This document shows positions 1 through 64,000 of a stretch of DNA of 64,000 nucleotides, piece after piece. A program made the translations under genes and the position numbers. Source of the stretch: an uncultured Chlorobiaceae bacterium (GTDB lineage: Bacteria > Bacteroidota > Chlorobiia > Chlorobiales > Chlorobiaceae); the NCBI GenBank assembly GCA_903994525.1, contig CAJEXW010000003.1:52768-116767 (forward strand), given 5' to 3'. A model generated the notes under the pieces. The model searched no databases. It was not told the origin of the DNA and saw only the letters and a program-made list of their open reading frames with translations. Within the stretch, counting starts at the first letter, position 1. The number at the start of each line of letters is the position of its first letter.

Positions 1-1
1 T

Positions 2-400
2 TTGATTGGTATGGCAGGTGATGCAGTTTTTTTTCAGTTCAGGAGAGAGCGATTCATGCCTGAATGGTTTGGTCTCTTTGGTAGTCCATTTCCCTTTGTG
101 ATCGGTGTGACACTCGACACAGGAGTTGTTGTCAAGCCCGTTGTGAAAAAGTACCTTGCTGCTCTCTTTTTTCAGCATCACCCCTGCTACCGTTTTGAGG
201 CCGATTTCATTTTGTTTGTGGCAACTGATGCACTGAACTGATGTTATGCTTTTGAATGGGGTGTGGCAGGCAAGGCAATCCCTTTTGAGCGCCTTGTGCC
301 CTCTGCTCAGTGTGCCTGGATTGATGAGCAGATCAGGATATGCCAAGGTAAGAGCACCAAGAACAAGAACAGACGCGATAAAAACAAGAAATGGTTTCAA
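2..400 (-). CDS. Multiheme c-type cytochrome with N-terminal membrane anchor (partial, runs off the window)
   Basis: Manual translation from TTG at 400, with GGAGG RBS inside the end of the upstream gene: LKPFLVFIASVLVLGALTLAYPDLLINPG...CLACH...CISCH...CVECH...CITCH. Four CxxCH motifs in 133 codons, no stop. Not in the ORF track. Confidence 0.85.
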   Translation of the reverse strand, partial: MKPFLVFIASVLVLGALTLAYPDLLINPGTLSRGHKALKRDCLACHTPFKSITSVQCISCHKQNEIGLKTVAGVMLKKESSKVLFHNGLDNNSCVECHTDHKGKWTTKETKPFRHESLSPELKKNCITCHTNQ

Positions 401-403
401 CTG

Positions 404-976
404 TTACCTCCAGTTCCAGAAGAAAAATATTGAAAAAATATGGATTGATGTCAAAAGAACCAGAAAAGCGACCATTGGCCTGTGCATTGCCCTCCATTGA
501 TCAAGTGCTTTGACGGTGAGGCTGTCCCAGTATTGCTCCTCATTGCCATCTTTTTCTGGAGTGATTCCAATCTGTTTTATTTTCAGCTTGACCTCCTCCT
601 TCAGTTTTTTTACAAGATATTGTCCTACATGACCACTTGCTGTTACAATCATCATCAGGGCTGTTGCCGCCCACGGAAGAATGGCGTTAAAGTGTACTCC
701 TGAGTGCACGATAATCATCAGGGTTGCTATCCAGCCGGCGTTACAGTGCAGGCGGAGAAAGAGCTTCATTGTTCCGCTCTTGATCACCTTTTTTTTACGG
801 GCCGAATAGACTGCTGAGAGTGCAAAGAAAATGGTACCCGAAATTCCAAGATATCGTCCCACCCACACAAGATGAGCAATATGAAGGATGTTGTCAAGGG
901 CAATCCCCGCAATAATCAACATCAGATATGAGGCCGTAAGGGGTATGGTCCGCTGTATTAGGAGAGATTTCCACAT
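404..976 (-). CDS. Integral membrane protein with His-bearing helices (cytochrome b / ferric-reductase-like heme binder, putative)
   Basis: 190 aa with about 4-5 hydrophobic segments; His in LRLHC, IVHSGVH, AMHRP, SIHI. Stop lies 3 bp before the cytochrome c start. Confidence 0.6.
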   Translation of the reverse strand: MWKSLLIQRTIPLTASYLMLIIAGIALDNILHIAHLVWVGRYLGISGTIFFALSAVYSARKKKVIKSGTMKLFLRLHCNAGWIATLMIIVHSGVHFNAILPWAATALMMIVTASGHVGQYLVKKLKEEVKLKIKQIGITPEKDGNEEQYWDSLTVKALDQWRAMHRPMVAFLVLLTSIHIFSIFFFWNWR

Positions 977-1406
977 CGTCGGTTCTGTTAATCGATAATA
1001 AATTTTTCTTGTAAAGATAACCGGCTTTGCTTAAAAGAGGCTGAAGGGCCTCTTAAAAATCAATTAAAAAGAGTTTTAACCATTTTTTAAGTCTGGCTTT
1101 TGGCTCCTTTAAGGTTCTGGTTGTTACATTTTCTCAGGACAGGGAGAGTGCATTCGTGTAAGTGCTTTCGGGCAGAGTTCTTAATACGTTGTCATTTTTG
1201 CGCTTGTAAAGTTTCTCTTCAGTTTCCTGTTACATCACCCTTCCAAAGAGTTAGCAAACTATGAAAAAAAATAGAGTCTCATGTATTTGTTTACTTTTTC
1301 TTTTGTTAAGCCTGTTGACTTCTACGTCGGAACTTCGTTCGGCAGTGCTTGATATTGATGGACATGCAGTATGTTTTATGAACACAGACAGAGAAGGAGT
1401 AAGTTG

Positions 1407-4082
1407 ATGGCTTTTGAACAGTGGCATACGTTGCATGCCGATGAGGCACTTGAAAAAATCGGCTCTTCTGCTGCTGGCCTCACTCATGCTGAGGCAGTCA
1501 GTCGCCTTGGGGTTTATGGCCCTAATCGCCTTGAAGCTGAGCGTCGGGCAAGTCCCTGGCTCTTGTTGCTTGAACAGTTTAAAAATGTTTTGATTCTTAC
1601 CCTTCTTTTTGCAACGATCCTCTCGGCTTTTCTTGGTCATGGTGTTGAGGCTGTTGCCATTGCCGTGATTGTTCTCTTTGCTGTGCTGCTTGGTTTTGTT
1701 CAGGAGTTCAAGGCTGAACGGGCTATTGAGGCACTCAGGGCAATGGCGGCTCCACTTGCAAAAGTGCTGCGTGATGGAAAGGAGATCATGATCGATGCTT
1801 CGGAGATTGTGCCTGGTGATGTGGTGATGCTTGCCGCCGGAGATCGTGTGCCTGCCGATGCAAGACTGCTGCAGGCGATGAACCTGCGTGCCGATGAAGC
1901 GTCGCTGACGGGGGAGTCTTTGCCTTCTGAAAAGGAGTCCGGGGCGATTTTTTCTGCCGAGGCAACTCCGGGTGATCGAAAAAATATGGTTTTTGCCGGT
2001 ACCGCTATCAGTTACGGCCGTGCAACAGCACTGGTGGTTGGAACTGGTATGCAGAGTGAATTCGGTCGAATTGCCAGGATGCTGCAAGGGGTTAAAACCG
2101 AAAAGACACCACTTCAGAAAAATCTCGATAAGGTAGGCTCGCTCTTGGCGCGAGCCGCCTTTGTGATTGTGCTGGTTATTGTTGCTTTTGGGGTGTATCG
2201 TGGCCAGTCTTTTATTGAAATGCTGATTTTTGGCATTGCGCTCGCTGTAGCCGTTGTGCCGGAAGCACTTCCCGCCGTGGTGACCATCTCTCTTGCCCTT
2301 GGTGTTCAGCGTATGGTAAAGCGTCATGCGCTTATGAGGCGCCTGCCGGTGGTGGAGACCCTTGGAAGCACCACGGTAATTTGCTCGGATAAAACTGGTA
2401 CGCTTACGCGGGATGAGATGACCGTGCGAGTCCTCTACACCTCAGGAACATTGATTGAGGTGAGCGGTTCGGGCTATCTGCCTGAAGGTTCTCTCACCGT
2501 TGAGGGAGGCGAGGATCTGCCTGAAAGTGTGCGGGAGCTTCTTGTTTCAGGGGTACTCTGCAATGATGCCCGGTTAAGAAAAAACGGGGAGGGCGCATGG
2601 TCGATTGCTGGTGATCCTACCGAAGGAGCGCTGCTGGTTGTTGCTCGCAAGGCAGGGCTGGATGAGGCTCTGTTGCAGCAGGAGCATGAACGGCTTGATG
2701 AGCAGCCATTCTCATCTGAAACGAAACGGATGATTACCCTGCACAGAAGTGGTGAGGCAAGGAGGGCGGTGATCAAAGGTGCGCCGGAGGTGCTGCTCGC
2801 TGGTTGCGACTCCCTGCGTGTTGGCGCCGGGGTGCAGCCACTTGATGAGGCCATGAGAGCCGCTCTGCTTGCTGAGGCAGATGCCCTTGGCAAAAAGGCA
2901 TTGCGGGTGTTGGCCCTTGCCGTCAAGGAGTGTACAGAGATTCGGGGAGCTGATGCGGGGATGACCTTTCTCGGATTTGTCGGGATGATTGATCCTCCGA
3001 GGGCTGAAGCTGGTGATGCGGTGCGTCGTTGTCTTGAAGCTGGCATTCGACCCGTCATGATTACCGGCGACCATCCCTTGACCGCAGAGGCAATAGCCCG
3101 TGAGCTTGGTATTCTCAGAGACGGCAGGGTGGTGACCGGAGTGATGCTGCAGGGGATGAGTGATGAAGAGCTGCGCCGTACAGCCAGCTCTATCTCAGTG
3201 TTTGCACGAGTTGCCCCTGAACACAAGCTTCGCATTGTCGATGCCTTGCAGCAGAATGGTGAAGTGGTGGCCATGACGGGAGACGGTGTGAATGATGCTC
3301 CAGCTCTCAAAAAAGCTGATATCGGAATATCAATGGGTATTACTGGCACCGACGTTGCCAAGGAGGCCTCTGCCATGATGTTGACCGATGATAACTTTGC
3401 ATCCATTGTGGCAGCGGTGGAGGAGGGGCGGGGAATCTATGATAACATCAAAAAATATCTCACCTATCTGCTCTCATCGAATATTGGTGAACTTGGTCTG
3501 ATGGTTTTTGCAACGCTTATGGGTATTCCTCTGCCGCTTACCGCTGTTCAGATACTCTACGTGAATCTGGCTACCGACGGCTTGCCGGCTCTTGCGCTTG
3601 CTGTGGACCCTGCTGAGCGCGATATTATGTTGCGGCGTCCCAGCGATCCATCAAAGGGGATATTTACCCGACCGGTTGTTGCCCTTATGCTTACTGGTGG
3701 TATCTGGTCAACGATCGTGAATGTTTCACTCTTTCAGTGGGCGATGGCTTCAGGGCGTCCACTGAAAGAGGCGATGACCATGACCTTTGTGTCGCTTGTG
3801 CTGATTCAGTTTTTTAAGGCCTACAATTTTCGTTCTGAACGGAACTCACTCTTCAACCGTCCTTTTGCCAACAAGTGGTTGAATCTGGCTATAGGGTGGG
3901 AGCTGGTGATGCTTGCTGCCATTATTTTTGTTCCATTTTTTCAGGTACCATTTGGAACTTTTCTCCTGACTGGTGAAGACTGGGTGATTGTGATGGTATC
4001 AGCAATAACCGTTGTTCCTGTTATTGAGCTGCTCAAATGGTTTCTGCGCAAAGGGCTTTTTGAGTCGGCGGCATGGAGATAA
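1407..4082 (+). CDS. Cation-transporting P-type ATPase (type IIA, Ca2+-like)
   Basis: Motifs TGES, PEALP, CSDKTGTLT, KGAPE, MITGDH, TGDGVNDAPALK. ATG 1407 follows a GAAGGAG RBS. Confidence 0.93.
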   Translation: MAFEQWHTLHADEALEKIGSSAAGLTHAEAVSRLGVYGPNRLEAERRASPWLLLLEQFKNVLILTLLFATILSAFLGHGVEAVAIAVIVLFAVLLGFVQEFKAERAIEALRAMAAPLAKVLRDGKEIMIDASEIVPGDVVMLAAGDRVPADARLLQAMNLRADEASLTGESLPSEKESGAIFSAEATPGDRKNMVFAGTAISYGRATALVVGTGMQSEFGRIARMLQGVKTEKTPLQKNLDKVGSLLARAAFVIVLVIVAFGVYRGQSFIEMLIFGIALAVAVVPEALPAVVTISLALGVQRMVKRHALMRRLPVVETLGSTTVICSDKTGTLTRDEMTVRVLYTSGTLIEVSGSGYLPEGSLTVEGGEDLPESVRELLVSGVLCNDARLRKNGEGAWSIAGDPTEGALLVVARKAGLDEALLQQEHERLDEQPFSSETKRMITLHRSGEARRAVIKGAPEVLLAGCDSLRVGAGVQPLDEAMRAALLAEADALGKKALRVLALAVKECTEIRGADAGMTFLGFVGMIDPPRAEAGDAVRRCLEAGIRPVMITGDHPLTAEAIARELGILRDGRVVTGVMLQGMSDEELRRTASSISVFARVAPEHKLRIVDALQQNGEVVAMTGDGVNDAPALKKADIGISMGITGTDVAKEASAMMLTDDNFASIVAAVEEGRGIYDNIKKYLTYLLSSNIGELGLMVFATLMGIPLPLTAVQILYVNLATDGLPALALAVDPAERDIMLRRPSDPSKGIFTRPVVALMLTGGIWSTIVNVSLFQWAMASGRPLKEAMTMTFVSLVLIQFFKAYNFRSERNSLFNRPFANKWLNLAIGWELVMLAAIIFVPFFQVPFGTFLLTGEDWVIVMVSAITVVPVIELLKWFLRKGLFESAAWR

Positions 4083-4178
4083 TTTTCTCTGCCAGTATTA
4101 TAACTTCTCCTCAATCAGTGGTAGATTCAGGGAAGAGTGTGGCTGAGACAACTATCATCATCAAGAAGGGAGTGTGTT

Positions 4179-4352
4179 ATGGCTATTGGTTCAAAACTTC
4201 AACTTGCGGCCGATGCGATTCAGGATGCAAAAAGACGGTTGGAGAGAGCAAAGGATGATGCTGATGACGATTATGAAATTCGTCAGGCAATAAAGATTCT
4301 GGATGAGGCGGTGGAGTATCTGCGTGGTGCGATTTCAGAACTTCCAAAGTGA
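4179..4352 (+). CDS. Small helical hypothetical protein (57 aa)
   Basis: MAIGSKLQLAADAIQDAKRRLERAK...; AAGGGAG RBS upstream of ATG 4179; amphipathic pattern. Confidence 0.6.
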   Translation: MAIGSKLQLAADAIQDAKRRLERAKDDADDDYEIRQAIKILDEAVEYLRGAISELPK

Positions 4353-4410
4353 TACCCCACTCTTCTGGTTGCCAGTAGAGTGGAGAATCGGTATGGTTAC
4401 GTTCCAGGGT

Positions 4411-5592
4411 TCAGCGTGTCACATAAAAGCAGGCAAACTTGAGATAGCTGGTCTCCGGCATGGCCAGAAGAACAGGGTGGTCGAAGGGCTGTGAGTTTTT
4501 GTGGATCAGCCTGAGCTGGCATCCGGCAGAAAGAGCTGCCTGGTGTATCGATTGCAGAAAATCCTCTTCTGAAACATGGTGGCTGCATGAGGCGGTGGCA
4601 AGAAATCCGCCATTTCTCAAGAGTTGCAACCCGAGTTTGTTGAGCCTTTTGTATGCCTTCAGGGCACCCGGAAGGTTTTTGCGGCTTTTCGTAAAGCTTG
4701 GCGGATCAAGGACGACAAGGTCAAACGACTCCTTTGACTCAACCATTTGATCAAGGGTATCGAAAGCATCCGCAGCAACAAGGCTGTAGTCTGAAAAGTT
4801 GTTCAATTGAGCGTTGCGGTCGGCCCGTTGCAGTGCCTCTTTGGAGGCATCCACCAGAATGGCTGAGCGGGCACCTCCATACAGGGCGTTAAGGGCAAAA
4901 CCTCCGTCATTGGTAAAGACATCCAGAACATCGGCCCCGCTGGAGAAGGTTCTGATGATTTTGCGGTTCTCACGCTGATCAAGGAAAAATCCGGTTTTCT
5001 GTCCATCAAACAGATTGACCTCAAAGGTGATACCTGCATCATGAATGGTCTGCACGGTTTCAGTCTGTTCGCCTCTTGCCACCTCCTTGTGCAGTGTCAA
5101 CCCCTCGAGTTCTCTCAAAGGCGACTCATTGCGTATAATGATGACAGACGGGTTAAGCATCTCTTGCAGGACATCGCAGATCAGTGGCAAATGAATATCC
5201 ATGCCAGCCGAAAAGGCTTGCAGCACAACGGCGTTGTGGAAGCGGTCCACAATGAGTCCCGGTAGCCCATCTGACTCTCCGTGTACCATGCGATATGCGT
5301 TACTCTCCTCCTTGCTGTAAATCTTTTCACGGAGGCTAAGCGCTTCAGATAATTTTCCGTGGAAAAATTTTTTATCAATCTCCTCCTCTTTTCTGCTCAG
5401 AATTCTGACGGAGATGAGTGAGTGAGGGTTATAAAAGCCGGTGCCAAGAAATTTTTTGTCGTGGGTAAAGAGTTTGACGGTTTCACCGGATGCTATGTCG
5501 CGAGGAGGGTTGGCGAGTTCATTGCTGAAGACCCAGAGATGGCCTTTCTGAATGCGATGATGCTCTTTTGGCTTGAGGTAGAGAGAGTGCAT
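4411..5592 (-). CDS. Class I SAM-dependent rRNA methyltransferase (RlmI-like, PUA domain)
   Basis: [45 protein letters not shown] motifs. Confidence 0.85.
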
Positions 5593-5818
5593 AAAGGTAT
5601 AGAATAGTGTTGTGGTTTTGATAGCTCTTCAATTTCCCTTAACATACAGCCACGACAGCCAGGTCGCGAAAAACTCTTCAGAATGAGTGGTGACCAAACC
5701 ACTTCAAAGGGGTTGCCTGAGCATCCATAAATTTCAATGTGCAGCAAAAGCAATGAATCTCAAAGGAAATAAGTACTGGTACTCCCGAAGGGAATATTTT
5801 TTACTGAAAATAGGTGCG

Positions 5819-6673
5819 ATGCGACAAAAGGGGATTGTGCTTTTGCTCTTTTCTGCGCTTGTAACGGCATGGGGTTGTGCGGATTTCAGGACGGTTCAAA
5901 AACAGGAGTTGCCTGCCGAACAGACGGCCCTGCTGGTCGAACATGCTGCGCTGTATCGTGAAGTGGCCGCTGCATCTCCGTTTATCCGCTCTCTGGACGG
6001 TTATGCGGATGTCTGGATAAAAACTCCGAAGCGGAAGAATCGTGTTTTCTGTAATATTCTTCTGCATCGTGGGGGTGAGTCGAGAATGATCGTCACTGCC
6101 GGTTTTATCGGCTGGCCGGTTGCGGATATGTTTTTTAACCGGGATTCGCTCTATGTGCATGATATGCTCAACAATCGGCTTTTTCTGGGAAGCAACAGTG
6201 ACAGCAATCTGGAAAAAGTGCTTGGGGTGAATTCAGGCTACAGGCTGTTGTCGGAATCTCTTTTGGGTCTGGTCACTCTTTCTGAGCCGTTAAGCGCTGT
6301 CACATCGGTTAAAAAAGGGGCGGGCCTGCTTTCGTTTATGGTTCAGAGTGGGGCCGGAAGCAAAGAGGTGGTGATTGACCCATCCAACAGGACGCTTACA
6401 GCTCTTGTCTTAAAAAACGGTGAGGGAAAGAGGGTGAGTGAAATGCACTTCAGGAATTTTGAAACCATAACGCTGGGGGGAGATTGCGCACTGGTGCCCA
6501 AAGAGATCGAGATGGTTCTCTATAACAGCAGTGATGGTGTGGGCGAGCATCAACTGGTGATCTCCTATGATGAAAGGTTCTTCAACAAGGCTGGAGGCTT
6601 GCTGCGATTCCCGCTTCCCAAAAGGGCCAGGGTGGTCAACATTGATGACCTGGTGTCAGCACCCTTTCTGTAG
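5819..6673 (+). CDS. Putative lipoprotein (LolA/LolB-like fold, DUF4292-like)
   Basis: Signal peptide ending ...TAWGC followed by a beta-rich body. The family guess is weak. Confidence 0.55.
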   Translation: MRQKGIVLLLFSALVTAWGCADFRTVQKQELPAEQTALLVEHAALYREVAAASPFIRSLDGYADVWIKTPKRKNRVFCNILLHRGGESRMIVTAGFIGWPVADMFFNRDSLYVHDMLNNRLFLGSNSDSNLEKVLGVNSGYRLLSESLLGLVTLSEPLSAVTSVKKGAGLLSFMVQSGAGSKEVVIDPSNRTLTALVLKNGEGKRVSEMHFRNFETITLGGDCALVPKEIEMVLYNSSDGVGEHQLVISYDERFFNKAGGLLRFPLPKRARVVNIDDLVSAPFL

Positions 6674-6678
6674 CGACA

Positions 6679-6720
6679 CCGGTGAGGGGTTATGCCGGTT
6701 GTGCTGACATAACCCTCCGG
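6679..6720. terminator. Hairpin between convergent genes
   Basis: CCGG-TGAGGGGTTATG ... CATAACCCT-CCGG inverted repeat between the lipoprotein gene and SOD. Confidence 0.5.
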
Positions 6721-6774
6721 TTCAAGCGAAGCCCTGATCACCTTCACTTTTGAGTGGTCGCAGAATTGGTCGGG

Positions 6775-7383
6775 TTATGCAACCGATGCGTTTTTAAAAT
6801 TCTCGGCTGCGAACGACCAGTTAAGCAGATTGTCTATAACGGCGGCAACGTAATCGGGGCGACGGTTCTGAAAATCAAGATAATAGGCGTGCTCCCAGAC
6901 ATCAATGGTAAGAATCGGTTTCTGGCCGCTGGTCGAAGGGGTTTGGGCGTTGCCGGTTTTTACCACTTTAAGGGTATCTCCTTCAAGAACAAGCCAAGCC
7001 CATCCACTTCCAAACTGGGTTGCTGCTGCTGCCTTGAGCTCATCTTTGAACTTGTCGAAACTGCCAAAGTCCTTTGTGATTTTTGCGCCAAGCTCTCCGG
7101 ATGGCTCGCCGCCGCCATTGGGTGTGAGGCAGTTCCAGTAGAAAGAGTGGTTCCATGCCTGTGCGCCATTATTGAAGACACCAACCTTTTGCGCGTCTGT
7201 CGCTGTCAAGGCGATGACCTCCTCAATGCTCAGCGTATCGAGAGGAGTGCCGGCTACAAGATTATTGTAGTTGGTGATGTATGCAACATGGTGTTTTCCG
7301 TAATGAAAGCCGATCGTTTTTGCTGAGATATGGGGCTCAAGGGCGTTTTCTGAGTACGAAAGTGCTGGTTGCTGGTAGGCCAT
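6775..7383 (-). CDS. sodB: Fe/Mn superoxide dismutase
   Basis: HYGKHH, AQAWNHSFYW, FGSGWAW, DVWEHAYYLD motifs. Confidence 0.93.
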   Translation of the reverse strand: MAYQQPALSYSENALEPHISAKTIGFHYGKHHVAYITNYNNLVAGTPLDTLSIEEVIALTATDAQKVGVFNNGAQAWNHSFYWNCLTPNGGGEPSGELGAKITKDFGSFDKFKDELKAAAATQFGSGWAWLVLEGDTLKVVKTGNAQTPSTSGQKPILTIDVWEHAYYLDFQNRRPDYVAAVIDNLLNWSFAAENFKNASVA

Positions 7384-7504
7384 AACGGGTGTTTATTTAG
7401 GGTTGAAAAAGAGGTAAAGCCAGTATACAATACCATTAAAAATGTTTAAACTTCCATATTGAAGATTAAGTTTCCAGGATTCTGAAAAATCACCCGTTCA
7501 GAAG

Positions 7505-7855
7505 ATGAAATTCATCACTGCCATCCGTTCATTTTGCTTTTGTTCGATGCTCTGGTGTGCCATCTCTGGATGTGTTGAAAAGAGGCACCTGCTTCTCGAT
7601 CAGGATGATATTCGTTATGCGGGATTTTACTGCGATTATCTTCTGGAATCCGGGGTCGTGTCTGCTTCCGGAGGGCAGGCTGCTCTGTCTCGGCTTGATT
7701 CTGCTGACCTCAATGAGCTTCTTGTTACTCACTCTCTTACCCTTGAGAGCCTCAGTCGCAAGACGGAGGTGTATAAGAGAAATTCTGAACTCTGGCGAGC
7801 AGTGCTTGAGCAGGTTCGGATGAATATCCTTCATAAAACAGGTGCCGTGCTATGA
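7505..7855 (+). CDS. Hypothetical lipoprotein
   Basis: Lipobox-like ISGC; overlaps the coaE start by 4 bp. Confidence 0.6.
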   Translation: MKFITAIRSFCFCSMLWCAISGCVEKRHLLLDQDDIRYAGFYCDYLLESGVVSASGGQAALSRLDSADLNELLVTHSLTLESLSRKTEVYKRNSELWRAVLEQVRMNILHKTGAVL

Positions 7856-8499
7856 TGCGAACCTACCCGTTTCTTGTTGGTGTTACTGGCGGGCTGGGGA
7901 GCGGAAAATCTCTGGTTTGTCGCTTTCTTGCTGACATGGGCTGTGCGCTTTTTGAATCTGATCGGGTGGCAAAGGAGCTGCAACTTGTTGATCCTCAGGT
8001 TATCGCGGGGATTACAAAGCTTTTTGGCGAAGATGTTTACTCTTTTGATGCTTCCGGAGGCGTGCGGCTGGATCGAAAAAAAATTGCATTGACGGTATTT
8101 TCGATTCCCGATAAACTGCGGGAGTTGAACCAGCTTGTCCATCCAAGGGTCTTTGATGAGTATTGTAAAGCGGTGGAGGAGGCGAAGAGGAGAGGCATAA
8201 AAATTCTTGTCAAAGAGGCTGCAATTCTTTTTGAATCGGGTGGGCATAAAGGTGTTGACGCAGTGGTGGTCGTTGTGGCCGATATGCAGGAGCGGATTCG
8301 GAGGGCTGTGGCGAAGGGGATGGGTTCACCGGATGAGATCAAGCAGAGGATTTTAACGCAGTGGCCTGAGGAGGAGCTGGTCTCCCGTGCCGATTATCTG
8401 CTTTTTAACACCGGTTCTCCCGATGAACTGAGAGCGGGGACAAAGAGGCTTTTCATCAGATTGCTCAGAGCGGCGGAGGAGGCGTGCGGTCACCCCTGA
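7852..8499 (+). CDS. coaE: Dephospho-CoA kinase
   Basis: VGVTGGLGSGKS P-loop, LVHPRV, EAAILFE. Confidence 0.92.
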   Translation: MMRTYPFLVGVTGGLGSGKSLVCRFLADMGCALFESDRVAKELQLVDPQVIAGITKLFGEDVYSFDASGGVRLDRKKIALTVFSIPDKLRELNQLVHPRVFDEYCKAVEEAKRRGIKILVKEAAILFESGGHKGVDAVVVVVADMQERIRRAVAKGMGSPDEIKQRILTQWPEEELVSRADYLLFNTGSPDELRAGTKRLFIRLLRAAEEACGHP

Positions 8500-8512
8500 G
8501 CCTTGATTCATG

Positions 8513-9325
8513 TCACTGCAGCGCGGCATTTTTTCTGTTGACCTGCACTGAAATCAGGATGCTGAGTTCATAGAGCAGAATCATGGGAACCCCGATAATA
8601 AGCTGGGTGACCATATCGGTTGATGGTGTCACGACGGCAGCAACAATCAGCAGAAAGACAATGGCATGTTTGCGGTAAAAACGCATGAAGGCGGGGGTCA
8701 GCAGCCCTATTTTTGAAAGGATGTAGGAGATAAAGGGGAGTTCAAAGACAAGCCCGGCGGTCAGAAGCGTTCCAATAAAAAAGCTGACGTAGTCCTGGAC
8801 GGAGATGTTGTTTTTTATCAGGCTTGTCCCGAAACCAGCAAAGAATTGAAGCGAAATTGGCAGAAAGACAAAATATCCAAAGGCTATGCCAGCAAAAAAG
8901 CAGAGAGAGATAAAAAGAATGGAGAACCGGCTTGCCTTGCGTTCGTGGTCATGGAGGGCTGGCGCAACAAACTGCCAGATTTGCCATGCAATAAAAGGGA
9001 AGGAGATGATGAAGCCCGCAAAAAAGACAACCTGGAGGTAGAGTGAGACCTGCCCGTAGGGTACAAGATTCTGCAGCACCAAAGATTCACTGCTCCGTTT
9101 GAGTGGCCCGATAAGAATTTCGTTGACCAGAAAGTCTGCAGAGGTGGCGCAAAACAGCATGACAACAACAAGGACTATAACCGATTGTATAAGTCGTCCC
9201 CGTATCTCCTCAAGATGGCCGATAAAATTCAGTTCACTGTCAGGTTCGCTCTCTTTTTTATTGTTGCTTTCTGGCGTGGAGAGGGTAAGCTGTGATGAAG
9301 TTGTTGACTCTGTTTCCTGGCTCAT
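8513..9325 (-). CDS. tatC: Twin-arginine translocase subunit TatC
   Basis: FIGHLEEIRGRL, WQFVAPAL, FELP, AAVVTPSTD, LYELSI. Confidence 0.93.
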   Translation of the reverse strand: MSQETESTTSSQLTLSTPESNNKKESEPDSELNFIGHLEEIRGRLIQSVIVLVVVMLFCATSADFLVNEILIGPLKRSSESLVLQNLVPYGQVSLYLQVVFFAGFIISFPFIAWQIWQFVAPALHDHERKASRFSILFISLCFFAGIAFGYFVFLPISLQFFAGFGTSLIKNNISVQDYVSFFIGTLLTAGLVFELPFISYILSKIGLLTPAFMRFYRKHAIVFLLIVAAVVTPSTDMVTQLIIGVPMILLYELSILISVQVNRKNAALQ

Positions 9326-9495
9326 GACTTTGTTTCAGGATGAAAGAAGCTCTCTAATCGCAAAACATAGCAACAAAGAGCCATGCAGACAAGAAAATGT
9401 TTTATTCGACAACGGTAACGGCGATTTTTTTTGCTCCCGGAAATGTTATACTTTAAACCAATTTTAAGAGTTTGGTCATGTAAAAGTCCGGGGAA

Positions 9496-10473
9496 TTGGT
9501 GAATATCAAGGATGTTACTGCATCGGTTGCCGATGAGGTTAAGCTTTTTCAGCAGAAGTACAAGGAGGAGCTTTATGCCCGCAATACGCTGGTTGACAAG
9601 GTTACTCGTTATGTGCTCAAGCAGCAGGGGAAGCAGATTCGTCCGGCTATGGTGTTACTCTCCGCGCAGTTATGCGGCGGTGTGACGGATGCAAGCTATC
9701 GGGCGGCAATTATGGTTGAGTTGCTTCACTCAGCAACGCTTATCCATGATGATGTGGTCGACGGTGCGGAGATGCGGAGGGGACTGCCTTCAATTAATGC
9801 CTTGTGGAAAAACAAGATATCGGTACTGATGGGTGATTATCTGCTCTCCAGGGGGCTGCTCTACTCTCTTGATCACAAAGATTATGGTTTTCTTCACCTG
9901 GTTTCTGAAGCGGTTCGTCGGATGAGTGAAGGTGAGATTCTTCAGATCCAGAAAACCCGCAGCCTTGATATTGCTGAAGAGGACTACCTGAGCGTTATTT
10001 CAGACAAGACAGCCTCGCTGATCTCCTCGTCCTGTGCGATGGGTGCCATGAGCGCTACCGGGGATAACGATAAAATTGCCGCTCTGAAAAGTTATGGCGA
10101 GTATCTTGGTCTTGCCTTTCAGATTCGTGATGATCTGCTTGATTACACCGGAGACTCAAAAAAAACCGGAAAGCAGATGGGAATAGATATCAAGGACAAG
10201 AAGATAACCCTGCCTTTGATTTATGCCCTTCGGAACTCTCCAGAATCTGAGCAGAACAGGATACGCTCTATTTTGAAGAGCTCCCGCAAAAGGGCGATAA
10301 AGAGTGGAGATGTTATTGCGTTTGTTACAGAGAAGGGTGGGCTGGAGTATGCTGCGCAGGTGGCTGAAGGGCTTGCCGCAAAAGCCGTCGCATCAATAAG
10401 CTCGTTTGCTGACTCTCCAGCCCGAACATCACTCTTGATGCTTGTTGATTTTGTCATGGTGAGACAGTATTAA
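9496..10473 (+). CDS. Polyprenyl (octaprenyl-type) diphosphate synthase
   Basis: GKQIRP, LIHDDVVD...RRG, FQIRDDLLDY (FARM/SARM). Confidence 0.9.
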   Translation: MVNIKDVTASVADEVKLFQQKYKEELYARNTLVDKVTRYVLKQQGKQIRPAMVLLSAQLCGGVTDASYRAAIMVELLHSATLIHDDVVDGAEMRRGLPSINALWKNKISVLMGDYLLSRGLLYSLDHKDYGFLHLVSEAVRRMSEGEILQIQKTRSLDIAEEDYLSVISDKTASLISSSCAMGAMSATGDNDKIAALKSYGEYLGLAFQIRDDLLDYTGDSKKTGKQMGIDIKDKKITLPLIYALRNSPESEQNRIRSILKSSRKRAIKSGDVIAFVTEKGGLEYAAQVAEGLAAKAVASISSFADSPARTSLLMLVDFVMVRQY

Positions 10474-10491
10474 TCTCTTTCTGATCAGATA

Positions 10492-11241
10492 ATGACCGTT
10501 ACTGGCAAGATGAAAAAAGCAGGGGTGATTGTTTTTATAGTTTTCGGCGTTGTCTTGTTGTTTGACAAACTGCTTATGCCCATGTACATCTCACTGGGAA
10601 GCGTCAAGGTTGTGCCGGATGTCACCAATATGGATTACCAAAATGCGTCGGAGAAATTACGGATGGCCGGTTTTGAAGCCATTAAAAGTTATCATGTAAA
10701 ATATCTCAGCAAGGTTGATTCGAATCTTGTTATCTCCCAGATGCCCTTGGCCGGGATGGAGGTGAAACCTGGCAGAAATGTCTATCTGGTGGTGAACCGT
10801 CGCGAAAAACCGGGCTTTCCGATGCCTGATTTTGTGGGAAGACCTGAATTTGATGCCCGTCAGGCGGCTGTGCGCATGGAGATTGTGCTTACGGGAGTGC
10901 AGCTCAGCACCGTTACCACTCCTGAGGAGAATGGTCGGGTGCTCAGTCAGTCGATTCCTGCCCAGACGATGGTCAAGCCGGGGACGGCAGCCTCTCTTAT
11001 TATTGGCAGGTATGAGGTATCTGCGCTTGGAATGAAGAAAGTCGCCCTGCCCAATGTGCTTGGCATGTCTCTTGCGCAGGCCAGGCAGGTTATTACTGAT
11101 TCAGGCCTTACAACGGGCAAAGTAACCACAGAATATTCAGCGTTGCTTGTTCCCAATACGGTTATAAGCCAGAAACCTGCCGTGGGTTCTTACATCTCTC
11201 CTGAACAGCCGGTTGAGTTGACGGTTGTTACGGCAGAATAA
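10492..11241 (+). CDS. Membrane-anchored PASTA-domain protein (about three repeats, no kinase domain)
   Basis: VPDVTNM, MPDFVG, LPNVLGMS repeats with VISQ.P motifs. Confidence 0.85.
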   Translation: MTVTGKMKKAGVIVFIVFGVVLLFDKLLMPMYISLGSVKVVPDVTNMDYQNASEKLRMAGFEAIKSYHVKYLSKVDSNLVISQMPLAGMEVKPGRNVYLVVNRREKPGFPMPDFVGRPEFDARQAAVRMEIVLTGVQLSTVTTPEENGRVLSQSIPAQTMVKPGTAASLIIGRYEVSALGMKKVALPNVLGMSLAQARQVITDSGLTTGKVTTEYSALLVPNTVISQKPAVGSYISPEQPVELTVVTAE

Positions 11242-11247
11242 GCTCTT

Positions 11248-11421
11248 CTACCGGTAGTTTGTGTTTTTATACTCTTCCCGGAGATCCTTGATGCCGGTTG
11301 TCCGGTCGTTACCATCGCTGATAATCCCAAAATATTCAAGAACGATGCGTACCACCAGCCACAGGCCGGCGATAATGAGTGAGAGTGATTCCCAGATATA
11401 ACTGATGCTTTTTTTTACCAT
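11248..11421 (-). CDS. Small single-pass membrane protein (57 aa)
   Basis: Manual translation: MVKKSISYIWESLSLIIAGLWLVVRIVLEYFGIISDGNDRTTGIKDLREEYKNTNYR*. Below the ORF-track cutoff. Confidence 0.6.
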   Translation of the reverse strand: MVKKSISYIWESLSLIIAGLWLVVRIVLEYFGIISDGNDRTTGIKDLREEYKNTNYR

Positions 11422-11512
11422 AGACTTATCAGAAAAATCAATACCCCGTGACCCTCTTCTTCAATGGAGTGGCCAGAGGGTATTGATGAAAGGTCAACCC
11501 CATTCAATCAAT

Positions 11513-11713
11513 TCAATCAGTCAAGCTGTCTTCCGCTTCGCACCAGTCGTCAATATCCGCGCCGTGGTTTTTCCCCCTTGCTTCCCAGCGGTAGTAGGCT
11601 GCAAGTCTTACCTGCTCTTCGCGCATCTCCGGGGTCAGTTCACTCTCTTCCTTTTTGCTTTTTTTTGTTGGAGCCTTTTTTTTGCTCTCTTTTTCAATCG
11701 TTGTCTTTGCCAT
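11513..11713 (-). CDS. DUF2934-like small protein
   Basis: [16 protein letters not shown]...DDWCEAE pattern with a Lys-rich N-terminus. Confidence 0.8.
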
Positions 11714-11781
11714 TGTCTCTTATTTTTTATTGTTGGTATGACCTAACTTATGCAATTTTAGGAAAGAAAAAAAGAGTCCTC

Positions 11782-12825
11782 TCAGCGAAACCTCTTTTCA
11801 AGAGCGCTGAATGAGATAACAAGAATGATGGCGAGTGCCTGGATGATCATAAAGATCTCTTTTGGTATCAAAGCATTGACCGTTAAACCACCATATTCCG
11901 TAAATCCGAAAAAAAGAGCTGAGGGAATCAGCCATAATGGATGAGCTCCTGCCAGGAGTGCAACGGTGATTCCGGTAAAACCGATTCCTCCTGTCGCGCC
12001 TGCCTCAAAATAATGTTTATAGCCAAGGATGATATTGGCCGCTCCAAGTCCGGCAGCCGCCCCCCCCAGCCCCATGGCGCTGAGTGAGTGTGATTTGGCG
12101 TTTATTCCCCCATACTGCGCGGCATCAGGTTGAAGGCCAGCCGCCCTCATCTCATAGCCAAACCGGGAATGAAACAGAAGAAACCAGCACAGCAGAGCCA
12201 TGCTGATGGCAAGAAGCGTGCTGAGATTGGCTGGAGAGTTGGTGAACCAGCCAGTGACTTTATACAGGGTTGGTATGGCTGCCGCTTTGACGATCGGGGA
12301 GGTGTGAACCGTCGAAGGGATTGCGAAATGGTAGGTCAGCAGATATCCGGTAATGGCCTGTGCGATAAAGTTGAGCATGATGGTTCCAATAACCTCGTTG
12401 ACCCCACACTGCACCTTGAGGACACCTGCCAGCAGGGCCCAGCAAGCCCCTGCCGCCATGGCTGCAAGGGTGCAGAGAAGTATGGCGGCAATTGGGGGTA
12501 TTGACTCCGGAAGCATGGTGCCGGTCATGGCGGCAGTAAAGGCACCCATAAGAAGTTGTCCCTCTCCGCCAATGTTAAAGAGTCGGAGTCTGAAGGGGAT
12601 GGCAACGGCAAGTCCGACAAGAAGCAGTGTAGTCATTTTGAAGATCAACTGACCCATGCCATAGGATGAGCCAAGTGTTGCGCTGAACATTTTCTGAAAA
12701 ATGATGAGCGGATTGCGGCCTGCAAGTGCAATAAGAAGTGCGCAGATGCCCCCTGCGGTGAGCAGTGAGAGAAAAGTGACAAAAAACCTGAGCGTTGTTC
12801 GATTCATGGTTGTCGGGTTATTCAT
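11782..12825 (-). CDS. Sugar/nucleoside ABC transporter permease
   Basis: FNIGGEGQ, NEVIGTIMLN, SRFGYEMRAAG...AAQYGGIN. Confidence 0.88.
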   Translation of the reverse strand: MNNPTTMNRTTLRFFVTFLSLLTAGGICALLIALAGRNPLIIFQKMFSATLGSSYGMGQLIFKMTTLLLVGLAVAIPFRLRLFNIGGEGQLLMGAFTAAMTGTMLPESIPPIAAILLCTLAAMAAGACWALLAGVLKVQCGVNEVIGTIMLNFIAQAITGYLLTYHFAIPSTVHTSPIVKAAAIPTLYKVTGWFTNSPANLSTLLAISMALLCWFLLFHSRFGYEMRAAGLQPDAAQYGGINAKSHSLSAMGLGGAAAGLGAANIILGYKHYFEAGATGGIGFTGITVALLAGAHPLWLIPSALFFGFTEYGGLTVNALIPKEIFMIIQALAIILVISFSALEKRFR

Positions 12826-14363
12826 GTGATATGAAGGCCGATCTCTTTCAGAAACTCATGCTCACTCTCCTTTTTCAGGGAGACCTCTTGCTGACAAAAT
12901 TCGTGGACTATGGAGCCTTTGAAGATGCAGCCAATTCGGGTTGACAGAGCAACAATCTCATCCAGTTCTGACGAGAGAAGCAGAATGGCCAGACCACGTT
13001 GTCGCGCCTCAATGATTTTTTTATGGATGGCCTCAATGGCACCAATATCAACTCCACGGGTTGGCTGGGCCAGAATCAGGAGGGATATTGCAGGCCGGTT
13101 GAACTCTCTGGCAAGGACAACCTTCTGCTGGTTTCCTCCCGAGAGCGTGCTGAGTTGTTGTGTTGCTGGCGCGCCGCATCTGATATCAAAATCAGCAATC
13201 ATCGTTTCTGCATAGTTTCTGATGACAGCGCTGCTGAATCCAAACCAATGGTGAAAAGAGCGCTCCCGATGCCGACCGAAAAGAAGATTTTCTGAAACCG
13301 TATAATTGGTTATAACTGCATGGCGCAGACGGTTTTCGGGAACGAGAGAGATTCCCGTCAGCGCTCTTTGGGCGGTTTTTTTGCCGATAATCGAAGCTCC
13401 GTTCAGTGTCGCTTCACCACAGATGATTGCTTCTTCAGCGGTCAGACCCCACAGGATCTGTAACAGTTCGCTCTGACCGTTTCCCTCAACACCAGCAATA
13501 CCGTAGATCTCGCCAGCTCTCACCTGCAGGGTCAGGTTTTGAAGCTTGATCTTCCCCTGTCGAGTTCGGTATCCAAGGTTTTTGAGAGAGAGCACTGTTT
13601 TGCCGGGAGTGGCTTCAGGGTTTGCAACGCTCATCAGAATCGTCCGCCCCACCATCATCCAGGCCAGCTCCTGTTTGGTTACGGAGGATGCCGCAACAGT
13701 GCCGACAATTTCACCTTTTCGCATCACGCTGATGGTGTCGGCCACCGAGAGCACCTCATCAAGTTTATGGGTAATGAGGATAATGGTTTTACCCTGATTG
13801 CGGAGAGAGCGGAGCGTCTCAAAAAGCCGCTCGCTCTCCGAAGGGGTGAGCACTGCGGTTGGTTCATCAAAAATCATGATAGAGGCCTGGCGAAAAAGCA
13901 GCTTGAGGATTTCGACCCGCTGCTGTTCACCGACGCTCAGTGTGGTTACCAGAGCATCAGGATCAACGGCCAGTCCATAGCTCTCTGCATCTTGTTTGAT
14001 GGTGGCTTTCGCCTTTTTCAGGGGAAGGGGAGCAAACAGATGGCTCCGTTCGTGGCCGAGGATGATGTTTTCAGTAACCGAAAGTTCCGGCACAAGCATG
14101 AAGTGCTGATGAACCATCCCTATCCCGGCCCTGATAGCTTCACGAGGGGAGGTGAAACGTCGCGCTTTATCCTCAATGAACAGCACTCCTGATGTCGGCA
14201 GGTGCATGCCGTAGATGATTTTGGTCAGGGTACTTTTGCCTGCGCCGTTTTCGCCGACAATCGCATGAATCCTCCCTTTTTCGATCGAGAGTGAGATATT
14301 GCTGTTTGCAGTAAAGCCTCCAAACTTTTTTGAAACAGCGCTCAAACGGACAGCTACAGCCAT
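12822..14363 (-). CDS. Sugar/nucleoside ABC transporter ATP-binding protein (two ABC domains)
   Basis: GENGAGKST, LSVGEQQRVE, LSGGNQQK, QPTRGVDIGA. Confidence 0.92.
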   Translation of the reverse strand: MAVAVRLSAVSKKFGGFTANSNISLSIEKGRIHAIVGENGAGKSTLTKIIYGMHLPTSGVLFIEDKARRFTSPREAIRAGIGMVHQHFMLVPELSVTENIILGHERSHLFAPLPLKKAKATIKQDAESYGLAVDPDALVTTLSVGEQQRVEILKLLFRQASIMIFDEPTAVLTPSESERLFETLRSLRNQGKTIILITHKLDEVLSVADTISVMRKGEIVGTVAASSVTKQELAWMMVGRTILMSVANPEATPGKTVLSLKNLGYRTRQGKIKLQNLTLQVRAGEIYGIAGVEGNGQSELLQILWGLTAEEAIICGEATLNGASIIGKKTAQRALTGISLVPENRLRHAVITNYTVSENLLFGRHRERSFHHWFGFSSAVIRNYAETMIADFDIRCGAPATQQLSTLSGGNQQKVVLAREFNRPAISLLILAQPTRGVDIGAIEAIHKKIIEARQRGLAILLLSSELDEIVALSTRIGCIFKGSIVHEFCQQEVSLKKESEHEFLKEIGLHIT

Positions 14364-14383
14364 GACAGAGAGATTTTCAGTCG

Positions 14384-15340
14384 TTATACCCAGCTTAAAA
14401 CGGTTTTTATAGACTCTTTGCCATCAAGTGCTTTGCGGTAAGCCAGTTCAAACTGGGAGACCGGGAAGACCGCCGTGAAAAACTTTTCGGTATCAAGTCG
14501 GCCCTCCTCCAGCAGGGAAGAGGCACTCTTGATGTGTGCAAGGGTGGTGATGCAGGAGCAGACGATAGCGGGCTCTTTATGCTGTATCAGTCGATAGTCA
14601 TAGGCCATCACCTCATAGTTACCCATCAGCAGCACAACGGCCTGTGATTTCATGAGCCGCACCGCTTTTTCAACAAGCAGGATTCGTCCGGTTGTTTCGA
14701 TGATGACATCATAGCGGTTGTTGAACTCCGGGGTAAAATCAACAAGGTCGAGCGCAATGTTTTCAGCATGGGAGAGCTGCCCCCGGATGCCAAAAGTCTC
14801 AACTGCATCAACATGCTGGAATCCAAGCAGATGCAGGTACTCCGAGACCATCAGCCCAACGGAGCCGAGACCGAGTATGAGAACTCGTGCAGAGCTGTCA
14901 GCGGGTATTTTTTCGATGGCGCTGATGACGTAAGCGAGCAGTCCGGTGAGCAGATCGCGGTGAATGGGGAGGCGACCAAGGGCGAGGACATTGTTGCGTG
15001 ACGTAGGGATGATTTCGGCATGGCACCCCGCATAGGATTCAATACCAGGCCAGCGGTCACCCCTGAAGGTGTAAACAAAGTCACCGGGCTGCAGGTCAGT
15101 TATTAAGGTACCTGTCCTGAAAACCTGTCCTATAGCCTCACTTCCGGGCATGATCGGGTATTTGAAGACCCGACTCGATACCGGTTTGTTGGTCAGCAGA
15201 AGCCGGTCAAAGCCGGGTGTTATAGCGGTTGCAATGGTTTTAACCAGGATATCGTTCGGCTGATCAGCATGGTATGCCGTCTTCTGCAGTTTCAGCCTGT
15301 TGGCCTTTTGGAGGACGATTGCCTGAGCTTCTCCCTTCAT
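14384..15340 (-). CDS. BchC-like medium-chain dehydrogenase (no Zn-ligand Cys/His apparent)
   Basis: MKGEAQAIVLQ..., PIMPGSEAIG in place of GHE, LGLGSVG Rossmann motif. Layout resembles BchC-type enzymes. Start placed at ATG 15340. Confidence 0.6.
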   Translation of the reverse strand: MKGEAQAIVLQKANRLKLQKTAYHADQPNDILVKTIATAITPGFDRLLLTNKPVSSRVFKYPIMPGSEAIGQVFRTGTLITDLQPGDFVYTFRGDRWPGIESYAGCHAEIIPTSRNNVLALGRLPIHRDLLTGLLAYVISAIEKIPADSSARVLILGLGSVGLMVSEYLHLLGFQHVDAVETFGIRGQLSHAENIALDLVDFTPEFNNRYDVIIETTGRILLVEKAVRLMKSQAVVLLMGNYEVMAYDYRLIQHKEPAIVCSCITTLAHIKSASSLLEEGRLDTEKFFTAVFPVSQFELAYRKALDGKESIKTVLSWV

Positions 15341-15494
15341 GGTCGTTGGTTTGGTTACTTCAAAAATCTGTTGTTTCGGCGGTGCGCCATCGCTATGTTG
15401 TTTCGGGGCAGTTAGCCTTTTGTCCTTTGCCCTATTTCTTATACAGTCAAGATAGTGAATGGGGGGAGATAAACAGGGTTGAGAAATTTGTAAA

Positions 15495-15983
15495 ATGGAA
15501 AGGGGAGGGGAGGAGATAAACGTTGCGATTCGTGAGATGGTGATCGGTAGGATTGCCATTGCGGAGCTTGGCGGGTCTATCACCAATCTTTTTTTCCCCG
15601 GCGAGCCTCTTCCGGTTGCTGCTGCATATCGTGAGACGCCGCTTCTACAGGAGGCCTTCTCTCAGTTGGAGAGCTATTTTTCGGGGAAGAGGAGAGCTTT
15701 TGCATTGCGCCTTGCTCCAGCGGGCACACTCTTTATGCAGCGCATCTGGCACCATGTCACCCTCATTCCCTACGGAAGCACCGCAAGTTATCAGGAGATA
15801 GCCACTCTTGCCGGAAATCCGCAGGCGGTTCGGGCTGTGGGGATGGCCAACCACCGCAATCCTCTGCCAATTTTTATACCCTGCCACCGGGTTCTTGGCA
15901 AGGATGGTTCACTCTCGGGCTATCGGGGCGGTGTGGCGTTGAAACAGGCTCTGCTGTTGCTTGAAGGGGGGCGGGCACTCTGA
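15495..15983 (+). CDS. ogt: Methylated-DNA-protein-cysteine methyltransferase
   Basis: IPYGSTASY, AVRAVGMAN..NPLPIFIPCHRV active site. Start uncertain. Confidence 0.9.
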   Translation: MERGGEEINVAIREMVIGRIAIAELGGSITNLFFPGEPLPVAAAYRETPLLQEAFSQLESYFSGKRRAFALRLAPAGTLFMQRIWHHVTLIPYGSTASYQEIATLAGNPQAVRAVGMANHRNPLPIFIPCHRVLGKDGSLSGYRGGVALKQALLLLEGGRAL

Positions 15984-16031
15984 GGGAATCCGTTCAGGCT
16001 CTGCAACACTGTGAGTATGGCAGCGTCAGAA

Positions 16032-16949
16032 CTATGAATGAATCCGGGCAAGAAATTTTTTGACAGCGCCTGTAAACGCCTCCGGTTGCTCCTCCTGCGG
16101 AAGATGGCCGCAATCGGGCACAACCACCAGCTCTGCATGAGGAAGTTCCCTGGCAAGCCGGAGACTCTCCTCTGTCTTAACTGTCAAATCGTACTCTCCG
16201 GTCACGACGAGCGACGGCAGCGGCATGGTTTTCAGTCGCCTCTCCAGCCCTAGGTGGTGCGTCTCAAGAAAAAGCTCCCAGAAGGCTCTTGACCAGTCAC
16301 CAACCATCAGGTCATTGCGGAAGGCGGCCAGCACTTCGTCGCTCAGTCGCTCCTTGTTATGCCAGAAACCGCGAATATTCTTTTCGTACAGTCTTGTGAT
16401 CAGAACCTTCATTAATCTGGAAAAGAGTGGTGTCATGGCTTTCATGAAAGGCTTCATAAATGCTGGCACTTCACTGGTGGCATAGCCACTGTAAATCATG
16501 GCTCCAACCAGCACAACTCCATAAACATGCTGAGGGTATCGCAGGGTCGTGAGCAGCGCCAGAGTGCCACCGGTTGAATTGCCGACCAGCACGGCTTTGC
16601 TGAAGCCAAGTTCTTTTATCAGCGCGATAACCAGGTCACTTTGGGCTTCGGGCGAGTAGCTGACTCCATTATGTTTTGAGGGCAACGGGCGCGATGTTCG
16701 CCCAAATGCCGGGCGGTCAAACGCAATGACGGTTGTGCTCTCCGCAAGCTGCTCAAAGACATGGCTCCACGAGCGGATACTTAAAAAGCTCCCATGCAAC
16801 AGTACAACAAGCGGCTTTTTGTTGCCTGCTATTCGGTAATGAACATTGAATCCATTCACCTCAATGAAACGGCTGTCGGCAGGGAGTGGCAGCCCCCGAG
16901 AGGTACCGGATTGAGGAGTCTCCAGATTATCTCGTCTGGTCATGTGCAA
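16032..16949 (-). CDS. Alpha/beta hydrolase
   Basis: LLHGSF, FDRPAFG, GNSTGG nucleophile elbow, CGHLPQEE. Confidence 0.88.
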   Translation of the reverse strand: MHMTRRDNLETPQSGTSRGLPLPADSRFIEVNGFNVHYRIAGNKKPLVVLLHGSFLSIRSWSHVFEQLAESTTVIAFDRPAFGRTSRPLPSKHNGVSYSPEAQSDLVIALIKELGFSKAVLVGNSTGGTLALLTTLRYPQHVYGVVLVGAMIYSGYATSEVPAFMKPFMKAMTPLFSRLMKVLITRLYEKNIRGFWHNKERLSDEVLAAFRNDLMVGDWSRAFWELFLETHHLGLERRLKTMPLPSLVVTGEYDLTVKTEESLRLARELPHAELVVVPDCGHLPQEEQPEAFTGAVKKFLARIHS

Positions 16950-17112
16950 AGAAACTTGTCAATGTTCTGTTCTCGAAGCGTGCGAACGTTGTTGATCAAC
17001 GGAGATTGAGCCTGAATATAAGCATTGCACCCTTTTTTTCGGAAGAGCTTTTTACTTGCTGTTGCGCACTCCGCAGGCTGTTGGACTTATGATGGCCGGA
17101 TGATTCATTACC

Positions 17113-17805
17113 TTATCCCCCAGATGGTTGCAAATGCCCATCTGCCATACGCAGACAGCGATCAGCAAGCGCAGCATACTCTTCGTTATGGGTGACGATA
17201 ACGAAAGAGGTACGCCGCTCCTTGCTCAGCTTTGCCATCAGCTCATAAAGGATGCGGCTGTTCTGGTTGTCGAGGTTGCCGCTTGGCTCGTCGGCCAGCA
17301 CCAGTTTTGGGTTGTTCATCAAGGCCCGGGCAATGGCAACGCGCTGTTGTTCGCCACCGGAGAGTTCTGAGGGGAGGTGGTCGAACCGCTCCGAAAGTCC
17401 CAGGCTTGCCAGCAGTTCTGCTGCCCGTTTTTTTGCTGGCGGCAATGTGTTCGTTGCGATAAATTCTGGCATCGCCACATTTTCGAGGGCGGTGAAGTCG
17501 GAAAGGAGGTGGTGAAACTGAAAGACGAAGCCGATTTTCTGGTTCCTGAACCTGGCCAGCGCCTTTTGGGAGAGCGTGTATTTTGAATCCTTGAACAGGA
17601 GTTCCTTGTCGAACATGATCTCGCCACTGTCGGGGGTGTCGAGGGTACCGAGCAGATTCAGCAAGGTTGTTTTGCCGCTTCCCGAGGCTCCAATGATGGT
17701 CACCATCTCTCCTTCCCCAACAGTTATATCAACCCCGTGAAGAATCTGGATAGTGCGCTTGCCCGGTATGGTGTATGACTTGCTGATATTTGTTGCTGTG
17801 AGCAT
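17113..17805 (-). CDS. lolD: LolD-like ABC transporter ATP-binding protein
   Basis: [43 protein letters not shown]. Confidence 0.75.
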
Positions 17806-17879
17806 TATGACGTTGGTCTGGTTGTGCCGTTTCCGTCGATGATTCCATTGATGCGGTTTATATCTATTTTCAATGTGTG

Positions 17880-18209
17880 TTAATGACCAGCCATGCTGGA
17901 GAATAAATTTATAAGAACAATGCCAATCAGGATCAATGAAATTCCAAGAACTCCAGCAATATCAATTGATTGATCAAAGAAGAATATACCAATTATTGAA
18001 ATGAACAGTATGCCTAAACCACTCCAAATTGCATAAGCTATACTAACGGGAATATCCCTTAACGCTAATGAAAAAAAGTAGAAAGTCACACCATAACCAA
18101 TAATGCAGATAATGTTTGGTATAATTTTTGTAAATCCGGCCGACATTTTCAGAGAGGTTGTTGCTATCACCTCACCCACTATTGCAAGAATAAGAAAGAT
18201 CCATTTCAT
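17880..18209 (-). CDS. SMR-family multidrug/quaternary-ammonium efflux pump (Qac/EmrE-like)
   Basis: AIVGEVIATTSLK with the conserved Glu14, AYAIWSGLG, four TM segments; AT-rich. Confidence 0.92.
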   Translation of the reverse strand: MKWIFLILAIVGEVIATTSLKMSAGFTKIIPNIICIIGYGVTFYFFSLALRDIPVSIAYAIWSGLGILFISIIGIFFFDQSIDIAGVLGISLILIGIVLINLFSSMAGH

Positions 18210-18352
18210 AGTTATCTGATACAATTACAAACCAATTTTCTCTTGCCAACCCGTTACATTCTCCACTATCCGGCTCCGAATATTCTGATACTTTGAGCTT
18301 GCGAGCAATAGTTACCGATCAGGGGGATTATCTTTTCGCAAGAGTTCAACTC

Positions 18353-18712
18353 TCAACTACCGTATTCGCGTTTGCCCAAACTCTCTGCCAAAATGGATGT
18401 TACAAGAGAGTTCATGCTGACACCCTCTTGTTTTGCTCTTATAACCAAACGTGAATGAATGGTTTTAGGTACCCTTTGAATAAACTTGCCACTATACATG
18501 CCACCACTGCCCGGTTCAGGAACAGGCATGTCCAAGCTTTCCAGGGCGGCTATTGTTTCTTGTAAGGCATCCATGCCATTTTCAATGGCTTCGGCTATCG
18601 TTTCGCCGTCTGAAATACATTCAGTAAAGTCATTGAATGAAATCATATAACCACCACCATCTTCTTTTGAGAGGGGACGAATTTCAAATGGGTATTTGCT
18701 TACATTTTTCAT
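18353..18712 (-). CDS. hicB: HicB-family antitoxin (RNase H-like domain plus RHH)
   Basis: YPFEIRPL..EDGGGY.I.F.D...CISDGET..EA, then YSGKFIQRVPKTIH. Confidence 0.88.
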   Translation of the reverse strand: MKNVSKYPFEIRPLSKEDGGGYMISFNDFTECISDGETIAEAIENGMDALQETIAALESLDMPVPEPGSGGMYSGKFIQRVPKTIHSRLVIRAKQEGVSMNSLVTSILAESLGKREYGS

Positions 18713-18715
18713 AGC

Positions 18716-18941
18716 TCAATCCATTATAAAATCAACAAATTTTTTGATGTATGCCGGTTTAATTGGCCTGTGAGCAGGTGCAGGTAATGTCCGACCATCA
18801 CTGCGTATAAAAACGACGTGACTTGTACCGCGTTGTCGCCAGTTTAATATTGTAAGCGCCAGCAACGGTTTTCAGACTATCAATCCGCCAATCAAGGGGA
18901 TTGTTTTGCATTTGCTGGAGGATTTTATCTGCTTTGCTCAC
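18716..18941 (-). pseudogene. hicA: HicA-family toxin, frameshifted by one extra base
   Basis: GTG 18941 gives SKADKILQQMQNNPLDWRIDSLKTVAGAYNIK. After one extra base (ATT AAA C TGG, about 18840-18848) it continues WRQRGTSHVVFIRSDGRTLPAPAHRPIKPAYIKKFVDFIMD*. Total 226 nt = 3n+1. Confidence 0.85.
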
Positions 18942-19048
18942 AAGATGAATGATACTAAACGTGATATCATAATGCAAGTGGGGAAAAGAAAATGAAGAGA
19001 TTTATTTGGTCTTTCAGCTTTCAAAGTCCTGAAATTTCCTTGGCGATT

Positions 19049-19267
19049 TCACAGGCGACAATGGACAAGGGGAGATGTCTTGCCTTTTCGTTTCTCTTCC
19101 AGTACCTCATCGGCGAGCATCTCAAGGATGTCTTCCGATTCTGCAAACGTTTTTTGCCATTTCGCTTCAGAATGGAACTCGTCAAGAAGCCATTTTGCCA
19201 ATGCGTTCTGCTCTACCGCCGGGAGGTTTTCTGCAGTTTTAAATGCCTTGGTGAGCAATGTGGTCAT
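19049..19267 (-). CDS. Putative type II antitoxin, apparently orphaned
   Basis: MTTLLTKAFKTAENLP..EQNALAKWLLDE..SE..W..TF pattern of small antitoxins that usually precede RelE/ParE toxins. Downstream there is only a short GTGA-coupled MKS... stub. Confidence 0.6.
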   Translation of the reverse strand: MTTLLTKAFKTAENLPAVEQNALAKWLLDEFHSEAKWQKTFAESEDILEMLADEVLEEKRKGKTSPLVHCRL

Positions 19268-19299
19268 GCTGTTTTTCCTCTGTCTGCCGGTGATTTTCA

Positions 19300-19387
19300 G
19301 CGTAACGGTTTATGATACTATCTTGTTCTTTGGGGTAAATCGTCTTGTATTATTGAAAGAACAGCGTAGTATACGAAATTATTAGTT
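19300..19387. other. Degenerate attC-like imperfect inverted repeat (88 bp)
   Basis: GCGTAAC-GGTTT-ATGATACTATCTTGTTCTTT ... AAAGAACAGCGTAGTATACG-AAATT-ATTAGTT; inner arms match 14/17. Minus strand ends AAACC-GTTACGC. Confidence 0.4.
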
Positions 19388-19410
19388 CTCAAAACCCGTA
19401 CCCATGACAA

Positions 19411-19659
19411 TTATAATATTGTCTTCCCATGAACCCACAACTCATGTTCACTAATATCGATATCCTTTCGCCAAACAACCGCGTAGCAACCCACATCCAC
19501 TCTCACAGCTCTGAACAGTGCTGCGTTGCTCAATGGTGCAAACATCTCCTTCTCAAGCAAGGGATTAATGTCGTAGGTTTTCTTCTGATGATTATCGAAT
19601 TCAACGAGAAGTGAATGATCATCAATTGCTATTGCGCTTATGATTTTTGGATGATTCAT
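19411..19659 (-). CDS. DUF2442-like protein
   Basis: IISAIAIDDHSLLVEFDN..KKTYDI.PLL...F.PL...F..V.VD.G..VVW..DIDI. Confidence 0.78.
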   Translation of the reverse strand: MNHPKIISAIAIDDHSLLVEFDNHQKKTYDINPLLEKEMFAPLSNAALFRAVRVDVGCYAVVWRKDIDISEHELWVHGKTIL

Positions 19660-19675
19660 CATGCTCATAAGGGTT

Positions 19676-20395
19676 CTATATTGGGTCAGTCTGACTCTCA
19701 GGGTTACGGGGAACGGGTTGAAAGCTATTTGTTGTATCGAAACAGTTTGTCGCTGTTCCTGCAAAAGAACGTATCAGTAGTTGTTTGACAGGAGGATGAT
19801 TTGCAAAAACGGTGTACCAAACAGACAAGAATCCGTTCTGAGTAGCAAAATCTACAATGTCTTGTGCTGTTTTTTGTCCTGCTTCATATTCAGGTAAATA
19901 CTTCATTGCCCACTCCCATGCAATTTTTCTATGTTTCCATCGTTTGTCATTTTGACTCTGCTTTGGATACTTTTTATTACCAGGATACTTATCGAGGCCA
20001 ACCAGGTTAAGCATGTTTTCTGCATGTGTCCGAGAAATGCCCGTCGGTGCAGGATTTACTGTGATAAGTCCACCTTCTTTATAGGAAAACGACAGAAAGG
20101 TGTTGTTCAAATGAGGGAAATGCATTGTTGTGAAATCAACGGGTTTATTTGATTTGCCACCTTTGCCATTACATTTACCACAGGCCAGCAGAAAGTTATC
20201 CCAATCGTGAGCTAATGTGTCGTCTTGATCTTGAGAAATAATGTGTTCGATTTCAAGATCAGAACTGAAAACCTCGCAGTAACTGCAATAGGGCCCAAGA
20301 GTTGCTTCAAGGTCATTATTAGCCTTGGTATGAGGTATATACGATTTAGGTCTTCCTTTTTCCTGGGGCCATGCTGATTTGATTACTGGTCTCAT
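19676..20395 (-). CDS. ptuB: HNH endonuclease, PtuB-like (Septu)
   Basis: CSYCE...LEIEHI...WDNFLLACGKCN; 4-bp overlap with the upstream ATPase. Confidence 0.75.
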   Translation of the reverse strand: MRPVIKSAWPQEKGRPKSYIPHTKANNDLEATLGPYCSYCEVFSSDLEIEHIISQDQDDTLAHDWDNFLLACGKCNGKGGKSNKPVDFTTMHFPHLNNTFLSFSYKEGGLITVNPAPTGISRTHAENMLNLVGLDKYPGNKKYPKQSQNDKRWKHRKIAWEWAMKYLPEYEAGQKTAQDIVDFATQNGFLSVWYTVFANHPPVKQLLIRSFAGTATNCFDTTNSFQPVPRNPESQTDPI

Positions 20396-21699
20396 AGCCC
20401 TTTCACTATTCTTTCGATTTTTAATGCGGCAACAAAAGCGGGATCTTCACCAAATAACTCTTTAAGTTCATTCAGCCTGTTTCTGAGTTGTTGTGTTTTA
20501 TCATCAGTATCACTTGTTTTTCCAGCTTCGATAAGCGTGTAATACTCTTCAGCAACACTCTGTATCTCTAAAAATTCAATACTTCTTGGCATATCTTCAA
20601 CACCCATTTCGTTTGCTGCCACCTCTTCAATACTTTTTCTGAACGGGTCGCCATCTTTCTCGATATCTTCATCAAGAATTATAAGCTCTTCTGATTTAAG
20701 TGACTGAACGATGAATGGCGAATGTGTCGTAACAACAAATTGAATTTCAGGAAAAGCCGTTTTTAAATCATGAACTACATGCCGTTGCCAGTTAGGGTGA
20801 AGATGAAGGTCTATTTCATCAATCATCACAATACCTTTCGTCTCTGAAATGGCTTTGTCATTCTTGTATCCATTCAGCACCACGCAGCGGTATGCAATTT
20901 CGGCCACCATTGCGGTGAAATAGTGAATGCCATCACTATGAAGACTCAGAGGGAGTAATCCGGTTTCGTCATTATCAATGTTGATTTTTACCCATAATTC
21001 ACCATTTATAAACTCAATGTGTGTTATAAAAGGGTTAGCTTTTGTAACTGCTGCAAAAAATGCCTCTTTAGTATTCGGATATTCTTTGCCTTGATCAACC
21101 AGGTGATCATAAGTTCCAAGCCACTCTTCATAATGAAATTTAACAGCTTTCATCTCTTCCCAATCCTGATAGCCTTCCTTAAAAAGCTGCCTACCTAATC
21201 GCTGAATGCGGCTTTTCCTCGTAACTCGCCCGGCACCAACTGCCCGGGTTATACCGAAAAATGCTATCACTGGTAAATCAACCTTATCATCAGATTCTTT
21301 CTGTACTCGATGATATTTTTCAAGAGAAATATTTTTGATAGCACCTACATCAGCATTAGTCGATGTGGTTGAGCTGCTGCCTTCAAGCCACTGCCGACAC
21401 CATGTAATGGTATTATCAAAATCAGGGAAAGAGCCTTCAGTTTCTATTTTTACAGGAAATTGTTGGAGGAGCAACTTGCCTGATTCAATAATCCTTATCT
21501 CGTCTTTTTGAATATGACGTGATTTAACTTCGGGTATTGTGAGAAAGTAAGAACCGGATGCAATTCTCAGAGCGTGAAGAATTGTTGATTTACCTTTTCC
21601 ATTCACACCAATAAATGCGGTAAAATCAGGATTCAGATAAAACGTTTTTTTGCTACCAATATTCCTGAAATTCTGTATAGTGATACGTTTTATATTCAT
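20392..21699 (-). CDS. ptuA: ABC/AAA-type ATPase, PtuA-like (Septu)
   Basis: I.IQNFR, GVNGKGKSTIL, degenerate signature LHSDG, GIVMIDEIDLHLHPNWQR, QFVVTTHSPF. Confidence 0.8.
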   Translation of the reverse strand: MNIKRITIQNFRNIGSKKTFYLNPDFTAFIGVNGKGKSTILHALRIASGSYFLTIPEVKSRHIQKDEIRIIESGKLLLQQFPVKIETEGSFPDFDNTITWCRQWLEGSSSTTSTNADVGAIKNISLEKYHRVQKESDDKVDLPVIAFFGITRAVGAGRVTRKSRIQRLGRQLFKEGYQDWEEMKAVKFHYEEWLGTYDHLVDQGKEYPNTKEAFFAAVTKANPFITHIEFINGELWVKINIDNDETGLLPLSLHSDGIHYFTAMVAEIAYRCVVLNGYKNDKAISETKGIVMIDEIDLHLHPNWQRHVVHDLKTAFPEIQFVVTTHSPFIVQSLKSEELIILDEDIEKDGDPFRKSIEEVAANEMGVEDMPRSIEFLEIQSVAEEYYTLIEAGKTSDTDDKTQQLRNRLNELKELFGEDPAFVAALKIERIVKGL

Positions 21700-21761
21700 C
21701 AGATAAGGTTCTTAGTTCTTAATGAATTTGATTCTTGGTTAGAAAAATCTTTTCGACTCTA

Positions 21762-22163
21762 TTAATTTGACCGATAGATATAAGCATCTTCAATAAAAGA
21801 ACCATTAATGGCATTTCTTGAAAATCTTATACCAGCATTTCCTTCTGATTTAATTGTACATTTCAAGAGTTGCACAATTTTATCGGCTGTGTTGGTTACA
21901 GAAATGTCATGTGTTGATAGTATTTCTTCATCTTCAGAAGCAAAATTATTGGCATTAATGACTTTTCTATAATATTCACGAGGTCCTAAGTCTGTAACTA
22001 ACGGTGAAGCAAGGATAAGTTTCCAGCCTCTATCTTCTTCATTATAAAGCCAAAATGCGCTTGTTAGTTGAGCATTTTCAGTATCAAGCCTTTCAATAAG
22101 CGTTAATCCGGCTTTAATCATTTCATTTGAAAGTATTTCTCTTACCAAAATTTCTTTAGCCAT
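21762..22163 (-). CDS. Hypothetical 133-aa protein coupled to the HEPN gene (possible antitoxin)
   Basis: Intact ORF; its start overlaps the HEPN gene end by 22 nt. Confidence 0.7.
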   Translation of the reverse strand: MAKEILVREILSNEMIKAGLTLIERLDTENAQLTSAFWLYNEEDRGWKLILASPLVTDLGPREYYRKVINANNFASEDEEILSTHDISVTNTADKIVQLLKCTIKSEGNAGIRFSRNAINGSFIEDAYIYRSN

Positions 22164-22558
22164 ATCAAAATTCCTGATTGTGTGTTAGTAATTGCTTCGT
22201 AGAGGTCTTTTGCAGCATTTGCTTCGATGGCGTTTTTATATCGAGCGGTTTCATTCCAATCTTTTGCAATAGACCAATTAAGTTTAAAGTCGTTATCTTG
22301 TTGTTCTTTTTGATTGAGTATTTGCTTTAAATTAGCAGCTCCTAATAAATCTGTAAAGTTATGAGTATAACTTTGGTTCGTCAGCTCTTTATTGGGAAAA
22401 TCATATTGTTAAACTTTTTTAGCTATACATGCTTTAATAGCACATTCAAGAGCATATCCTGCAAGATAATATGCTCCTTCATAGCATTCAGCATCAAAGA
22501 GTACTTTAGCCTCTTTTATTCGTATATCAACAATTTTTTCTAAATCGGATTTATTCAT
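22142..22558 (-). pseudogene. HEPN-domain protein with in-frame TAA
   Basis: MNKSDLEKIVDIRIKEAKVLFDAECYEGAYYLAGYALECAIKACIAKKV*QYDFPNKELTNQSYTHNFTDLL...WSIAKDWNETARY...WLKKFW*. TAA at 22409-22411; 139 codons otherwise open. Confidence 0.8.
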
Positions 22559-23071
22559 GTGATCTTTGGCTTCATTTTAATGATAACAGCGTTTCCATTT
22601 TTTTTCTGCAGGAGCTAACCAGTCATTTAGGCTTTTCACATGATTTAAAATCATTTCATTGCAACGGAAGTTCCAGAGCGAAAAACCGATAATGCTATAT
22701 TATAAGGTTGTTTAGGAGAAAAATGACCTAAAAATGTAGTCACTAATAAATTTGTGTATCATAAATTAATTGCCTATATTTGAGTATAGATTTGATCTAA
22801 ATCTTGGTCTGCGTCACAAACTCTGCTATTATTTCGGCAAAAATATCCCAAAGTAGTCACAATAATTAAGAACACGCTAATTCTATAAATTATTTCTGAA
22901 TAATAAGTTACTGTTATTTCTTGCTTGATTTTTTCTGGAACCTCCGTTGCAACTACAAGTTAAGTATGATTCAATGATAATTTTATCGTTTAGTATTTCA
23001 AGTTAAATATTATCGTGAATGGCTATATTTTTCAATTTATTATATGGTTTTGTAGGGGGCGGGGAGCTTCA

Positions 23072-23500
23072 TTATGAAATGACGAACCAATTTTCTATTA
23101 CCAACCCGTTAAATACAACAAAGTCCTTAACGTTGCGCGTTACCAAAACTAAATTATTAACATAAGCAATCGAGGCTATTTGACCATCCACAAAGGAAGG
23201 CATTTTACCTTGCTCAGTTAACTTTGCGCGCTGTTTCGAATGCCACAAGGCAGCTTCAGCGTTGTAATCAAAAATTGGCAAGGTGGCAAGAATGACGTTA
23301 TCAATATATTGCTGAATATTTAACCGTTGTTTTGAATTCTCGGGTAATCGCCAGCATCCAAATGCAATTTCATGTAAAACAATACTTGCTGTAGATAACT
23401 CTTCATTTTTGATATTGATGTTTTCGACGATACTCTTTGATGGATTTGGTTTGAGTACCTCCGAAAGAATATTTGTGTCGAGTAGATATCGTGATTTCAT
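23072..23500 (-). CDS. vapC: VapC PIN-domain toxin
   Basis: YLLDTNILSE, LHEIAFG, FVDGQIASIA, LVTRNVKDF. Confidence 0.92.
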   Translation of the reverse strand: MKSRYLLDTNILSEVLKPNPSKSIVENINIKNEELSTASIVLHEIAFGCWRLPENSKQRLNIQQYIDNVILATLPIFDYNAEAALWHSKQRAKLTEQGKMPSFVDGQIASIAYVNNLVLVTRNVKDFVVFNGLVIENWFVIS

Positions 23501-23778
23501 AGTTCAATGTCTCTACCGCCTGATGTATCTCGAACATTATTGAAAATTTCATCTGCATCTGCAAATTGATGAAGATCAACGGATTCTCGATAACGTTGTA
23601 ATTCATTGCAAAATCCGTTATCACTAGACGCATTGTTTGCAGGAATAGTGCGATCAGCCATTTTTATTTTAATAAGTAGACGTAGAGCGTATTCCAGTAA
23701 ATTGCGACTATCAGAAACCCCGGTAAGACGGGAAGCCTGACTTAATAAATTATCATCAATAATAGTCTGTATGTTCAT
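23497..23778 (-). CDS. vapB: VapB-like antitoxin
   Basis: IDDNLLSQASRLTG...LLEYALR RHH-type start; ATGA overlap with vapC. Confidence 0.75.
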   Translation of the reverse strand: MNIQTIIDDNLLSQASRLTGVSDSRNLLEYALRLLIKIKMADRTIPANNASSDNGFCNELQRYRESVDLHQFADADEIFNNVRDTSGGRDIEL

Positions 23779-23929
23779 TTGTGCTTACCTCATCAAGCAA
23801 TTATTATGATAAGATTAACTTTTTTTCGGATTGTTTCCTTTCCGGTTTCAATCGCGATAGGATACGTTCCGCGAATTTTTGCTTCGTGAATGAATTCCTA
23901 AACAAGAATTCATTCACTGTAGCTCTGCT

Positions 23930-24119
23930 GCCGACTATTTCAAATTCCAAGAAAATCTCTTTTGCAGGAACTGATTCTATCTCTCCCCCCAAATTTTAAA
24001 CTTCTTCTCTCTCACTTTTAGAGTCAGAAGAATAGAAGAGATGATTCAATAAGTTCAATTCTTTCTATGGGGTAGAGTTTCTCTGTCGCCGGATATATCT
24101 GCTTTGCTTGAGTCATCAT
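23930..24119 (-). pseudogene. Degraded addiction-module (antitoxin-like) gene remnant
   Basis: MMTQAKQIYPATEKLYPIERIELIES, then in another frame LFYSSDSKSEREEV*..GEIESVPAKEIF. Resembles putative addiction-module components; several disruptions. Confidence 0.45.
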
Positions 24120-24193
24120 AACGGTATTCTCTGCTATACCTCAATTTACCAAAAAAAGTACAATCAAAGGCAACTCAAGTCCTATGAAATCTT

Positions 24194-24250
24194 GGCTAAC
24201 GTAAAGTTATGGGGCGAGTTCCTCTCGAACGCCCTGACAGAACGTTCATG
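24194..24250. other. attC-like site (57 bp)
   Basis: GGCTAAC-GTAAA-GTTATGGGGCG-agttcctctcgaa-CGCCCTGAC-AGAAC-GTTCATG: AAC/GTT cores, 5-bp spacers, paired inner arms with bulges. Lies 4 bp beyond the helicase stop. Confidence 0.55.
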
Positions 24251-24254
24251 AAAA

Positions 24255-27200
24255 CTATTTTGCACTTGATATTGCAAGTTCCAAAGCAGCTTGCATTTCA
24301 TCAACGACCCGTCCATTATCTTCCATGGGCGTGAATTTCCATATCCTTTTTTCTACCAGGTTTGGCGCATGTTCCATGGCTTCCGTCGGTTCAATTCCAA
24401 GAGCAGTAAGGCGCTCCAGGAGTTCATGCAGAACATCATCTTTACGGAGTGACCACGTGGAAGCGAAGCAGCGCCAGAATACCCAGCCAGCTCTTTCCAG
24501 AACACGTTGACGATTCATGTCATGCGGCCATCGGTCAGGCCCGTGGTATTCATCGCCATCCAGCTCAATTGCCAGGCGGTTATCCCCTGCGCCCTCAACG
24601 ACCATGTCGATACGGTAAGCGCCTGTCTTCACTTGTGGAGTAACACGATACCCACGAGACGCAAGGATGGAAAACACTTCCCGCTCAAACCCTGACTCGC
24701 ATTGGTCAATCAGCAGGCAGGCAGCCCCTTTGTCAGTCACCATCGGCTGGTTGAAGTGGTTGAGCAAGGTAAGGCGTAAATCCTTATCTGATAAATCGGC
24801 TGTTTTTACGGAGCGAACCAGATACATCCGATCGCGTGCCCGGCTTGCTGCCACGTTGAACCGTTGGTCAAATTTCAGACCAGAAAGCGCATGACAATTT
24901 TTGCTGTCCACCACCATCGACAGGAACATGATGTCCCTTTCACTCCCTTGAAATGTGCGGGCTTCCCCGCTTACAAATTTGCGGTGAAGGAGTTCGGTGG
25001 CATCGCACTGTTGACGCACGATGGAGTCAATGTGTTTAGCTTGATCCATTCCCAGCAGTGAAACGACACCCATGGTACGACCTGCAAAAGCTTCATTTTT
25101 CAGAATGGCCGAAATTTCCTCAGCAATGGCCTGAGCTTCATAATTGTTATGGTCGTGCTTGTCACGGAAGCCATCGGTGACGAAAATATCGACAAGTGGC
25201 GGCTCAATTCGCTCTGAGGTCTTTGGAATACGTAACGGCTGAATTCCCCCTTTGTAAAACAGACGATTGGCGTAGGCAATGATGGGCGGGACACAACGGA
25301 AATGCTCGCGTAGCATGACTTGTTCAGCAGCGAAGACGCGGGCCGCCAGATCATAGAGAGATTTTTCCGGTGTCATTTCTGTTCCATAAGGCTGCCCGGA
25401 AAGATAGCGAACCTTGAGTGCCTGAATTTTTTGACCCGAGATAAAACTGCCATCCGGGGAGACCTGTTTATCGTCACCTACGACCAGAATTTTCTTCCCG
25501 CGAAGGATAGCGGGAAGCGCCCATAAATCAGATTGACTCGCTTCATCGACAATGACAAGGTCGAAGCTTCCAATGTCTGGCGGCATAGCCTCCGATATAC
25601 GGGCATGGCTCATGATCCAGCAGGGGACTGCACCGGCAGCATCCAACATAGCTTCTCGTGCATCTCTGCGATACCGTGTTGCGTTTGGGCCTGTTCCCTG
25701 ACCGATACGGCGGATAGCAGTTGCATAGCCTGCAAATCAAGGGGCCAGCCGCTCTCGCCGGACTCCAGTTCTTCTGCCAAAGTTTTGGCTTCTTCAACTA
25801 ACTCAAGAAGATCCCTCGCCGCGATGAGAACCTCGGCAGTTGTAGCCTTCAAATCAAGAAGGTCACCACGTTCAACCTCCGCCTCAATCCTCCTTATACT
25901 GGAGAGTGTTTCATGCAGTTCGGCGATTGCAACCGTTGTTGGAAGTGAATCAGCAGACGGGTAGTTCGCCGTTACATAAACCAAATCTTGTCCGACCTTT
26001 CGCCGTGCTTCACGGAGTTTGCCTGCCTCCTCTTCGGTGAGAGGTGGCGCATTTTCCGTAGAGAGGGTTATCTCATCATCAAACCAGCCGTGCTGTTCTA
26101 ATCCGGACGTAACCAACTCAGCAAGCTTCTGTGCGCGCATTGGTACGCCATCAACCTCTATCTCTGAAAGCTGTGCAATCGCAATCTCATCAATGCGAGT
26201 GTCAATTGAGACAAGCTCGTGGTGGGCGCGATCAATGGCGCTTTCCAGTGTCGCGATGTCATGCCGTGTCTGTTCCGGATTGAGCTGTGATACCTGATGC
26301 TGAATCGTCTCGATTGATGCTTGAAACTGGCGGACACCTTCACGGTCGCTGGCCATAAGCGCCACAGTCAGGGCGCCAACCTCCTCTGGTATTTTGGATT
26401 GGAGTACTTGAAGCGCAGGCTCTCCACGTGAGGTGACAAGAACCCGTCTGCCAGTCGCCAGATAGTGGCAAATAACATTGGCAATGGTGTGTGTCTTGCC
26501 AGTACCCGGCGGTTTTTGCACAGCGACACCCGCAGCTTTTTCAAGCCGTTGAATGATGGTAACCTGCTCTTCGTTGTAGGGCAGGGGAAAATAAAGCTCC
26601 TCGGCTTTACCCTGACTTGATCCGCGACTTGATAGCCCACGGAAACGAATAGTCTCGAATTCTACTGGTTTGTCTGAAGGCGGGGTCACAAGGGCGAGTG
26701 GGCCAGATGGAATATCGCATCCGGTCGCCAGTTTCTCCTTCAGGCGTTTTAAATCATCCGTCAGATAGTGAGTGGTGCGCGGTCGTGAAAGCAACACCCA
26801 GGAATCTGTAACGATCAAGTCGGCATCGGGGGCAGGAACAAGTTCGCCCCTTGAAAGGATCTCCCGATAGCTACCGTTGCTATCCATGTTTGATGCTGCA
26901 AGTTTGAGTATATCGGTATAGCTCGAAGCATCAAACGGGGTAACAGGATTTTCGTTATGCCTTTGGAGATGCTCCTTTATAGCTCGCTCAACGTCAGTAG
27001 AGCCGGGGAGCGAGCATGCAGCGAACGCATCCATTTCCACTCGCGTATCGGTAGATCGGGGACGAACATCCAGCGCCATGCTTTTCTCGTCTATAGAAAT
27101 TTCAACGGCTTGAGTGAGCAATGGATATTCAAAACTGACGATGCTTTCTTCAAACGGGATCTGCCAAGACGCAACGCCTATGCCCCATACGAGCTCCTGA

Positions 27201-27733
27201 GGTTTGGCTGTCTCTTCGGCTTCAATCTGGTGTCTCAATGCGAACAGATCGCCATAAAGGGAGATGCTCTTGCGACGCGGGCGCTCACCCTCAGCCCAAG
27301 CGTTCCATTGTAGCAGGTATTCCTGGAGGGCAGCTTCAGCTTTCTGCCTCAACTGTTTTTCTCCCGGCTTTGCTTGAGAAGTTTCTGCCAAATGAGGATC
27401 AACCTTTGATTCATGCTGGTCAATCCAGGTGATCAGATGGCCTTCATCAAGTGTGGGAGGCTCACCAAACGGGTCATTACTGATAATGAACAGCCCCTTG
27501 AACGGGTCGGAAACAATTGGAGGGCGATGGGCTTCAAGGCGCGCCAGGTGTAGCCAGATGTGGTCGCCCTCTGGTCGAAGATCGAATTCAAGACCGGGGA
27601 GTCCAGCCAAATCAGTATTGCGACGAACAAATCCCTTCGCGGCAGAAATGCGGTAGCCTTTCGGGTCAATATCTTTTGCTTGCTCTTCGATGTATTCCAG
27701 CAATCCTTTGAGCAGGTCACGAGGTGACGGCAT
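24255..27733 (-). pseudogene. Large SF1 (DNA2/NAM7-like) helicase with C-terminal Vsr/DUF559-like nuclease, split into two frames
   Basis: N part: Walker A KPPGTGKT, LVTS, EEQ Q-motif. C part: VIVDEASQ, VGDDKQ, LREHFRC, FQGSERD, RFNVAASRAR, SGFEREV, IELDGDEYH. The frame changes near 25735; the conserved AIRRIGQGTG segment lies in the C-part frame upstream of its ATG. Confidence 0.8.
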
Positions 27734-27840
27734 AATTACTTCTTTTTGTGCAATGCTGAGTTAAGTCTTACTCCGAATATTCTAATACTATTCTTTTTTT
27801 TAACACAAGTATTACAAAAATAGCACAAATGCGCTGACAT

Positions 27841-28764
27841 TCATTCAAATTGCAGAGATTGTTGGTCTTGGCTCAAAATAACCTCTTCAGGTACACCCTC
27901 AAAGCGTAATTTGCTCTCCTCGGCATAGTCGCTTCTGAGTTCTACCCCCACCCATTGTCGCTTCAGGCCATCAGCGACATATCCAGTGGTGTTGCTCCCT
28001 GCAAATGGATCAAGTACTAAATCACCGGGGTTCGTCAGAAATTCTATGAAAAATCTCGGTAGCTCTGCCGGAAAACGGGCAGGGTGTATTTTATTTCCAG
28101 CAATTTTACTGTTCTTTATATAAGCGCTGTTCGATTCATTATTTCCACACTGGATAAGGTTGGATGGAATTGAACCTCCTCTATCGCTTGCAAAGGTAGC
28201 GTTGATGATATGACCGCTTGGGCGGATTGTCTGCTTTACTCCGCGTTTGATCAGGCGCTTCATATCCTCGCTGTATGGCTGGAGAACTTTTCGATTATCA
28301 GCCTTTGCCATTGGATCCTTGACAAACCAGAAAATATACTCCACGCTGTCTTTTACCCGAATGCGACGAACATTGACCCACTCTGCGGGTGCTGGCATTT
28401 TTGCTGGATTGAACCAGAAAAATTCTTGAGCCAAATCAAAACCCACTTCGTCAACAAGAGAAAGCAGGACGCGATAATGGTACAAACTGCGAATTGGTAA
28501 ACCGGGCTGCCATGCGCCACCAAGGTTCAGAACGAAGGAGCCGGATGGCTTCATGATTCGTTTGATTTCTCGAGCGAAAGGAAGGAGCCAAGCAATGTAA
28601 TCTTGCTGATTTGCATTGCCATACTCTTTTTTAAAGTGAAGAGCGTAGGGGGGACTGGTAAGAACCAGATCGACAGAATCGTTATCAATTTGCCGCATGA
28701 ATTCGAGGCTGTCAGCGCAGAACAACGCCCCAAACGCACTCTTGTAGATTGGTTCAGCTTGCAT
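27841..28764 (-). CDS. Site-specific DNA methyltransferase, beta class, M.PvuII-like (probably N4-cytosine)
   Basis: [59 protein letters not shown]. Motif order and blocks match my recollection of M.PvuII. Confidence 0.85.
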
Positions 28765-29287
28765 AAGCATCAATGATGTCCTGAAAACGTGAGAACCAGC
28801 GAGGCTCTGTCTCTGCCCCTTCTGGAATGGAGTGCATGACCTGAAGTTTATCTGGATGATTCCGATGACCGAGAAGTTCTCGTACTAATGCGTATCTGAA
28901 TTGACTCCAATCGCCAGTGGAGCGACCGACACAAACAGCCACAACATCGAAGTGGTTACGGTCGTAGTAACGGCTACTGGGATCAGCTTTGGCTGCGCGT
29001 GTTTTTTGTAGCTCAACCTTGGGTTTCGGGCCATTGCGTATGGTCTTGACTTCAACCCGTATGGATATTTCTGAAAGCGTCACAACGGTAAAGTCATGCA
29101 TCCCATCTCTATCATGGCTCTCATAGCTCGTTAACCAACCTTCTCGGCTTGCGATGCGGAGCTTTCTCTCGAAATGAACCTCGGCTACGGCTCCTTCCAA
29201 GGCCACCTTCAGGCGAAATCGCTTGTCAATGGCATCCAGCAACTCTTGAGCTGTCAGGCCATATTTCAGTTCGAGTGCGTGAGGCAT
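28754..29287 (-). CDS. Putative PD-(D/E)XK endonuclease (177 aa)
   Basis: AVAEVHF...GMHDF...IRVEVKT gives an E..D..ExK arrangement; overlaps the MTase start. Confidence 0.6.
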
Positions 29288-29323
29288 GGTGTTATAATGG
29301 ATAAAAATACGTTATTTTCTGGT

Positions 29324-29434
29324 TTAGAGTGGCAGCGTTTCCATAGATTGCCGGTAATACATCATATTCTTTTTGAACGTTTTCTCACTACCAATATTTC
29401 TGAAATTCTGTATGGTGATACGCTTATAGTTCAT
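29324..29434 (-). pseudogene. Truncated 5' copy of ptuA
   Basis: MNYKRITIQNFRNIGSEKTF versus PtuA MNIKRITIQNFRNIGSKKTF (18/20), then unrelated sequence and a stop after 36 aa. Confidence 0.8.
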
Positions 29435-29469
29435 TGGATACAGATGTTGGTTCTTAATGAATCTGATCC
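29376..29469. repeat. Diverged direct repeat of 21641-21734
   Basis: Ungapped manual alignment 75/94 identical, offset 7735 bp. Covers the ptuA leader and first 20 codons. Confidence 0.85.
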
Positions 29470-29519
29470 ATTTACGCTGGTTTCAGTTGGTCTATAGTTC
29501 ACCATGCTCCTCCCACCCA

Positions 29520-30776
29520 TCATACCGGCCTCACTTGCCCATTCCCCTCAATAATCCATTTATAGGTCGTCAGTTCTTTCAGCGCCATTGGCCCTCGTGC
29601 ATGCAGCTTTTGCGTGCTGATGCCGATCTCAGCCCCAAGGCCGAATTGTGCGCCGTCGGTGAAGGCGGTTGAGGTGTTGGCATAGACCACGGCGGCATCA
29701 ACGCGTTTCAGGAAGGTGGCGGTTGTGGCGGCATCGGTGGCGATGATGGCTTCGCTGTGGCGGGAGCTGTAGTGCGCGATGTGTTCCAGCGCCTCTTCAA
29801 GGGATGAGACGGTTTTTACTGACATTTTCAGAGAGAGGAATTCTGTGCCGAAATGCTCGGGTTCGGCTAACTGAAGGAGCGCATCAGGGTAGTGGCTGTG
29901 CAGGGCGGCAAAAGCGGCCTCATCGGCAAAGAGCAGCACCTGCTTCTCCAGAAGAGGCTCAACAAGGGCAGGGAGGTCGCCAAGACGGTCGCGGTGGATG
30001 ATGAGGGTGTCGAGAGCGTTGCAGACGCTGGGGCGTCGGGTTTTGGCGTTGAAGATCACCTGTTTGCCAAGCTCAAGGTCGCCGCTTTTGTCGAAATAGG
30101 TGTGCACAATGCCTGCGCCGGTTTCGATGACGGGAACCTTGGCGTTGTCGCGCACAAAGTCGATCAGCTTTTGGCTCCCTCTTGGAATGATCATGTCGAT
30201 GTAGCCAACCGCATTGAGCATGATGGCGGCGGCCTCACGCTCTGCGGGTAGCAGATAGATGGTATCGGGGTTGATGCCGTGCTCCTTCAGAACGTTATGG
30301 ATAAGCTCCACAATGGCGATGTTGGAGTACATGGCATCGCTGCCGCCTTTCAGTACGGTGGCGTTCCCCGACTTCAGGCAGAGGGCGAAGACGTCGAAGG
30401 TGACATTTGGCCTTGCTTCGTAGATGATGCCAATGACGCCGATGGGAACAGTCACCTTTTTCAGGCTAAGCCCGTTCTGAAGCATTCGCTCTTCAAGCAC
30501 CACATCGAGCGGGGAGGTGAGCGACGCCACGTTGCGGATGTCGGCGGCAATGGCTTTGAGCCTTGCAGGGTTCAACAGCAGCCGGTCAACCATTGGGTCA
30601 GCGGGATCCATTCGCTCCACATCTTTTTTGTTGGCGGTTAGAATGGCCTCCTGGTGAGCAGGTATTCTGTCGGCAAGGTCACAAAGCAGACGGTTGATCG
30701 CCTCATCGGTCAGGGTGATGATCTCGCGGCTTGCCTGCAAGACCGCTCCAAGCTGTTTCGTTATCGTTTCCTTCAT
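29520..30776 (-). CDS. proA: Gamma-glutamyl phosphate reductase
   Basis: [54 protein letters not shown]. Confidence 0.96.
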
Positions 30777-30788
30777 GTCGAACTGAGT

Positions 30789-31871
30789 TCAGGTGGTTAT
30801 ATAGAGATAATCGTAATGAACAAGGGGCTTCTGATCTTTCTGCCCCATGAGTGACACTGTTTTTTCTGAGCCGTACTGCGCCATGCCGTAGCCGATGATG
30901 GTTCCGTCGGTGGCGCACACCTTGATAATGTCGCCCTTCAGGAAGCGCCCTTCAACCGAGACAATCCCGACCGGCAGCAGGCTGTTGGCTCGATCTCCCG
31001 ACACCAGTGCCATTTCTGCACCCATGTTGACGGTGACGGCCCCTTTTTCCATCCCTTCGCTGTTGGCAATCCACCGTTTCGGGCCGTGTGTGGGCTTTTG
31101 CGGCAAAAATGTGGTACCGATTTTTTCTCCCTCAAGAATCGAGAGGAGAATATCCGGCTTGCGTCCGTTGGCAATGTGGACAGTAATGCCAAGCTTTGAA
31201 AGCTTTTGCGCGATGTGGCATTTGGTCAGCATCCCACCTCTGCCAAACGCCGATTTTCCCGGATTAATATATTGGTGGAAATGTTTGGTCGAGGGATCAA
31301 TGACCGGAATGATGGCGCCATTGCCGCTTTTCATGTCGAATAATCCATCCACATGCGACAAAATAATATAGCCCTCAACATCCATCATGGAGGCGATAAG
31401 GCCGGAGAGTTCATCATTATCGGTAAACATCAGCTCGGTGACCGAAACAGCATCGTTCTCATTGACGACGGGGATGATGTTCTGCTGGAGCAGGGAGGTG
31501 AAGCAGGTCTGCATGTTGAGGTAGTGCAGGCGATCGCTGAAGTCACTCTTGGTGACCAGAATTTGTGCGGTGATCAGTCCATGCTGCAAAAAAAGGTCGT
31601 TATAGGTGCTGATCAGCTTGATCTGTCCGGTGGAGGAGAGCACCTGCCGGGCGGCAACGGGCGCAATGGTACCCGAGAGCTTAATGACCGAACGACCGGC
31701 CCCTACTGCACCTGATGAAACCAGAATAACCTGGATTCCCTGTTTGTGCAGCGTTGCAATCTGTGCAGTGAGGCTGCTGAGAATCTCAAGGTCGAGTTCG
31801 CCGTTTTTGCCGGTAATGACGTTGGTGCCGACCTTGACGACAATTTTTTTATAAATGTGTTGCTGTTTCAT
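30789..31871 (-). CDS. proB: Glutamate 5-kinase
   Basis: VVKVGT, VSSGAV, PVVNEND, DNDELS, GRGGMLTK, C-terminal PUA domain. Confidence 0.96.
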   Translation of the reverse strand: MKQQHIYKKIVVKVGTNVITGKNGELDLEILSSLTAQIATLHKQGIQVILVSSGAVGAGRSVIKLSGTIAPVAARQVLSSTGQIKLISTYNDLFLQHGLITAQILVTKSDFSDRLHYLNMQTCFTSLLQQNIIPVVNENDAVSVTELMFTDNDELSGLIASMMDVEGYIILSHVDGLFDMKSGNGAIIPVIDPSTKHFHQYINPGKSAFGRGGMLTKCHIAQKLSKLGITVHIANGRKPDILLSILEGEKIGTTFLPQKPTHGPKRWIANSEGMEKGAVTVNMGAEMALVSGDRANSLLPVGIVSVEGRFLKGDIIKVCATDGTIIGYGMAQYGSEKTVSLMGQKDQKPLVHYDYLYITT

Positions 31872-32163
31872 CGTTTAGTGAAGCTGTTCCTGACCATAGT
31901 TGCAACGTACCCCGGGGTGCCAATACTTGCCAGCAGCAGGAGAAAGGGTCTGAGATACGTAAAGTTGAGCATCGGTTAAACCAGTCATCCCGATAATGAA
32001 GATAATCTGCAAAATAATGTTTTGTAATTTTCCTGATTAGAATTAATCTGCAAGATAAACCTTTTTTATTATACAGTTACTTACATGACAAAGCGTTACC
32101 ATTTTCTTAAACGTTCTGATTGATCTCCATGTTGTTTTTTTTAATTAAATAATCCTATGAATT

Positions 32164-32343
32164 ATGAAACTCAGTGTATTTCTGATTATGGCCTTGATGT
32201 CGGCTGCACTGGCAGGCTGTGATGCGAAAAAATATGAACTTGTTGGTGCAGGAAACTCATGTGCCTATAAAATGGATAAGGACACCGGCCAGATATGGTT
32301 TATTTCGCCCGAAGGGGAGCGCAAGCTTCCACTTGCTCCATAA
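32164..32343 (+). CDS. Small lipoprotein (59 aa)
   Basis: MKLSVFLIMALMSAALAGCDAKKYELVGAGNSCAYKMDKDTGQIWFISPEGERKLPLAP*; LAGC lipobox; followed by a terminator. Not in the ORF track. Confidence 0.75.
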   Translation: MKLSVFLIMALMSAALAGCDAKKYELVGAGNSCAYKMDKDTGQIWFISPEGERKLPLAP

Positions 32344-32368
32344 AACCAATGCAGTACGTCCCCTGACT

Positions 32369-32393
32369 AAAAGCTCCAAACGTTGGAGCTTTT
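32369..32393 (+). terminator. Intrinsic terminator
   Basis: AAAAGCTCCAA-ACG-TTGGAGCTTTT perfect 11-bp stem. Confidence 0.75.
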
Positions 32394-32561
32394 GTTTCTT
32401 TCCCTCTCCTGCTCATTGCGTTAAAACGCTATCAGTTTGTGTTCTACCGAAAAGATATGCATATTTGCGACTGAACTATGCCGCGTTTTGCCTTGGCTTT
32501 TCCGGTCACTGAAACTGAAGCTGTTTTTTAAGGTATCTGGCGAAATAAAATACTTTACGCC

Positions 32562-34715
32562 ATGCTGTTGATGAGCCTGCTTGATCTCACTTTGCCTCTG
32601 AAAAATCCGGTGTTGCAGTTTGCTCTTTTGCTGCTTATAATCCTTTTCGCCCCGCTTCTTTTTAACCGGTTGAAAATCCCGAGCCTGATCAGTCTTATCA
32701 TTGCCGGCGCACTGGTTGGTCCTTTCGGGCTCAATCTGATGCTGCGCGACAGCAGTATCATTCTGTTCGGTACGGTCGGTCTTCTCTATATCATGTTTCT
32801 TGCCGGTCTGGAGATTGATGTCGCTGATTTTCGGAAAAACAGCGCAAAAAGTATTCTCTTCGGACTCTACACTTTTTTAATCTCTCTTTTGCTTGGTCTT
32901 CTGGTAGGTCTCTATATCCTGAAATTTTCACTGCTTTCAGCCGTTCTTATCGGCAGTATCTTTGCCTCTCATACGCTTATTCTTTATCCGGTTGTCAGCA
33001 AACTCGGTATTGCCAAGAACAAGGCGGTCAATATTGCACTGGGGGGAACCATTATTACAGATACCCTTGCCCTGCTGGTGCTGGCGGTTGTTGCCGGGCA
33101 GTCGCGAGGGGAGGTGATGAGTGGATTCTGGATAAGGCTTGTGGTGGGCGTAACGCTTTTCAGCTTGACTGTTCTTATTCTTTTTCCAGTCATTGCCAGA
33201 TGGTTTTTCAAGCGCTTTGAGGACAGTGTTCTGCAATATCTTTTTGTGCTGGCCATGGTTTTTTTCAGCGGCTTTCTTGCAGAGGCTGCCGGTGTCGAGG
33301 CCATTATCGGGGCCTTTCTTGGAGGGCTTGCCCTGAATCGGCTTATTCCCCGTACTTCGGCGCTCATGAACAGGATAAAGTTTGTCGGCAACGCCATCTT
33401 TATCCCCTTTTTCCTGATCGGTGTTGGAATGCTCATTGATATCAGGGCCTTTTTCAAGGACTATGAGACCATAACGGTTGCTGCGGTCATTACCGTTGCC
33501 GCCACAGCGGCAAAGTACCTCTCAGCCTGGATGACCCAGCGGATTTTTGGTTTTTCTCTTGATCAGCGAAGACTGATTTTTGGTCTTATCAGCGCACATG
33601 CTGCAGTGGCTCTTGCAACAGTGCTTATCGGGTTTAACACGGTGACAGGCTATACAACCACTGGTGCGCCCGTCAGGTTGCTTGATGAAAGCGTTCTCAA
33701 TGGAACAATTCTCTTTATTCTGGTGACCTGTACGCTGGCGACGGTAGTTGGTGAGAGAGGTGCGCATAATATTGCCCTTTCAGAGGTTGCTGATGAGGTT
33801 GCCGAGCCGGGATCTCTTTCTAAAAAGGAGAGGATACTGATTCATACCGATGATATAACAACGGTAGACGAACTGGTCAACCTGAGTGTGACGGTAACTT
33901 CTGATAAGACGCGTAATGGTATTTATGCGATGCATGTCGCTGATAACACTCTGCCCGATGACACTGCGGAGAAAAATGCTGAGAAAATCCTCGAAAAGGC
34001 GGCGGTAGCCGCTTCATCGACCGATAATGTCTTGACAGGACTTCTTCGTTATGACAGTGATGTGGTTAATGGTATCTCTTGTGTTATCAGAGAGCAAAAA
34101 ATTACTGATCTTATTTTGGGGCTTCATAACAAGAGTGAGCTTACAGAGAGTTTACTTGGTTGTTCTCCGGATACTATTCTTGGCAGGTGTAATGTTACCA
34201 CCTTTATCTACAAGTCTGTACAGCCTCTTGCGACCATCAAGCGAACCATTGCTGTTATTCCCGACGGGGCAGAACATGAGACTGGATTTCATGTCTGGTT
34301 GCAGCGGGTAGTCAATATCATTAAAAATACGGGCAGTAAACTGGTGGTTTATGCCTCTCAAAAGACCATTACCTCACTGCAGGGAAGTTTGGGGCTCTTA
34401 CTTGCCACTGCGGAGTATAAGGTGTTCAGAGAGTGGGATGATTTTCTGGTGCTGTCGAGCGAGATAAAAAATGATGACAATCTCATTGTTGTGATGAGCC
34501 GGAAGCATCATCACTCCTACCATGCAAAGATGGCCAAGATTCCTCTCTATCTTAACAAGTATTTCCAGAAAAACAGTTTTATTCTTGTTTATCCTGTACA
34601 GACGTTTATTCCTGGGGAAAGCAGCGAAGATATTCTGGTTCAGCCGGTAAAGAGAGGTTTGTTCACTTTTGAGAGTGTCAGGAAAATGGTTGAGAAGGTC
34701 TCAGGAAGGAGATGA
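32562..34715 (+). CDS. Cation:proton antiporter (CPA2/Kef-like) with C-terminal USP-like domains
   Basis: About 12 TM segments, MFLAGLEID, IITDT, FIPFFLIGVG; soluble C-terminal half. Confidence 0.85.
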   Translation: MLLMSLLDLTLPLKNPVLQFALLLLIILFAPLLFNRLKIPSLISLIIAGALVGPFGLNLMLRDSSIILFGTVGLLYIMFLAGLEIDVADFRKNSAKSILFGLYTFLISLLLGLLVGLYILKFSLLSAVLIGSIFASHTLILYPVVSKLGIAKNKAVNIALGGTIITDTLALLVLAVVAGQSRGEVMSGFWIRLVVGVTLFSLTVLILFPVIARWFFKRFEDSVLQYLFVLAMVFFSGFLAEAAGVEAIIGAFLGGLALNRLIPRTSALMNRIKFVGNAIFIPFFLIGVGMLIDIRAFFKDYETITVAAVITVAATAAKYLSAWMTQRIFGFSLDQRRLIFGLISAHAAVALATVLIGFNTVTGYTTTGAPVRLLDESVLNGTILFILVTCTLATVVGERGAHNIALSEVADEVAEPGSLSKKERILIHTDDITTVDELVNLSVTVTSDKTRNGIYAMHVADNTLPDDTAEKNAEKILEKAAVAASSTDNVLTGLLRYDSDVVNGISCVIREQKITDLILGLHNKSELTESLLGCSPDTILGRCNVTTFIYKSVQPLATIKRTIAVIPDGAEHETGFHVWLQRVVNIIKNTGSKLVVYASQKTITSLQGSLGLLLATAEYKVFREWDDFLVLSSEIKNDDNLIVVMSRKHHHSYHAKMAKIPLYLNKYFQKNSFILVYPVQTFIPGESSEDILVQPVKRGLFTFESVRKMVEKVSGRR

Positions 34716-34812
34716 ACGGTTTTTCTTTTGCACAGTATCTGAAAATATTGTATACTGGATTAAATGTGTCTTCTTTTTTAGGCATTACCTCGTAATTAAA
34801 TAAAAAAATACC

Positions 34813-35403
34813 ATGAGTGTACTTGTAGGCCGCAAGGCGCCTGATTTTGATGTTGCCGCTGTTGTAAACGGCTCGCAATTTGTTGATTCGTGTAAGCTCT
34901 CTGACTTCAGAGGGAAGTATGTGGTGCTTTTTTTCTATCCTCTTGACTTTACCTTTGTCTGCCCGACAGAGCTTCATGCGTTTCAGGAGAAGCTTGGGGA
35001 GTTCAGAAGCAGAAATGTTGAGGTGATTGGTTGCTCGGTTGACTCGAAGTTTTCTCACTTTGCATGGCTTCGTACCCCAAGAAGCCAGGGCGGTATTGAA
35101 GGTGTTACTTATACGCTGCTTTCAGACCTGAACAAGAGCGTTTCAGCCGACTACGATGTCTTGCTTGAGGGTGCGGGGATTGCGTTGAGGGGGTTGTTTT
35201 TGATTGATAAAGAGGGAGTCGTTCAGCATCAGGTGGTCAATAACCTGCCACTTGGTCGTAATGTGGATGAGGCTCTTCGCCTTGTTGATGCTCTTCAGTT
35301 TACCGAAGAGTTTGGTGAGGTCTGCCCGGCTAACTGGAATAAAGGTGATAAAACAATGAAGCCAGATGATGATGGTCTGAAGGAGTTCTTCAAAGAGACC
35401 TGA
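34813..35403 (+). CDS. 2-Cys peroxiredoxin (AhpC/TSA)
   Basis: FFYPLDFTFVCPTE, GEVCPANW. Confidence 0.95.
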   Translation: MSVLVGRKAPDFDVAAVVNGSQFVDSCKLSDFRGKYVVLFFYPLDFTFVCPTELHAFQEKLGEFRSRNVEVIGCSVDSKFSHFAWLRTPRSQGGIEGVTYTLLSDLNKSVSADYDVLLEGAGIALRGLFLIDKEGVVQHQVVNNLPLGRNVDEALRLVDALQFTEEFGEVCPANWNKGDKTMKPDDDGLKEFFKET

Positions 35404-35495
35404 TTGTGATTGTCGGTCGCATCTTTTTTTTCTGAACGTTTTCAAATCCCCCGTTTTTGTTGCAAAAGTGGAGGATTTGATGTTCATAATCAGAG

Positions 35496-36941
35496 TCAGT
35501 ATGCTTTGGCAAAAACCACTTTTCTCGCTGCGGGCCTTCCTGAGTAAATACATGTGCCTGGTTGATCAATGCCGTACTGTGCGATATAATCACCCTCCTG
35601 AGGCAGAACCCTGATGGTGGCTTTGGTCTCCTCCTTTATCTTTGCTTCGCTCTCTGCGGTTCCATCCCAGTGAGCAATCACAAACCCTTTCTCTACAGTG
35701 CTCTTGAACTCCTCGTAATTGTGTACTTCATGCGTGTTGTCATTGCGGAACCGCAATGCCTTGTCGAACATGCTCTGTTGAATAGTGTTGAGGATTTCGC
35801 TGATCCGGAGAGGCAGTAAATCGTCAAGGGCAACCTCAGTTTTCTCAAAGGTGTCGCGACGTGCGGCAATGCAGATGCTTTTCTGGATATCTCTCGGTCC
35901 GATTTCGATGCGGATTGGAATGCCTTGCAGCTCATATTCAGCAAATTTCCAGCCGGGTGAGTTCTGTTCGCTGCTGTCAACAAAGGCTGTGATGCCACTG
36001 TTATTCAGTGTTTCTGCAATGGCGTTGGCCTTTGCAATGACGGTCGCTTTGTCGCCTTTGAGAATAGGAATGATGACCACCTGACGGGTGGCAAGTTTTG
36101 GGGGGAGAACCAGCCCTCGATCATCCGAGTGGGCCATGATAAGAGCGCCGATCAGTCTCGTCGATACTCCCCAGCTTGTCGCCCAGACGTAGTCAAGGGT
36201 GCTCTCTTTTGTCTGAAACTGGCAGTCAAATGCCTTTGCAAAATTCTGGCCGAGGTTGTGGGAGGTGCCAGCCTGCAGCGCTTTTGTATCCTGCATCATC
36301 GCTTCAATGCACCAGGTCTCCACCGCTCCAGCAAACTTTTCACTGTTGCTCTTTTTGCCCATAATGACCGGCATTGCCATATACTCTTCGGCAAAGTTCT
36401 TGTAGACATTGATCATACGCAGCACCTCCTCCTGCGACTCTTCGGGGGTGGCATGGGCAGTGTGCCCCTCCTGCCAGAGAAATTCCGTGGTTCTCAGAAA
36501 GAGGCGGGTTCTCATCTCCCAACGCACAACATTGGCCCACTGGTTGATCAGGATGGGAAGATCGCGATAAGACTGGATCCACTTTTTGTAGGATGACCAT
36601 ATAATGGTCTCCGATGTGGGGCGGACATAAAGTTTTTCGGTAAGCTCCTGGCCTCCTCCGTGGGTGACCACCGCGCACTCAGGGGCAAATCCCTCGATAT
36701 GCTCAGCCTCTTTTGCGATAAAACTTTCGGGAATAAAGAGCGGAAAATAGGCGTTGACGTGCCCTGTCTCCTTGAACATCCGGTCAAGGGCGGCCTGCAT
36801 CTTTTCCCATATTGCATAGCCGTTTGGACGTATGACCATACACCCCTTGACATCGGCATAATCGGCCAGTTTTGCCGAGCGCACAAGGTCAATGTACCAC
36901 TGGGAGTAGTCCTCGCTTCGTGAAGTTATCTTATCTGCCAC
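35496..36941 (-). CDS. proS: Proline-tRNA ligase (archaeal/eukaryote-like type)
   Basis: [52 protein letters not shown]-terminus. Confidence 0.95.
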
Positions 36942-36996
36942 GTTACTTTGTAAATAATTTTATCAATAAAGATTATGACCAATAATATACAACCTC

Positions 36997-37767
36997 TCAT
37001 TCAAACTTTTTCATCTTCTCTATGAGGTTTTTCAGATGCTCCTTTTGCTGGCTTCCCAGGGGTTTCTGGTTGTTTTCCATTTTCTGGTAGCCTGCAGGCA
37101 CCGTGAAGAGCGATGGCAAAACGCTTTTCACGGAGATGCGGGTGACTTCCATGATGTATGGGCCGTTATCGTTATGCTGCACAATTTTGACCGGGAAGCC
37201 CTCAATACCGGCGGCGCTCATAGTTTTTGAAAGTTGGGTGTTGGAGAGCCGGGGATTCTGAGTCTGTAAAATCCTGAAAGTCGAGAAATCGCCAAGGTCA
37301 CGGGTCACCCAGAGTTCAAGTTTTTCCGTGGTGCTGCTCAGGATGATGTGCTCGCAGTTGTAGCCTTTAAGAGTTTCCCGGCCAGCCCGGGCCAGTTTGT
37401 AATTGCTGTCAAAATCGAGCAGCAGAGCATTTTCGGCAGCGGTTCGAAGATTAATAATGGTGTAGTTTTTTGCCTGGTGGTTGATGATATATGCAACATC
37501 TGGCTGGATTGCTTTCGTGATCACGGTTGTTTTGAGCGGCTCTGGTATCTTGTTCATCCGCATAACCATATCCATTCTCTGACTCTTCTCTCCAAAGAGA
37601 TAGGTCACAGTGGCGGTTCCGTTTGGCATGGTCAGCGCCATATCCATTGATCCCGTAAATGTTGCTGCTGCCGAGCCATTCTTGCAGCCTATAGCGGTGG
37701 TGAGCAGCAGGATAAGTGTGATCAGGAGGTTTTTCATAGTCTTGGTAAAGATTGTCTTTGTTCTCAT
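36997..37767 (-). CDS. Secreted DUF4412-like protein
   Basis: Signal/lipobox AIGC, GRETLKGYNCEH, LELWVT, FTVPAGY. Start may be 37737. Confidence 0.65.
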   Translation of the reverse strand: MRTKTIFTKTMKNLLITLILLLTTAIGCKNGSAAATFTGSMDMALTMPNGTATVTYLFGEKSQRMDMVMRMNKIPEPLKTTVITKAIQPDVAYIINHQAKNYTIINLRTAAENALLLDFDSNYKLARAGRETLKGYNCEHIILSSTTEKLELWVTRDLGDFSTFRILQTQNPRLSNTQLSKTMSAAGIEGFPVKIVQHNDNGPYIMEVTRISVKSVLPSLFTVPAGYQKMENNQKPLGSQQKEHLKNLIEKMKKFE

Positions 37768-37938
37768 TTCAGGTCGATAGCCCGGAGTGCTCCGGTCAAT
37801 GGAATGTACCTCTTTGCAAAGTTACTGGATCATGATCTTTTTATAAAGCCTCATCAGGTGTATATTCGCTGTTACTGGAGGCTCAATCTGGAGCGTAGAG
37901 GTGAGGGTAATGAAACTGCTTGAAATAATCGGAAAGGA

Positions 37939-38825
37939 ATGCAAGAGCTGAAGGAGTGGCATATTGTTGATCTGCTGAAGACAACGGCTGATTTTTTTGT
38001 GGCACGAGATGTTGATGAACCTCGAATCAGCTCGGAACGTCTCTTGGGGCATGTTCTATCCCAGAGCAGGCTTCAGCTCTATCTGAACCATGATCGCCCG
38101 GTTTCACAGGAGGAGCTTGATCGTTTCAGAACTCTTTGTCGTCAACGACTGGATGGAAGGCCAGTGCAGTACATAACAGGGGAGCAGTACTTTTATGGCT
38201 TGCCGTTTATGGTGGACGAGCGGGTACTGATTCCTCGTCCAGAAACCGAACTGCTTGTGGAGCATGCCCTTGAATTTGTTGGTATAACCTCTAAAGGGGG
38301 GGGGATGCGACCGTGCTTGATATCGGGACTGGAAGTGGCTGTATCGCTGTGACGATGGCGAAACTTTCTCCTTCGCTTCGCGTAGTTGCAGTTGATTGCT
38401 CACCCGATGCACTCGTGGTTGCCCGCCTCAATGCCGAGAGGCATGGAGTTGTTTCGCAGATAACTTTTATTCAGGCTGATCTGTTTGAGCCCTTTTTTTC
38501 ATCAAAACTGCCTGCAATCCCTTATGCGCTTCTTGTTTCCAATCCGCCCTATATTTCCCGTCATGAATGGGAGGGGCTTCAGCGGGAGGTGCGGGACTTT
38601 GAGCCAGCATTGGCATTGATCACCCCGGAGGGATCAGAGTGTTACAGGGCAATTTCCGCAATGGCACCCTCACTGCTGCTTCCCGGGGGCAAACTTTGTT
38701 TTGAACTTCATGCCGAACGGGCAGCAGAAGTCTCTGAAATTATGACCGATCATGGTTTTAAGGGGATAACTGTCTTAAAGGATTACGCTTCGCTCGACAG
38801 GATTATTTCGGGAGTTATTTGCTGA
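37939..38825 (+). pseudogene. prmC: Peptide chain release factor N5-glutamine methyltransferase, frameshifted at a G9 run as sequenced
   Basis: Frame 1 has GRPVQYITG, VLIPRPETE; frame 2 has VLDIGTGSGCIA, SNPPY, DFEP..AL. G9 at 38296-38304; G7 or G10 would join the frames. Confidence 0.88.
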
Positions 38826-38957
38826 GATCTGTCTGCTGTTTTTTCTGCGCGAAAAGAGTATTATAAAGCTTTATTGTTAGTGTTGGTCCAAAGAGTGTGA
38901 AAACGATTGATTTTCTTAAATTCACCCCTCTGGATAACTATTATTGACTGAGATTGT

Positions 38958-40016
38958 ATGGTGATGGAGTCACGGGAGCTCAACATAAGAGAGCGTCAGG
39001 TGCTGGGTATCATTATCCAGGCCTATGTTGTTACCGCTGCCCCGGTTGGCTCAAGGTATATTACCCAACATTACAATCTTGGTTTTTCAGATGCCACGAT
39101 ACGCAATGTGATGGCGGAACTTGAGGATCATGGTTATATCAGTCAGCCGCACACGTCAGCCGGGAGAATTCCTACTGACAAGGGCTATCGTTATTATGTT
39201 GATCTGATTATGACCTTTCAGAGACTTGATGAGTGTGAAAAAAAGAGGATAGAGGAGAATGTCGGCCAGATAAGCATTGAACGCAAGGGTACTTCCTCGG
39301 ATGTTCTGCTTTCGGCGGTCAAGGTGCTTGGTACCATTTCTCGCCAACTGAGTGTTGTGTTATCACCAACACTTTCAAATGCGATTTTTGAAAAACTTGA
39401 TCTCGTACTCCTCAGTTCAACGCGGATGATGGTTATTCTTTCTATCCAGTCCCTGTTTGTCAAAACCATTGTTATGGAGCTTGATCTTGATGTCTCCCGT
39501 CAGATGGCCAATGAGGTTGTTGATGTGCTCAACCAGCGCCTTTCGGGGTTGACTCTCGCTGAGATTCGTCGCTCAATTCACCGACGTCTTTCAAACTGTG
39601 CCTGTGACAGCGCACTTAAAAATCTTATCGTACGTTCAGCCGGCACTCTCTTTGACGAGACACCGGTTTTTGAACGATTGTACATCTCGGGTACAGAATA
39701 TATTGTCGATCAGCCAGAGTTCAAGCAGCCCGAAAAGGTTAGGGAGCTGATAACGATGATTGAGGACAAGTTCAGTGTTGCCAGACTTGTTGAGAATAGT
39801 GGCCCTTCCCGCATGGATATAACCATCAGTATCGGCAAGGAGAACTCTGGACCTCATGCAGAAAATCTGACAATTGTTTCTGCCCCTTATTATGTCGGTA
39901 ACATGGTTGGAAAAGTTGGAATTCTTGGCCCGAAAAGAATGGATTATGAGTATGCAGTTCGCGTTCTGAACTATATGGCAGACAGTCTCTCTTCTACCTT
40001 GTCGGGTGTTAACTAA
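38958..40016 (+). CDS. hrcA: Heat-inducible transcription repressor HrcA
   Basis: [18 protein letters not shown]...[30 protein letters not shown]. Confidence 0.95.
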
Positions 40017-40033
40017 CAAAAGTAATATAATCT

Positions 40034-40663
40034 ATGACAAAGAATGTGACAGATGAATCAGAGAGCAATACCCTGCATGAGCATCAGGAGGGTACGCTGG
40101 GTATGGGTGATCTTCTGGATATGACAGCGCTGGACGGGGAGTGGTCTTTAGGCGAAACCTCTCAGGACGTGGATCCCGCTTCAGATAGAGTTGCGGCTCT
40201 TGAAACTGAACTTGAGCAGCAGAAAGTGGAGGTCAACAAGTATCGTGATGAGGTTCTGCGTCGGGCGGCAGATTTTGAGAATTTCCGCCGGCAAAAAGAG
40301 CGTGAAGCCATGATGGCCTCATCGAGGGCTCTTGAGAATATCATTCGTGAGCTGTTGCCGGTTGTTGATGATATCAAAAGGCTTCTGCAACATGTGCCGC
40401 TGAACTCAGAAATTTCGAGCGAAGCCCGACCCTACATCGAGGGGGTTGAGCTGGTAAAGAAAAATCTGGAGAAATGGTTTGCGGACAAAGGGGTTATCGC
40501 TATAGAATCAATTGGTATGAAGCTTGATGTGAACTTTCATGAAGCTATTTCGCAGGTCGATGATGCAGAAGCAGAGTCGGAAACTATTGTTGAAGAGTAC
40601 CAGACAGGTTATATGCTTGGAGAGAAGGTGATCAGGCATGCAAAGGTCATTGTCGCCGGATAA
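40034..40663 (+). CDS. grpE: Nucleotide exchange factor GrpE
   Basis: [33 protein letters not shown]. Confidence 0.95.
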
Positions 40664-40700
40664 TCGGCAGTTTTTTTACTTATTGAACTGAAATCAAGAT

Positions 40701-41888
40701 ATGAAGAGAGAGTATTATGAGGTTCTTGGGGTAGGCCGTACGGCCACCAAGGATGAGATAAAAAAAGCATACAGGAAGCTGGCGTTGCAGTTTCATCCGG
40801 ATAAAAATCCTGACAACAAGGATGCTGAGGAGCACTTCAAAGAGGTCAATGAAGCCTATGAGGTGTTAAGTAATGATGACAAGCGTCGTCGGTATGATCA
40901 GTTTGGTCATGCAGGTGTCGGCTCATCGGCGGCATCGGGCGGAGGTCAGTATGCTGGAGGGGGAGCTGATATCAATGATATATTCAGCGCTTTCAGCGAT
41001 ATGTTCTCTGGTAACAGACGGGGAGGGGGATCTCCTTTCGGATTTGAAGATGCTTTTGGTGGTGGAGCAAGACGAGGTCGTGCTTCTGCTGGAATTCAGG
41101 GAACCGATCTGAAAATCCGACTTAAGCTGACTCTTGAGGAGATTGCCAAGGGTGTTGAAAAGACTCTGAAAATCAAGAAGCAGGTAACTTGCACAGTTTG
41201 TAACGGTTCCGGATCAAAAACGGGGGCAACGGAGAGTTGCCAGACCTGCCATGGAAGCGGAGAGGTGCGGCAGGTTTCAAAAACGATGTTTGGCCAGTTC
41301 GTCAATGTTGCCGCATGTCCGACATGTGGGGGTGAGGGGAGGACGGTCAAGGAGCGTTGTACGGCATGTTATGGCGAAGGGATCAAACTTGGTGAGGTGA
41401 CGGTCAAGGTGACCGTTCCTTCAGGTGTTGAGGATGGCAATTATCTCACTCTGCGCTCGCAGGGTAATGCTGGCCCAAGAGGTGGCGCGGCCGGGGATCT
41501 GATCGTTGTGCTGGAGGAGATCCCGCATGAGCTCTTTTCCCGCAATGGTCACGATGTGGTCTATGCGCTTGCGGTCAGTTTTGCCGATCTTGTGCTTGGC
41601 ACGAAAGTTGATGTTCCAACGCTGGAGGGTGCCGTCAAGTTGACGATACCTCCGTCAACACAACCGGAGACCATGCTTCGGATACCGGGGCTTGGAATAG
41701 GACATCTGAAAGGTTCTGGCAAAGGTGACCAGTATGTCAAGGTCAATGTTTTTGTGCCCAAAGAGATTTCTCACCATGACAAGGAGTTACTGAAAGATAT
41801 CCAAAAATCTCCGGGGCTTTCGCCAACGGCCCATAACGATAAGGAGGCCAAGGGCTTTTTTGAAAAGGCGCGAGGTATCTTCAGTTGA
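40701..41888 (+). CDS. dnaJ: Chaperone DnaJ
   Basis: J-domain HPD, G/F-rich region, four CxxCxGxG repeats. Confidence 0.96.
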
Positions 41889-41906
41889 CTTTTGCAATAA
41901 TGCCAT

Positions 41907-41936
41907 AAAAAGAGGGCCGGGTTATTTCCGGCCCTC
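41907..41936. terminator. Probable bidirectional terminator
   Basis: AAAAA-GAGGGCCGG-GTTATTT-CCGGCCCTC between convergent dnaJ and malic enzyme genes. Confidence 0.65.
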
Positions 41937-41956
41937 CTCGGTATACAGTGCCGGGG

Positions 41957-43159
41957 TCAATCTACTAGGCCTGCCAGCATCTCTTCGAGCTCACATTCAT
42001 CACCGATACAGTGTGTTCCTTCGGAGGTTTGGGCTATAACGTTGACGATGTTTCGGACAACATCTTTATTGAAAGCGGTTGGCATAAGGTGGTCGTGGGT
42101 AGGCTCTATAGAGTGGGCAATTGAAGCGGCTACGGCCATTTTGATCTCTGCGGTAACTTTTGTGATGCCCGTTGTAAAGAGTCCTCTGAACAAACCGGGG
42201 AAGACGAGGGCGTTGTTTACCTGGTTTGGCATATCTGAGCGTCCTGTCCCCACAATACTTGCGCCTGCTTTATAAGCAAGGTCAGGCATGATTTCAGGTG
42301 TAGGGTTTGCCATGGCAAAGATGAACGGTGCGCTGTTCATCCCCTCGATCATCTCTGTAGTTACAATGTTGCCGACAGAGACACCGACAAAGACATCAGT
42401 GCCGACCAAAGTGCTTTGAAGATCACCCTGCTTTTTGCTTCTGTTACTGAGTTCAGCAATTTTCTGTTTCATGGGATTCATTCCCGGACGCCCCTCATAG
42501 ATTGCGCCTTGTGTATCAACCAGCACTACCTCTTTCACTTTGGCATGAATAAGCAGTCTGGCAATGGCGATGCCCGCTGCGCCGGCTCCATTGATCACGA
42601 CGGACAACTCTTTCAGATTACGTCCCGTAACGCGACAGCCATTGATGATGGCGGCCAGAGTAACAATGGCCGTACCATCCTGATCATCGTGAAAGACCGG
42701 AATAGAGAGCTCCTGTTCGAGTCGCTCAAAAATTTCAAAACATCTTGGCGCTGAAATATCTTCAAGGTTTATCCCTGCAAAACTTGGCTCAATCATTTTG
42801 CAGAATTTGATAATATCCTCAACATCGGTAGAGTTAATACAGAGCGGGAAAGCATCAATACCGGCAAACTCCTTGAAAATTATTGACTTACCCTCCATAA
42901 CCGGCATCGCTGCTTCGGGACCAAGGTCGCCGAGACCAAGAATCGCTGTTCCATCAGAGACAATTGCAACCTGGTTGGCCCGATTGGTCAAGGTATAGGA
43001 TTTCTCTTTGTCAAGACCTATTTCCAGGCAAACTGCTGCAACGCCGGGAGTGTAAGCCAGTGACAACTCATGCTTTGTCGCTAAATCTACTTTTGATCTA
43101 ATTTCAATTTTCCCACGTGTTCTGAGATGTAATTCTATTGATTTATTTGAATAATCCAT
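41957..43159 (-). CDS. NAD(P)-dependent malic enzyme (short form)
   Basis: LSLAYTPGVA, DGTAILGLG, PVMEGK, NLEDI, FHDDQDGTA, GAGAAG, ANPTPE, NNALVFPG. Confidence 0.93.
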   Translation of the reverse strand: MDYSNKSIELHLRTRGKIEIRSKVDLATKHELSLAYTPGVAAVCLEIGLDKEKSYTLTNRANQVAIVSDGTAILGLGDLGPEAAMPVMEGKSIIFKEFAGIDAFPLCINSTDVEDIIKFCKMIEPSFAGINLEDISAPRCFEIFERLEQELSIPVFHDDQDGTAIVTLAAIINGCRVTGRNLKELSVVINGAGAAGIAIARLLIHAKVKEVVLVDTQGAIYEGRPGMNPMKQKIAELSNRSKKQGDLQSTLVGTDVFVGVSVGNIVTTEMIEGMNSAPFIFAMANPTPEIMPDLAYKAGASIVGTGRSDMPNQVNNALVFPGLFRGLFTTGITKVTAEIKMAVAASIAHSIEPTHDHLMPTAFNKDVVRNIVNVIAQTSEGTHCIGDECELEEMLAGLVD

Positions 43160-43422
43160 GTATTAACGCTGACGCCCTTGTCATAATATCGATCGTTATC
43201 GTATAAAATTAGCTTGTCGTCTGGGGATATCAGCGGTGAACTTTTCATTCATTCCGCAATGACCTGCAGAGGGACAAGGTGACTGAAAAACGACCCAATA
43301 TACTCTTTTTTAGCTGTGAAGCTTGAAATAGCAAATATTATATGGCATAAGCCCCCCTTTAACGGCAAATTCATGCGTTATGAACGACTAACAGGTCAGT
43401 GGCCCCGGGCGAGAGTGTGGAA

Positions 43423-43899
43423 TTATACTGTTCTCTTTTCGTAAGCCAGTTTCAACCCATCGACATATTGAGCTATAACCGACTGGTCTGAAAGCTCATC
43501 GGGAGCAAAGATTCTTTCAGCGATAATATCGCTTCCGATAAGGTTCAGTTTCAGTTGTGGTAGATAGAGTATATTTGCCATCAGCTCGGGACTTCCACAG
43601 GTAAGGAAGAGTGCAATTTTTTTATGCTGAAGGCAGCTCTTCAGGTTGCTTTGCAGCAAAGCGCCAAGAAGTTCAGATGATACCATCAAATAGTAAATTG
43701 GCGCTCCAAGGATGACGACATCACAATCTTTGACAAAACTGTAGTCTCCAGTGCTTTTACATTTTGCTTTTTCAACCGTAGCGCCCGATTCAGCAAGTTT
43801 AATCCCAATAGAATCAATGAGTTTTTCGGTTGCTCCTCCTGATGTTTTGCTGTCGAACAGGATGATAACTTTCATCGGTGTTGTTGCATTGTGTGTCAT
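43423..43899 (-). CDS. Flavodoxin-like protein
   Basis: FDSKTSGGATEKL, VILGAPIY, ALFLTCG. Confidence 0.7.
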   Translation of the reverse strand: MTHNATTPMKVIILFDSKTSGGATEKLIDSIGIKLAESGATVEKAKCKSTGDYSFVKDCDVVILGAPIYYLMVSSELLGALLQSNLKSCLQHKKIALFLTCGSPELMANILYLPQLKLNLIGSDIIAERIFAPDELSDQSVIAQYVDGLKLAYEKRTV

Positions 43900-43953
43900 A
43901 ATAGTACAGTGATGGTTGTGTGGAGTCTGAGGAGTGAATGAGATAGTAAGGTA

Positions 43954-43984
43954 TAAAAAAAAGGCGCCCAGTTTGAGCGCCTTT
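43954..43984 (-). terminator. Intrinsic terminator of gap
   Basis: On the minus strand AAAGGCGC-loop-GCGCCTTT followed by a long T run. Confidence 0.75.
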
Positions 43985-44012
43985 GAACAACTTCGTTCAA
44001 AAAAATGTTGTT

Positions 44013-45122
<1,110 letters not shown>

Positions 45123-45150
45123 CTAAGATATAATATGAAATTTGATTTCT

Positions 45151-46581
45151 TCAGAAATTTTTTTCAAAATTTTCAATCAACAGATTTTTCAAACCACTGA
45201 AGCTGCCATTGCTGAGCAGTGCCACGACATCCCCCTCTTTGAGTTGGAGTTGCAGGAATTCCACAATATCGTCCGGGTAGTTTCTTTCACTCATACCGGC
45301 AAGAAAGAGGGTCTTATCCTGTGTTTCAAGTTCATCTTTCAACTGCAGTGTGTTGAGTGATTTGTCGGGCGCGTAACGATCAGGGCGGTGAACCTTCCCC
45401 ATAACAATAATGGAGGCAACTCCGAAGCATTGCGAAAGTTCCTGCTGGAAGATTTTTCTGGTGGTGGTGTTTGAACGGGGCTCAAAACAGGCAATAATTC
45501 TTCGTCCTGCGTAGAGATCCGCAAGCGCCTCAAGCGTTACCCTTATGGCGGTAGGGTGATGGGCGAAATCTTCGACAAGAGTAATGTTTCGTGCGTATGT
45601 GCCAATAATCTCCATCCGTCGTTTGGGCCGCTGGAAAAGTGGTATGGCGTGCTTTACAGCCTCAAAAGAGAGTCCACTCCGGGTTGCTGCGGCCACGGCT
45701 GCCAGTGTATTCATGATGTTGTAGCTTCCGAAAAGCGGAACGCTCAGCGTGCCGATAGTGGTGCCGTGACGCAGAAGGTCAAAGGTTGATGCCGCACTGT
45801 CTGCGCGGATATTGGTGGCACTCCACTCTGCCTCCGAAGCCAGCCCGAAGCGTTCAACCTTGCAGAAGGCGCGTGAGGCAATTTCCATAGCTACAGGATC
45901 GTCACCGTTGACGATCAGAAGGCCATTGCGCGGGATAAGGTTGACAAAGAGCCGGAAACTGCGCTTGATATCCTCAAGGGAATCAAAAATATCAGCGTGA
46001 TCAAATTCGATATTGTTGATAATAGCGATGTCGGGGCGGTACAGCAGAAACTTGCTTCGTTTGTCAAAAAATGCGGTATCATACTCGTCACCCTCGCTGA
46101 CAAAAAAACCATGGTTACCTCTTCCCGAAGGACGGCAGCCCACCGAAAAATTTTCAGGGATTCCACCAACAAGGAATCCTGGCTGGAGACCACCATGTTC
46201 AAGCAGCCAGGCAAGCAGTGAGGTGGTCGTCGTTTTGCCATGGGTACCGGCGACAACAAGAGAGGTATTTCGGGCAATCAGGTGGTGGCGCACAAGCTCC
46301 GGCATTGAGAGCAACTCGAGCTGATTGTCGAGGGCGTACTCCAGCTCCGGATTTCCGCGGCTTATGGCGTTGCCCACCACAATAACGTCATGAGCTCTAT
46401 CGTGCAGGTTTTTTTCGGAAAAGCCGTTGAAATAGCTGATGCTATGTTCCTCAAGAGAGGTGCTCATCGGTGGGTAGAGTTGTACATCCGAACCGGTGAC
46501 GGTATGGCCAGCGTGAGAAAGCGCTATAGCAACGGATGCCATGGCAGTGCCGCCGATACCGATAAAGTAAAAGGAGCTCAT
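45151..46581 (-). CDS. mpl: UDP-MurNAc:tripeptide ligase (murein peptide ligase)
   Basis: FIGIGGTAM, GNAISRGNPE, GTHGKTTT, EGDEYDTAFFDK.SKF, EDFAHHPTA, FEPRS. Confidence 0.9.
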   Translation of the reverse strand: MSSFYFIGIGGTAMASVAIALSHAGHTVTGSDVQLYPPMSTSLEEHSISYFNGFSEKNLHDRAHDVIVVGNAISRGNPELEYALDNQLELLSMPELVRHHLIARNTSLVVAGTHGKTTTTSLLAWLLEHGGLQPGFLVGGIPENFSVGCRPSGRGNHGFFVSEGDEYDTAFFDKRSKFLLYRPDIAIINNIEFDHADIFDSLEDIKRSFRLFVNLIPRNGLLIVNGDDPVAMEIASRAFCKVERFGLASEAEWSATNIRADSAASTFDLLRHGTTIGTLSVPLFGSYNIMNTLAAVAAATRSGLSFEAVKHAIPLFQRPKRRMEIIGTYARNITLVEDFAHHPTAIRVTLEALADLYAGRRIIACFEPRSNTTTRKIFQQELSQCFGVASIIVMGKVHRPDRYAPDKSLNTLQLKDELETQDKTLFLAGMSERNYPDDIVEFLQLQLKEGDVVALLSNGSFSGLKNLLIENFEKNF

Positions 46582-46797
46582 GGGTGAAGAGTCTTTGCGG
46601 ATTGTTGTTCCTTTAATATCTGGTCTTATAGTACAATAAAAAAAGAGCAGGCGCAACGATGCCGGGTATCTGGGCATAAAGTCTCCTGATTTTTCACAGG
46701 CTCCAAATTCAGAAGAATCTACAGGAGTGTGTTAAAAGAATGAAATGAATCTGTATTTTCAGCTTCAGTTTTCATGGATTTTAAATGGTTGTTCATC

Positions 46798-47910
46798 ATG
46801 CAATTTATTGACCTGCTTACCCAGAAAGATCGCATACGTACATCACTGCTTCAGCGCATTGAAAGAATTCTCGACAGTGGCCAGTTTATCATGGGGCCGG
46901 AGGTGACTGAACTTGAGTCGCGCCTTGCGGAATATGTTGGTTCTCGTTACTGCGTCTCCTGCTCTTCAGGAACGGATGCGCTTCTGATGCCTCTTATGGC
47001 AAAGGGTATCGGGCCGGGGGATGCTGTTCTGACCACTCCGTTTACTTTTGTAGCAACCGCCGAAGTGATAAGTCTCACCGGAGCGACGCCGGTGTTTGTT
47101 GACGTCTCGCCTGATACCTTCAACATGAATCCCGATCTTGTTGGTCAGGCGGTCGATCAGTCGGTTCAAAAGGGTTTGAAGCCAAAGGCGCTTATTCCGG
47201 TTGATCTGTTTGGTCTTCCTGCGGAGTATGAGCGACTTGCTGCTCTTGCCAACAATTATAAACTCTGGATTCTTGAGGATGCGGCGCAAAGTTTTGGCGG
47301 CAGTTTTGGTGGACGCAGGGCAGGCAGTTTTGGTCTTGCCGGTGCCACCTCATTTTTTCCGGCAAAACCACTTGGCGGATATGGTGACGGTGGGGCAATT
47401 TTTACCGATGATGATGAGCTCGATACTTTGCTCAGGTCAATACGAGTTCATGGCAGTGGTGTCGATAAATACAGCAATGACCGTATCGGAATTAATGGCC
47501 GTCTTGACTCTTTTCAGGCGGCAGTACTGCTTGAAAAGCTCACCATCTTTGATGATGAACTCGATGCTCGCCAGCGTCTTGCAGATGCCTACAGCAAACG
47601 GCTTGAAAACAGGCTGGTAGTTCCCCGGATTCCTGGTGGATATCGTTCAGCCTGGGCGCAATACTCCGTGCTTGCCTCTTCTGCGCAAGAGCGGGATCAG
47701 CTCATGCAGGCGCTGCAGAAAGCGGGCATACCCTCAATGATCTATTATAAAATCCCTCTTCATCTTCAGAAAGCCTATGACAACCTTGGGTACAGCGTTG
47801 GTGATTTCCCTGTTTCGGAAGATTTGAGCGGACGGATTTTTGCGCTGCCCATGCATCCATACCTCAAAGAGGAGGAGATTGAACAGATCTGTGCCGTTAT
47901 CCTTAGGTAG
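46798..47910 (+). CDS. DegT/DnrJ/EryC1/StrS PLP-dependent sugar aminotransferase
   Basis: SSGTDAL, EDAAQSFG, SFFPAKPLG..GDGG, NGRLD. Confidence 0.92.
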   Translation: MQFIDLLTQKDRIRTSLLQRIERILDSGQFIMGPEVTELESRLAEYVGSRYCVSCSSGTDALLMPLMAKGIGPGDAVLTTPFTFVATAEVISLTGATPVFVDVSPDTFNMNPDLVGQAVDQSVQKGLKPKALIPVDLFGLPAEYERLAALANNYKLWILEDAAQSFGGSFGGRRAGSFGLAGATSFFPAKPLGGYGDGGAIFTDDDELDTLLRSIRVHGSGVDKYSNDRIGINGRLDSFQAAVLLEKLTIFDDELDARQRLADAYSKRLENRLVVPRIPGGYRSAWAQYSVLASSAQERDQLMQALQKAGIPSMIYYKIPLHLQKAYDNLGYSVGDFPVSEDLSGRIFALPMHPYLKEEEIEQICAVILR

Positions 47911-47924
47911 ATAGTTGCCTCATT

Positions 47925-49160
47925 ATGCGCATTCTTTTTATACATCAAAATTTTCCGGGTCAGTTCAAGTTTCTTGCCCCGGCATTGGCTGCCGACCCTC
48001 AAAATACCGTGCTGGCTATGACCATGAAGCAGCATCATGGCCGCCAGTGGAAAGGTGTAACGCTCTGCTCGTATGCGACCAGACGCAGTTCAACAAAGGA
48101 TGTGCATCCGTGGGTAAGTGATTTCGAAACAAAAACCATTCGAGGGGAGGCCTGTTTTTATGCTGCGCTGCGATTAAAAGCTGACGGCTTTATGCCTGAT
48201 GTGATTCTTGCCCACCCTGGCTGGGGCGAAAGTATGTTTGTGAAAGATGTCTGGCCGTTGGCTAAACTTGGTATCTACTGTGAGTTTTACTACCATAGTT
48301 TCGGGGCTGATGTTGGCTTTGATCCGGAGTTTCCCTTGAAGAATGAGGGCGAAACGTGTCGGTTGCATCTCAAGAATCTCAATAATCTGCTCCATTTTCA
48401 GGTTGCAGATGCGGGTATCTCTCCTACTGAGTGGCAGGCAAGTACTTTCCCGGAGCCGTTCCGCTCCCGGATTAGCGTGGTGCATGATGGTATTGATACG
48501 GGTATGGTTGCTCCTGATCCAGGTATCAGTATGCTGATAAATGGTAACGTGTGGCTGACAAAGCAGGACGAGGTGATAACATTTGTTAACCGTAACCTGG
48601 AACCGTATCGGGGGTACCATATTTTTATGCGCGCTCTTCCTGAACTTTTGCGACGAAGAGCGAAGGCAAGGGTGTTGATTGTGGGGGGGGAGAATGTGAG
48701 TTATGGAGCAAGGCCGGAAGAGGGGAGGAGCTGGAAAGAGATTTTTGCCGCAGAGGTGCGTCCCGCCATCAGCGACGCTGATTGGAGCAGGGTGCATTTT
48801 CTTGGCACTCTTCCTTATCAGCAGTTTATTCAACTGCTTCAACTTTCAATGGTCCATGTTTATCTGACATACCCGTTCGTTCTCTCATGGAGCCTGCTTG
48901 AGGCCATGAGTGCCGGGTGTGCTATTGTCGCAAGTGATACCAAGCCGTTACATGAAGCGATTACTCATGGTGTAACAGGTCGCCTGGTGAATTTTTTTGA
49001 TGGTGATGCCATGATTCATGATGTGTGTTCGCTGCTTGATGATCCGGCGGCCAGAGCCAGACTGGGAGCCGGTGCCCGAAGCTTTGCCGAGCGCCATTTT
49101 GATCTTGAAGCGGTCTGTCTGCCTCATCAAATTCAATGGGTTAAAAAAATGCTGCTGTGA
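47925..49160 (+). CDS. Glycosyltransferase family 4
   Basis: HQNFPGQF, HPGWGE, RNLEPYRG, YLTYPFVLSWSLLEAMSAG. Confidence 0.9.
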   Translation: MRILFIHQNFPGQFKFLAPALAADPQNTVLAMTMKQHHGRQWKGVTLCSYATRRSSTKDVHPWVSDFETKTIRGEACFYAALRLKADGFMPDVILAHPGWGESMFVKDVWPLAKLGIYCEFYYHSFGADVGFDPEFPLKNEGETCRLHLKNLNNLLHFQVADAGISPTEWQASTFPEPFRSRISVVHDGIDTGMVAPDPGISMLINGNVWLTKQDEVITFVNRNLEPYRGYHIFMRALPELLRRRAKARVLIVGGENVSYGARPEEGRSWKEIFAAEVRPAISDADWSRVHFLGTLPYQQFIQLLQLSMVHVYLTYPFVLSWSLLEAMSAGCAIVASDTKPLHEAITHGVTGRLVNFFDGDAMIHDVCSLLDDPAARARLGAGARSFAERHFDLEAVCLPHQIQWVKKMLL

Positions 49161-49294
49161 ACTTCGTTTTTTCAGCTTTTTATACGGTTTGTTATGATTA
49201 ATGATTGTTAATTACTAAATTCGGAGCTTGTTTTCTCGTAAGGCGTTAAAGACTGTGATGCTCATGAATAATTCTCATATAAGTTTGATCGTTT

Positions 49295-51058
49295 GTGAAA
49301 GGAGTTAAAGTAAAGTCCCCGTTACGCGAGGCTCTGGCCGCGCTGTTTCCATCTCTCTTGCATACATTTTACTTCAGCCTCGTTGTAAACATTCTTGTGC
49401 TTGCTCCAAGCGCCTATATGATGGAGGTGTATGATCGTGTGGTGAACAGTCGCAGCCATATTACCCTTTTGATGCTTACCCTTCTGGTCGTCGGCGCTTA
49501 TCTGCTGCTTGAGGGGCTTGAGTGGGTACGACGTGAGGTGATGAACGAAGCTGGTATGGCGCTTGACAAGCGGCTGAGAGAGCATGTTTTCACTGCTATT
49601 TTTATGGCGCGGCTTCAAAACGTCTCTGCCGCTGGCGCTCAGGCATTGCGTGATCTCAAAACCATTCGAGAGTTTCTTCCCTCTCCGGCTCTCCTTGCAT
49701 TTATTGATACGCCTCTTGCTTTGCTCGTTCTTATACTGTTGTTTTTGATGGCGCCAACGCTTGGATGGTTTGCTGTCGCTGGTGCGTTCGTGCAGTTTGG
49801 CATTGGTTTTTTTAATGAACGCCGAATCCGCGAACCTCTACTGGTTGCGCACCGGAGCTCTCTTGGAGCCCAGGCCTATGCTGACGGAGTGATTCGTAAT
49901 GCGCAGGTGATTGAATCGATGGGAATGCTCGGACACATCCATAAACGCTGGATGGCTCTTCAACAAGAGTTTGTAATGCGGCAAGCCGAAGCCTCTGACC
50001 ATGCAGGGACGAATGCTGCTCTCTCCAAGTTGGTGCAGAGCCTTTTGAGTTCTCTGTTGCTTGGAATGGGTTGCTGGCTGACGTTGAAAGGGGAGATCCA
50101 TGGCTCTGGCATGATTGTTGCCTCCATTCTAGGTGGCAGGGTACTTGCTCCTCTTGTACAGATTATCGGAAGCTGGCGGCAGGTTGAAACTGTTCTTGAA
50201 TCGTACGGTCGTCTTGAAGGTATGTTGCGCGAACTTCCGATGCATCAAAAGGGGATGGCACTCCCGCCTCCTACCGGTCAGCTTTCAGTGGAAGCGGTTA
50301 TTGCCGGTGCGCCAAGAAGTCCCTTACAGATTCTGAAGGGAATTAATTTCAGGGTAGCTCCGGGTGGTTCACTGGCTATTGTCGGTCCTTCGGCATCCGG
50401 CAAAACCACCCTTGCCAGATTGCTGGTGGGGATCTGGCCCGCGATGCAGGGAAAGGTTCGGCTTGATGGTAATGACATTTATCAGTGGGACAAGGAGGAG
50501 GTCGGGCGTTATATTGGCTATTTACCACAGAACGTAGAATTATTTGAGGGGACGCTTGCAGAGAATGTGGCGCGTTTCGGAGAACCTGACCCTGAAAAAG
50601 TGAAAGCGGCTTGTCAGATGGTAGGGCTTGACACTCTTCTTCAAAAGCTTCCGAAGGGGTATGAAACCCAGATTGGTGACGATGGTTCTTTTCTGTCGGG
50701 TGGAGAGCGTCAGCGGGTGGCACTTGCACGGGCAGTGTACGATATACCAAAATTTGTGGTGCTTGATGAGCCGAATGCGAGTCTTGATGAGGCCGGCGAC
50801 ATCGCCCTGCTCAATGCAATCATGAAGTTAAGGTCCAATGGCTCTACGGTTATAGTGATCACCCATCGGCTGAATATTCTGGGAGCAATAGAGCACATGC
50901 TTGTGCTTGTTGATGGTCAGGTTCAGCGTTTTGGCACCTGCAAGGAGGTCATGGAGGCTCTTCAGTCACCACCAGCGGCTCCTCAACCGCAGCAGGATTC
51001 ACAGCCGCCACGGGCTTCGCAGCAGCAAAAGCCGAAGCCACAACAGCCACGGGCTTAA
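49295..51058 (+). CDS. Type I secretion ABC permease/ATPase (PrtD/AprD-like), copy 1
   Basis: YMMEVYDRV..S.S..TL, GPSASGKTT, LPQNVELF.GT, LSGGERQR, LDEPNASLD; Gln/Pro-rich tail. Confidence 0.9.
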   Translation: MKGVKVKSPLREALAALFPSLLHTFYFSLVVNILVLAPSAYMMEVYDRVVNSRSHITLLMLTLLVVGAYLLLEGLEWVRREVMNEAGMALDKRLREHVFTAIFMARLQNVSAAGAQALRDLKTIREFLPSPALLAFIDTPLALLVLILLFLMAPTLGWFAVAGAFVQFGIGFFNERRIREPLLVAHRSSLGAQAYADGVIRNAQVIESMGMLGHIHKRWMALQQEFVMRQAEASDHAGTNAALSKLVQSLLSSLLLGMGCWLTLKGEIHGSGMIVASILGGRVLAPLVQIIGSWRQVETVLESYGRLEGMLRELPMHQKGMALPPPTGQLSVEAVIAGAPRSPLQILKGINFRVAPGGSLAIVGPSASGKTTLARLLVGIWPAMQGKVRLDGNDIYQWDKEEVGRYIGYLPQNVELFEGTLAENVARFGEPDPEKVKAACQMVGLDTLLQKLPKGYETQIGDDGSFLSGGERQRVALARAVYDIPKFVVLDEPNASLDEAGDIALLNAIMKLRSNGSTVIVITHRLNILGAIEHMLVLVDGQVQRFGTCKEVMEALQSPPAAPQPQQDSQPPRASQQQKPKPQQPRA

Positions 51059-51079
51059 TACATATCAGTTTAACGTTTT

Positions 51080-52777
51080 ATGAAACCTGAATTTTTTGAT
51101 CGTAGTGTGCTCTCCCGGCAACTCTGGGAGTTTCGAAAAGAGTTTGTCTGGGTTGGCATCTTCAGCCTGATAGCCAATGTGCTGATGTTGACGCCTACGA
51201 TCTACATGCTGCAGCTTTATGGCCGGGTGATGAAGAGTGGCAGTGAACTTACTCTTCTGATGGTCACCTTTTTTCTGGTTTTCTTTTATGCTGTCATGGC
51301 GTTTGCAGAGTGGCTCCGTTCACGCATTATGGTGCGTGCCGGGGTCAGGCTTGATGAAGCGCTTAACTCTCTGGTTTTCAAAGCAAGTTTTGATGCATAC
51401 CTGAATCAGACGCGACATAACGTCACCGAGGCCTTCACGGATTTGACCAATATTCGTCAGTTTTTAACAGCAAACGGTATTATTGCATTTTTCGATACGC
51501 CATGGACACCGGTCTACATTGCAGTAATCTTTTTGCTGAGTCCATTTCTTGGTTTTCTCTCGATTTTATTTGCTTTGGTGCAGCTTGGGGTGACATGGCA
51601 GACCCATCGACTCTCTGTCAGAGAAATTGAAACTGCTGCTGAGTCGGGCAACGACAGTTATCGGTATGTTCATTCCAAGCTTCGTAATATTGAGCCTCTC
51701 CATGCTATGGGGATGACGGGGAATCTTCAGAGGCATTGGCTGATGCTGCACGATGCATCTCTTGCTAAAGCGGAATCCTCTCTTGAACGTCAGCACCGTC
51801 AGCAGGCTTTTGCCAAGTTTGTGCGTTACAGTATGCAGTCGTTTACATTAGGGGCTGGCGCACTGATGGTTATTGATGGCAAGATGGCGGTAGGTTCAAT
51901 GATTGCAGCAAACGTCCTGATGTCGAAAGCACTTCAGCCACTGGACCTTGTTGTAGCAACATGGAAGCCTTTTGTTCAGGCGCGTACGGCATTTGCCCGA
52001 CTTGAAAAACTGCTTGAGGATTTTCCTGAACGTCCGGCAGGAGCAAAACATCAGGATCCTTTTGGAGAGATAAGGCTTGAGGCTCTTACTGCAACTGCCG
52101 ATGGACGAAAGAGTCCCATTCTTGATGCCATTTCAATCATGTTTCCCGCTGGCAAGGTTACTGTTGTCCTTGGCCCGTCAGGTTCCGGGAAGTCAACACT
52201 TGCCCGTTGTATTGTCGGGGTTTGGCCTCAACGGAAAGGGCGGGTACTTATCGATGGTGAACCTGTTGAGAGCTGGAACAGGATGGAGCTTGGCCCCCAT
52301 ATTGGTTATCTTCCACAGGATGTTGAGCTGTTTGATGGTTCTATTGCTGAAAATATTGCCCGTTTTGCAGAGATAGACTCTGCCAAGGTTATTGATGCAG
52401 CAAAAAGCACAGGTATTCATGAGATGATTTTGCGTTTTCCTCGTGGTTATGATACTCCGATAGGTGACGCGGGGGGGATGCTTTCAGGAGGACAGCGTCA
52501 GAGGCTTGGACTTGCGCGTGCATTGTATGGGAGACCCGCTCTTGTTGTGCTTGATGAACCCAATGCAAATCTTGATGATGCCGGGGAGCGCTCTCTTCTT
52601 GAAGCTGTCAAGAATTTAAGAAAGGCCGGAAAAACAGTTATTCTTGTGACTCACCGTCCAAGTGTGCTTGCTGCTGCAGATCTCTTGGTTGTTATGCAGG
52701 ATGGAAAGATTGTCAGGTGTGGAGCTCGTGATGAGGTTTTGGCGGCAATGCGTGCTGAGAGTGTCCAACCTGCGTAA
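51080..52777 (+). CDS. Type I secretion ABC permease/ATPase (PrtD/AprD-like), copy 2
   Basis: [45 protein letters not shown]. Confidence 0.9.
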   Translation: MKPEFFDRSVLSRQLWEFRKEFVWVGIFSLIANVLMLTPTIYMLQLYGRVMKSGSELTLLMVTFFLVFFYAVMAFAEWLRSRIMVRAGVRLDEALNSLVFKASFDAYLNQTRHNVTEAFTDLTNIRQFLTANGIIAFFDTPWTPVYIAVIFLLSPFLGFLSILFALVQLGVTWQTHRLSVREIETAAESGNDSYRYVHSKLRNIEPLHAMGMTGNLQRHWLMLHDASLAKAESSLERQHRQQAFAKFVRYSMQSFTLGAGALMVIDGKMAVGSMIAANVLMSKALQPLDLVVATWKPFVQARTAFARLEKLLEDFPERPAGAKHQDPFGEIRLEALTATADGRKSPILDAISIMFPAGKVTVVLGPSGSGKSTLARCIVGVWPQRKGRVLIDGEPVESWNRMELGPHIGYLPQDVELFDGSIAENIARFAEIDSAKVIDAAKSTGIHEMILRFPRGYDTPIGDAGGMLSGGQRQRLGLARALYGRPALVVLDEPNANLDDAGERSLLEAVKNLRKAGKTVILVTHRPSVLAAADLLVVMQDGKIVRCGARDEVLAAMRAESVQPA

Positions 52778-52824
52778 GTGAACTCTGAGGTGCTGTTGTT
52801 TTTTATCTAACATGATTAAACAGA

Positions 52825-54012
52825 GTGATGAATATTCGTGATGTCCAAACAAAGATGATGAAGCTTCTGCCAGCCAAGAGCGGACGTGGTGGCAAGGGAG
52901 ATGAGTATCGTGATACCCATACCCCGGTGCGGCTTGGTATATGGATTTTGCTTGTTGGATTTGGCGGTTTTCTGCTTTGGGCCGCCTTTGCTCCACTTGA
53001 CGAAGGTGTTCCCTGTCCGGGTCTGGTGAGTATTGCAACAAAACGGAAGGTTGTTGAAAATCTCAGAGGTGGAAGAATTGACAAAGTTCATGTGAGTGAG
53101 GGGCAGCTTGTCAAAGCTGGTGATATCCTGATTACTCTTGACGATCAGACGGCCAAGGCTCGTTATGATGAAATTCATCACCATTATATAGGAATGCGTG
53201 CAACTGCGGACCGTCTGCAGGCAGAGATGCTTGGCGCATCAACCATCACTTTTCATCCTGATCTTTTGCGGGAGCCACAGCGGGGGTTGGCTGAACGGAA
53301 TATGAAAAATCAGACAGAGCTGTTTCAGTCGAGACGGAAAATGCTTAAGATTCTTGGAGATCAACTGGCAGGTCTTTCATCCCTGGTGAAAGATGGATAT
53401 GCTCCAATGAGTCAGAAACATGAACTGGAATTGAAGATTGCTGAGTTCAAGAGTAATACAGCCTCACAACTGGCACAGGTACAGCTTGAAGTTGAGGCTG
53501 ATGCCGAAAAGACAAGAGCACTTGCTGCTGAGCTTGCTGATACTGAAGTGCGTTCTCCAGCGTCGGGGCAGGTGGTGAGTTTACAGGTACAAACGGTCGG
53601 TGCAGTCATCCAGCCAGGTCAGAAAATGATGGATATTGTGCCTCTTGACGAGGGTCTTCTTATCGATGCCAAAGTGGCTCCGCAACTGATCGACAGTATA
53701 AAAAAAGGCTTGCCGGTTGATGTGAGTTTTTCTTCATTTTCGCACTCTCCCCAGCTTGTTGTACAGGGTGTTGTTGCATCCCTTTCGAAAGACATTGTGA
53801 CTGATCCGCAGACCAATCCAATGCAACCAGGAGGCTCCTATTACTTGGCGCGAATATCGGTGACTGCCGCCGGAATGAAATCGCTTGGAAAGCGCGAGAT
53901 GCAGCCGGGAATGCCGGTAACGGTCATTGTCAAGACTGGTGAACGCTCGTTGTTGACCTATCTCATTGATCCATTGGTCAAGAGGATTACGGTATCCATG
54001 AAAGAGGAATAG
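52825..54012 (+). CDS. Type I secretion membrane fusion protein (HlyD/PrtE-like)
   Basis: WAAFAPLDEGV, VSEGQLVKAGD, VRSPASG.V, GMPVTVIVKTGERSLLTYL. Confidence 0.9.
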   Translation: MMNIRDVQTKMMKLLPAKSGRGGKGDEYRDTHTPVRLGIWILLVGFGGFLLWAAFAPLDEGVPCPGLVSIATKRKVVENLRGGRIDKVHVSEGQLVKAGDILITLDDQTAKARYDEIHHHYIGMRATADRLQAEMLGASTITFHPDLLREPQRGLAERNMKNQTELFQSRRKMLKILGDQLAGLSSLVKDGYAPMSQKHELELKIAEFKSNTASQLAQVQLEVEADAEKTRALAAELADTEVRSPASGQVVSLQVQTVGAVIQPGQKMMDIVPLDEGLLIDAKVAPQLIDSIKKGLPVDVSFSSFSHSPQLVVQGVVASLSKDIVTDPQTNPMQPGGSYYLARISVTAAGMKSLGKREMQPGMPVTVIVKTGERSLLTYLIDPLVKRITVSMKEE

Positions 54013-54040
54013 GCTGGTGTTACTAATTTAATGAGATGAT

Positions 54041-55381
54041 GTGAGTATCATGAAGGTATTGACCTGTATTATTGTTCTGACTGCTCTGTTGGTCGCACTG
54101 CCAGCCCATGCGGAGCAGGTTGATTTAACGATGGCTTATCAAAAGGCACAGGAGTATGATGCTCGCCTGCGGTCGGCAAAGGCTGATAATCGAGCCTATA
54201 AAGAGGAGATCGGCAAGGCGAGGTCACAACTTTTGCCCAGTGTTCGCACGAATGTTTCGCGGGGACGCAGTGCGACACAGCATATCTCTTTGGGGCATGC
54301 CTATCCGGTTGACTTTTATAATACGGTTAATCTTGGAGTATCTGTTCGTCAGCCACTCTTCAATTTGCCTGCTCTTGCCAGTTACAAGCAGGCGAAGCTG
54401 TTATCGGCAAAGAGTGATGTGGAATTCAAGAAAGAGGGATCCAGCTTGATACTCAGAATAACCGAAGCATACTGTAATGCCCTGTTTGCTGAGGACAATC
54501 TTGCATTCAGCAAAGCGCTTGTCCAGGCTACTGGTGAGCAGCTTGCTCAGGCGAAACGACGCTTTAAAACCGGTTTTGGCACTCGTACTGATGTCGAGGA
54601 GGCGCAGGCCGGATACGATACTGCGCAGGCCGACGGGGTCGAAATTTTTAACAGTGTGGAATTCAGCCGTCGCGAGCTTGAAGATCTTACAGGTTTTTAT
54701 CCTGAAAAGCTCTGCAAGATTGTCCCGGAAAAGCTGAGACTTGTGCGACCACAGCCTGATCGAGTGGAGTCGTGGATTGAATTTGCCCGCCTTGGAAATC
54801 TTTCGATAGTTTCGGCTCGTCAGGAGGAGCAGATTGCTAAAAAGGAGATACAAAAGCAGAAAGGGTCCCGTTATCCGACAATCGACTTGGTGGGTGGAAG
54901 AAATTACTCCGAAAGTGAGAATAATTATTCGATCGGTCAGATTTACGACACCTACTCAATCAGTGTCCAGATGAGTATGCCGGTGTATACTGGTGGCTAT
55001 GTCAGTGCAGCGGTTCGTCAGGCTCAGGCCAAATGGGTAAAGGCGGGTGAGCAGTTAAGTTGGCAGGAGCGAGGAGCAGAGTCTGAGGTACGGAAATATT
55101 ATAATGGAGTTGTGAGTAATATCTCCCTGATCAAAGCCTACGAACAGGCAGTGAACTCCCGTGAAATAGCACTGGTTGGCACTCAAAAAGGTTATGATGC
55201 CGGTTTGAGAAGTAATGTTGAGGTTCTTGATGCGCAGCAGAAGCTTTTTGCAAGCCGAAGAAATCTTGCAAAATCACGCTATCAGTATATTCTTAATACT
55301 CTTATGCTAAAGCAGACAACCGGTCCACTCTCTCTGGCTGATCTTGAAGAGGTTAATGGGTGGCTTACCAGTTCACAATAA
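54041..55381 (+). CDS. TolC/PrtF-like outer-membrane channel
   Basis: Signal peptide, ARSQLLP, QPLFN, RYPTIDL, PVYTGG, VLDAQQ. Confidence 0.9.
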   Translation: MSIMKVLTCIIVLTALLVALPAHAEQVDLTMAYQKAQEYDARLRSAKADNRAYKEEIGKARSQLLPSVRTNVSRGRSATQHISLGHAYPVDFYNTVNLGVSVRQPLFNLPALASYKQAKLLSAKSDVEFKKEGSSLILRITEAYCNALFAEDNLAFSKALVQATGEQLAQAKRRFKTGFGTRTDVEEAQAGYDTAQADGVEIFNSVEFSRRELEDLTGFYPEKLCKIVPEKLRLVRPQPDRVESWIEFARLGNLSIVSARQEEQIAKKEIQKQKGSRYPTIDLVGGRNYSESENNYSIGQIYDTYSISVQMSMPVYTGGYVSAAVRQAQAKWVKAGEQLSWQERGAESEVRKYYNGVVSNISLIKAYEQAVNSREIALVGTQKGYDAGLRSNVEVLDAQQKLFASRRNLAKSRYQYILNTLMLKQTTGPLSLADLEEVNGWLTSSQ

Positions 55382-55529
55382 GGGATGCTCTTGCATAAAA
55401 GAAAAAGATTTTACGGCTTCTTTTCATTATGTTGATGCTTCGACAGTTCTGGGTAAGCACCCCTCTGACTGCACTTTTTCAGTGCCTATTGTTATCGTGG
55501 TGATTTTCAGGTGTATTAATACTTAATAA

Positions 55530-57917
55530 GTGAATGTAGTGGCAAGAGAGCGGTATAAAAAAAAATCAAAATCTTCCGGCGCGAAGAGTGGTAATCGACA
55601 GCCCTCCCAGTTTACCGGGGAACGGGTACGAGCCAATGATCATATCCTGATTAACGAGTTTCTTTTCAGGCGGGGTGAAAGCTCGCTTGCAGCGGAGATT
55701 GTAACATTTTTTGCAGATCATGAGGGTGAGCGCTTCCGGTCGGTTGAGTTGGCCAAAGCCCTTGGATATACAGAATCGAAACAGCTTCCGGGCTTTTGGT
55801 ATGTGCTGCATAAACTGCAGGAGGAGGGCACCCTCGACAAAGATTCCAACCGCTGTTATGGAATGGCCGGCATGGAGGCCACCACCTACAAGGATCATCT
55901 TGCACAGGTCAAGCCATTTCCGATTCCCGGCAAAAAGCAGTACACGGTAGCCAAAAGCTATACCGGCCATATTGCCACCCACCCCAATGGTTATGGTTTT
56001 GTTGACGTTGAGGGGTTTGATGACGATATCTTCATCAAGGCCGGAGATATGGGGCACTCAATTCATGGGGATGAGGTGGAGGTGCTGGTCTCAAAAGTTC
56101 CTGAAACATACTCATCGAAATCCACTCCGCATCAGCGCTGCGAAGGGGCGGTGCAGAGTGTCGTTAGTCGGCGTGTAACAACTCTTGTTGGCACTTTGAC
56201 CAAGGCTAACCGCAGATTTTTGCTCAAGCCTGATGACCGGAAGATTTTACCCGAGATAGTTGTTTCCATCAAGAATTCCGCAAAGGCTGTTGATGGTCAA
56301 AAGGTGCTTGTCGGAGAGCTTGATTTCAGCAAAGAGGGGGTTATCCATGGCAAGGTGCTCGAGATTCTCGGGCAGGCAGGAGATTCAGCCGTTGAGGTGA
56401 GCGCCATTGCCCGCAGCAAGGGTATTGACGAAACGTTTGATGCCGCTCTGCTTGCCTCTGCCGAATCGGTGCCTGAAGTTATCTCTGAAGAGGAGGTGAA
56501 GGGCAGGCTTGATATTCGTGACAAGGTGATCTTTACTATCGATCCTGTCGATGCAAAAGATTTTGATGATGCTCTGTCCGTTGAGCTTCTTGAGGATGGT
56601 CTCTACAGGATTGGCGTGCATATTGCTGATGTTTCGCATTATGTTCCCGAAAACTCTCCGCTTGACCGCGAGGCTCTGAAACGGGCAACCTCTGTCTATC
56701 TTGTTGACCGAGTGATTCCCATGTTGCCAGCGAGACTCTCTGAAAAGATTTGCAGCCTCAACCCGGGTGTGGATCGGATGGCATTCTCTGTTTTTATTGT
56801 GATGACTCCCGAGGGAGAGGTTCGCAAGCACGAGTTTCATAAAACCGTGATCCATTCCAAACGACGATTTACCTACGAGGATGTCGAGGAGATACTCAAG
56901 CGGGGTGAGGGTGAGTATGTCGCTGAGCTACAGTTACTTGATCGTCTGAGCATCATCCTTCGTGAAAAACGCTTTAAGCATGGTGGGCTCGATTTTGATA
57001 CTGAAGAGGTGCGCTTCAAGCTTGGCAAAAAGGGTGAACCGTTGGAGGTGATCAAAAAAGAGCGCCTTGGCAGCCATCGTCTTATTGAGGAGTTTATGCT
57101 GCTCGCCAATAAAAAGGTGGCAAAATATCTCACCAAAACCTTCAGGGAGAATAAGAAGGAGCCCCAACCGGTCATCTACAGGATTCATGGTGCGCCCCAG
57201 CAGGAGAAGGTACTTATTCTGGCCAATTTTGTCAAAAGGCTGGGCTTTGATCTTAAGCTGAACCGGGGCAAAGAGGGGCCAATTGTCTCGGCGCAGGTGC
57301 TTCGTCAGCTCTTGCAGCAGGTGAAGGGTACCAATGTCGAGTTTTTGGTCAGTGAGCTGGTGTTGCGTTCCATGTCGAAGGCGGTTTATACCGGCGACAA
57401 TATTGGTCATTATGGTCTTGGTTTTGAGCACTATACCCATTTCACCTCTCCGATCAGGCGTTACCCTGACCTGATTGTGCATCGTATGCTGTTTGAGTAC
57501 GAGAACCTCCGCAAAAAGCGTCGCAAGATTACCCCGGCGCGTCTTGCCGAGTTGACCGATAAAATCCAGACTGTCTGCCAGATTTCCAATGAGCGCGAAA
57601 AGAGCGCAGTTGAGGCTGAGCGTGAGTCGATCAAGCTGAAGCAGGTTGAGTATATGGCAAACCATGTCGGCAAAGTCTATCCCGGCGTTATTTCCGGGGC
57701 TACTGATTATGGTATCTACGTCAGAATGGTTGATTTTGCCATTGAGGGGATGGTGCACATGCGCAATATGACGGATGACTACTATGAATATGATGAGGCG
57801 ACCTACTCGCTGGTTGGCAAACGTCGCAAAAAACGCCTGCAGATCGGTCAGCGGGTGAAAGTTAAGGTAAACAGTGTGGATATGCAGCGCCGTACCATCG
57901 ATCTTGTTATCGAGTAG
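55530..57917 (+). CDS. rnr: Ribonuclease R
   Basis: [48 protein letters not shown]-terminal S1 domain. Confidence 0.95.
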
Positions 57918-57962
57918 GTTGGGGTGAGGAACGAACTCCGACGGGAGATTAACATCAGCGCT

Positions 57963-58961
57963 ATGGACGTTGCCGGAAAAAAAGGGAAATTGAAGAAAAT
58001 TGCGGTTTTTACCTCGGGAGGTGATGCTCCCGGGATGAACGCTGCGATTCGGGCCGTGACACGTGCTGCTTTGGCGAATAAATTGAAAGTGGTGGGTATT
58101 CGGCATGGGTATCAGGGGATGATTGCGGGTGATTTTGTTGCGCTGAGGGCATCCGATGTTGGAGGTATTCTGCATCTGGGTGGCACGGTGCTCAAGACGG
58201 CCCGCAGTGCAGAGTTCAGAACGGCTGAGGGGCGGGCAAAAGCCTTTCATCAATTGTTGAAAGCTGGCATTGATGCTGTTGTTGTAATTGGTGGTGATGG
58301 CTCTTTTACAGGGGCATTACTGATGTCGCAAGAGTATAACATGCCGTTTGTAGGAATTCCTGCCACCATTGATAACGACATGTATGGTACCGATTATACC
58401 ATCGGATATGAAACGGCGCTCAATACGGTTGTTGAAGCGGTCGACAAAATCAGGGATACGGCCCGGTCGCACGGCAGAATATTCTTTGTTGAAGTGATGG
58501 GGCATGAAGCTGGCCTGATTGCCCTGAACAGTGGCATTGCCTGTGGGGCCGAGGTTATTTTGATCCCTGAAAAAAAGGATCAGCACGACGAGCTGAAAAA
58601 ATTTCTTGCCAGGGGGTATAAAAAAAAAGAGAGCAGCGGTATTGTGATTGTTGCTGAAGGAGAGGAGACCGGAGGTGCCATGAAAATTGCAGATGAAGTT
58701 CGTCATGAACACCCTGATCTCGATGTCCGTGTCTCAATTCTTGGCCACATTCAGCGCGGAGGCAGTCCAACAGCCAAAGACCGGATTAATGCAACGCGAA
58801 TGGGTGTTGCCGCAATTGAAGCTCTGCTTGATGACCAGAAAAGCATCATGATCGGTCTTGAAAATGGCAAACTTGTGCAGGTACCCTTCAATAAAGCCGT
58901 GAAGCTCAACCACAGCATCGACAGCAATCTGCTTGACATCCAGAAGCTGATGAACTATTAG
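57963..58961 (+). CDS. pfkA: ATP-dependent 6-phosphofructokinase
   Basis: TSGGDAPGMN, GGTVLKTAR, GGDGS, TIDND, VEVMG, LGHIQRGG. Confidence 0.95.
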   Translation: MDVAGKKGKLKKIAVFTSGGDAPGMNAAIRAVTRAALANKLKVVGIRHGYQGMIAGDFVALRASDVGGILHLGGTVLKTARSAEFRTAEGRAKAFHQLLKAGIDAVVVIGGDGSFTGALLMSQEYNMPFVGIPATIDNDMYGTDYTIGYETALNTVVEAVDKIRDTARSHGRIFFVEVMGHEAGLIALNSGIACGAEVILIPEKKDQHDELKKFLARGYKKKESSGIVIVAEGEETGGAMKIADEVRHEHPDLDVRVSILGHIQRGGSPTAKDRINATRMGVAAIEALLDDQKSIMIGLENGKLVQVPFNKAVKLNHSIDSNLLDIQKLMNY

Positions 58962-58998
58962 GCGTTTTTTGGCTTCCGTCTCTATCCCTTCTTTCTGA

Positions 58999-59715
58999 TC
59001 AAAGAAGGCCTGCAATCTTAAGAAAATTTTCCATCAACTTCCTGCCGACGAAGTTGTATTCCTCATTGAGTTCATCAAATTGTCCAAGAAGTTCGGTGTG
59101 ATTCATCCGTTTCAGGTCGCTGTCGATGTTCAGCAATTCTGAAAACATTGAGCGTGTTAACTCGAAGTGGCACTGCAGCCCGTAGGCATTGGCCCCGGCT
59201 TTTACCACCTGGTTATGGCAAAGGCTTCCGGAGGCCAAGAGTTGCGTGCCTGATGGGGGAAGTTGCACCGTTTCTCCGTGGAGCTGGAAAACCGGCAAGG
59301 TGCTTCCAAGTTCAGCAAACAGGGCATCTGCTCTTCCTGCAGCAGTCAATTCGATCTGGTAGGGATTGCCGCTGCTTTCAGTAAATCCAATCTCCCTCTC
59401 CGGGCAGGGAATCACGGTGCCACCTGCTGCTTTGATGAGCATTTGCATTCCGAGGCAGATGCCAAGATAGGGGATTTCCTCATCCAGTACTCTCTTGATT
59501 TGCCGAAGCTCAAGCTGCATTACCGGAGTCTCATCGTTGGCACTTTGCGGCCCCCCAAGTACCACCACAGCCCTGTATTGACGCGGGTCGGGGAAGGTGC
59601 CACGCTGCGACAGATCTTCGATGTGTGTTGCAATGCCGTGTTTATGGAGCAGGCCCTCAAGCAGGCCCGGGCCTTCGTGGGTGATGTTTCTGATGATGAG
59701 AAGTTGTTCAGGCAT
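58999..59715 (-). CDS. Type 1 glutamine amidotransferase (stand-alone)
   Basis: LGGPQSA, GICLGMQ, HGET, GLQCHFE. Confidence 0.88.
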   Translation of the reverse strand: MPEQLLIIRNITHEGPGLLEGLLHKHGIATHIEDLSQRGTFPDPRQYRAVVVLGGPQSANDETPVMQLELRQIKRVLDEEIPYLGICLGMQMLIKAAGGTVIPCPEREIGFTESSGNPYQIELTAAGRADALFAELGSTLPVFQLHGETVQLPPSGTQLLASGSLCHNQVVKAGANAYGLQCHFELTRSMFSELLNIDSDLKRMNHTELLGQFDELNEEYNFVGRKLMENFLKIAGLL

Positions 59716-60203
59716 AAGGAATTATGGTTTTCTGAAGTAAATTTTCTTACGATACAGGCGGTAGAGCTGCTGGTAAATCATTACTTTATCGCAATAAATA
59801 AAGCATTTTCAAAACCTTTTCCATAAAAACGATAACTGTTGTTGATATTAAACAGGCTATTCAGCACTTGTCATAGTGAAGATTTTGGCAGTCTCATGCC
59901 GTGAGATTGCTGAATATAACAACAATAAGTGGGACAAGCAGATAGAGCAGGATTATAATGCGGTAAATTTAATTACCCAATTAACACATCATCTTCTGAT
60001 ATTGCCAATGGCGATGGAAAGGAACTCTGATGTATTGGTTTTGGATAGGTTCTCATGAGGATTCTCAATACCTGATTCGGTCTCCTCTACAACGAAAGGG
60101 CACTCGCAATGGAGCCCTTTGCGGCTTCTTGCGTCAAAATGTAACAACCATATTTTTTCTGATCTCTGGCTTGTCAGCCATTCATCTTGCGTTTTAATCC
60201 CAA

Positions 60204-60227
60204 AAGATTGTAATCAATCACTATCTT
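60204..60227. promoter_or_regulatory. Candidate TetR operator
   Basis: AAGATTGTAATCAATCACTATCTT is an 18/24 palindrome 22 bp upstream of the tetR ATG. Confidence 0.55.
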
Positions 60228-60249
60228 CAATCATACAAACCAAAAAACC

Positions 60250-60876
60250 ATGAAAACAACAAATACAACCATAAAAAATCTGCCAGCAGAACAGCGGCGG
60301 GCGGTGACGGTGGAGGCAGTGATTGAGCTTGCTGCCGAGAAAAATCCTGCATCCATTACGACTGCGGAGATTGCCGAGCGGATGCAGTTGACACAGGGCG
60401 CTCTGTTCCGCCATTTTCCGAATAAAGATGCGCTCTGGCAGTCGGTGATGGAGTGGGTCGCTGCTCAACTGCTCGGCAGGATTGACAAGGTGATTGCCAC
60501 AACCGGGTCGCCGCTGGAGGCGCTTGAGCTGATGTTTGCAGTGCATATTGATTTTGTGGCGAAGCATCCCGGAGCACCGCGCATGATGTTTGCTGAACTG
60601 CAGCGCCCCGATTCCACAGCGGCCAAGGCCATTGCTCAAACCATGCTTCGCCATTACAGTGACCGTGTTGGCAAGCTTCTCGCAAAAGGGATGGGTGAGG
60701 GAATCATCGATCCCGATCTTGATGTCGCAGCCGCTTCGGTGATGTTTATCGGGATGGTGCAGGGGCTGGTGATGCAGTCCATGATAGCCGGTGATATTGC
60801 AGTGATGCTTGGCAATGCCAAACCGCTCTTTGCGCTTTACGCCAGGGGCATAAAACAGAGAAACCATGAACGTTAA
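60250..60876 (+). CDS. TetR/AcrR-family regulator
   Basis: ITTAEIAERMQLTQGALFRHFPNK HTH. Confidence 0.92.
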   Translation: MKTTNTTIKNLPAEQRRAVTVEAVIELAAEKNPASITTAEIAERMQLTQGALFRHFPNKDALWQSVMEWVAAQLLGRIDKVIATTGSPLEALELMFAVHIDFVAKHPGAPRMMFAELQRPDSTAAKAIAQTMLRHYSDRVGKLLAKGMGEGIIDPDLDVAAASVMFIGMVQGLVMQSMIAGDIAVMLGNAKPLFALYARGIKQRNHER

Positions 60877-62062
60877 AGCCATCAATAAAAAAATGGTCAG
60901 GTTGCTGGCAGTACTGCTTCCCTTGGTGCTGCTCTTCTTCTATGTGGCACTGCGCTCCGGCCCGCTTTCTCCGGTGCCGGTAACGATTGTGGCGGTTGAA
61001 AAGAGGGCGATTACTCCCGTGCTCTCTGGTATTGGCACCCTTGAGGCTCGATATACCTCTAAAATTGGCTCGGTTGCATCGGGTCGGGTCAGGCTGCTTT
61101 CGGTTGATGTGGGTGCCAGGGTCAAGGCTGGTCAGGTACTTGGTGAGATTGATCCGGTCGATCTGGATGAGCATCTGAGTGCTCAACGTTCCGTCATCAA
61201 ACGGGCAGAGGCCGTGGTGCTTTCGGCAGAATCGCAGTTGCGTGATGCCAAAGCAAAACAGGCCTTTACCGCGTCGCAGGAAAAACGGTACGGGTTGCTG
61301 CTGCAAGCTCATGCCGTGAGTACTGAGCTGGTGGACGCGAAGCATCAGGAGGCGGAGGCAGCCAGCGCTGCTGCATCCGGGGCACAGGCCGGTGTCAACG
61401 CGGCGCGTCAGGGTCTGGCTTCCGTCAAGGCAGAGTATCAGGGCATGGTAAAGCAGCGGCACAATCTGCTGCTCGTAGCGCCAACTGATGGATTGGTGAC
61501 AAGCCGTGATGCTGAGCCGGGCAACACGGTGCTGGCTGGCCAGACAGTTATTGAGATGATTGATCCCAAGAGTCTTTGGGTTGCTGTGCGTTTCGACCAG
61601 TTGCAGAGTGCCGGACTTAAAGCGGCACTTCCGGCGGAGGTGAGGCTCCGTTCACAATCAGGGAGGAGTTTTGCTGCATCTGTGCTGCGCGTTGAACCGC
61701 TCGCTGATCGTGTCACTGAGGAGATTCTCGCAAAAGTTGTGTTCACGGTTTTGCCTGAGCCGTTGCCGCCGGTTGGCGAATTGTGTGAGGTGAGCGTCCA
61801 GCTTCCGCTTCTGCAAGCGGTTCCCGTTATTCCCAACGCCTGCGTGCACCGGGTCGACGGGCAGCTCGGTATCTGGGTGGTTGATGGCTCAGCCCTTCGT
61901 TTTGCGCCGGTTCGCATCGGAGCAACTGACCAAGCGGGAAATATCCAGGTGCTTGCGGGTCTGCAACCCGGCGACCGCGTTGTGGTCTACAGCAAAAGCG
62001 CATTACATGCCGGAAGCCGTATCACGATTATCAGGAATAACGGTAAAGGAAGCCTCCTATGA
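60866..62062 (+). CDS. Efflux periplasmic adaptor (MacA-like MFP)
   Basis: SGRV..L.VDVG..VKAGQVL, LVAPTDGLV, V.IG......IQVL.GL..GD.VV. Confidence 0.9.
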   Translation: MNVKAINKKMVRLLAVLLPLVLLFFYVALRSGPLSPVPVTIVAVEKRAITPVLSGIGTLEARYTSKIGSVASGRVRLLSVDVGARVKAGQVLGEIDPVDLDEHLSAQRSVIKRAEAVVLSAESQLRDAKAKQAFTASQEKRYGLLLQAHAVSTELVDAKHQEAEAASAAASGAQAGVNAARQGLASVKAEYQGMVKQRHNLLLVAPTDGLVTSRDAEPGNTVLAGQTVIEMIDPKSLWVAVRFDQLQSAGLKAALPAEVRLRSQSGRSFAASVLRVEPLADRVTEEILAKVVFTVLPEPLPPVGELCEVSVQLPLLQAVPVIPNACVHRVDGQLGIWVVDGSALRFAPVRIGATDQAGNIQVLAGLQPGDRVVVYSKSALHAGSRITIIRNNGKGSLL

Positions 62063-63261
62063 TCAGCCTTGCCGGACGGGATATACTGCATGGGTGGGTG
62101 CGCTTTCTCATGACCGGCTTCGGCCTCGGTCTTTTAATCGGGGTCACCTTGAGCATGGCCGGGATCTATCGTGGCATGGTTGATGATGCCAATGTACTGA
62201 TCGACAATAGCGGAGCCGATCTTTGGGTGGTGCAGCAGGGAACTCTCGGTCCTTATGCCGAACCATCAAGTCTGTACGAGGATACCTACCGCAGTATTAT
62301 CGGGATGGCGGGTGTGGCGCGTGCGGCCAATGTCACCTATCTCACCATGCAGGTGCGCCATGGAGGGGGCGATGTGCGGGCTATGGTGGTTGGCGTGGTA
62401 CCGGGCGGGCCGGGTGAGCCTGGGCAGCCGGGCTTTCTCATCGCTGGTCGCCACCTGACGGGAGGCCACTATGAGGTTGTGGCGGATGTCAAAGCAGGAT
62501 GTGCGCTGGGCGATACCGTGATTATTCGCCGCAATCGCTTTCGGGTTGTCGGGTTGACGCGGCGCATGGTCTCCTCTGGTGGCGATCCGATGCTCTTTAT
62601 TCCGCTGAAAGATGCCCAGGAGGCGCAGTTCCTCAAGGATAACGATATGCTGCTCCAGCAGCGGCGGCGCACGGCGCAAAATCCCGGCTTTAACCGTCCA
62701 AATGTGCCGGGACTGCTCGATGCCATTATTGCATCACAAACCACCAGCGTGTATGTGAATGCCGTGCTCGTGCAATTGAAACCAGGATACGTTCCGGAAG
62801 CTGTTGAGAAGGATATTCAACGCTGGCAGCGGCTTCAGGTCTATACGCGCTCACAGATGCGGACGATTCTTGTCGACAAGCTCATTGCAACATCTGCCAA
62901 ACAGATCGGCATGTTTCTCGTCATTCTCTCCATTGTCAGTGCGGCAATTGTCGCTTTCATCATCTATACCATGACGATGGCAAAGATCCGGGAGATTGCG
63001 GTGCTGAAGCTGATTGGAACCAGAAATCGTGTCATTGCCAGTATGATTCTTCAGCAGGCGGTCGGGCTTGGAGCCATTGGCTTTGTGGTTGGAAAGATTG
63101 CCGCAACGCTCTGGTCGCCATTTTTTCCAAGATATGTGCTGCTTGAACCCGGCGATGCCATTCGTGGCTTCATTATTGTTATGGTGATTTCGGTTCTTGC
63201 CAGTATTCTTGCCATTACAGCAGCGCTCAAGGTTGATCCTGCTGAAGCAATAGGAGGTTGA
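62059..63261 (+). CDS. ABC permease (FtsX/MacB-like)
   Basis: N-terminal TM, large periplasmic domain, REIAVLKLIG, three C-terminal TM segments. Confidence 0.9.
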   Translation: MISLAGRDILHGWVRFLMTGFGLGLLIGVTLSMAGIYRGMVDDANVLIDNSGADLWVVQQGTLGPYAEPSSLYEDTYRSIIGMAGVARAANVTYLTMQVRHGGGDVRAMVVGVVPGGPGEPGQPGFLIAGRHLTGGHYEVVADVKAGCALGDTVIIRRNRFRVVGLTRRMVSSGGDPMLFIPLKDAQEAQFLKDNDMLLQQRRRTAQNPGFNRPNVPGLLDAIIASQTTSVYVNAVLVQLKPGYVPEAVEKDIQRWQRLQVYTRSQMRTILVDKLIATSAKQIGMFLVILSIVSAAIVAFIIYTMTMAKIREIAVLKLIGTRNRVIASMILQQAVGLGAIGFVVGKIAATLWSPFFPRYVLLEPGDAIRGFIIVMVISVLASILAITAALKVDPAEAIGG

Positions 63262-63262
63262 G

Positions 63263-63997
63263 ATGTCGGGCAATGGCATTGTGATTGAGGGGTTACAGAA
63301 GCGGTACGGCAGTGGCGACACCCTTGTGGATGCTCTGAAGGGGGTTGACATGCAGGTTGCTCCGGCGGAGGTTGTCGGGCTTGTCGGCCCTTCGGGCTCA
63401 GGGAAAAGCACGCTCCTGAAATGCCTTGGTGCCGTTATTGAGCCATCCGCAGGACTAATGAGACTGGGGGAAAAGATTATCTACGATGGCGGCTGGAAAA
63501 TCAGGGATCTTCGGGCGCTCCGGCGCGATAACATAGGCTTCGTCTTTCAGGCGCCCTACCTGATTCCCTTTCTCGATGTGGTGGATAATGTGGCGCTGCT
63601 GCCGATGCTGGCCGGTGAGCGTAACGGCGCTGCCCGCAAACGGGCGATGGAGCTGCTGGAGGCGCTTGATGTCGCTCATCGAGCCAAGGCTATGCCTGCG
63701 CAGCTCTCCGGCGGCGAGCAGCAGCGTGTGGCTATTGCCCGGGCACTCGTCAACCATCCGCCGGTCATCCTTGCCGATGAGCCGACCGCTCCGCTCGACA
63801 GCCAGCGTGCGCTTGCGGTGATTGCCATCCTCAACGACATGGCGCGTCAGTATGAGACGGCCATTATCATTGTCACCCACGACGAAAAAATCATCCCCAC
63901 TTTCAAGCGGATCTACCATATTCGCGATGGCCGCACCCATGAAGAGGCAGGGGAGGGGAAATCACCCCATGAACTGATTAAAACCGACAAGGCATGA
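63263..63997 (+). CDS. ABC ATP-binding protein (MacB/LolD-like)
   Basis: [29 protein letters not shown]. Confidence 0.92.
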
Positions 63998-64000
63998 GAA

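What the first reader, a model, noticed from the sequence alone, without database searches (positions are those of the whole stretch)
17880..29475. Integrase-less defence/TA island with cassette-array-like architecture
Seen: about 14 co-oriented, tightly packed genes and remnants between lolD and proA, mostly AT-rich. They include an RM-like pair, helicase-nuclease, vapBC, a HEPN pair, ptuAB, hicAB and an SMR pump. Two attC-like hairpins sit at gene ends, along with a ptuA 5' duplicate and a shared 19-bp motif; no integrase, transposase or tRNA is present. Known: integron arrays and CALINs collect TA, qac and anti-phage genes. Inference: an eroding cassette array or recombination-driven defence hotspot at a fixed chromosomal locus.
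Basis: partly seen in the sequence, partly recalled or inferred. Interest (0 to 1): 0.7.

Follow-up and report, generated by a model that had tools for sequence, protein, structure and literature searches.

The report
Chlorobium defence/toxin-antitoxin hotspot, not an integron
An 11.7-kb patchwork of phage-defence and toxin-antitoxin genes, about half of them decaying, sits in a gap that is only 4-11 bases long in most green sulfur bacteria; it was built and reshuffled by ordinary recombination, not by an integron.

Summary
The island is real. Between proA (29520-30776) and lolD (17113-17805) lie about 15 co-oriented, mostly AT-rich genes and relics.

- **Intact:** a type II RM pair, vapBC, Septu ptuAB, a QacE-like SMR pump, hicB, DUF2442 and two lone partner genes.
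- **Broken:** a helicase-nuclease (1.09-kb deletion), HEPN (nonsense codon), hicA (+1 frameshift), plus ptuA, vapC, brnT and proA stubs.

In 26 Chlorobiaceae species proA and lolD are 4-11 nt apart. Relatives with 96-98% identical ProA carry very different contents, including Shedu, a second Septu, OLD-like genes and other toxin-antitoxin pairs. It is therefore a true variable hotspot.

The integron/CALIN reading fails:
- A scanner that recovers 8 of 9 real attC sites finds none at gene ends.
- Intergenic folds are at shuffle level.
- Module edges are fuzzy and lack GTTRRRY.
- No IntI-like gene lies in the window or in 63 related loci.

The 19-bp motif is BrnT coding relic. The ptuA duplicate is a scar of one-sided recombination. 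One contig is a recombinant that crosses over inside a shared module.

Verdict: a core-gene-flanked defence/TA hotspot shaped by homologous and illegitimate recombination and erosion. It is a new member of a known kind.

The parts
17113..17805 (-). lolD-type ABC ATPase, the fixed right flank of the hotspot
   Evidence: Pfam ABC_tran 1e-33. It lies next to proA in all Chlorobiaceae loci that contain both genes.
17077..17108 (-). 5' relic of a DUF2442 gene just downstream of lolD, in the second hotspot (lolD|hydrolase)
   Evidence: 78% over 32 nt to the start of the intact DUF2442 gene at 19628-19659. It reads MNHPAIISPT.... An intact DUF2442 occupies this site in L021 and L024.
17806..17855 (-). 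Relic of the ancestral proA 3' end, still joined to the lolD start codon; the right boundary of all variation
   Evidence: It reads ..IIDGNGTTRPTS* against ProA ..[11 protein letters not shown], and matches the empty-site proA ends. The last 44 nt of L019 proA align here. Similar relics occur in L009, L013, L045 and L030.
17880..18224 (-). Qac-type SMR efflux pump (probable start at 18209)
   Evidence: Multi_Drug_Res 4e-31. Best NCBIfam model is SMR_qac_int, 127.8 bits against a cut-off of 188. It is 63-65% identical to QacE over 60 aa. The exact protein always sits between hicB and lolD in 22 contigs.
18223..18259 (-). vapC 3'-end relic directly upstream of the SMR gene
   Evidence: 86% over 37 nt to the 3' end of the intact vapC at 23078-23114.
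18274..18292 (-). brnT toxin relic, copy 1 of the '19-bp motif'
   Evidence: It reads SIRIFGAG* (sequence). The same codons lie at the end of a BrnT ORF in L024 (Pfam BrnT_toxin 3.6e-19) and of a brnT pseudogene in L029.
18353..18712 (-). hicB antitoxin, intact
   Evidence: Pfam HicB 1.9e-09. 83-93% identical to hicB in 20 or more loci.
18716..18977 (-). hicA toxin pseudogene (+1 C at 18842)
   Evidence: It splits into two ORFs. An intact 86-aa ORF is present in L007, L009, L012 and L014. The indel was located.
19049..19267 (-). orf72, an orphan antitoxin of a ParE-like toxin
   Evidence: In L010 and L015 it is followed by a 92-aa ParE_like toxin (5.9e-14), which is absent here.
19411..19662 (-). 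DUF2442 gene (83 aa)
   Evidence: Pfam DUF2442 4.5e-13. The module also occurs at the lolD|hydrolase site in L021 and L024.
19676..21699 (-). Septu ptuA (20392-21699) and ptuB (19676-20395), intact
   Evidence: PADLOC PtuA 2.2e-103 and PtuB 1.9e-66. 99% identical to L011 and 91% to L009.
21762..22163 (-). orf133, the conserved partner of the HEPN gene; no known family
   Evidence: No Pfam, NCBIfam or PADLOC hit. It has 139 homologues. In Ectothiorhodospiraceae and Marinomonas it is preceded by the same HEPN gene with a 22-nt overlap.
22142..22558 (-). HEPN gene (weakly AbiV-like) inactivated by a nonsense codon at 22409-22411
   Evidence: C to T at 22411 relative to the intact 138-aa ORF in L011. 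Pfam HEPN 2.8e-05 and AbiV 1.3e-03 on the intact copy.
22665..22946 (.). 282-nt MITE with 13-bp terminal inverted repeats and a 6-bp TTGCAA target duplication
   Evidence: L011 and L015 show the empty site with a single TTGCAA. The repeat arms were found (I6).
23072..23778 (-). vapC (23072-23500) and vapB (23497-23778), intact
   Evidence: Pfam PIN 2.4e-08 and VapB_antitoxin 5.9e-06. 97-99% identical in L011 and L015.
23840..23931 (-). About 90-nt hairpin-bearing small repeat element
   Evidence: DNA fold z = -3.3. Two further copies lie in L024, one inside hicA and one inverted upstream of proB.
24255..27733 (-). SF1 helicase with MTES_1575/DUF559 nuclease (Hhe/PDC-S37-like), a pseudogene with a ~1.09-kb internal deletion near 25733
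   Evidence: AAA_11, AAA_12 and MTES_1575. PADLOC PDC-S37 3e-47. Intact 1523-1534-aa ORFs are present in L013 and L018. The deletion junction lies at a CCCTTG..TGC microhomology.
27771..27789 (-). Second brnT-like relic, copy 2 of the '19-bp motif'
   Evidence: It reads NSIRIFG (context). 18 of 19 identical to copy 1.
27841..29287 (-). Type II RM module: PD-(D/E)xK nuclease orf177 (28754-29287) and N6/N4 DNA methyltransferase (27841-28773)
   Evidence: N6_N4_Mtase 2.7e-44 and MTase_II 4.6e-117. The orf177 model has pLDDT 87.8 and matches I-Ssp6803I, EcoRV and Hjc. The pair travels together in 8 different contexts.
29376..29467 (-). Stub of an older, proA-adjacent ptuA allele (33 nt upstream plus the first 59 nt of coding sequence)
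   Evidence: 80% to 21641-21732. It is collinear with the proA-ptuA junction of L009 and breaks at ..GAAAACGTT|CAAAAAG.
29520..30776 (-). proA, the fixed left flank of the hotspot
   Evidence: Identified as the proA orthologue by 70-98% identity to the gene that follows proB across the 58 related Chlorobiaceae loci; Pfam gives only a weak Aldedh hit, 9.2e-09 over residues 107-265. Homology with relatives ends at 29508-29519.

Best explanation
This is a chromosomal insertion hotspot in a freshwater Chlorobium lineage, not a mobile element or an integron.

**Setting.** In most Chlorobiaceae proA and lolD are separated by 4-11 nt, so they are probably co-transcribed (inferred). In the Chlorobium ferrooxidans-related clade a first insertion (hicAB) opened this gap and left the old proA 3' end stranded next to lolD.

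**Growth.** The gap then accumulated toxin-antitoxin and anti-phage modules.
- New DNA arrives from co-occurring Chlorobium lineages and, for the RM module, ultimately from other phyla.
- It is fixed in two ways. One is homologous recombination, using proA, lolD or modules already shared as anchors. The other is one-sided, homology-facilitated illegitimate joins.
- The illegitimate joins leave short stubs of whatever gene was cut: ptuA 5', vapC 3', brnT, proA 3' and DUF2442 5'.

**Decay.**
- Microhomology-mediated deletions and point mutations then erode the modules.
- Toxins or effectors are lost first (hicA, parE, HEPN, helicase), while antitoxins or partners persist.
- Selection trims modules to roughly gene-sized units.
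- Co-orientation in this window most likely reflects the need to keep transcription running through to lolD (inferred).

**Shown:** the fixed flanks, the empty sites, the mosaic, the scars and the pseudogenes.

**Inferred:** the route of DNA entry (natural transformation is known in Chlorobaculum tepidum, from my own knowledge), the order of events, and that the intact modules (RM, Septu, vapBC, SMR) are functional.
For: **Fixed flanks, variable content**
- proA and lolD are adjacent in about 48 Chlorobiaceae loci. In 26 species the gap is 4-11 nt.
- Ten species carry hicAB or a fragment of it. The relatives with 96-98% ProA identity hold 1.5-7.2 kb or more of differing content.
- Cargo seen elsewhere in the hotspot: Shedu SduA_C, a second Septu, OLD-TOPRIM with an AbiGi-like gene, PIN and ParE toxin-antitoxin pairs. 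Non-defence genes occur too: histidine decarboxylase, a Na/H exchanger and a periplasmic binding protein.

**Evidence of exchange**
- Module identity to L011 is 96.8-99.4%, against 92.7-94.3% for proB and proA.
- L003 is 99.8% identical to the window up to about 26950 and 99.4% identical to L006 from about 26864 on. The crossover lies inside a shared helicase fragment.
- The same modules occupy a second site, lolD|hydrolase, in other species.

**Scars**
- ptuA stub; vapC and DUF2442 stubs; brnT relics.
- proA 3' relics next to lolD and inside the islands of L006, L015, L018 and L029.
- Module edges differ by a few to tens of nt between contexts.

**Erosion**
- Helicase deletion at a microhomology, hicA +1 frameshift and HEPN nonsense codon; lost parE.

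**Not an assembly artefact**
- The arrangement recurs in 21-22 independent contigs from several samples.

**Published parallels**
- Core-gene-flanked hotspots that are not obviously any mobile element (PMC10250203).
- Toxin-antitoxin acquisition in high-turnover spots followed by toxin pseudogenisation (PMC13617665).
Against: - The island is flanked by a duplicated proA 3' end (the current proA end and the relic at 17806-17855). That is also what site-specific integration into a gene's 3' end leaves, so an integrase may have made the founding event.
- L003, the cleanest recombinant, comes from a short-read metagenome assembly. The stretch identical in both parents is only about 84 nt, so an assembly chimera cannot be excluded.
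- The rest of the genome could not be searched for an integrase or for attC sites.
- No expression or functional data exist for any gene.
Confidence: 0.8

Rival explanations
1. It is a degenerate integron cassette array (CALIN). The modules were captured as attC-bearing cassettes by an integron integrase that has since been lost or is encoded elsewhere.
For: - The genes are co-oriented, tightly packed and mostly lack obvious promoters.
- Modules are nearly gene-sized and their 3' edges fall within a few nt of stop codons.
- The cargo (toxin-antitoxin, qac-type SMR, defence) is typical of chromosomal integrons. The best NCBIfam model for the SMR is the integron-type SMR_qac_int, though below its cut-off.
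Against: - A structure-based attC scanner that recovers 8 of 9 real attC sites in three class 1 arrays finds one candidate in the island. It lies inside the helicase coding sequence, with dG of -3.5 to -6 kcal/mol against -13 to -34 for real sites. Candidate density is at the level of the rest of the window.
- All nine gene-end regions fold no better than shuffles (z from -0.8 to +0.7), against z of -3.6 and -5.3 for real attC sites.
- RM-module edges in 6-8 contexts differ from each other and carry no GTTRRRY.
- tblastn with IntI1 gives no hit below E = 0.2 in the window plus 63 loci, 1.08 Mb in all.
- Some hotspot genes in relatives lie on the opposite strand.
- Intergenic DNA consists of relics of coding genes, not recombination sites.
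Confidence: 0.03
2. The locus began as, or repeatedly received, integrase-borne integrative islands that target the 3' end of proA. The integrase genes were later deleted, and the proA 3' relics are old attR-type sites.
For: - A proA 3'-end copy bounds the island on the lolD side in the window, L009, L013, L045 and L030. Further proA fragments from divergent donors lie inside the islands of L006, L015, L018 and L029.
- This pattern resembles tandem accretion at an att site.
Against: - No tyrosine or serine recombinase was seen in any of about 20 occupied variants of the site.
- The relics differ in length and in which part of proA they cover. Those in L015 and L018 lack the stop-proximal part, which is not what a fixed att core would give.
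- hicAB-only species have no relic at all.
- One-sided illegitimate recombination explains the same relics.
Confidence: 0.12
3. The mosaic is an artefact of metagenome assembly or binning that joined DNA from several strains.
For: The window matches MAG-type records, and several comparison loci are short-read MAG contigs. L003 could be a chimera.
Against: - The identical arrangement from proA to the SMR and lolD recurs in 21-22 contigs from different samples and sources. One is a 130-kb contig of GCA_903994395.1.
- The HEPN and hicA defects seem to recur in independent assemblies: gene calls there give the truncated 49-aa HEPN ORF and no hicA gene. The MITE is present at 99.7% in L001 and L004.
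Confidence: 0.02

Closest known systems
Core-gene-flanked defence hotspots, such as cDHS1 and cDHS2 of Pseudomonas aeruginosa (Johnson et al. 2023, PMC10250203), and E. coli pan-genome defence-island hotspots (Hochhauser et al. 2023, PMC10121019)
   Same: - Constant flanking core genes and an empty state in many genomes.
- Highly variable, low-GC cargo rich in defence systems.
- Not obviously any class of mobile element.
   Different: - It is much smaller (0-12 kb or more, against a median of 26 kb).
- It sits inside what looks like an operon (a proA-lolD gap of 4-11 nt), not next to a tRNA or tmRNA gene.
- Toxin-antitoxin modules and their relics outnumber defence systems.
- It is in Chlorobiaceae, where I found no paper describing such hotspots (one full-text search).
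Toxin-antitoxin 'spots' with acquisition and erosion in bacterial chromosomes (Belot et al. 2026, PMC13617665)
   Same: - Toxin-antitoxin modules cluster in small high-turnover spots.
- Modules are gained independently and lost by deletion or toxin pseudogenisation. Here hicA, parE and HEPN are lost while hicB, orf72 and orf133 are kept.
   Different: That study found that toxin-antitoxin systems rarely cluster with anti-phage systems and are often associated with transposases or integrases. Here toxin-antitoxin and defence modules share one spot, and no recombinase gene is present.
Sedentary chromosomal integrons and CALINs (clusters of attC sites lacking an integrase)
   Same: Co-oriented, compact, largely promoterless genes. 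The cargo includes toxin-antitoxin, qac-type SMR and anti-phage genes.
   Different: There are no attC sites, no GTTRRRY junctions, no IntI and no exact cassette boundaries. Spacers are relics of coding genes.
Homology-facilitated illegitimate recombination during natural transformation, and 'insertion with long target duplication' of RM units (from my own knowledge; not checked in the library)
   Same: A foreign segment is joined by homology on one side (ptuAB) and by an illegitimate joint on the other (inside the ptuA 5' end). This leaves a short duplicated stub.
   Different: Here it is inferred only from sequence scars. The two ptuA copies are 80% identical, so they are different alleles, not a fresh duplication.

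Membership tests
Integron / CALIN | Two or more attC sites (R''-L''...L'-R' imperfect palindromes of 50-150 nt with RYYYAAC and GTTRRRY) at the 3' ends of cassettes | tested here: not met
   My own scanner, validated on 9 real attC sites (8 recovered), finds one weak candidate, inside the helicase coding sequence. Gene-end folds are at shuffle level. IntegronFinder's covariance model itself could not be run.
Integron / CALIN | Integron integrase (intI) with attI next to the array (complete integrons only) | tested here: not met
   tblastn with IntI1 against the window and 63 Chlorobiaceae loci gives a best E of 0.24. No recombinase Pfam hit among island ORFs. The rest of the genome was not searchable.
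Integron / CALIN | Exact, recurrent cassette boundaries at G|TTRRRY | tested here: not met
   The 5' and 3' edges of the RM module differ between 6-8 contexts and lack the core site.
Core-gene-flanked defence/TA hotspot | The same flanking core genes across genomes, with empty and occupied states | tested here: met
   proA and lolD are adjacent in about 48 loci. The gap is 4-11 nt in 26 species and 0.3-7.2 kb or more in the rest.
Core-gene-flanked defence/TA hotspot | Content varies among close relatives and is enriched in defence and toxin-antitoxin genes | tested here: met
   Searches show the mosaic. Septu (two types), RM, Shedu, OLD-like, AbiG-like, Hhe-like helicase, and the HicAB, VapBC, ParE, BrnT and PIN modules are identified.
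Core-gene-flanked defence/TA hotspot | No hallmark genes of a self-mobile element | tested here: met
   No integrase, transposase, relaxase or phage gene was found among the ORFs scanned in the window and in variants. Only a non-autonomous MITE is present.
Integrative genomic island | Direct repeats formed by duplication of the target gene's 3' end (attL/attR) | tested here: inconclusive
   A decayed proA 3' copy lies at 17806-17855 and in several relatives. The relics vary in extent and are missing in hicAB-only species.
Integrative genomic island | Integrase gene at one end | tested here: not met
   None in any variant.
Septu (PtuAB) | Adjacent PtuA ABC-type ATPase and PtuB HNH nuclease | tested here: met
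   PADLOC PtuA 2.2e-103 over the full length and PtuB 1.9e-66 over the full length. The genes overlap by 4 nt. Defence activity was not tested.
Type II restriction-modification | DNA methyltransferase with an adjacent endonuclease | tested here: met
   N6_N4_Mtase and MTase_II. orf177 has a D65...E79-V-K81 motif and a PD-(D/E)xK fold. The pair is always linked. Specificity and activity cannot be tested with these tools.
HEPN-MNT toxin-antitoxin | HEPN toxin paired with a minimal nucleotidyltransferase antitoxin | tested here: not met
   The partner orf133 has no NTP_transf or other Pfam, NCBIfam or PADLOC hit. The pair is nevertheless conserved across phyla.

The most novel reading that the evidence does not exclude
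The near gene-sized modules (RM, hicAB, DUF2442, orf72/parE, HEPN-orf133) turn up co-oriented at two or three intergenic sites around lolD, with edges close to start and stop codons. They could be moved by an unrecognised mechanism that needs no attC, such as a recombinase encoded elsewhere in the genome or a transformation-linked capture process specific to operon gaps. The alternative is random illegitimate joins that selection later trims.
Probability: 0.06. Interest if true: 0.7.

Novelty: new member of a known kind. Interest (0 to 1): 0.3.

Why it matters
- It documents, junction by junction, how a defence and toxin-antitoxin hotspot grows from a 4-11-nt operon gap to about 12 kb in an uncultured freshwater phototroph, without any resident mobility gene.
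- It shows the usual order of decay: toxins or effectors go first, antitoxins last.
- It is a caution for genome scanning. Co-orientation, compactness, short shared motifs and partial duplicates look like cassettes but can all be relics of cut genes.
- It flags one uncharacterised, widely distributed two-gene module (HEPN plus orf133) as a candidate toxin-antitoxin or abortive-infection system.
- It shows that one RM pair is 75-91% identical across several phyla.

Tried and rejected
- **attC covariance model.** I aligned 8 real attC sites with MAFFT. The alignment put the 3' halves of the longer sites out of register, and five of the eight are near-identical. A model built from it would have been narrow and misleading, so I used a structure-based scanner with positive controls instead.
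- **First scanner settings.** These were too strict and recovered only 3-4 of 9 real sites. I relaxed them after inspecting the real sites.
- **Rfam.** Gathering and E-value modes gave nothing in the island or the window.
- **Terminator and promoter scans.** Both were at shuffle level.
- **orf177.** A PDB sequence search and Pfam, NCBIfam and PADLOC scans gave nothing. Only the fold comparison was informative.
- **HEPN defect.** I first read it as a frameshift. Alignment showed an in-frame nonsense codon.
- **The 19-bp motif as a recombination site.** Rejected because it is BrnT coding sequence.
- **A riboswitch upstream of the SMR.** None found.
- **intI elsewhere in the genome.** This could not be tested.

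Full report
**What is there**

All coding capacity between lolD (17113-17805) and proA (29520-30776) is on the - strand. GC falls to 0.30-0.44 over 18000-24500 against 0.50-0.58 in the flanks. The helicase and RM parts are 0.44-0.53.

Reading from proA towards lolD, the island contains:
- a 92-nt ptuA stub (29376-29467);
- orf177 (28754-29287), overlapping an N6/N4 DNA methyltransferase (27841-28773; PADLOC MTase_II 4.6e-117);
- an SF1 helicase fused to an MTES_1575/DUF559 nuclease, split into two ORFs (25610-27733 and 24255-25649; PADLOC PDC-S37, Hhe and Mko-like);
- vapB and vapC (23497-23778 and 23072-23500);
- a truncated HEPN ORF (22409-22558) followed by orf133 (21762-22163);
- ptuA and ptuB (20392-21699 and 19676-20395; PtuA 2e-103, PtuB 2e-66);
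- DUF2442 (19411-19662);
- orf72 (19049-19267);
- hicA in two frames (18716-18977) and hicB (18353-18712);
- a Qac-type SMR pump (17880-18224).

orf177 has no sequence-family hit. It carries a D65...E79-V-K81 motif, and its AlphaFold model (pLDDT 87.8) best matches PD-(D/E)xK nucleases: I-Ssp6803I at E = 2e-5, then EcoRV and Hjc. Its homologues are 75-91% identical in Acidobacteriota, Betaproteobacteria, Armatimonadota and others. The RM pair is therefore real and very mobile.

There is no tRNA in the window and no Rfam family.

**Source and reliability**

The window is identical to a 130-kb contig of GCA_903994395.1. The same arrangement recurs in 21-22 contigs from several lake metagenomes. 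The organism is an uncultured freshwater Chlorobiaceae bacterium, related to Chlorobium ferrooxidans by ProA identity. This recurrence makes an assembly artefact unlikely.

**Comparative test**

Using ProA, I fetched 58 Chlorobiaceae loci with 10-kb flanks and mapped all island proteins onto them.
- proA and lolD are neighbours throughout the family.
- In 26 species the proA stop and the lolD start are 4-11 nt apart.
- Ten species of the C. ferrooxidans-related clade have hicAB or a piece of it in the gap (0.3-1.0 kb).
- Genomes with 96-98% ProA identity to the window carry very different sets of genes:
  - DUF2442-orf72-hicAB (L007, L010);
  - ptuAB-DUF2442-orf72-hicAB with a truncated RM (L009);
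  - a second, 47%-identical Septu plus unknown genes plus the helicase block (L011);
  - Septu-2, RM, Shedu and an intact helicase (L018);
  - PIN toxin-antitoxin pairs, histidine decarboxylase, a Na/H exchanger, and OLD-TOPRIM with an AbiGi-like gene.

The window's 11.7 kb is the largest complete interval in the set.

**Mosaic structure**

blastn resolves the island into modules that recur in other arrangements:

| Module | Window coordinates |
|---|---|
| RM | 29340-27837 |
| Helicase | 27766-24220 |
| vapBC | ~24007-22947 |
| HEPN-orf133 | 22665-21760 |
| ptuAB | 21732-~19700 |
| DUF2442 | 19666-19420 |
| orf72 | 19311-19043 |
| hicAB | 19037-18359 |

- The SMR segment (18349-17856) is found only in the window's own population.
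- Some modules also sit between lolD and the next gene, an alpha/beta hydrolase. RM is there in L019, L020 and L045; DUF2442 and orf72 are there in L021 and L024. The window keeps a DUF2442 5' relic at that site (17077-17108).
- Module identity to L011 (96.8-99.4%) exceeds the identity of proB and proA to the same genome (92.7-94.3%). The modules have therefore moved between lineages more recently than the lineages split.
- L003 is 99.8% identical to the window from proB to about 26950 and 99.4% identical to L006 from about 26864 through lolD. This is a crossover inside a helicase fragment that both parents share. L003 is a short-read metagenome contig, so a chimera cannot be ruled out.

**The integron test**

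- I fetched three class 1 integron arrays as positive controls and wrote a structure-based attC scanner. It requires RYYYAAC...GTTRRRY 50-150 nt apart, forces R-box pairing, and counts L-box and overall hairpin pairs with DNA energy parameters.
- After tuning it recovers 8 of 9 real attC sites.
- At the same thresholds the whole window gives four loci. One is in the island (25870-25944). It lies inside the helicase coding sequence, with dG of -3.5 to -6.1 kcal/mol against -13.5 to -34 for real sites.
- Nine gene-end regions fold no better than dinucleotide shuffles (z from -0.8 to +0.7). Two real attC sites give z of -3.6 and -5.3.
- Inverted-repeat, terminator and promoter counts are at background.
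- The RM module seen in 6-8 contexts has different breakpoints each time and no GTTRRRY.
- tblastn with IntI1 finds nothing in the window plus 63 loci, 1.08 Mb in all.
- Several hotspot genes in relatives are on the opposite strand.

I could not run IntegronFinder's own model or search the rest of the genome. Within those limits, the integron/CALIN reading is not supported.

**What the 'cassette-like' signatures are**

- **The 19-bp motif.** It encodes 'IRIFGAG', the conserved C-terminus of BrnT toxins. The same codons end a BrnT ORF in L024 (Pfam BrnT_toxin 3.6e-19) and a brnT pseudogene in L029. The window thus holds two brnT relics.
- **The ptuA duplicate.** It is collinear with the proA-ptuA junction of L009 and stops abruptly at ..GAAAACGTT|CAAAAAG. 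The intact ptuA and its upstream orf133 are 99% identical to L011. The simplest reading has three steps:
  1. A resident proA-ptuAB arrangement, like that of L009.
  2. Incoming RM-helicase-vapBC-HEPN-orf133-ptuAB DNA.
  3. A homologous crossover in ptuAB on the right and an illegitimate joint inside the resident ptuA 5' end on the left.
- **Other scars.**
  - A vapC 3' stub directly upstream of the SMR gene (18223-18259).
  - A decayed copy of the ancestral proA 3' end still fused to the lolD start (17806-17855, '..IIDGNGTTRPTS*').
  - proA fragments from divergent donors inside the islands of L006, L015, L018 and L029.

**Erosion**

- The helicase lacks about 1.09 kb present in the intact 1523-1534-aa genes of L013 and L018. 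The junction lies at a CCCTTG..TGC microhomology.
- hicA has an extra C at 18842.
- HEPN has C to T at 22411, giving Q50stop.
- The ParE-like toxin that follows orf72 in L010 and L015 is gone.
- In three modules the toxin or effector is dead and its partner survives. This matches the acquisition-and-erosion model described for Photorhabdus (PMC13617665).

**Mechanism and rivals**

[quoted passage not shown] It is fed by homologous and one-sided illegitimate recombination and pruned by deletion. I put this at 0.8.

Co-orientation in the window is best explained by the operon context: proA and lolD are 4-11 nt apart when the site is empty. That is an inference.

The main rival is that an integrase-borne island targeting the proA 3' end founded the locus. 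It is suggested by the duplicated proA end. It is weakened by the lack of any recombinase in about 20 variants and by the irregular extent of the relics. I give it 0.12. I give the integron reading 0.03 and assembly artefact 0.02.

**Novelty and interest**

This is a new member of a known kind. The locus is a clear worked example, but it would not surprise a specialist. I score interest at 0.3.

The side findings are listed separately:
- a conserved HEPN-orf133 pair;
- a MITE;
- a small hairpin repeat;
- replacement of the native SMR gene upstream of proB.

Noticed in passing
window 21762-22558 (-); L011 18918-19714; L089 3606-4408; L090 3495-4408: A 138-aa HEPN protein (weakly AbiV-like) and the 133-135-aa orf133, which has no known family, form a two-gene module with a conserved 22-nt overlap. 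The module is found in Chlorobium, Ectothiorhodospiraceae BW-2 and Marinomonas ef1, with the HEPN protein 54% and 69% identical and orf133 51% and 66% identical to the Chlorobium proteins. It is a candidate uncharacterised toxin-antitoxin or abortive-infection pair. In the window the HEPN gene carries a nonsense codon.
   Followed up: partly
window 22665-22946 (target duplication at 22947-22952 and 22659-22664): A 282-nt MITE with 13-bp terminal inverted repeats (CGGAGGTTCCAGA / TCTGGAACTTCCG) and a 6-bp TTGCAA target duplication. L011 and L015 show the empty site. The window holds a single copy and no transposase, so a trans-acting transposase must exist or have existed in this lineage.
   Followed up: partly
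window 23840-23931; L024 8071-8161 (inverted) and 12278-12366 (inside hicA): A ~90-nt repeat element with a perfect 12-bp hairpin (GTGAATGAATTC..GAATTCATTCAC; DNA fold z = -3.3). It occurs in at least three unrelated contexts, once interrupting hicA. It looks like a small mobile or REP-like element.
   Followed up: partly
window ~31880-32010 (-), upstream of proB; compare L006 8573-8824: Most relatives encode an SMR transporter immediately upstream of proB. In the window lineage only its last few codons remain ('..IIFIIGMTGL...GQEQLH*'). A different, QacE-like SMR sits in the island 14 kb away. This may be a functional replacement, and it marks a third variable spot.
   Followed up: partly
window 16950-17112, and the lolD|hydrolase interval in L017, L019-L021, L024, L032, L037, L040 and L045: The gap between lolD and the alpha/beta hydrolase gene is a second hotspot. 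In other species it holds the same RM pair, DUF2442/orf72 modules and a PIN (VapC-like) gene. The window retains only a 19-codon DUF2442 relic there.
   Followed up: partly
window 37939-38825 (+): The prmC-like methyltransferase reads as two overlapping ORFs in different frames in my ORF call. The matching record L001 annotates one 294-aa gene over the same span. This is either a start-codon or frame artefact of my crude ORF caller or a frameshift; I did not resolve it.
   Followed up: no
L024 ~11380-11850: The brnT toxin and brnA-like antitoxin reading frames appear fused in one frame, with no stop codon between them.
   Followed up: no
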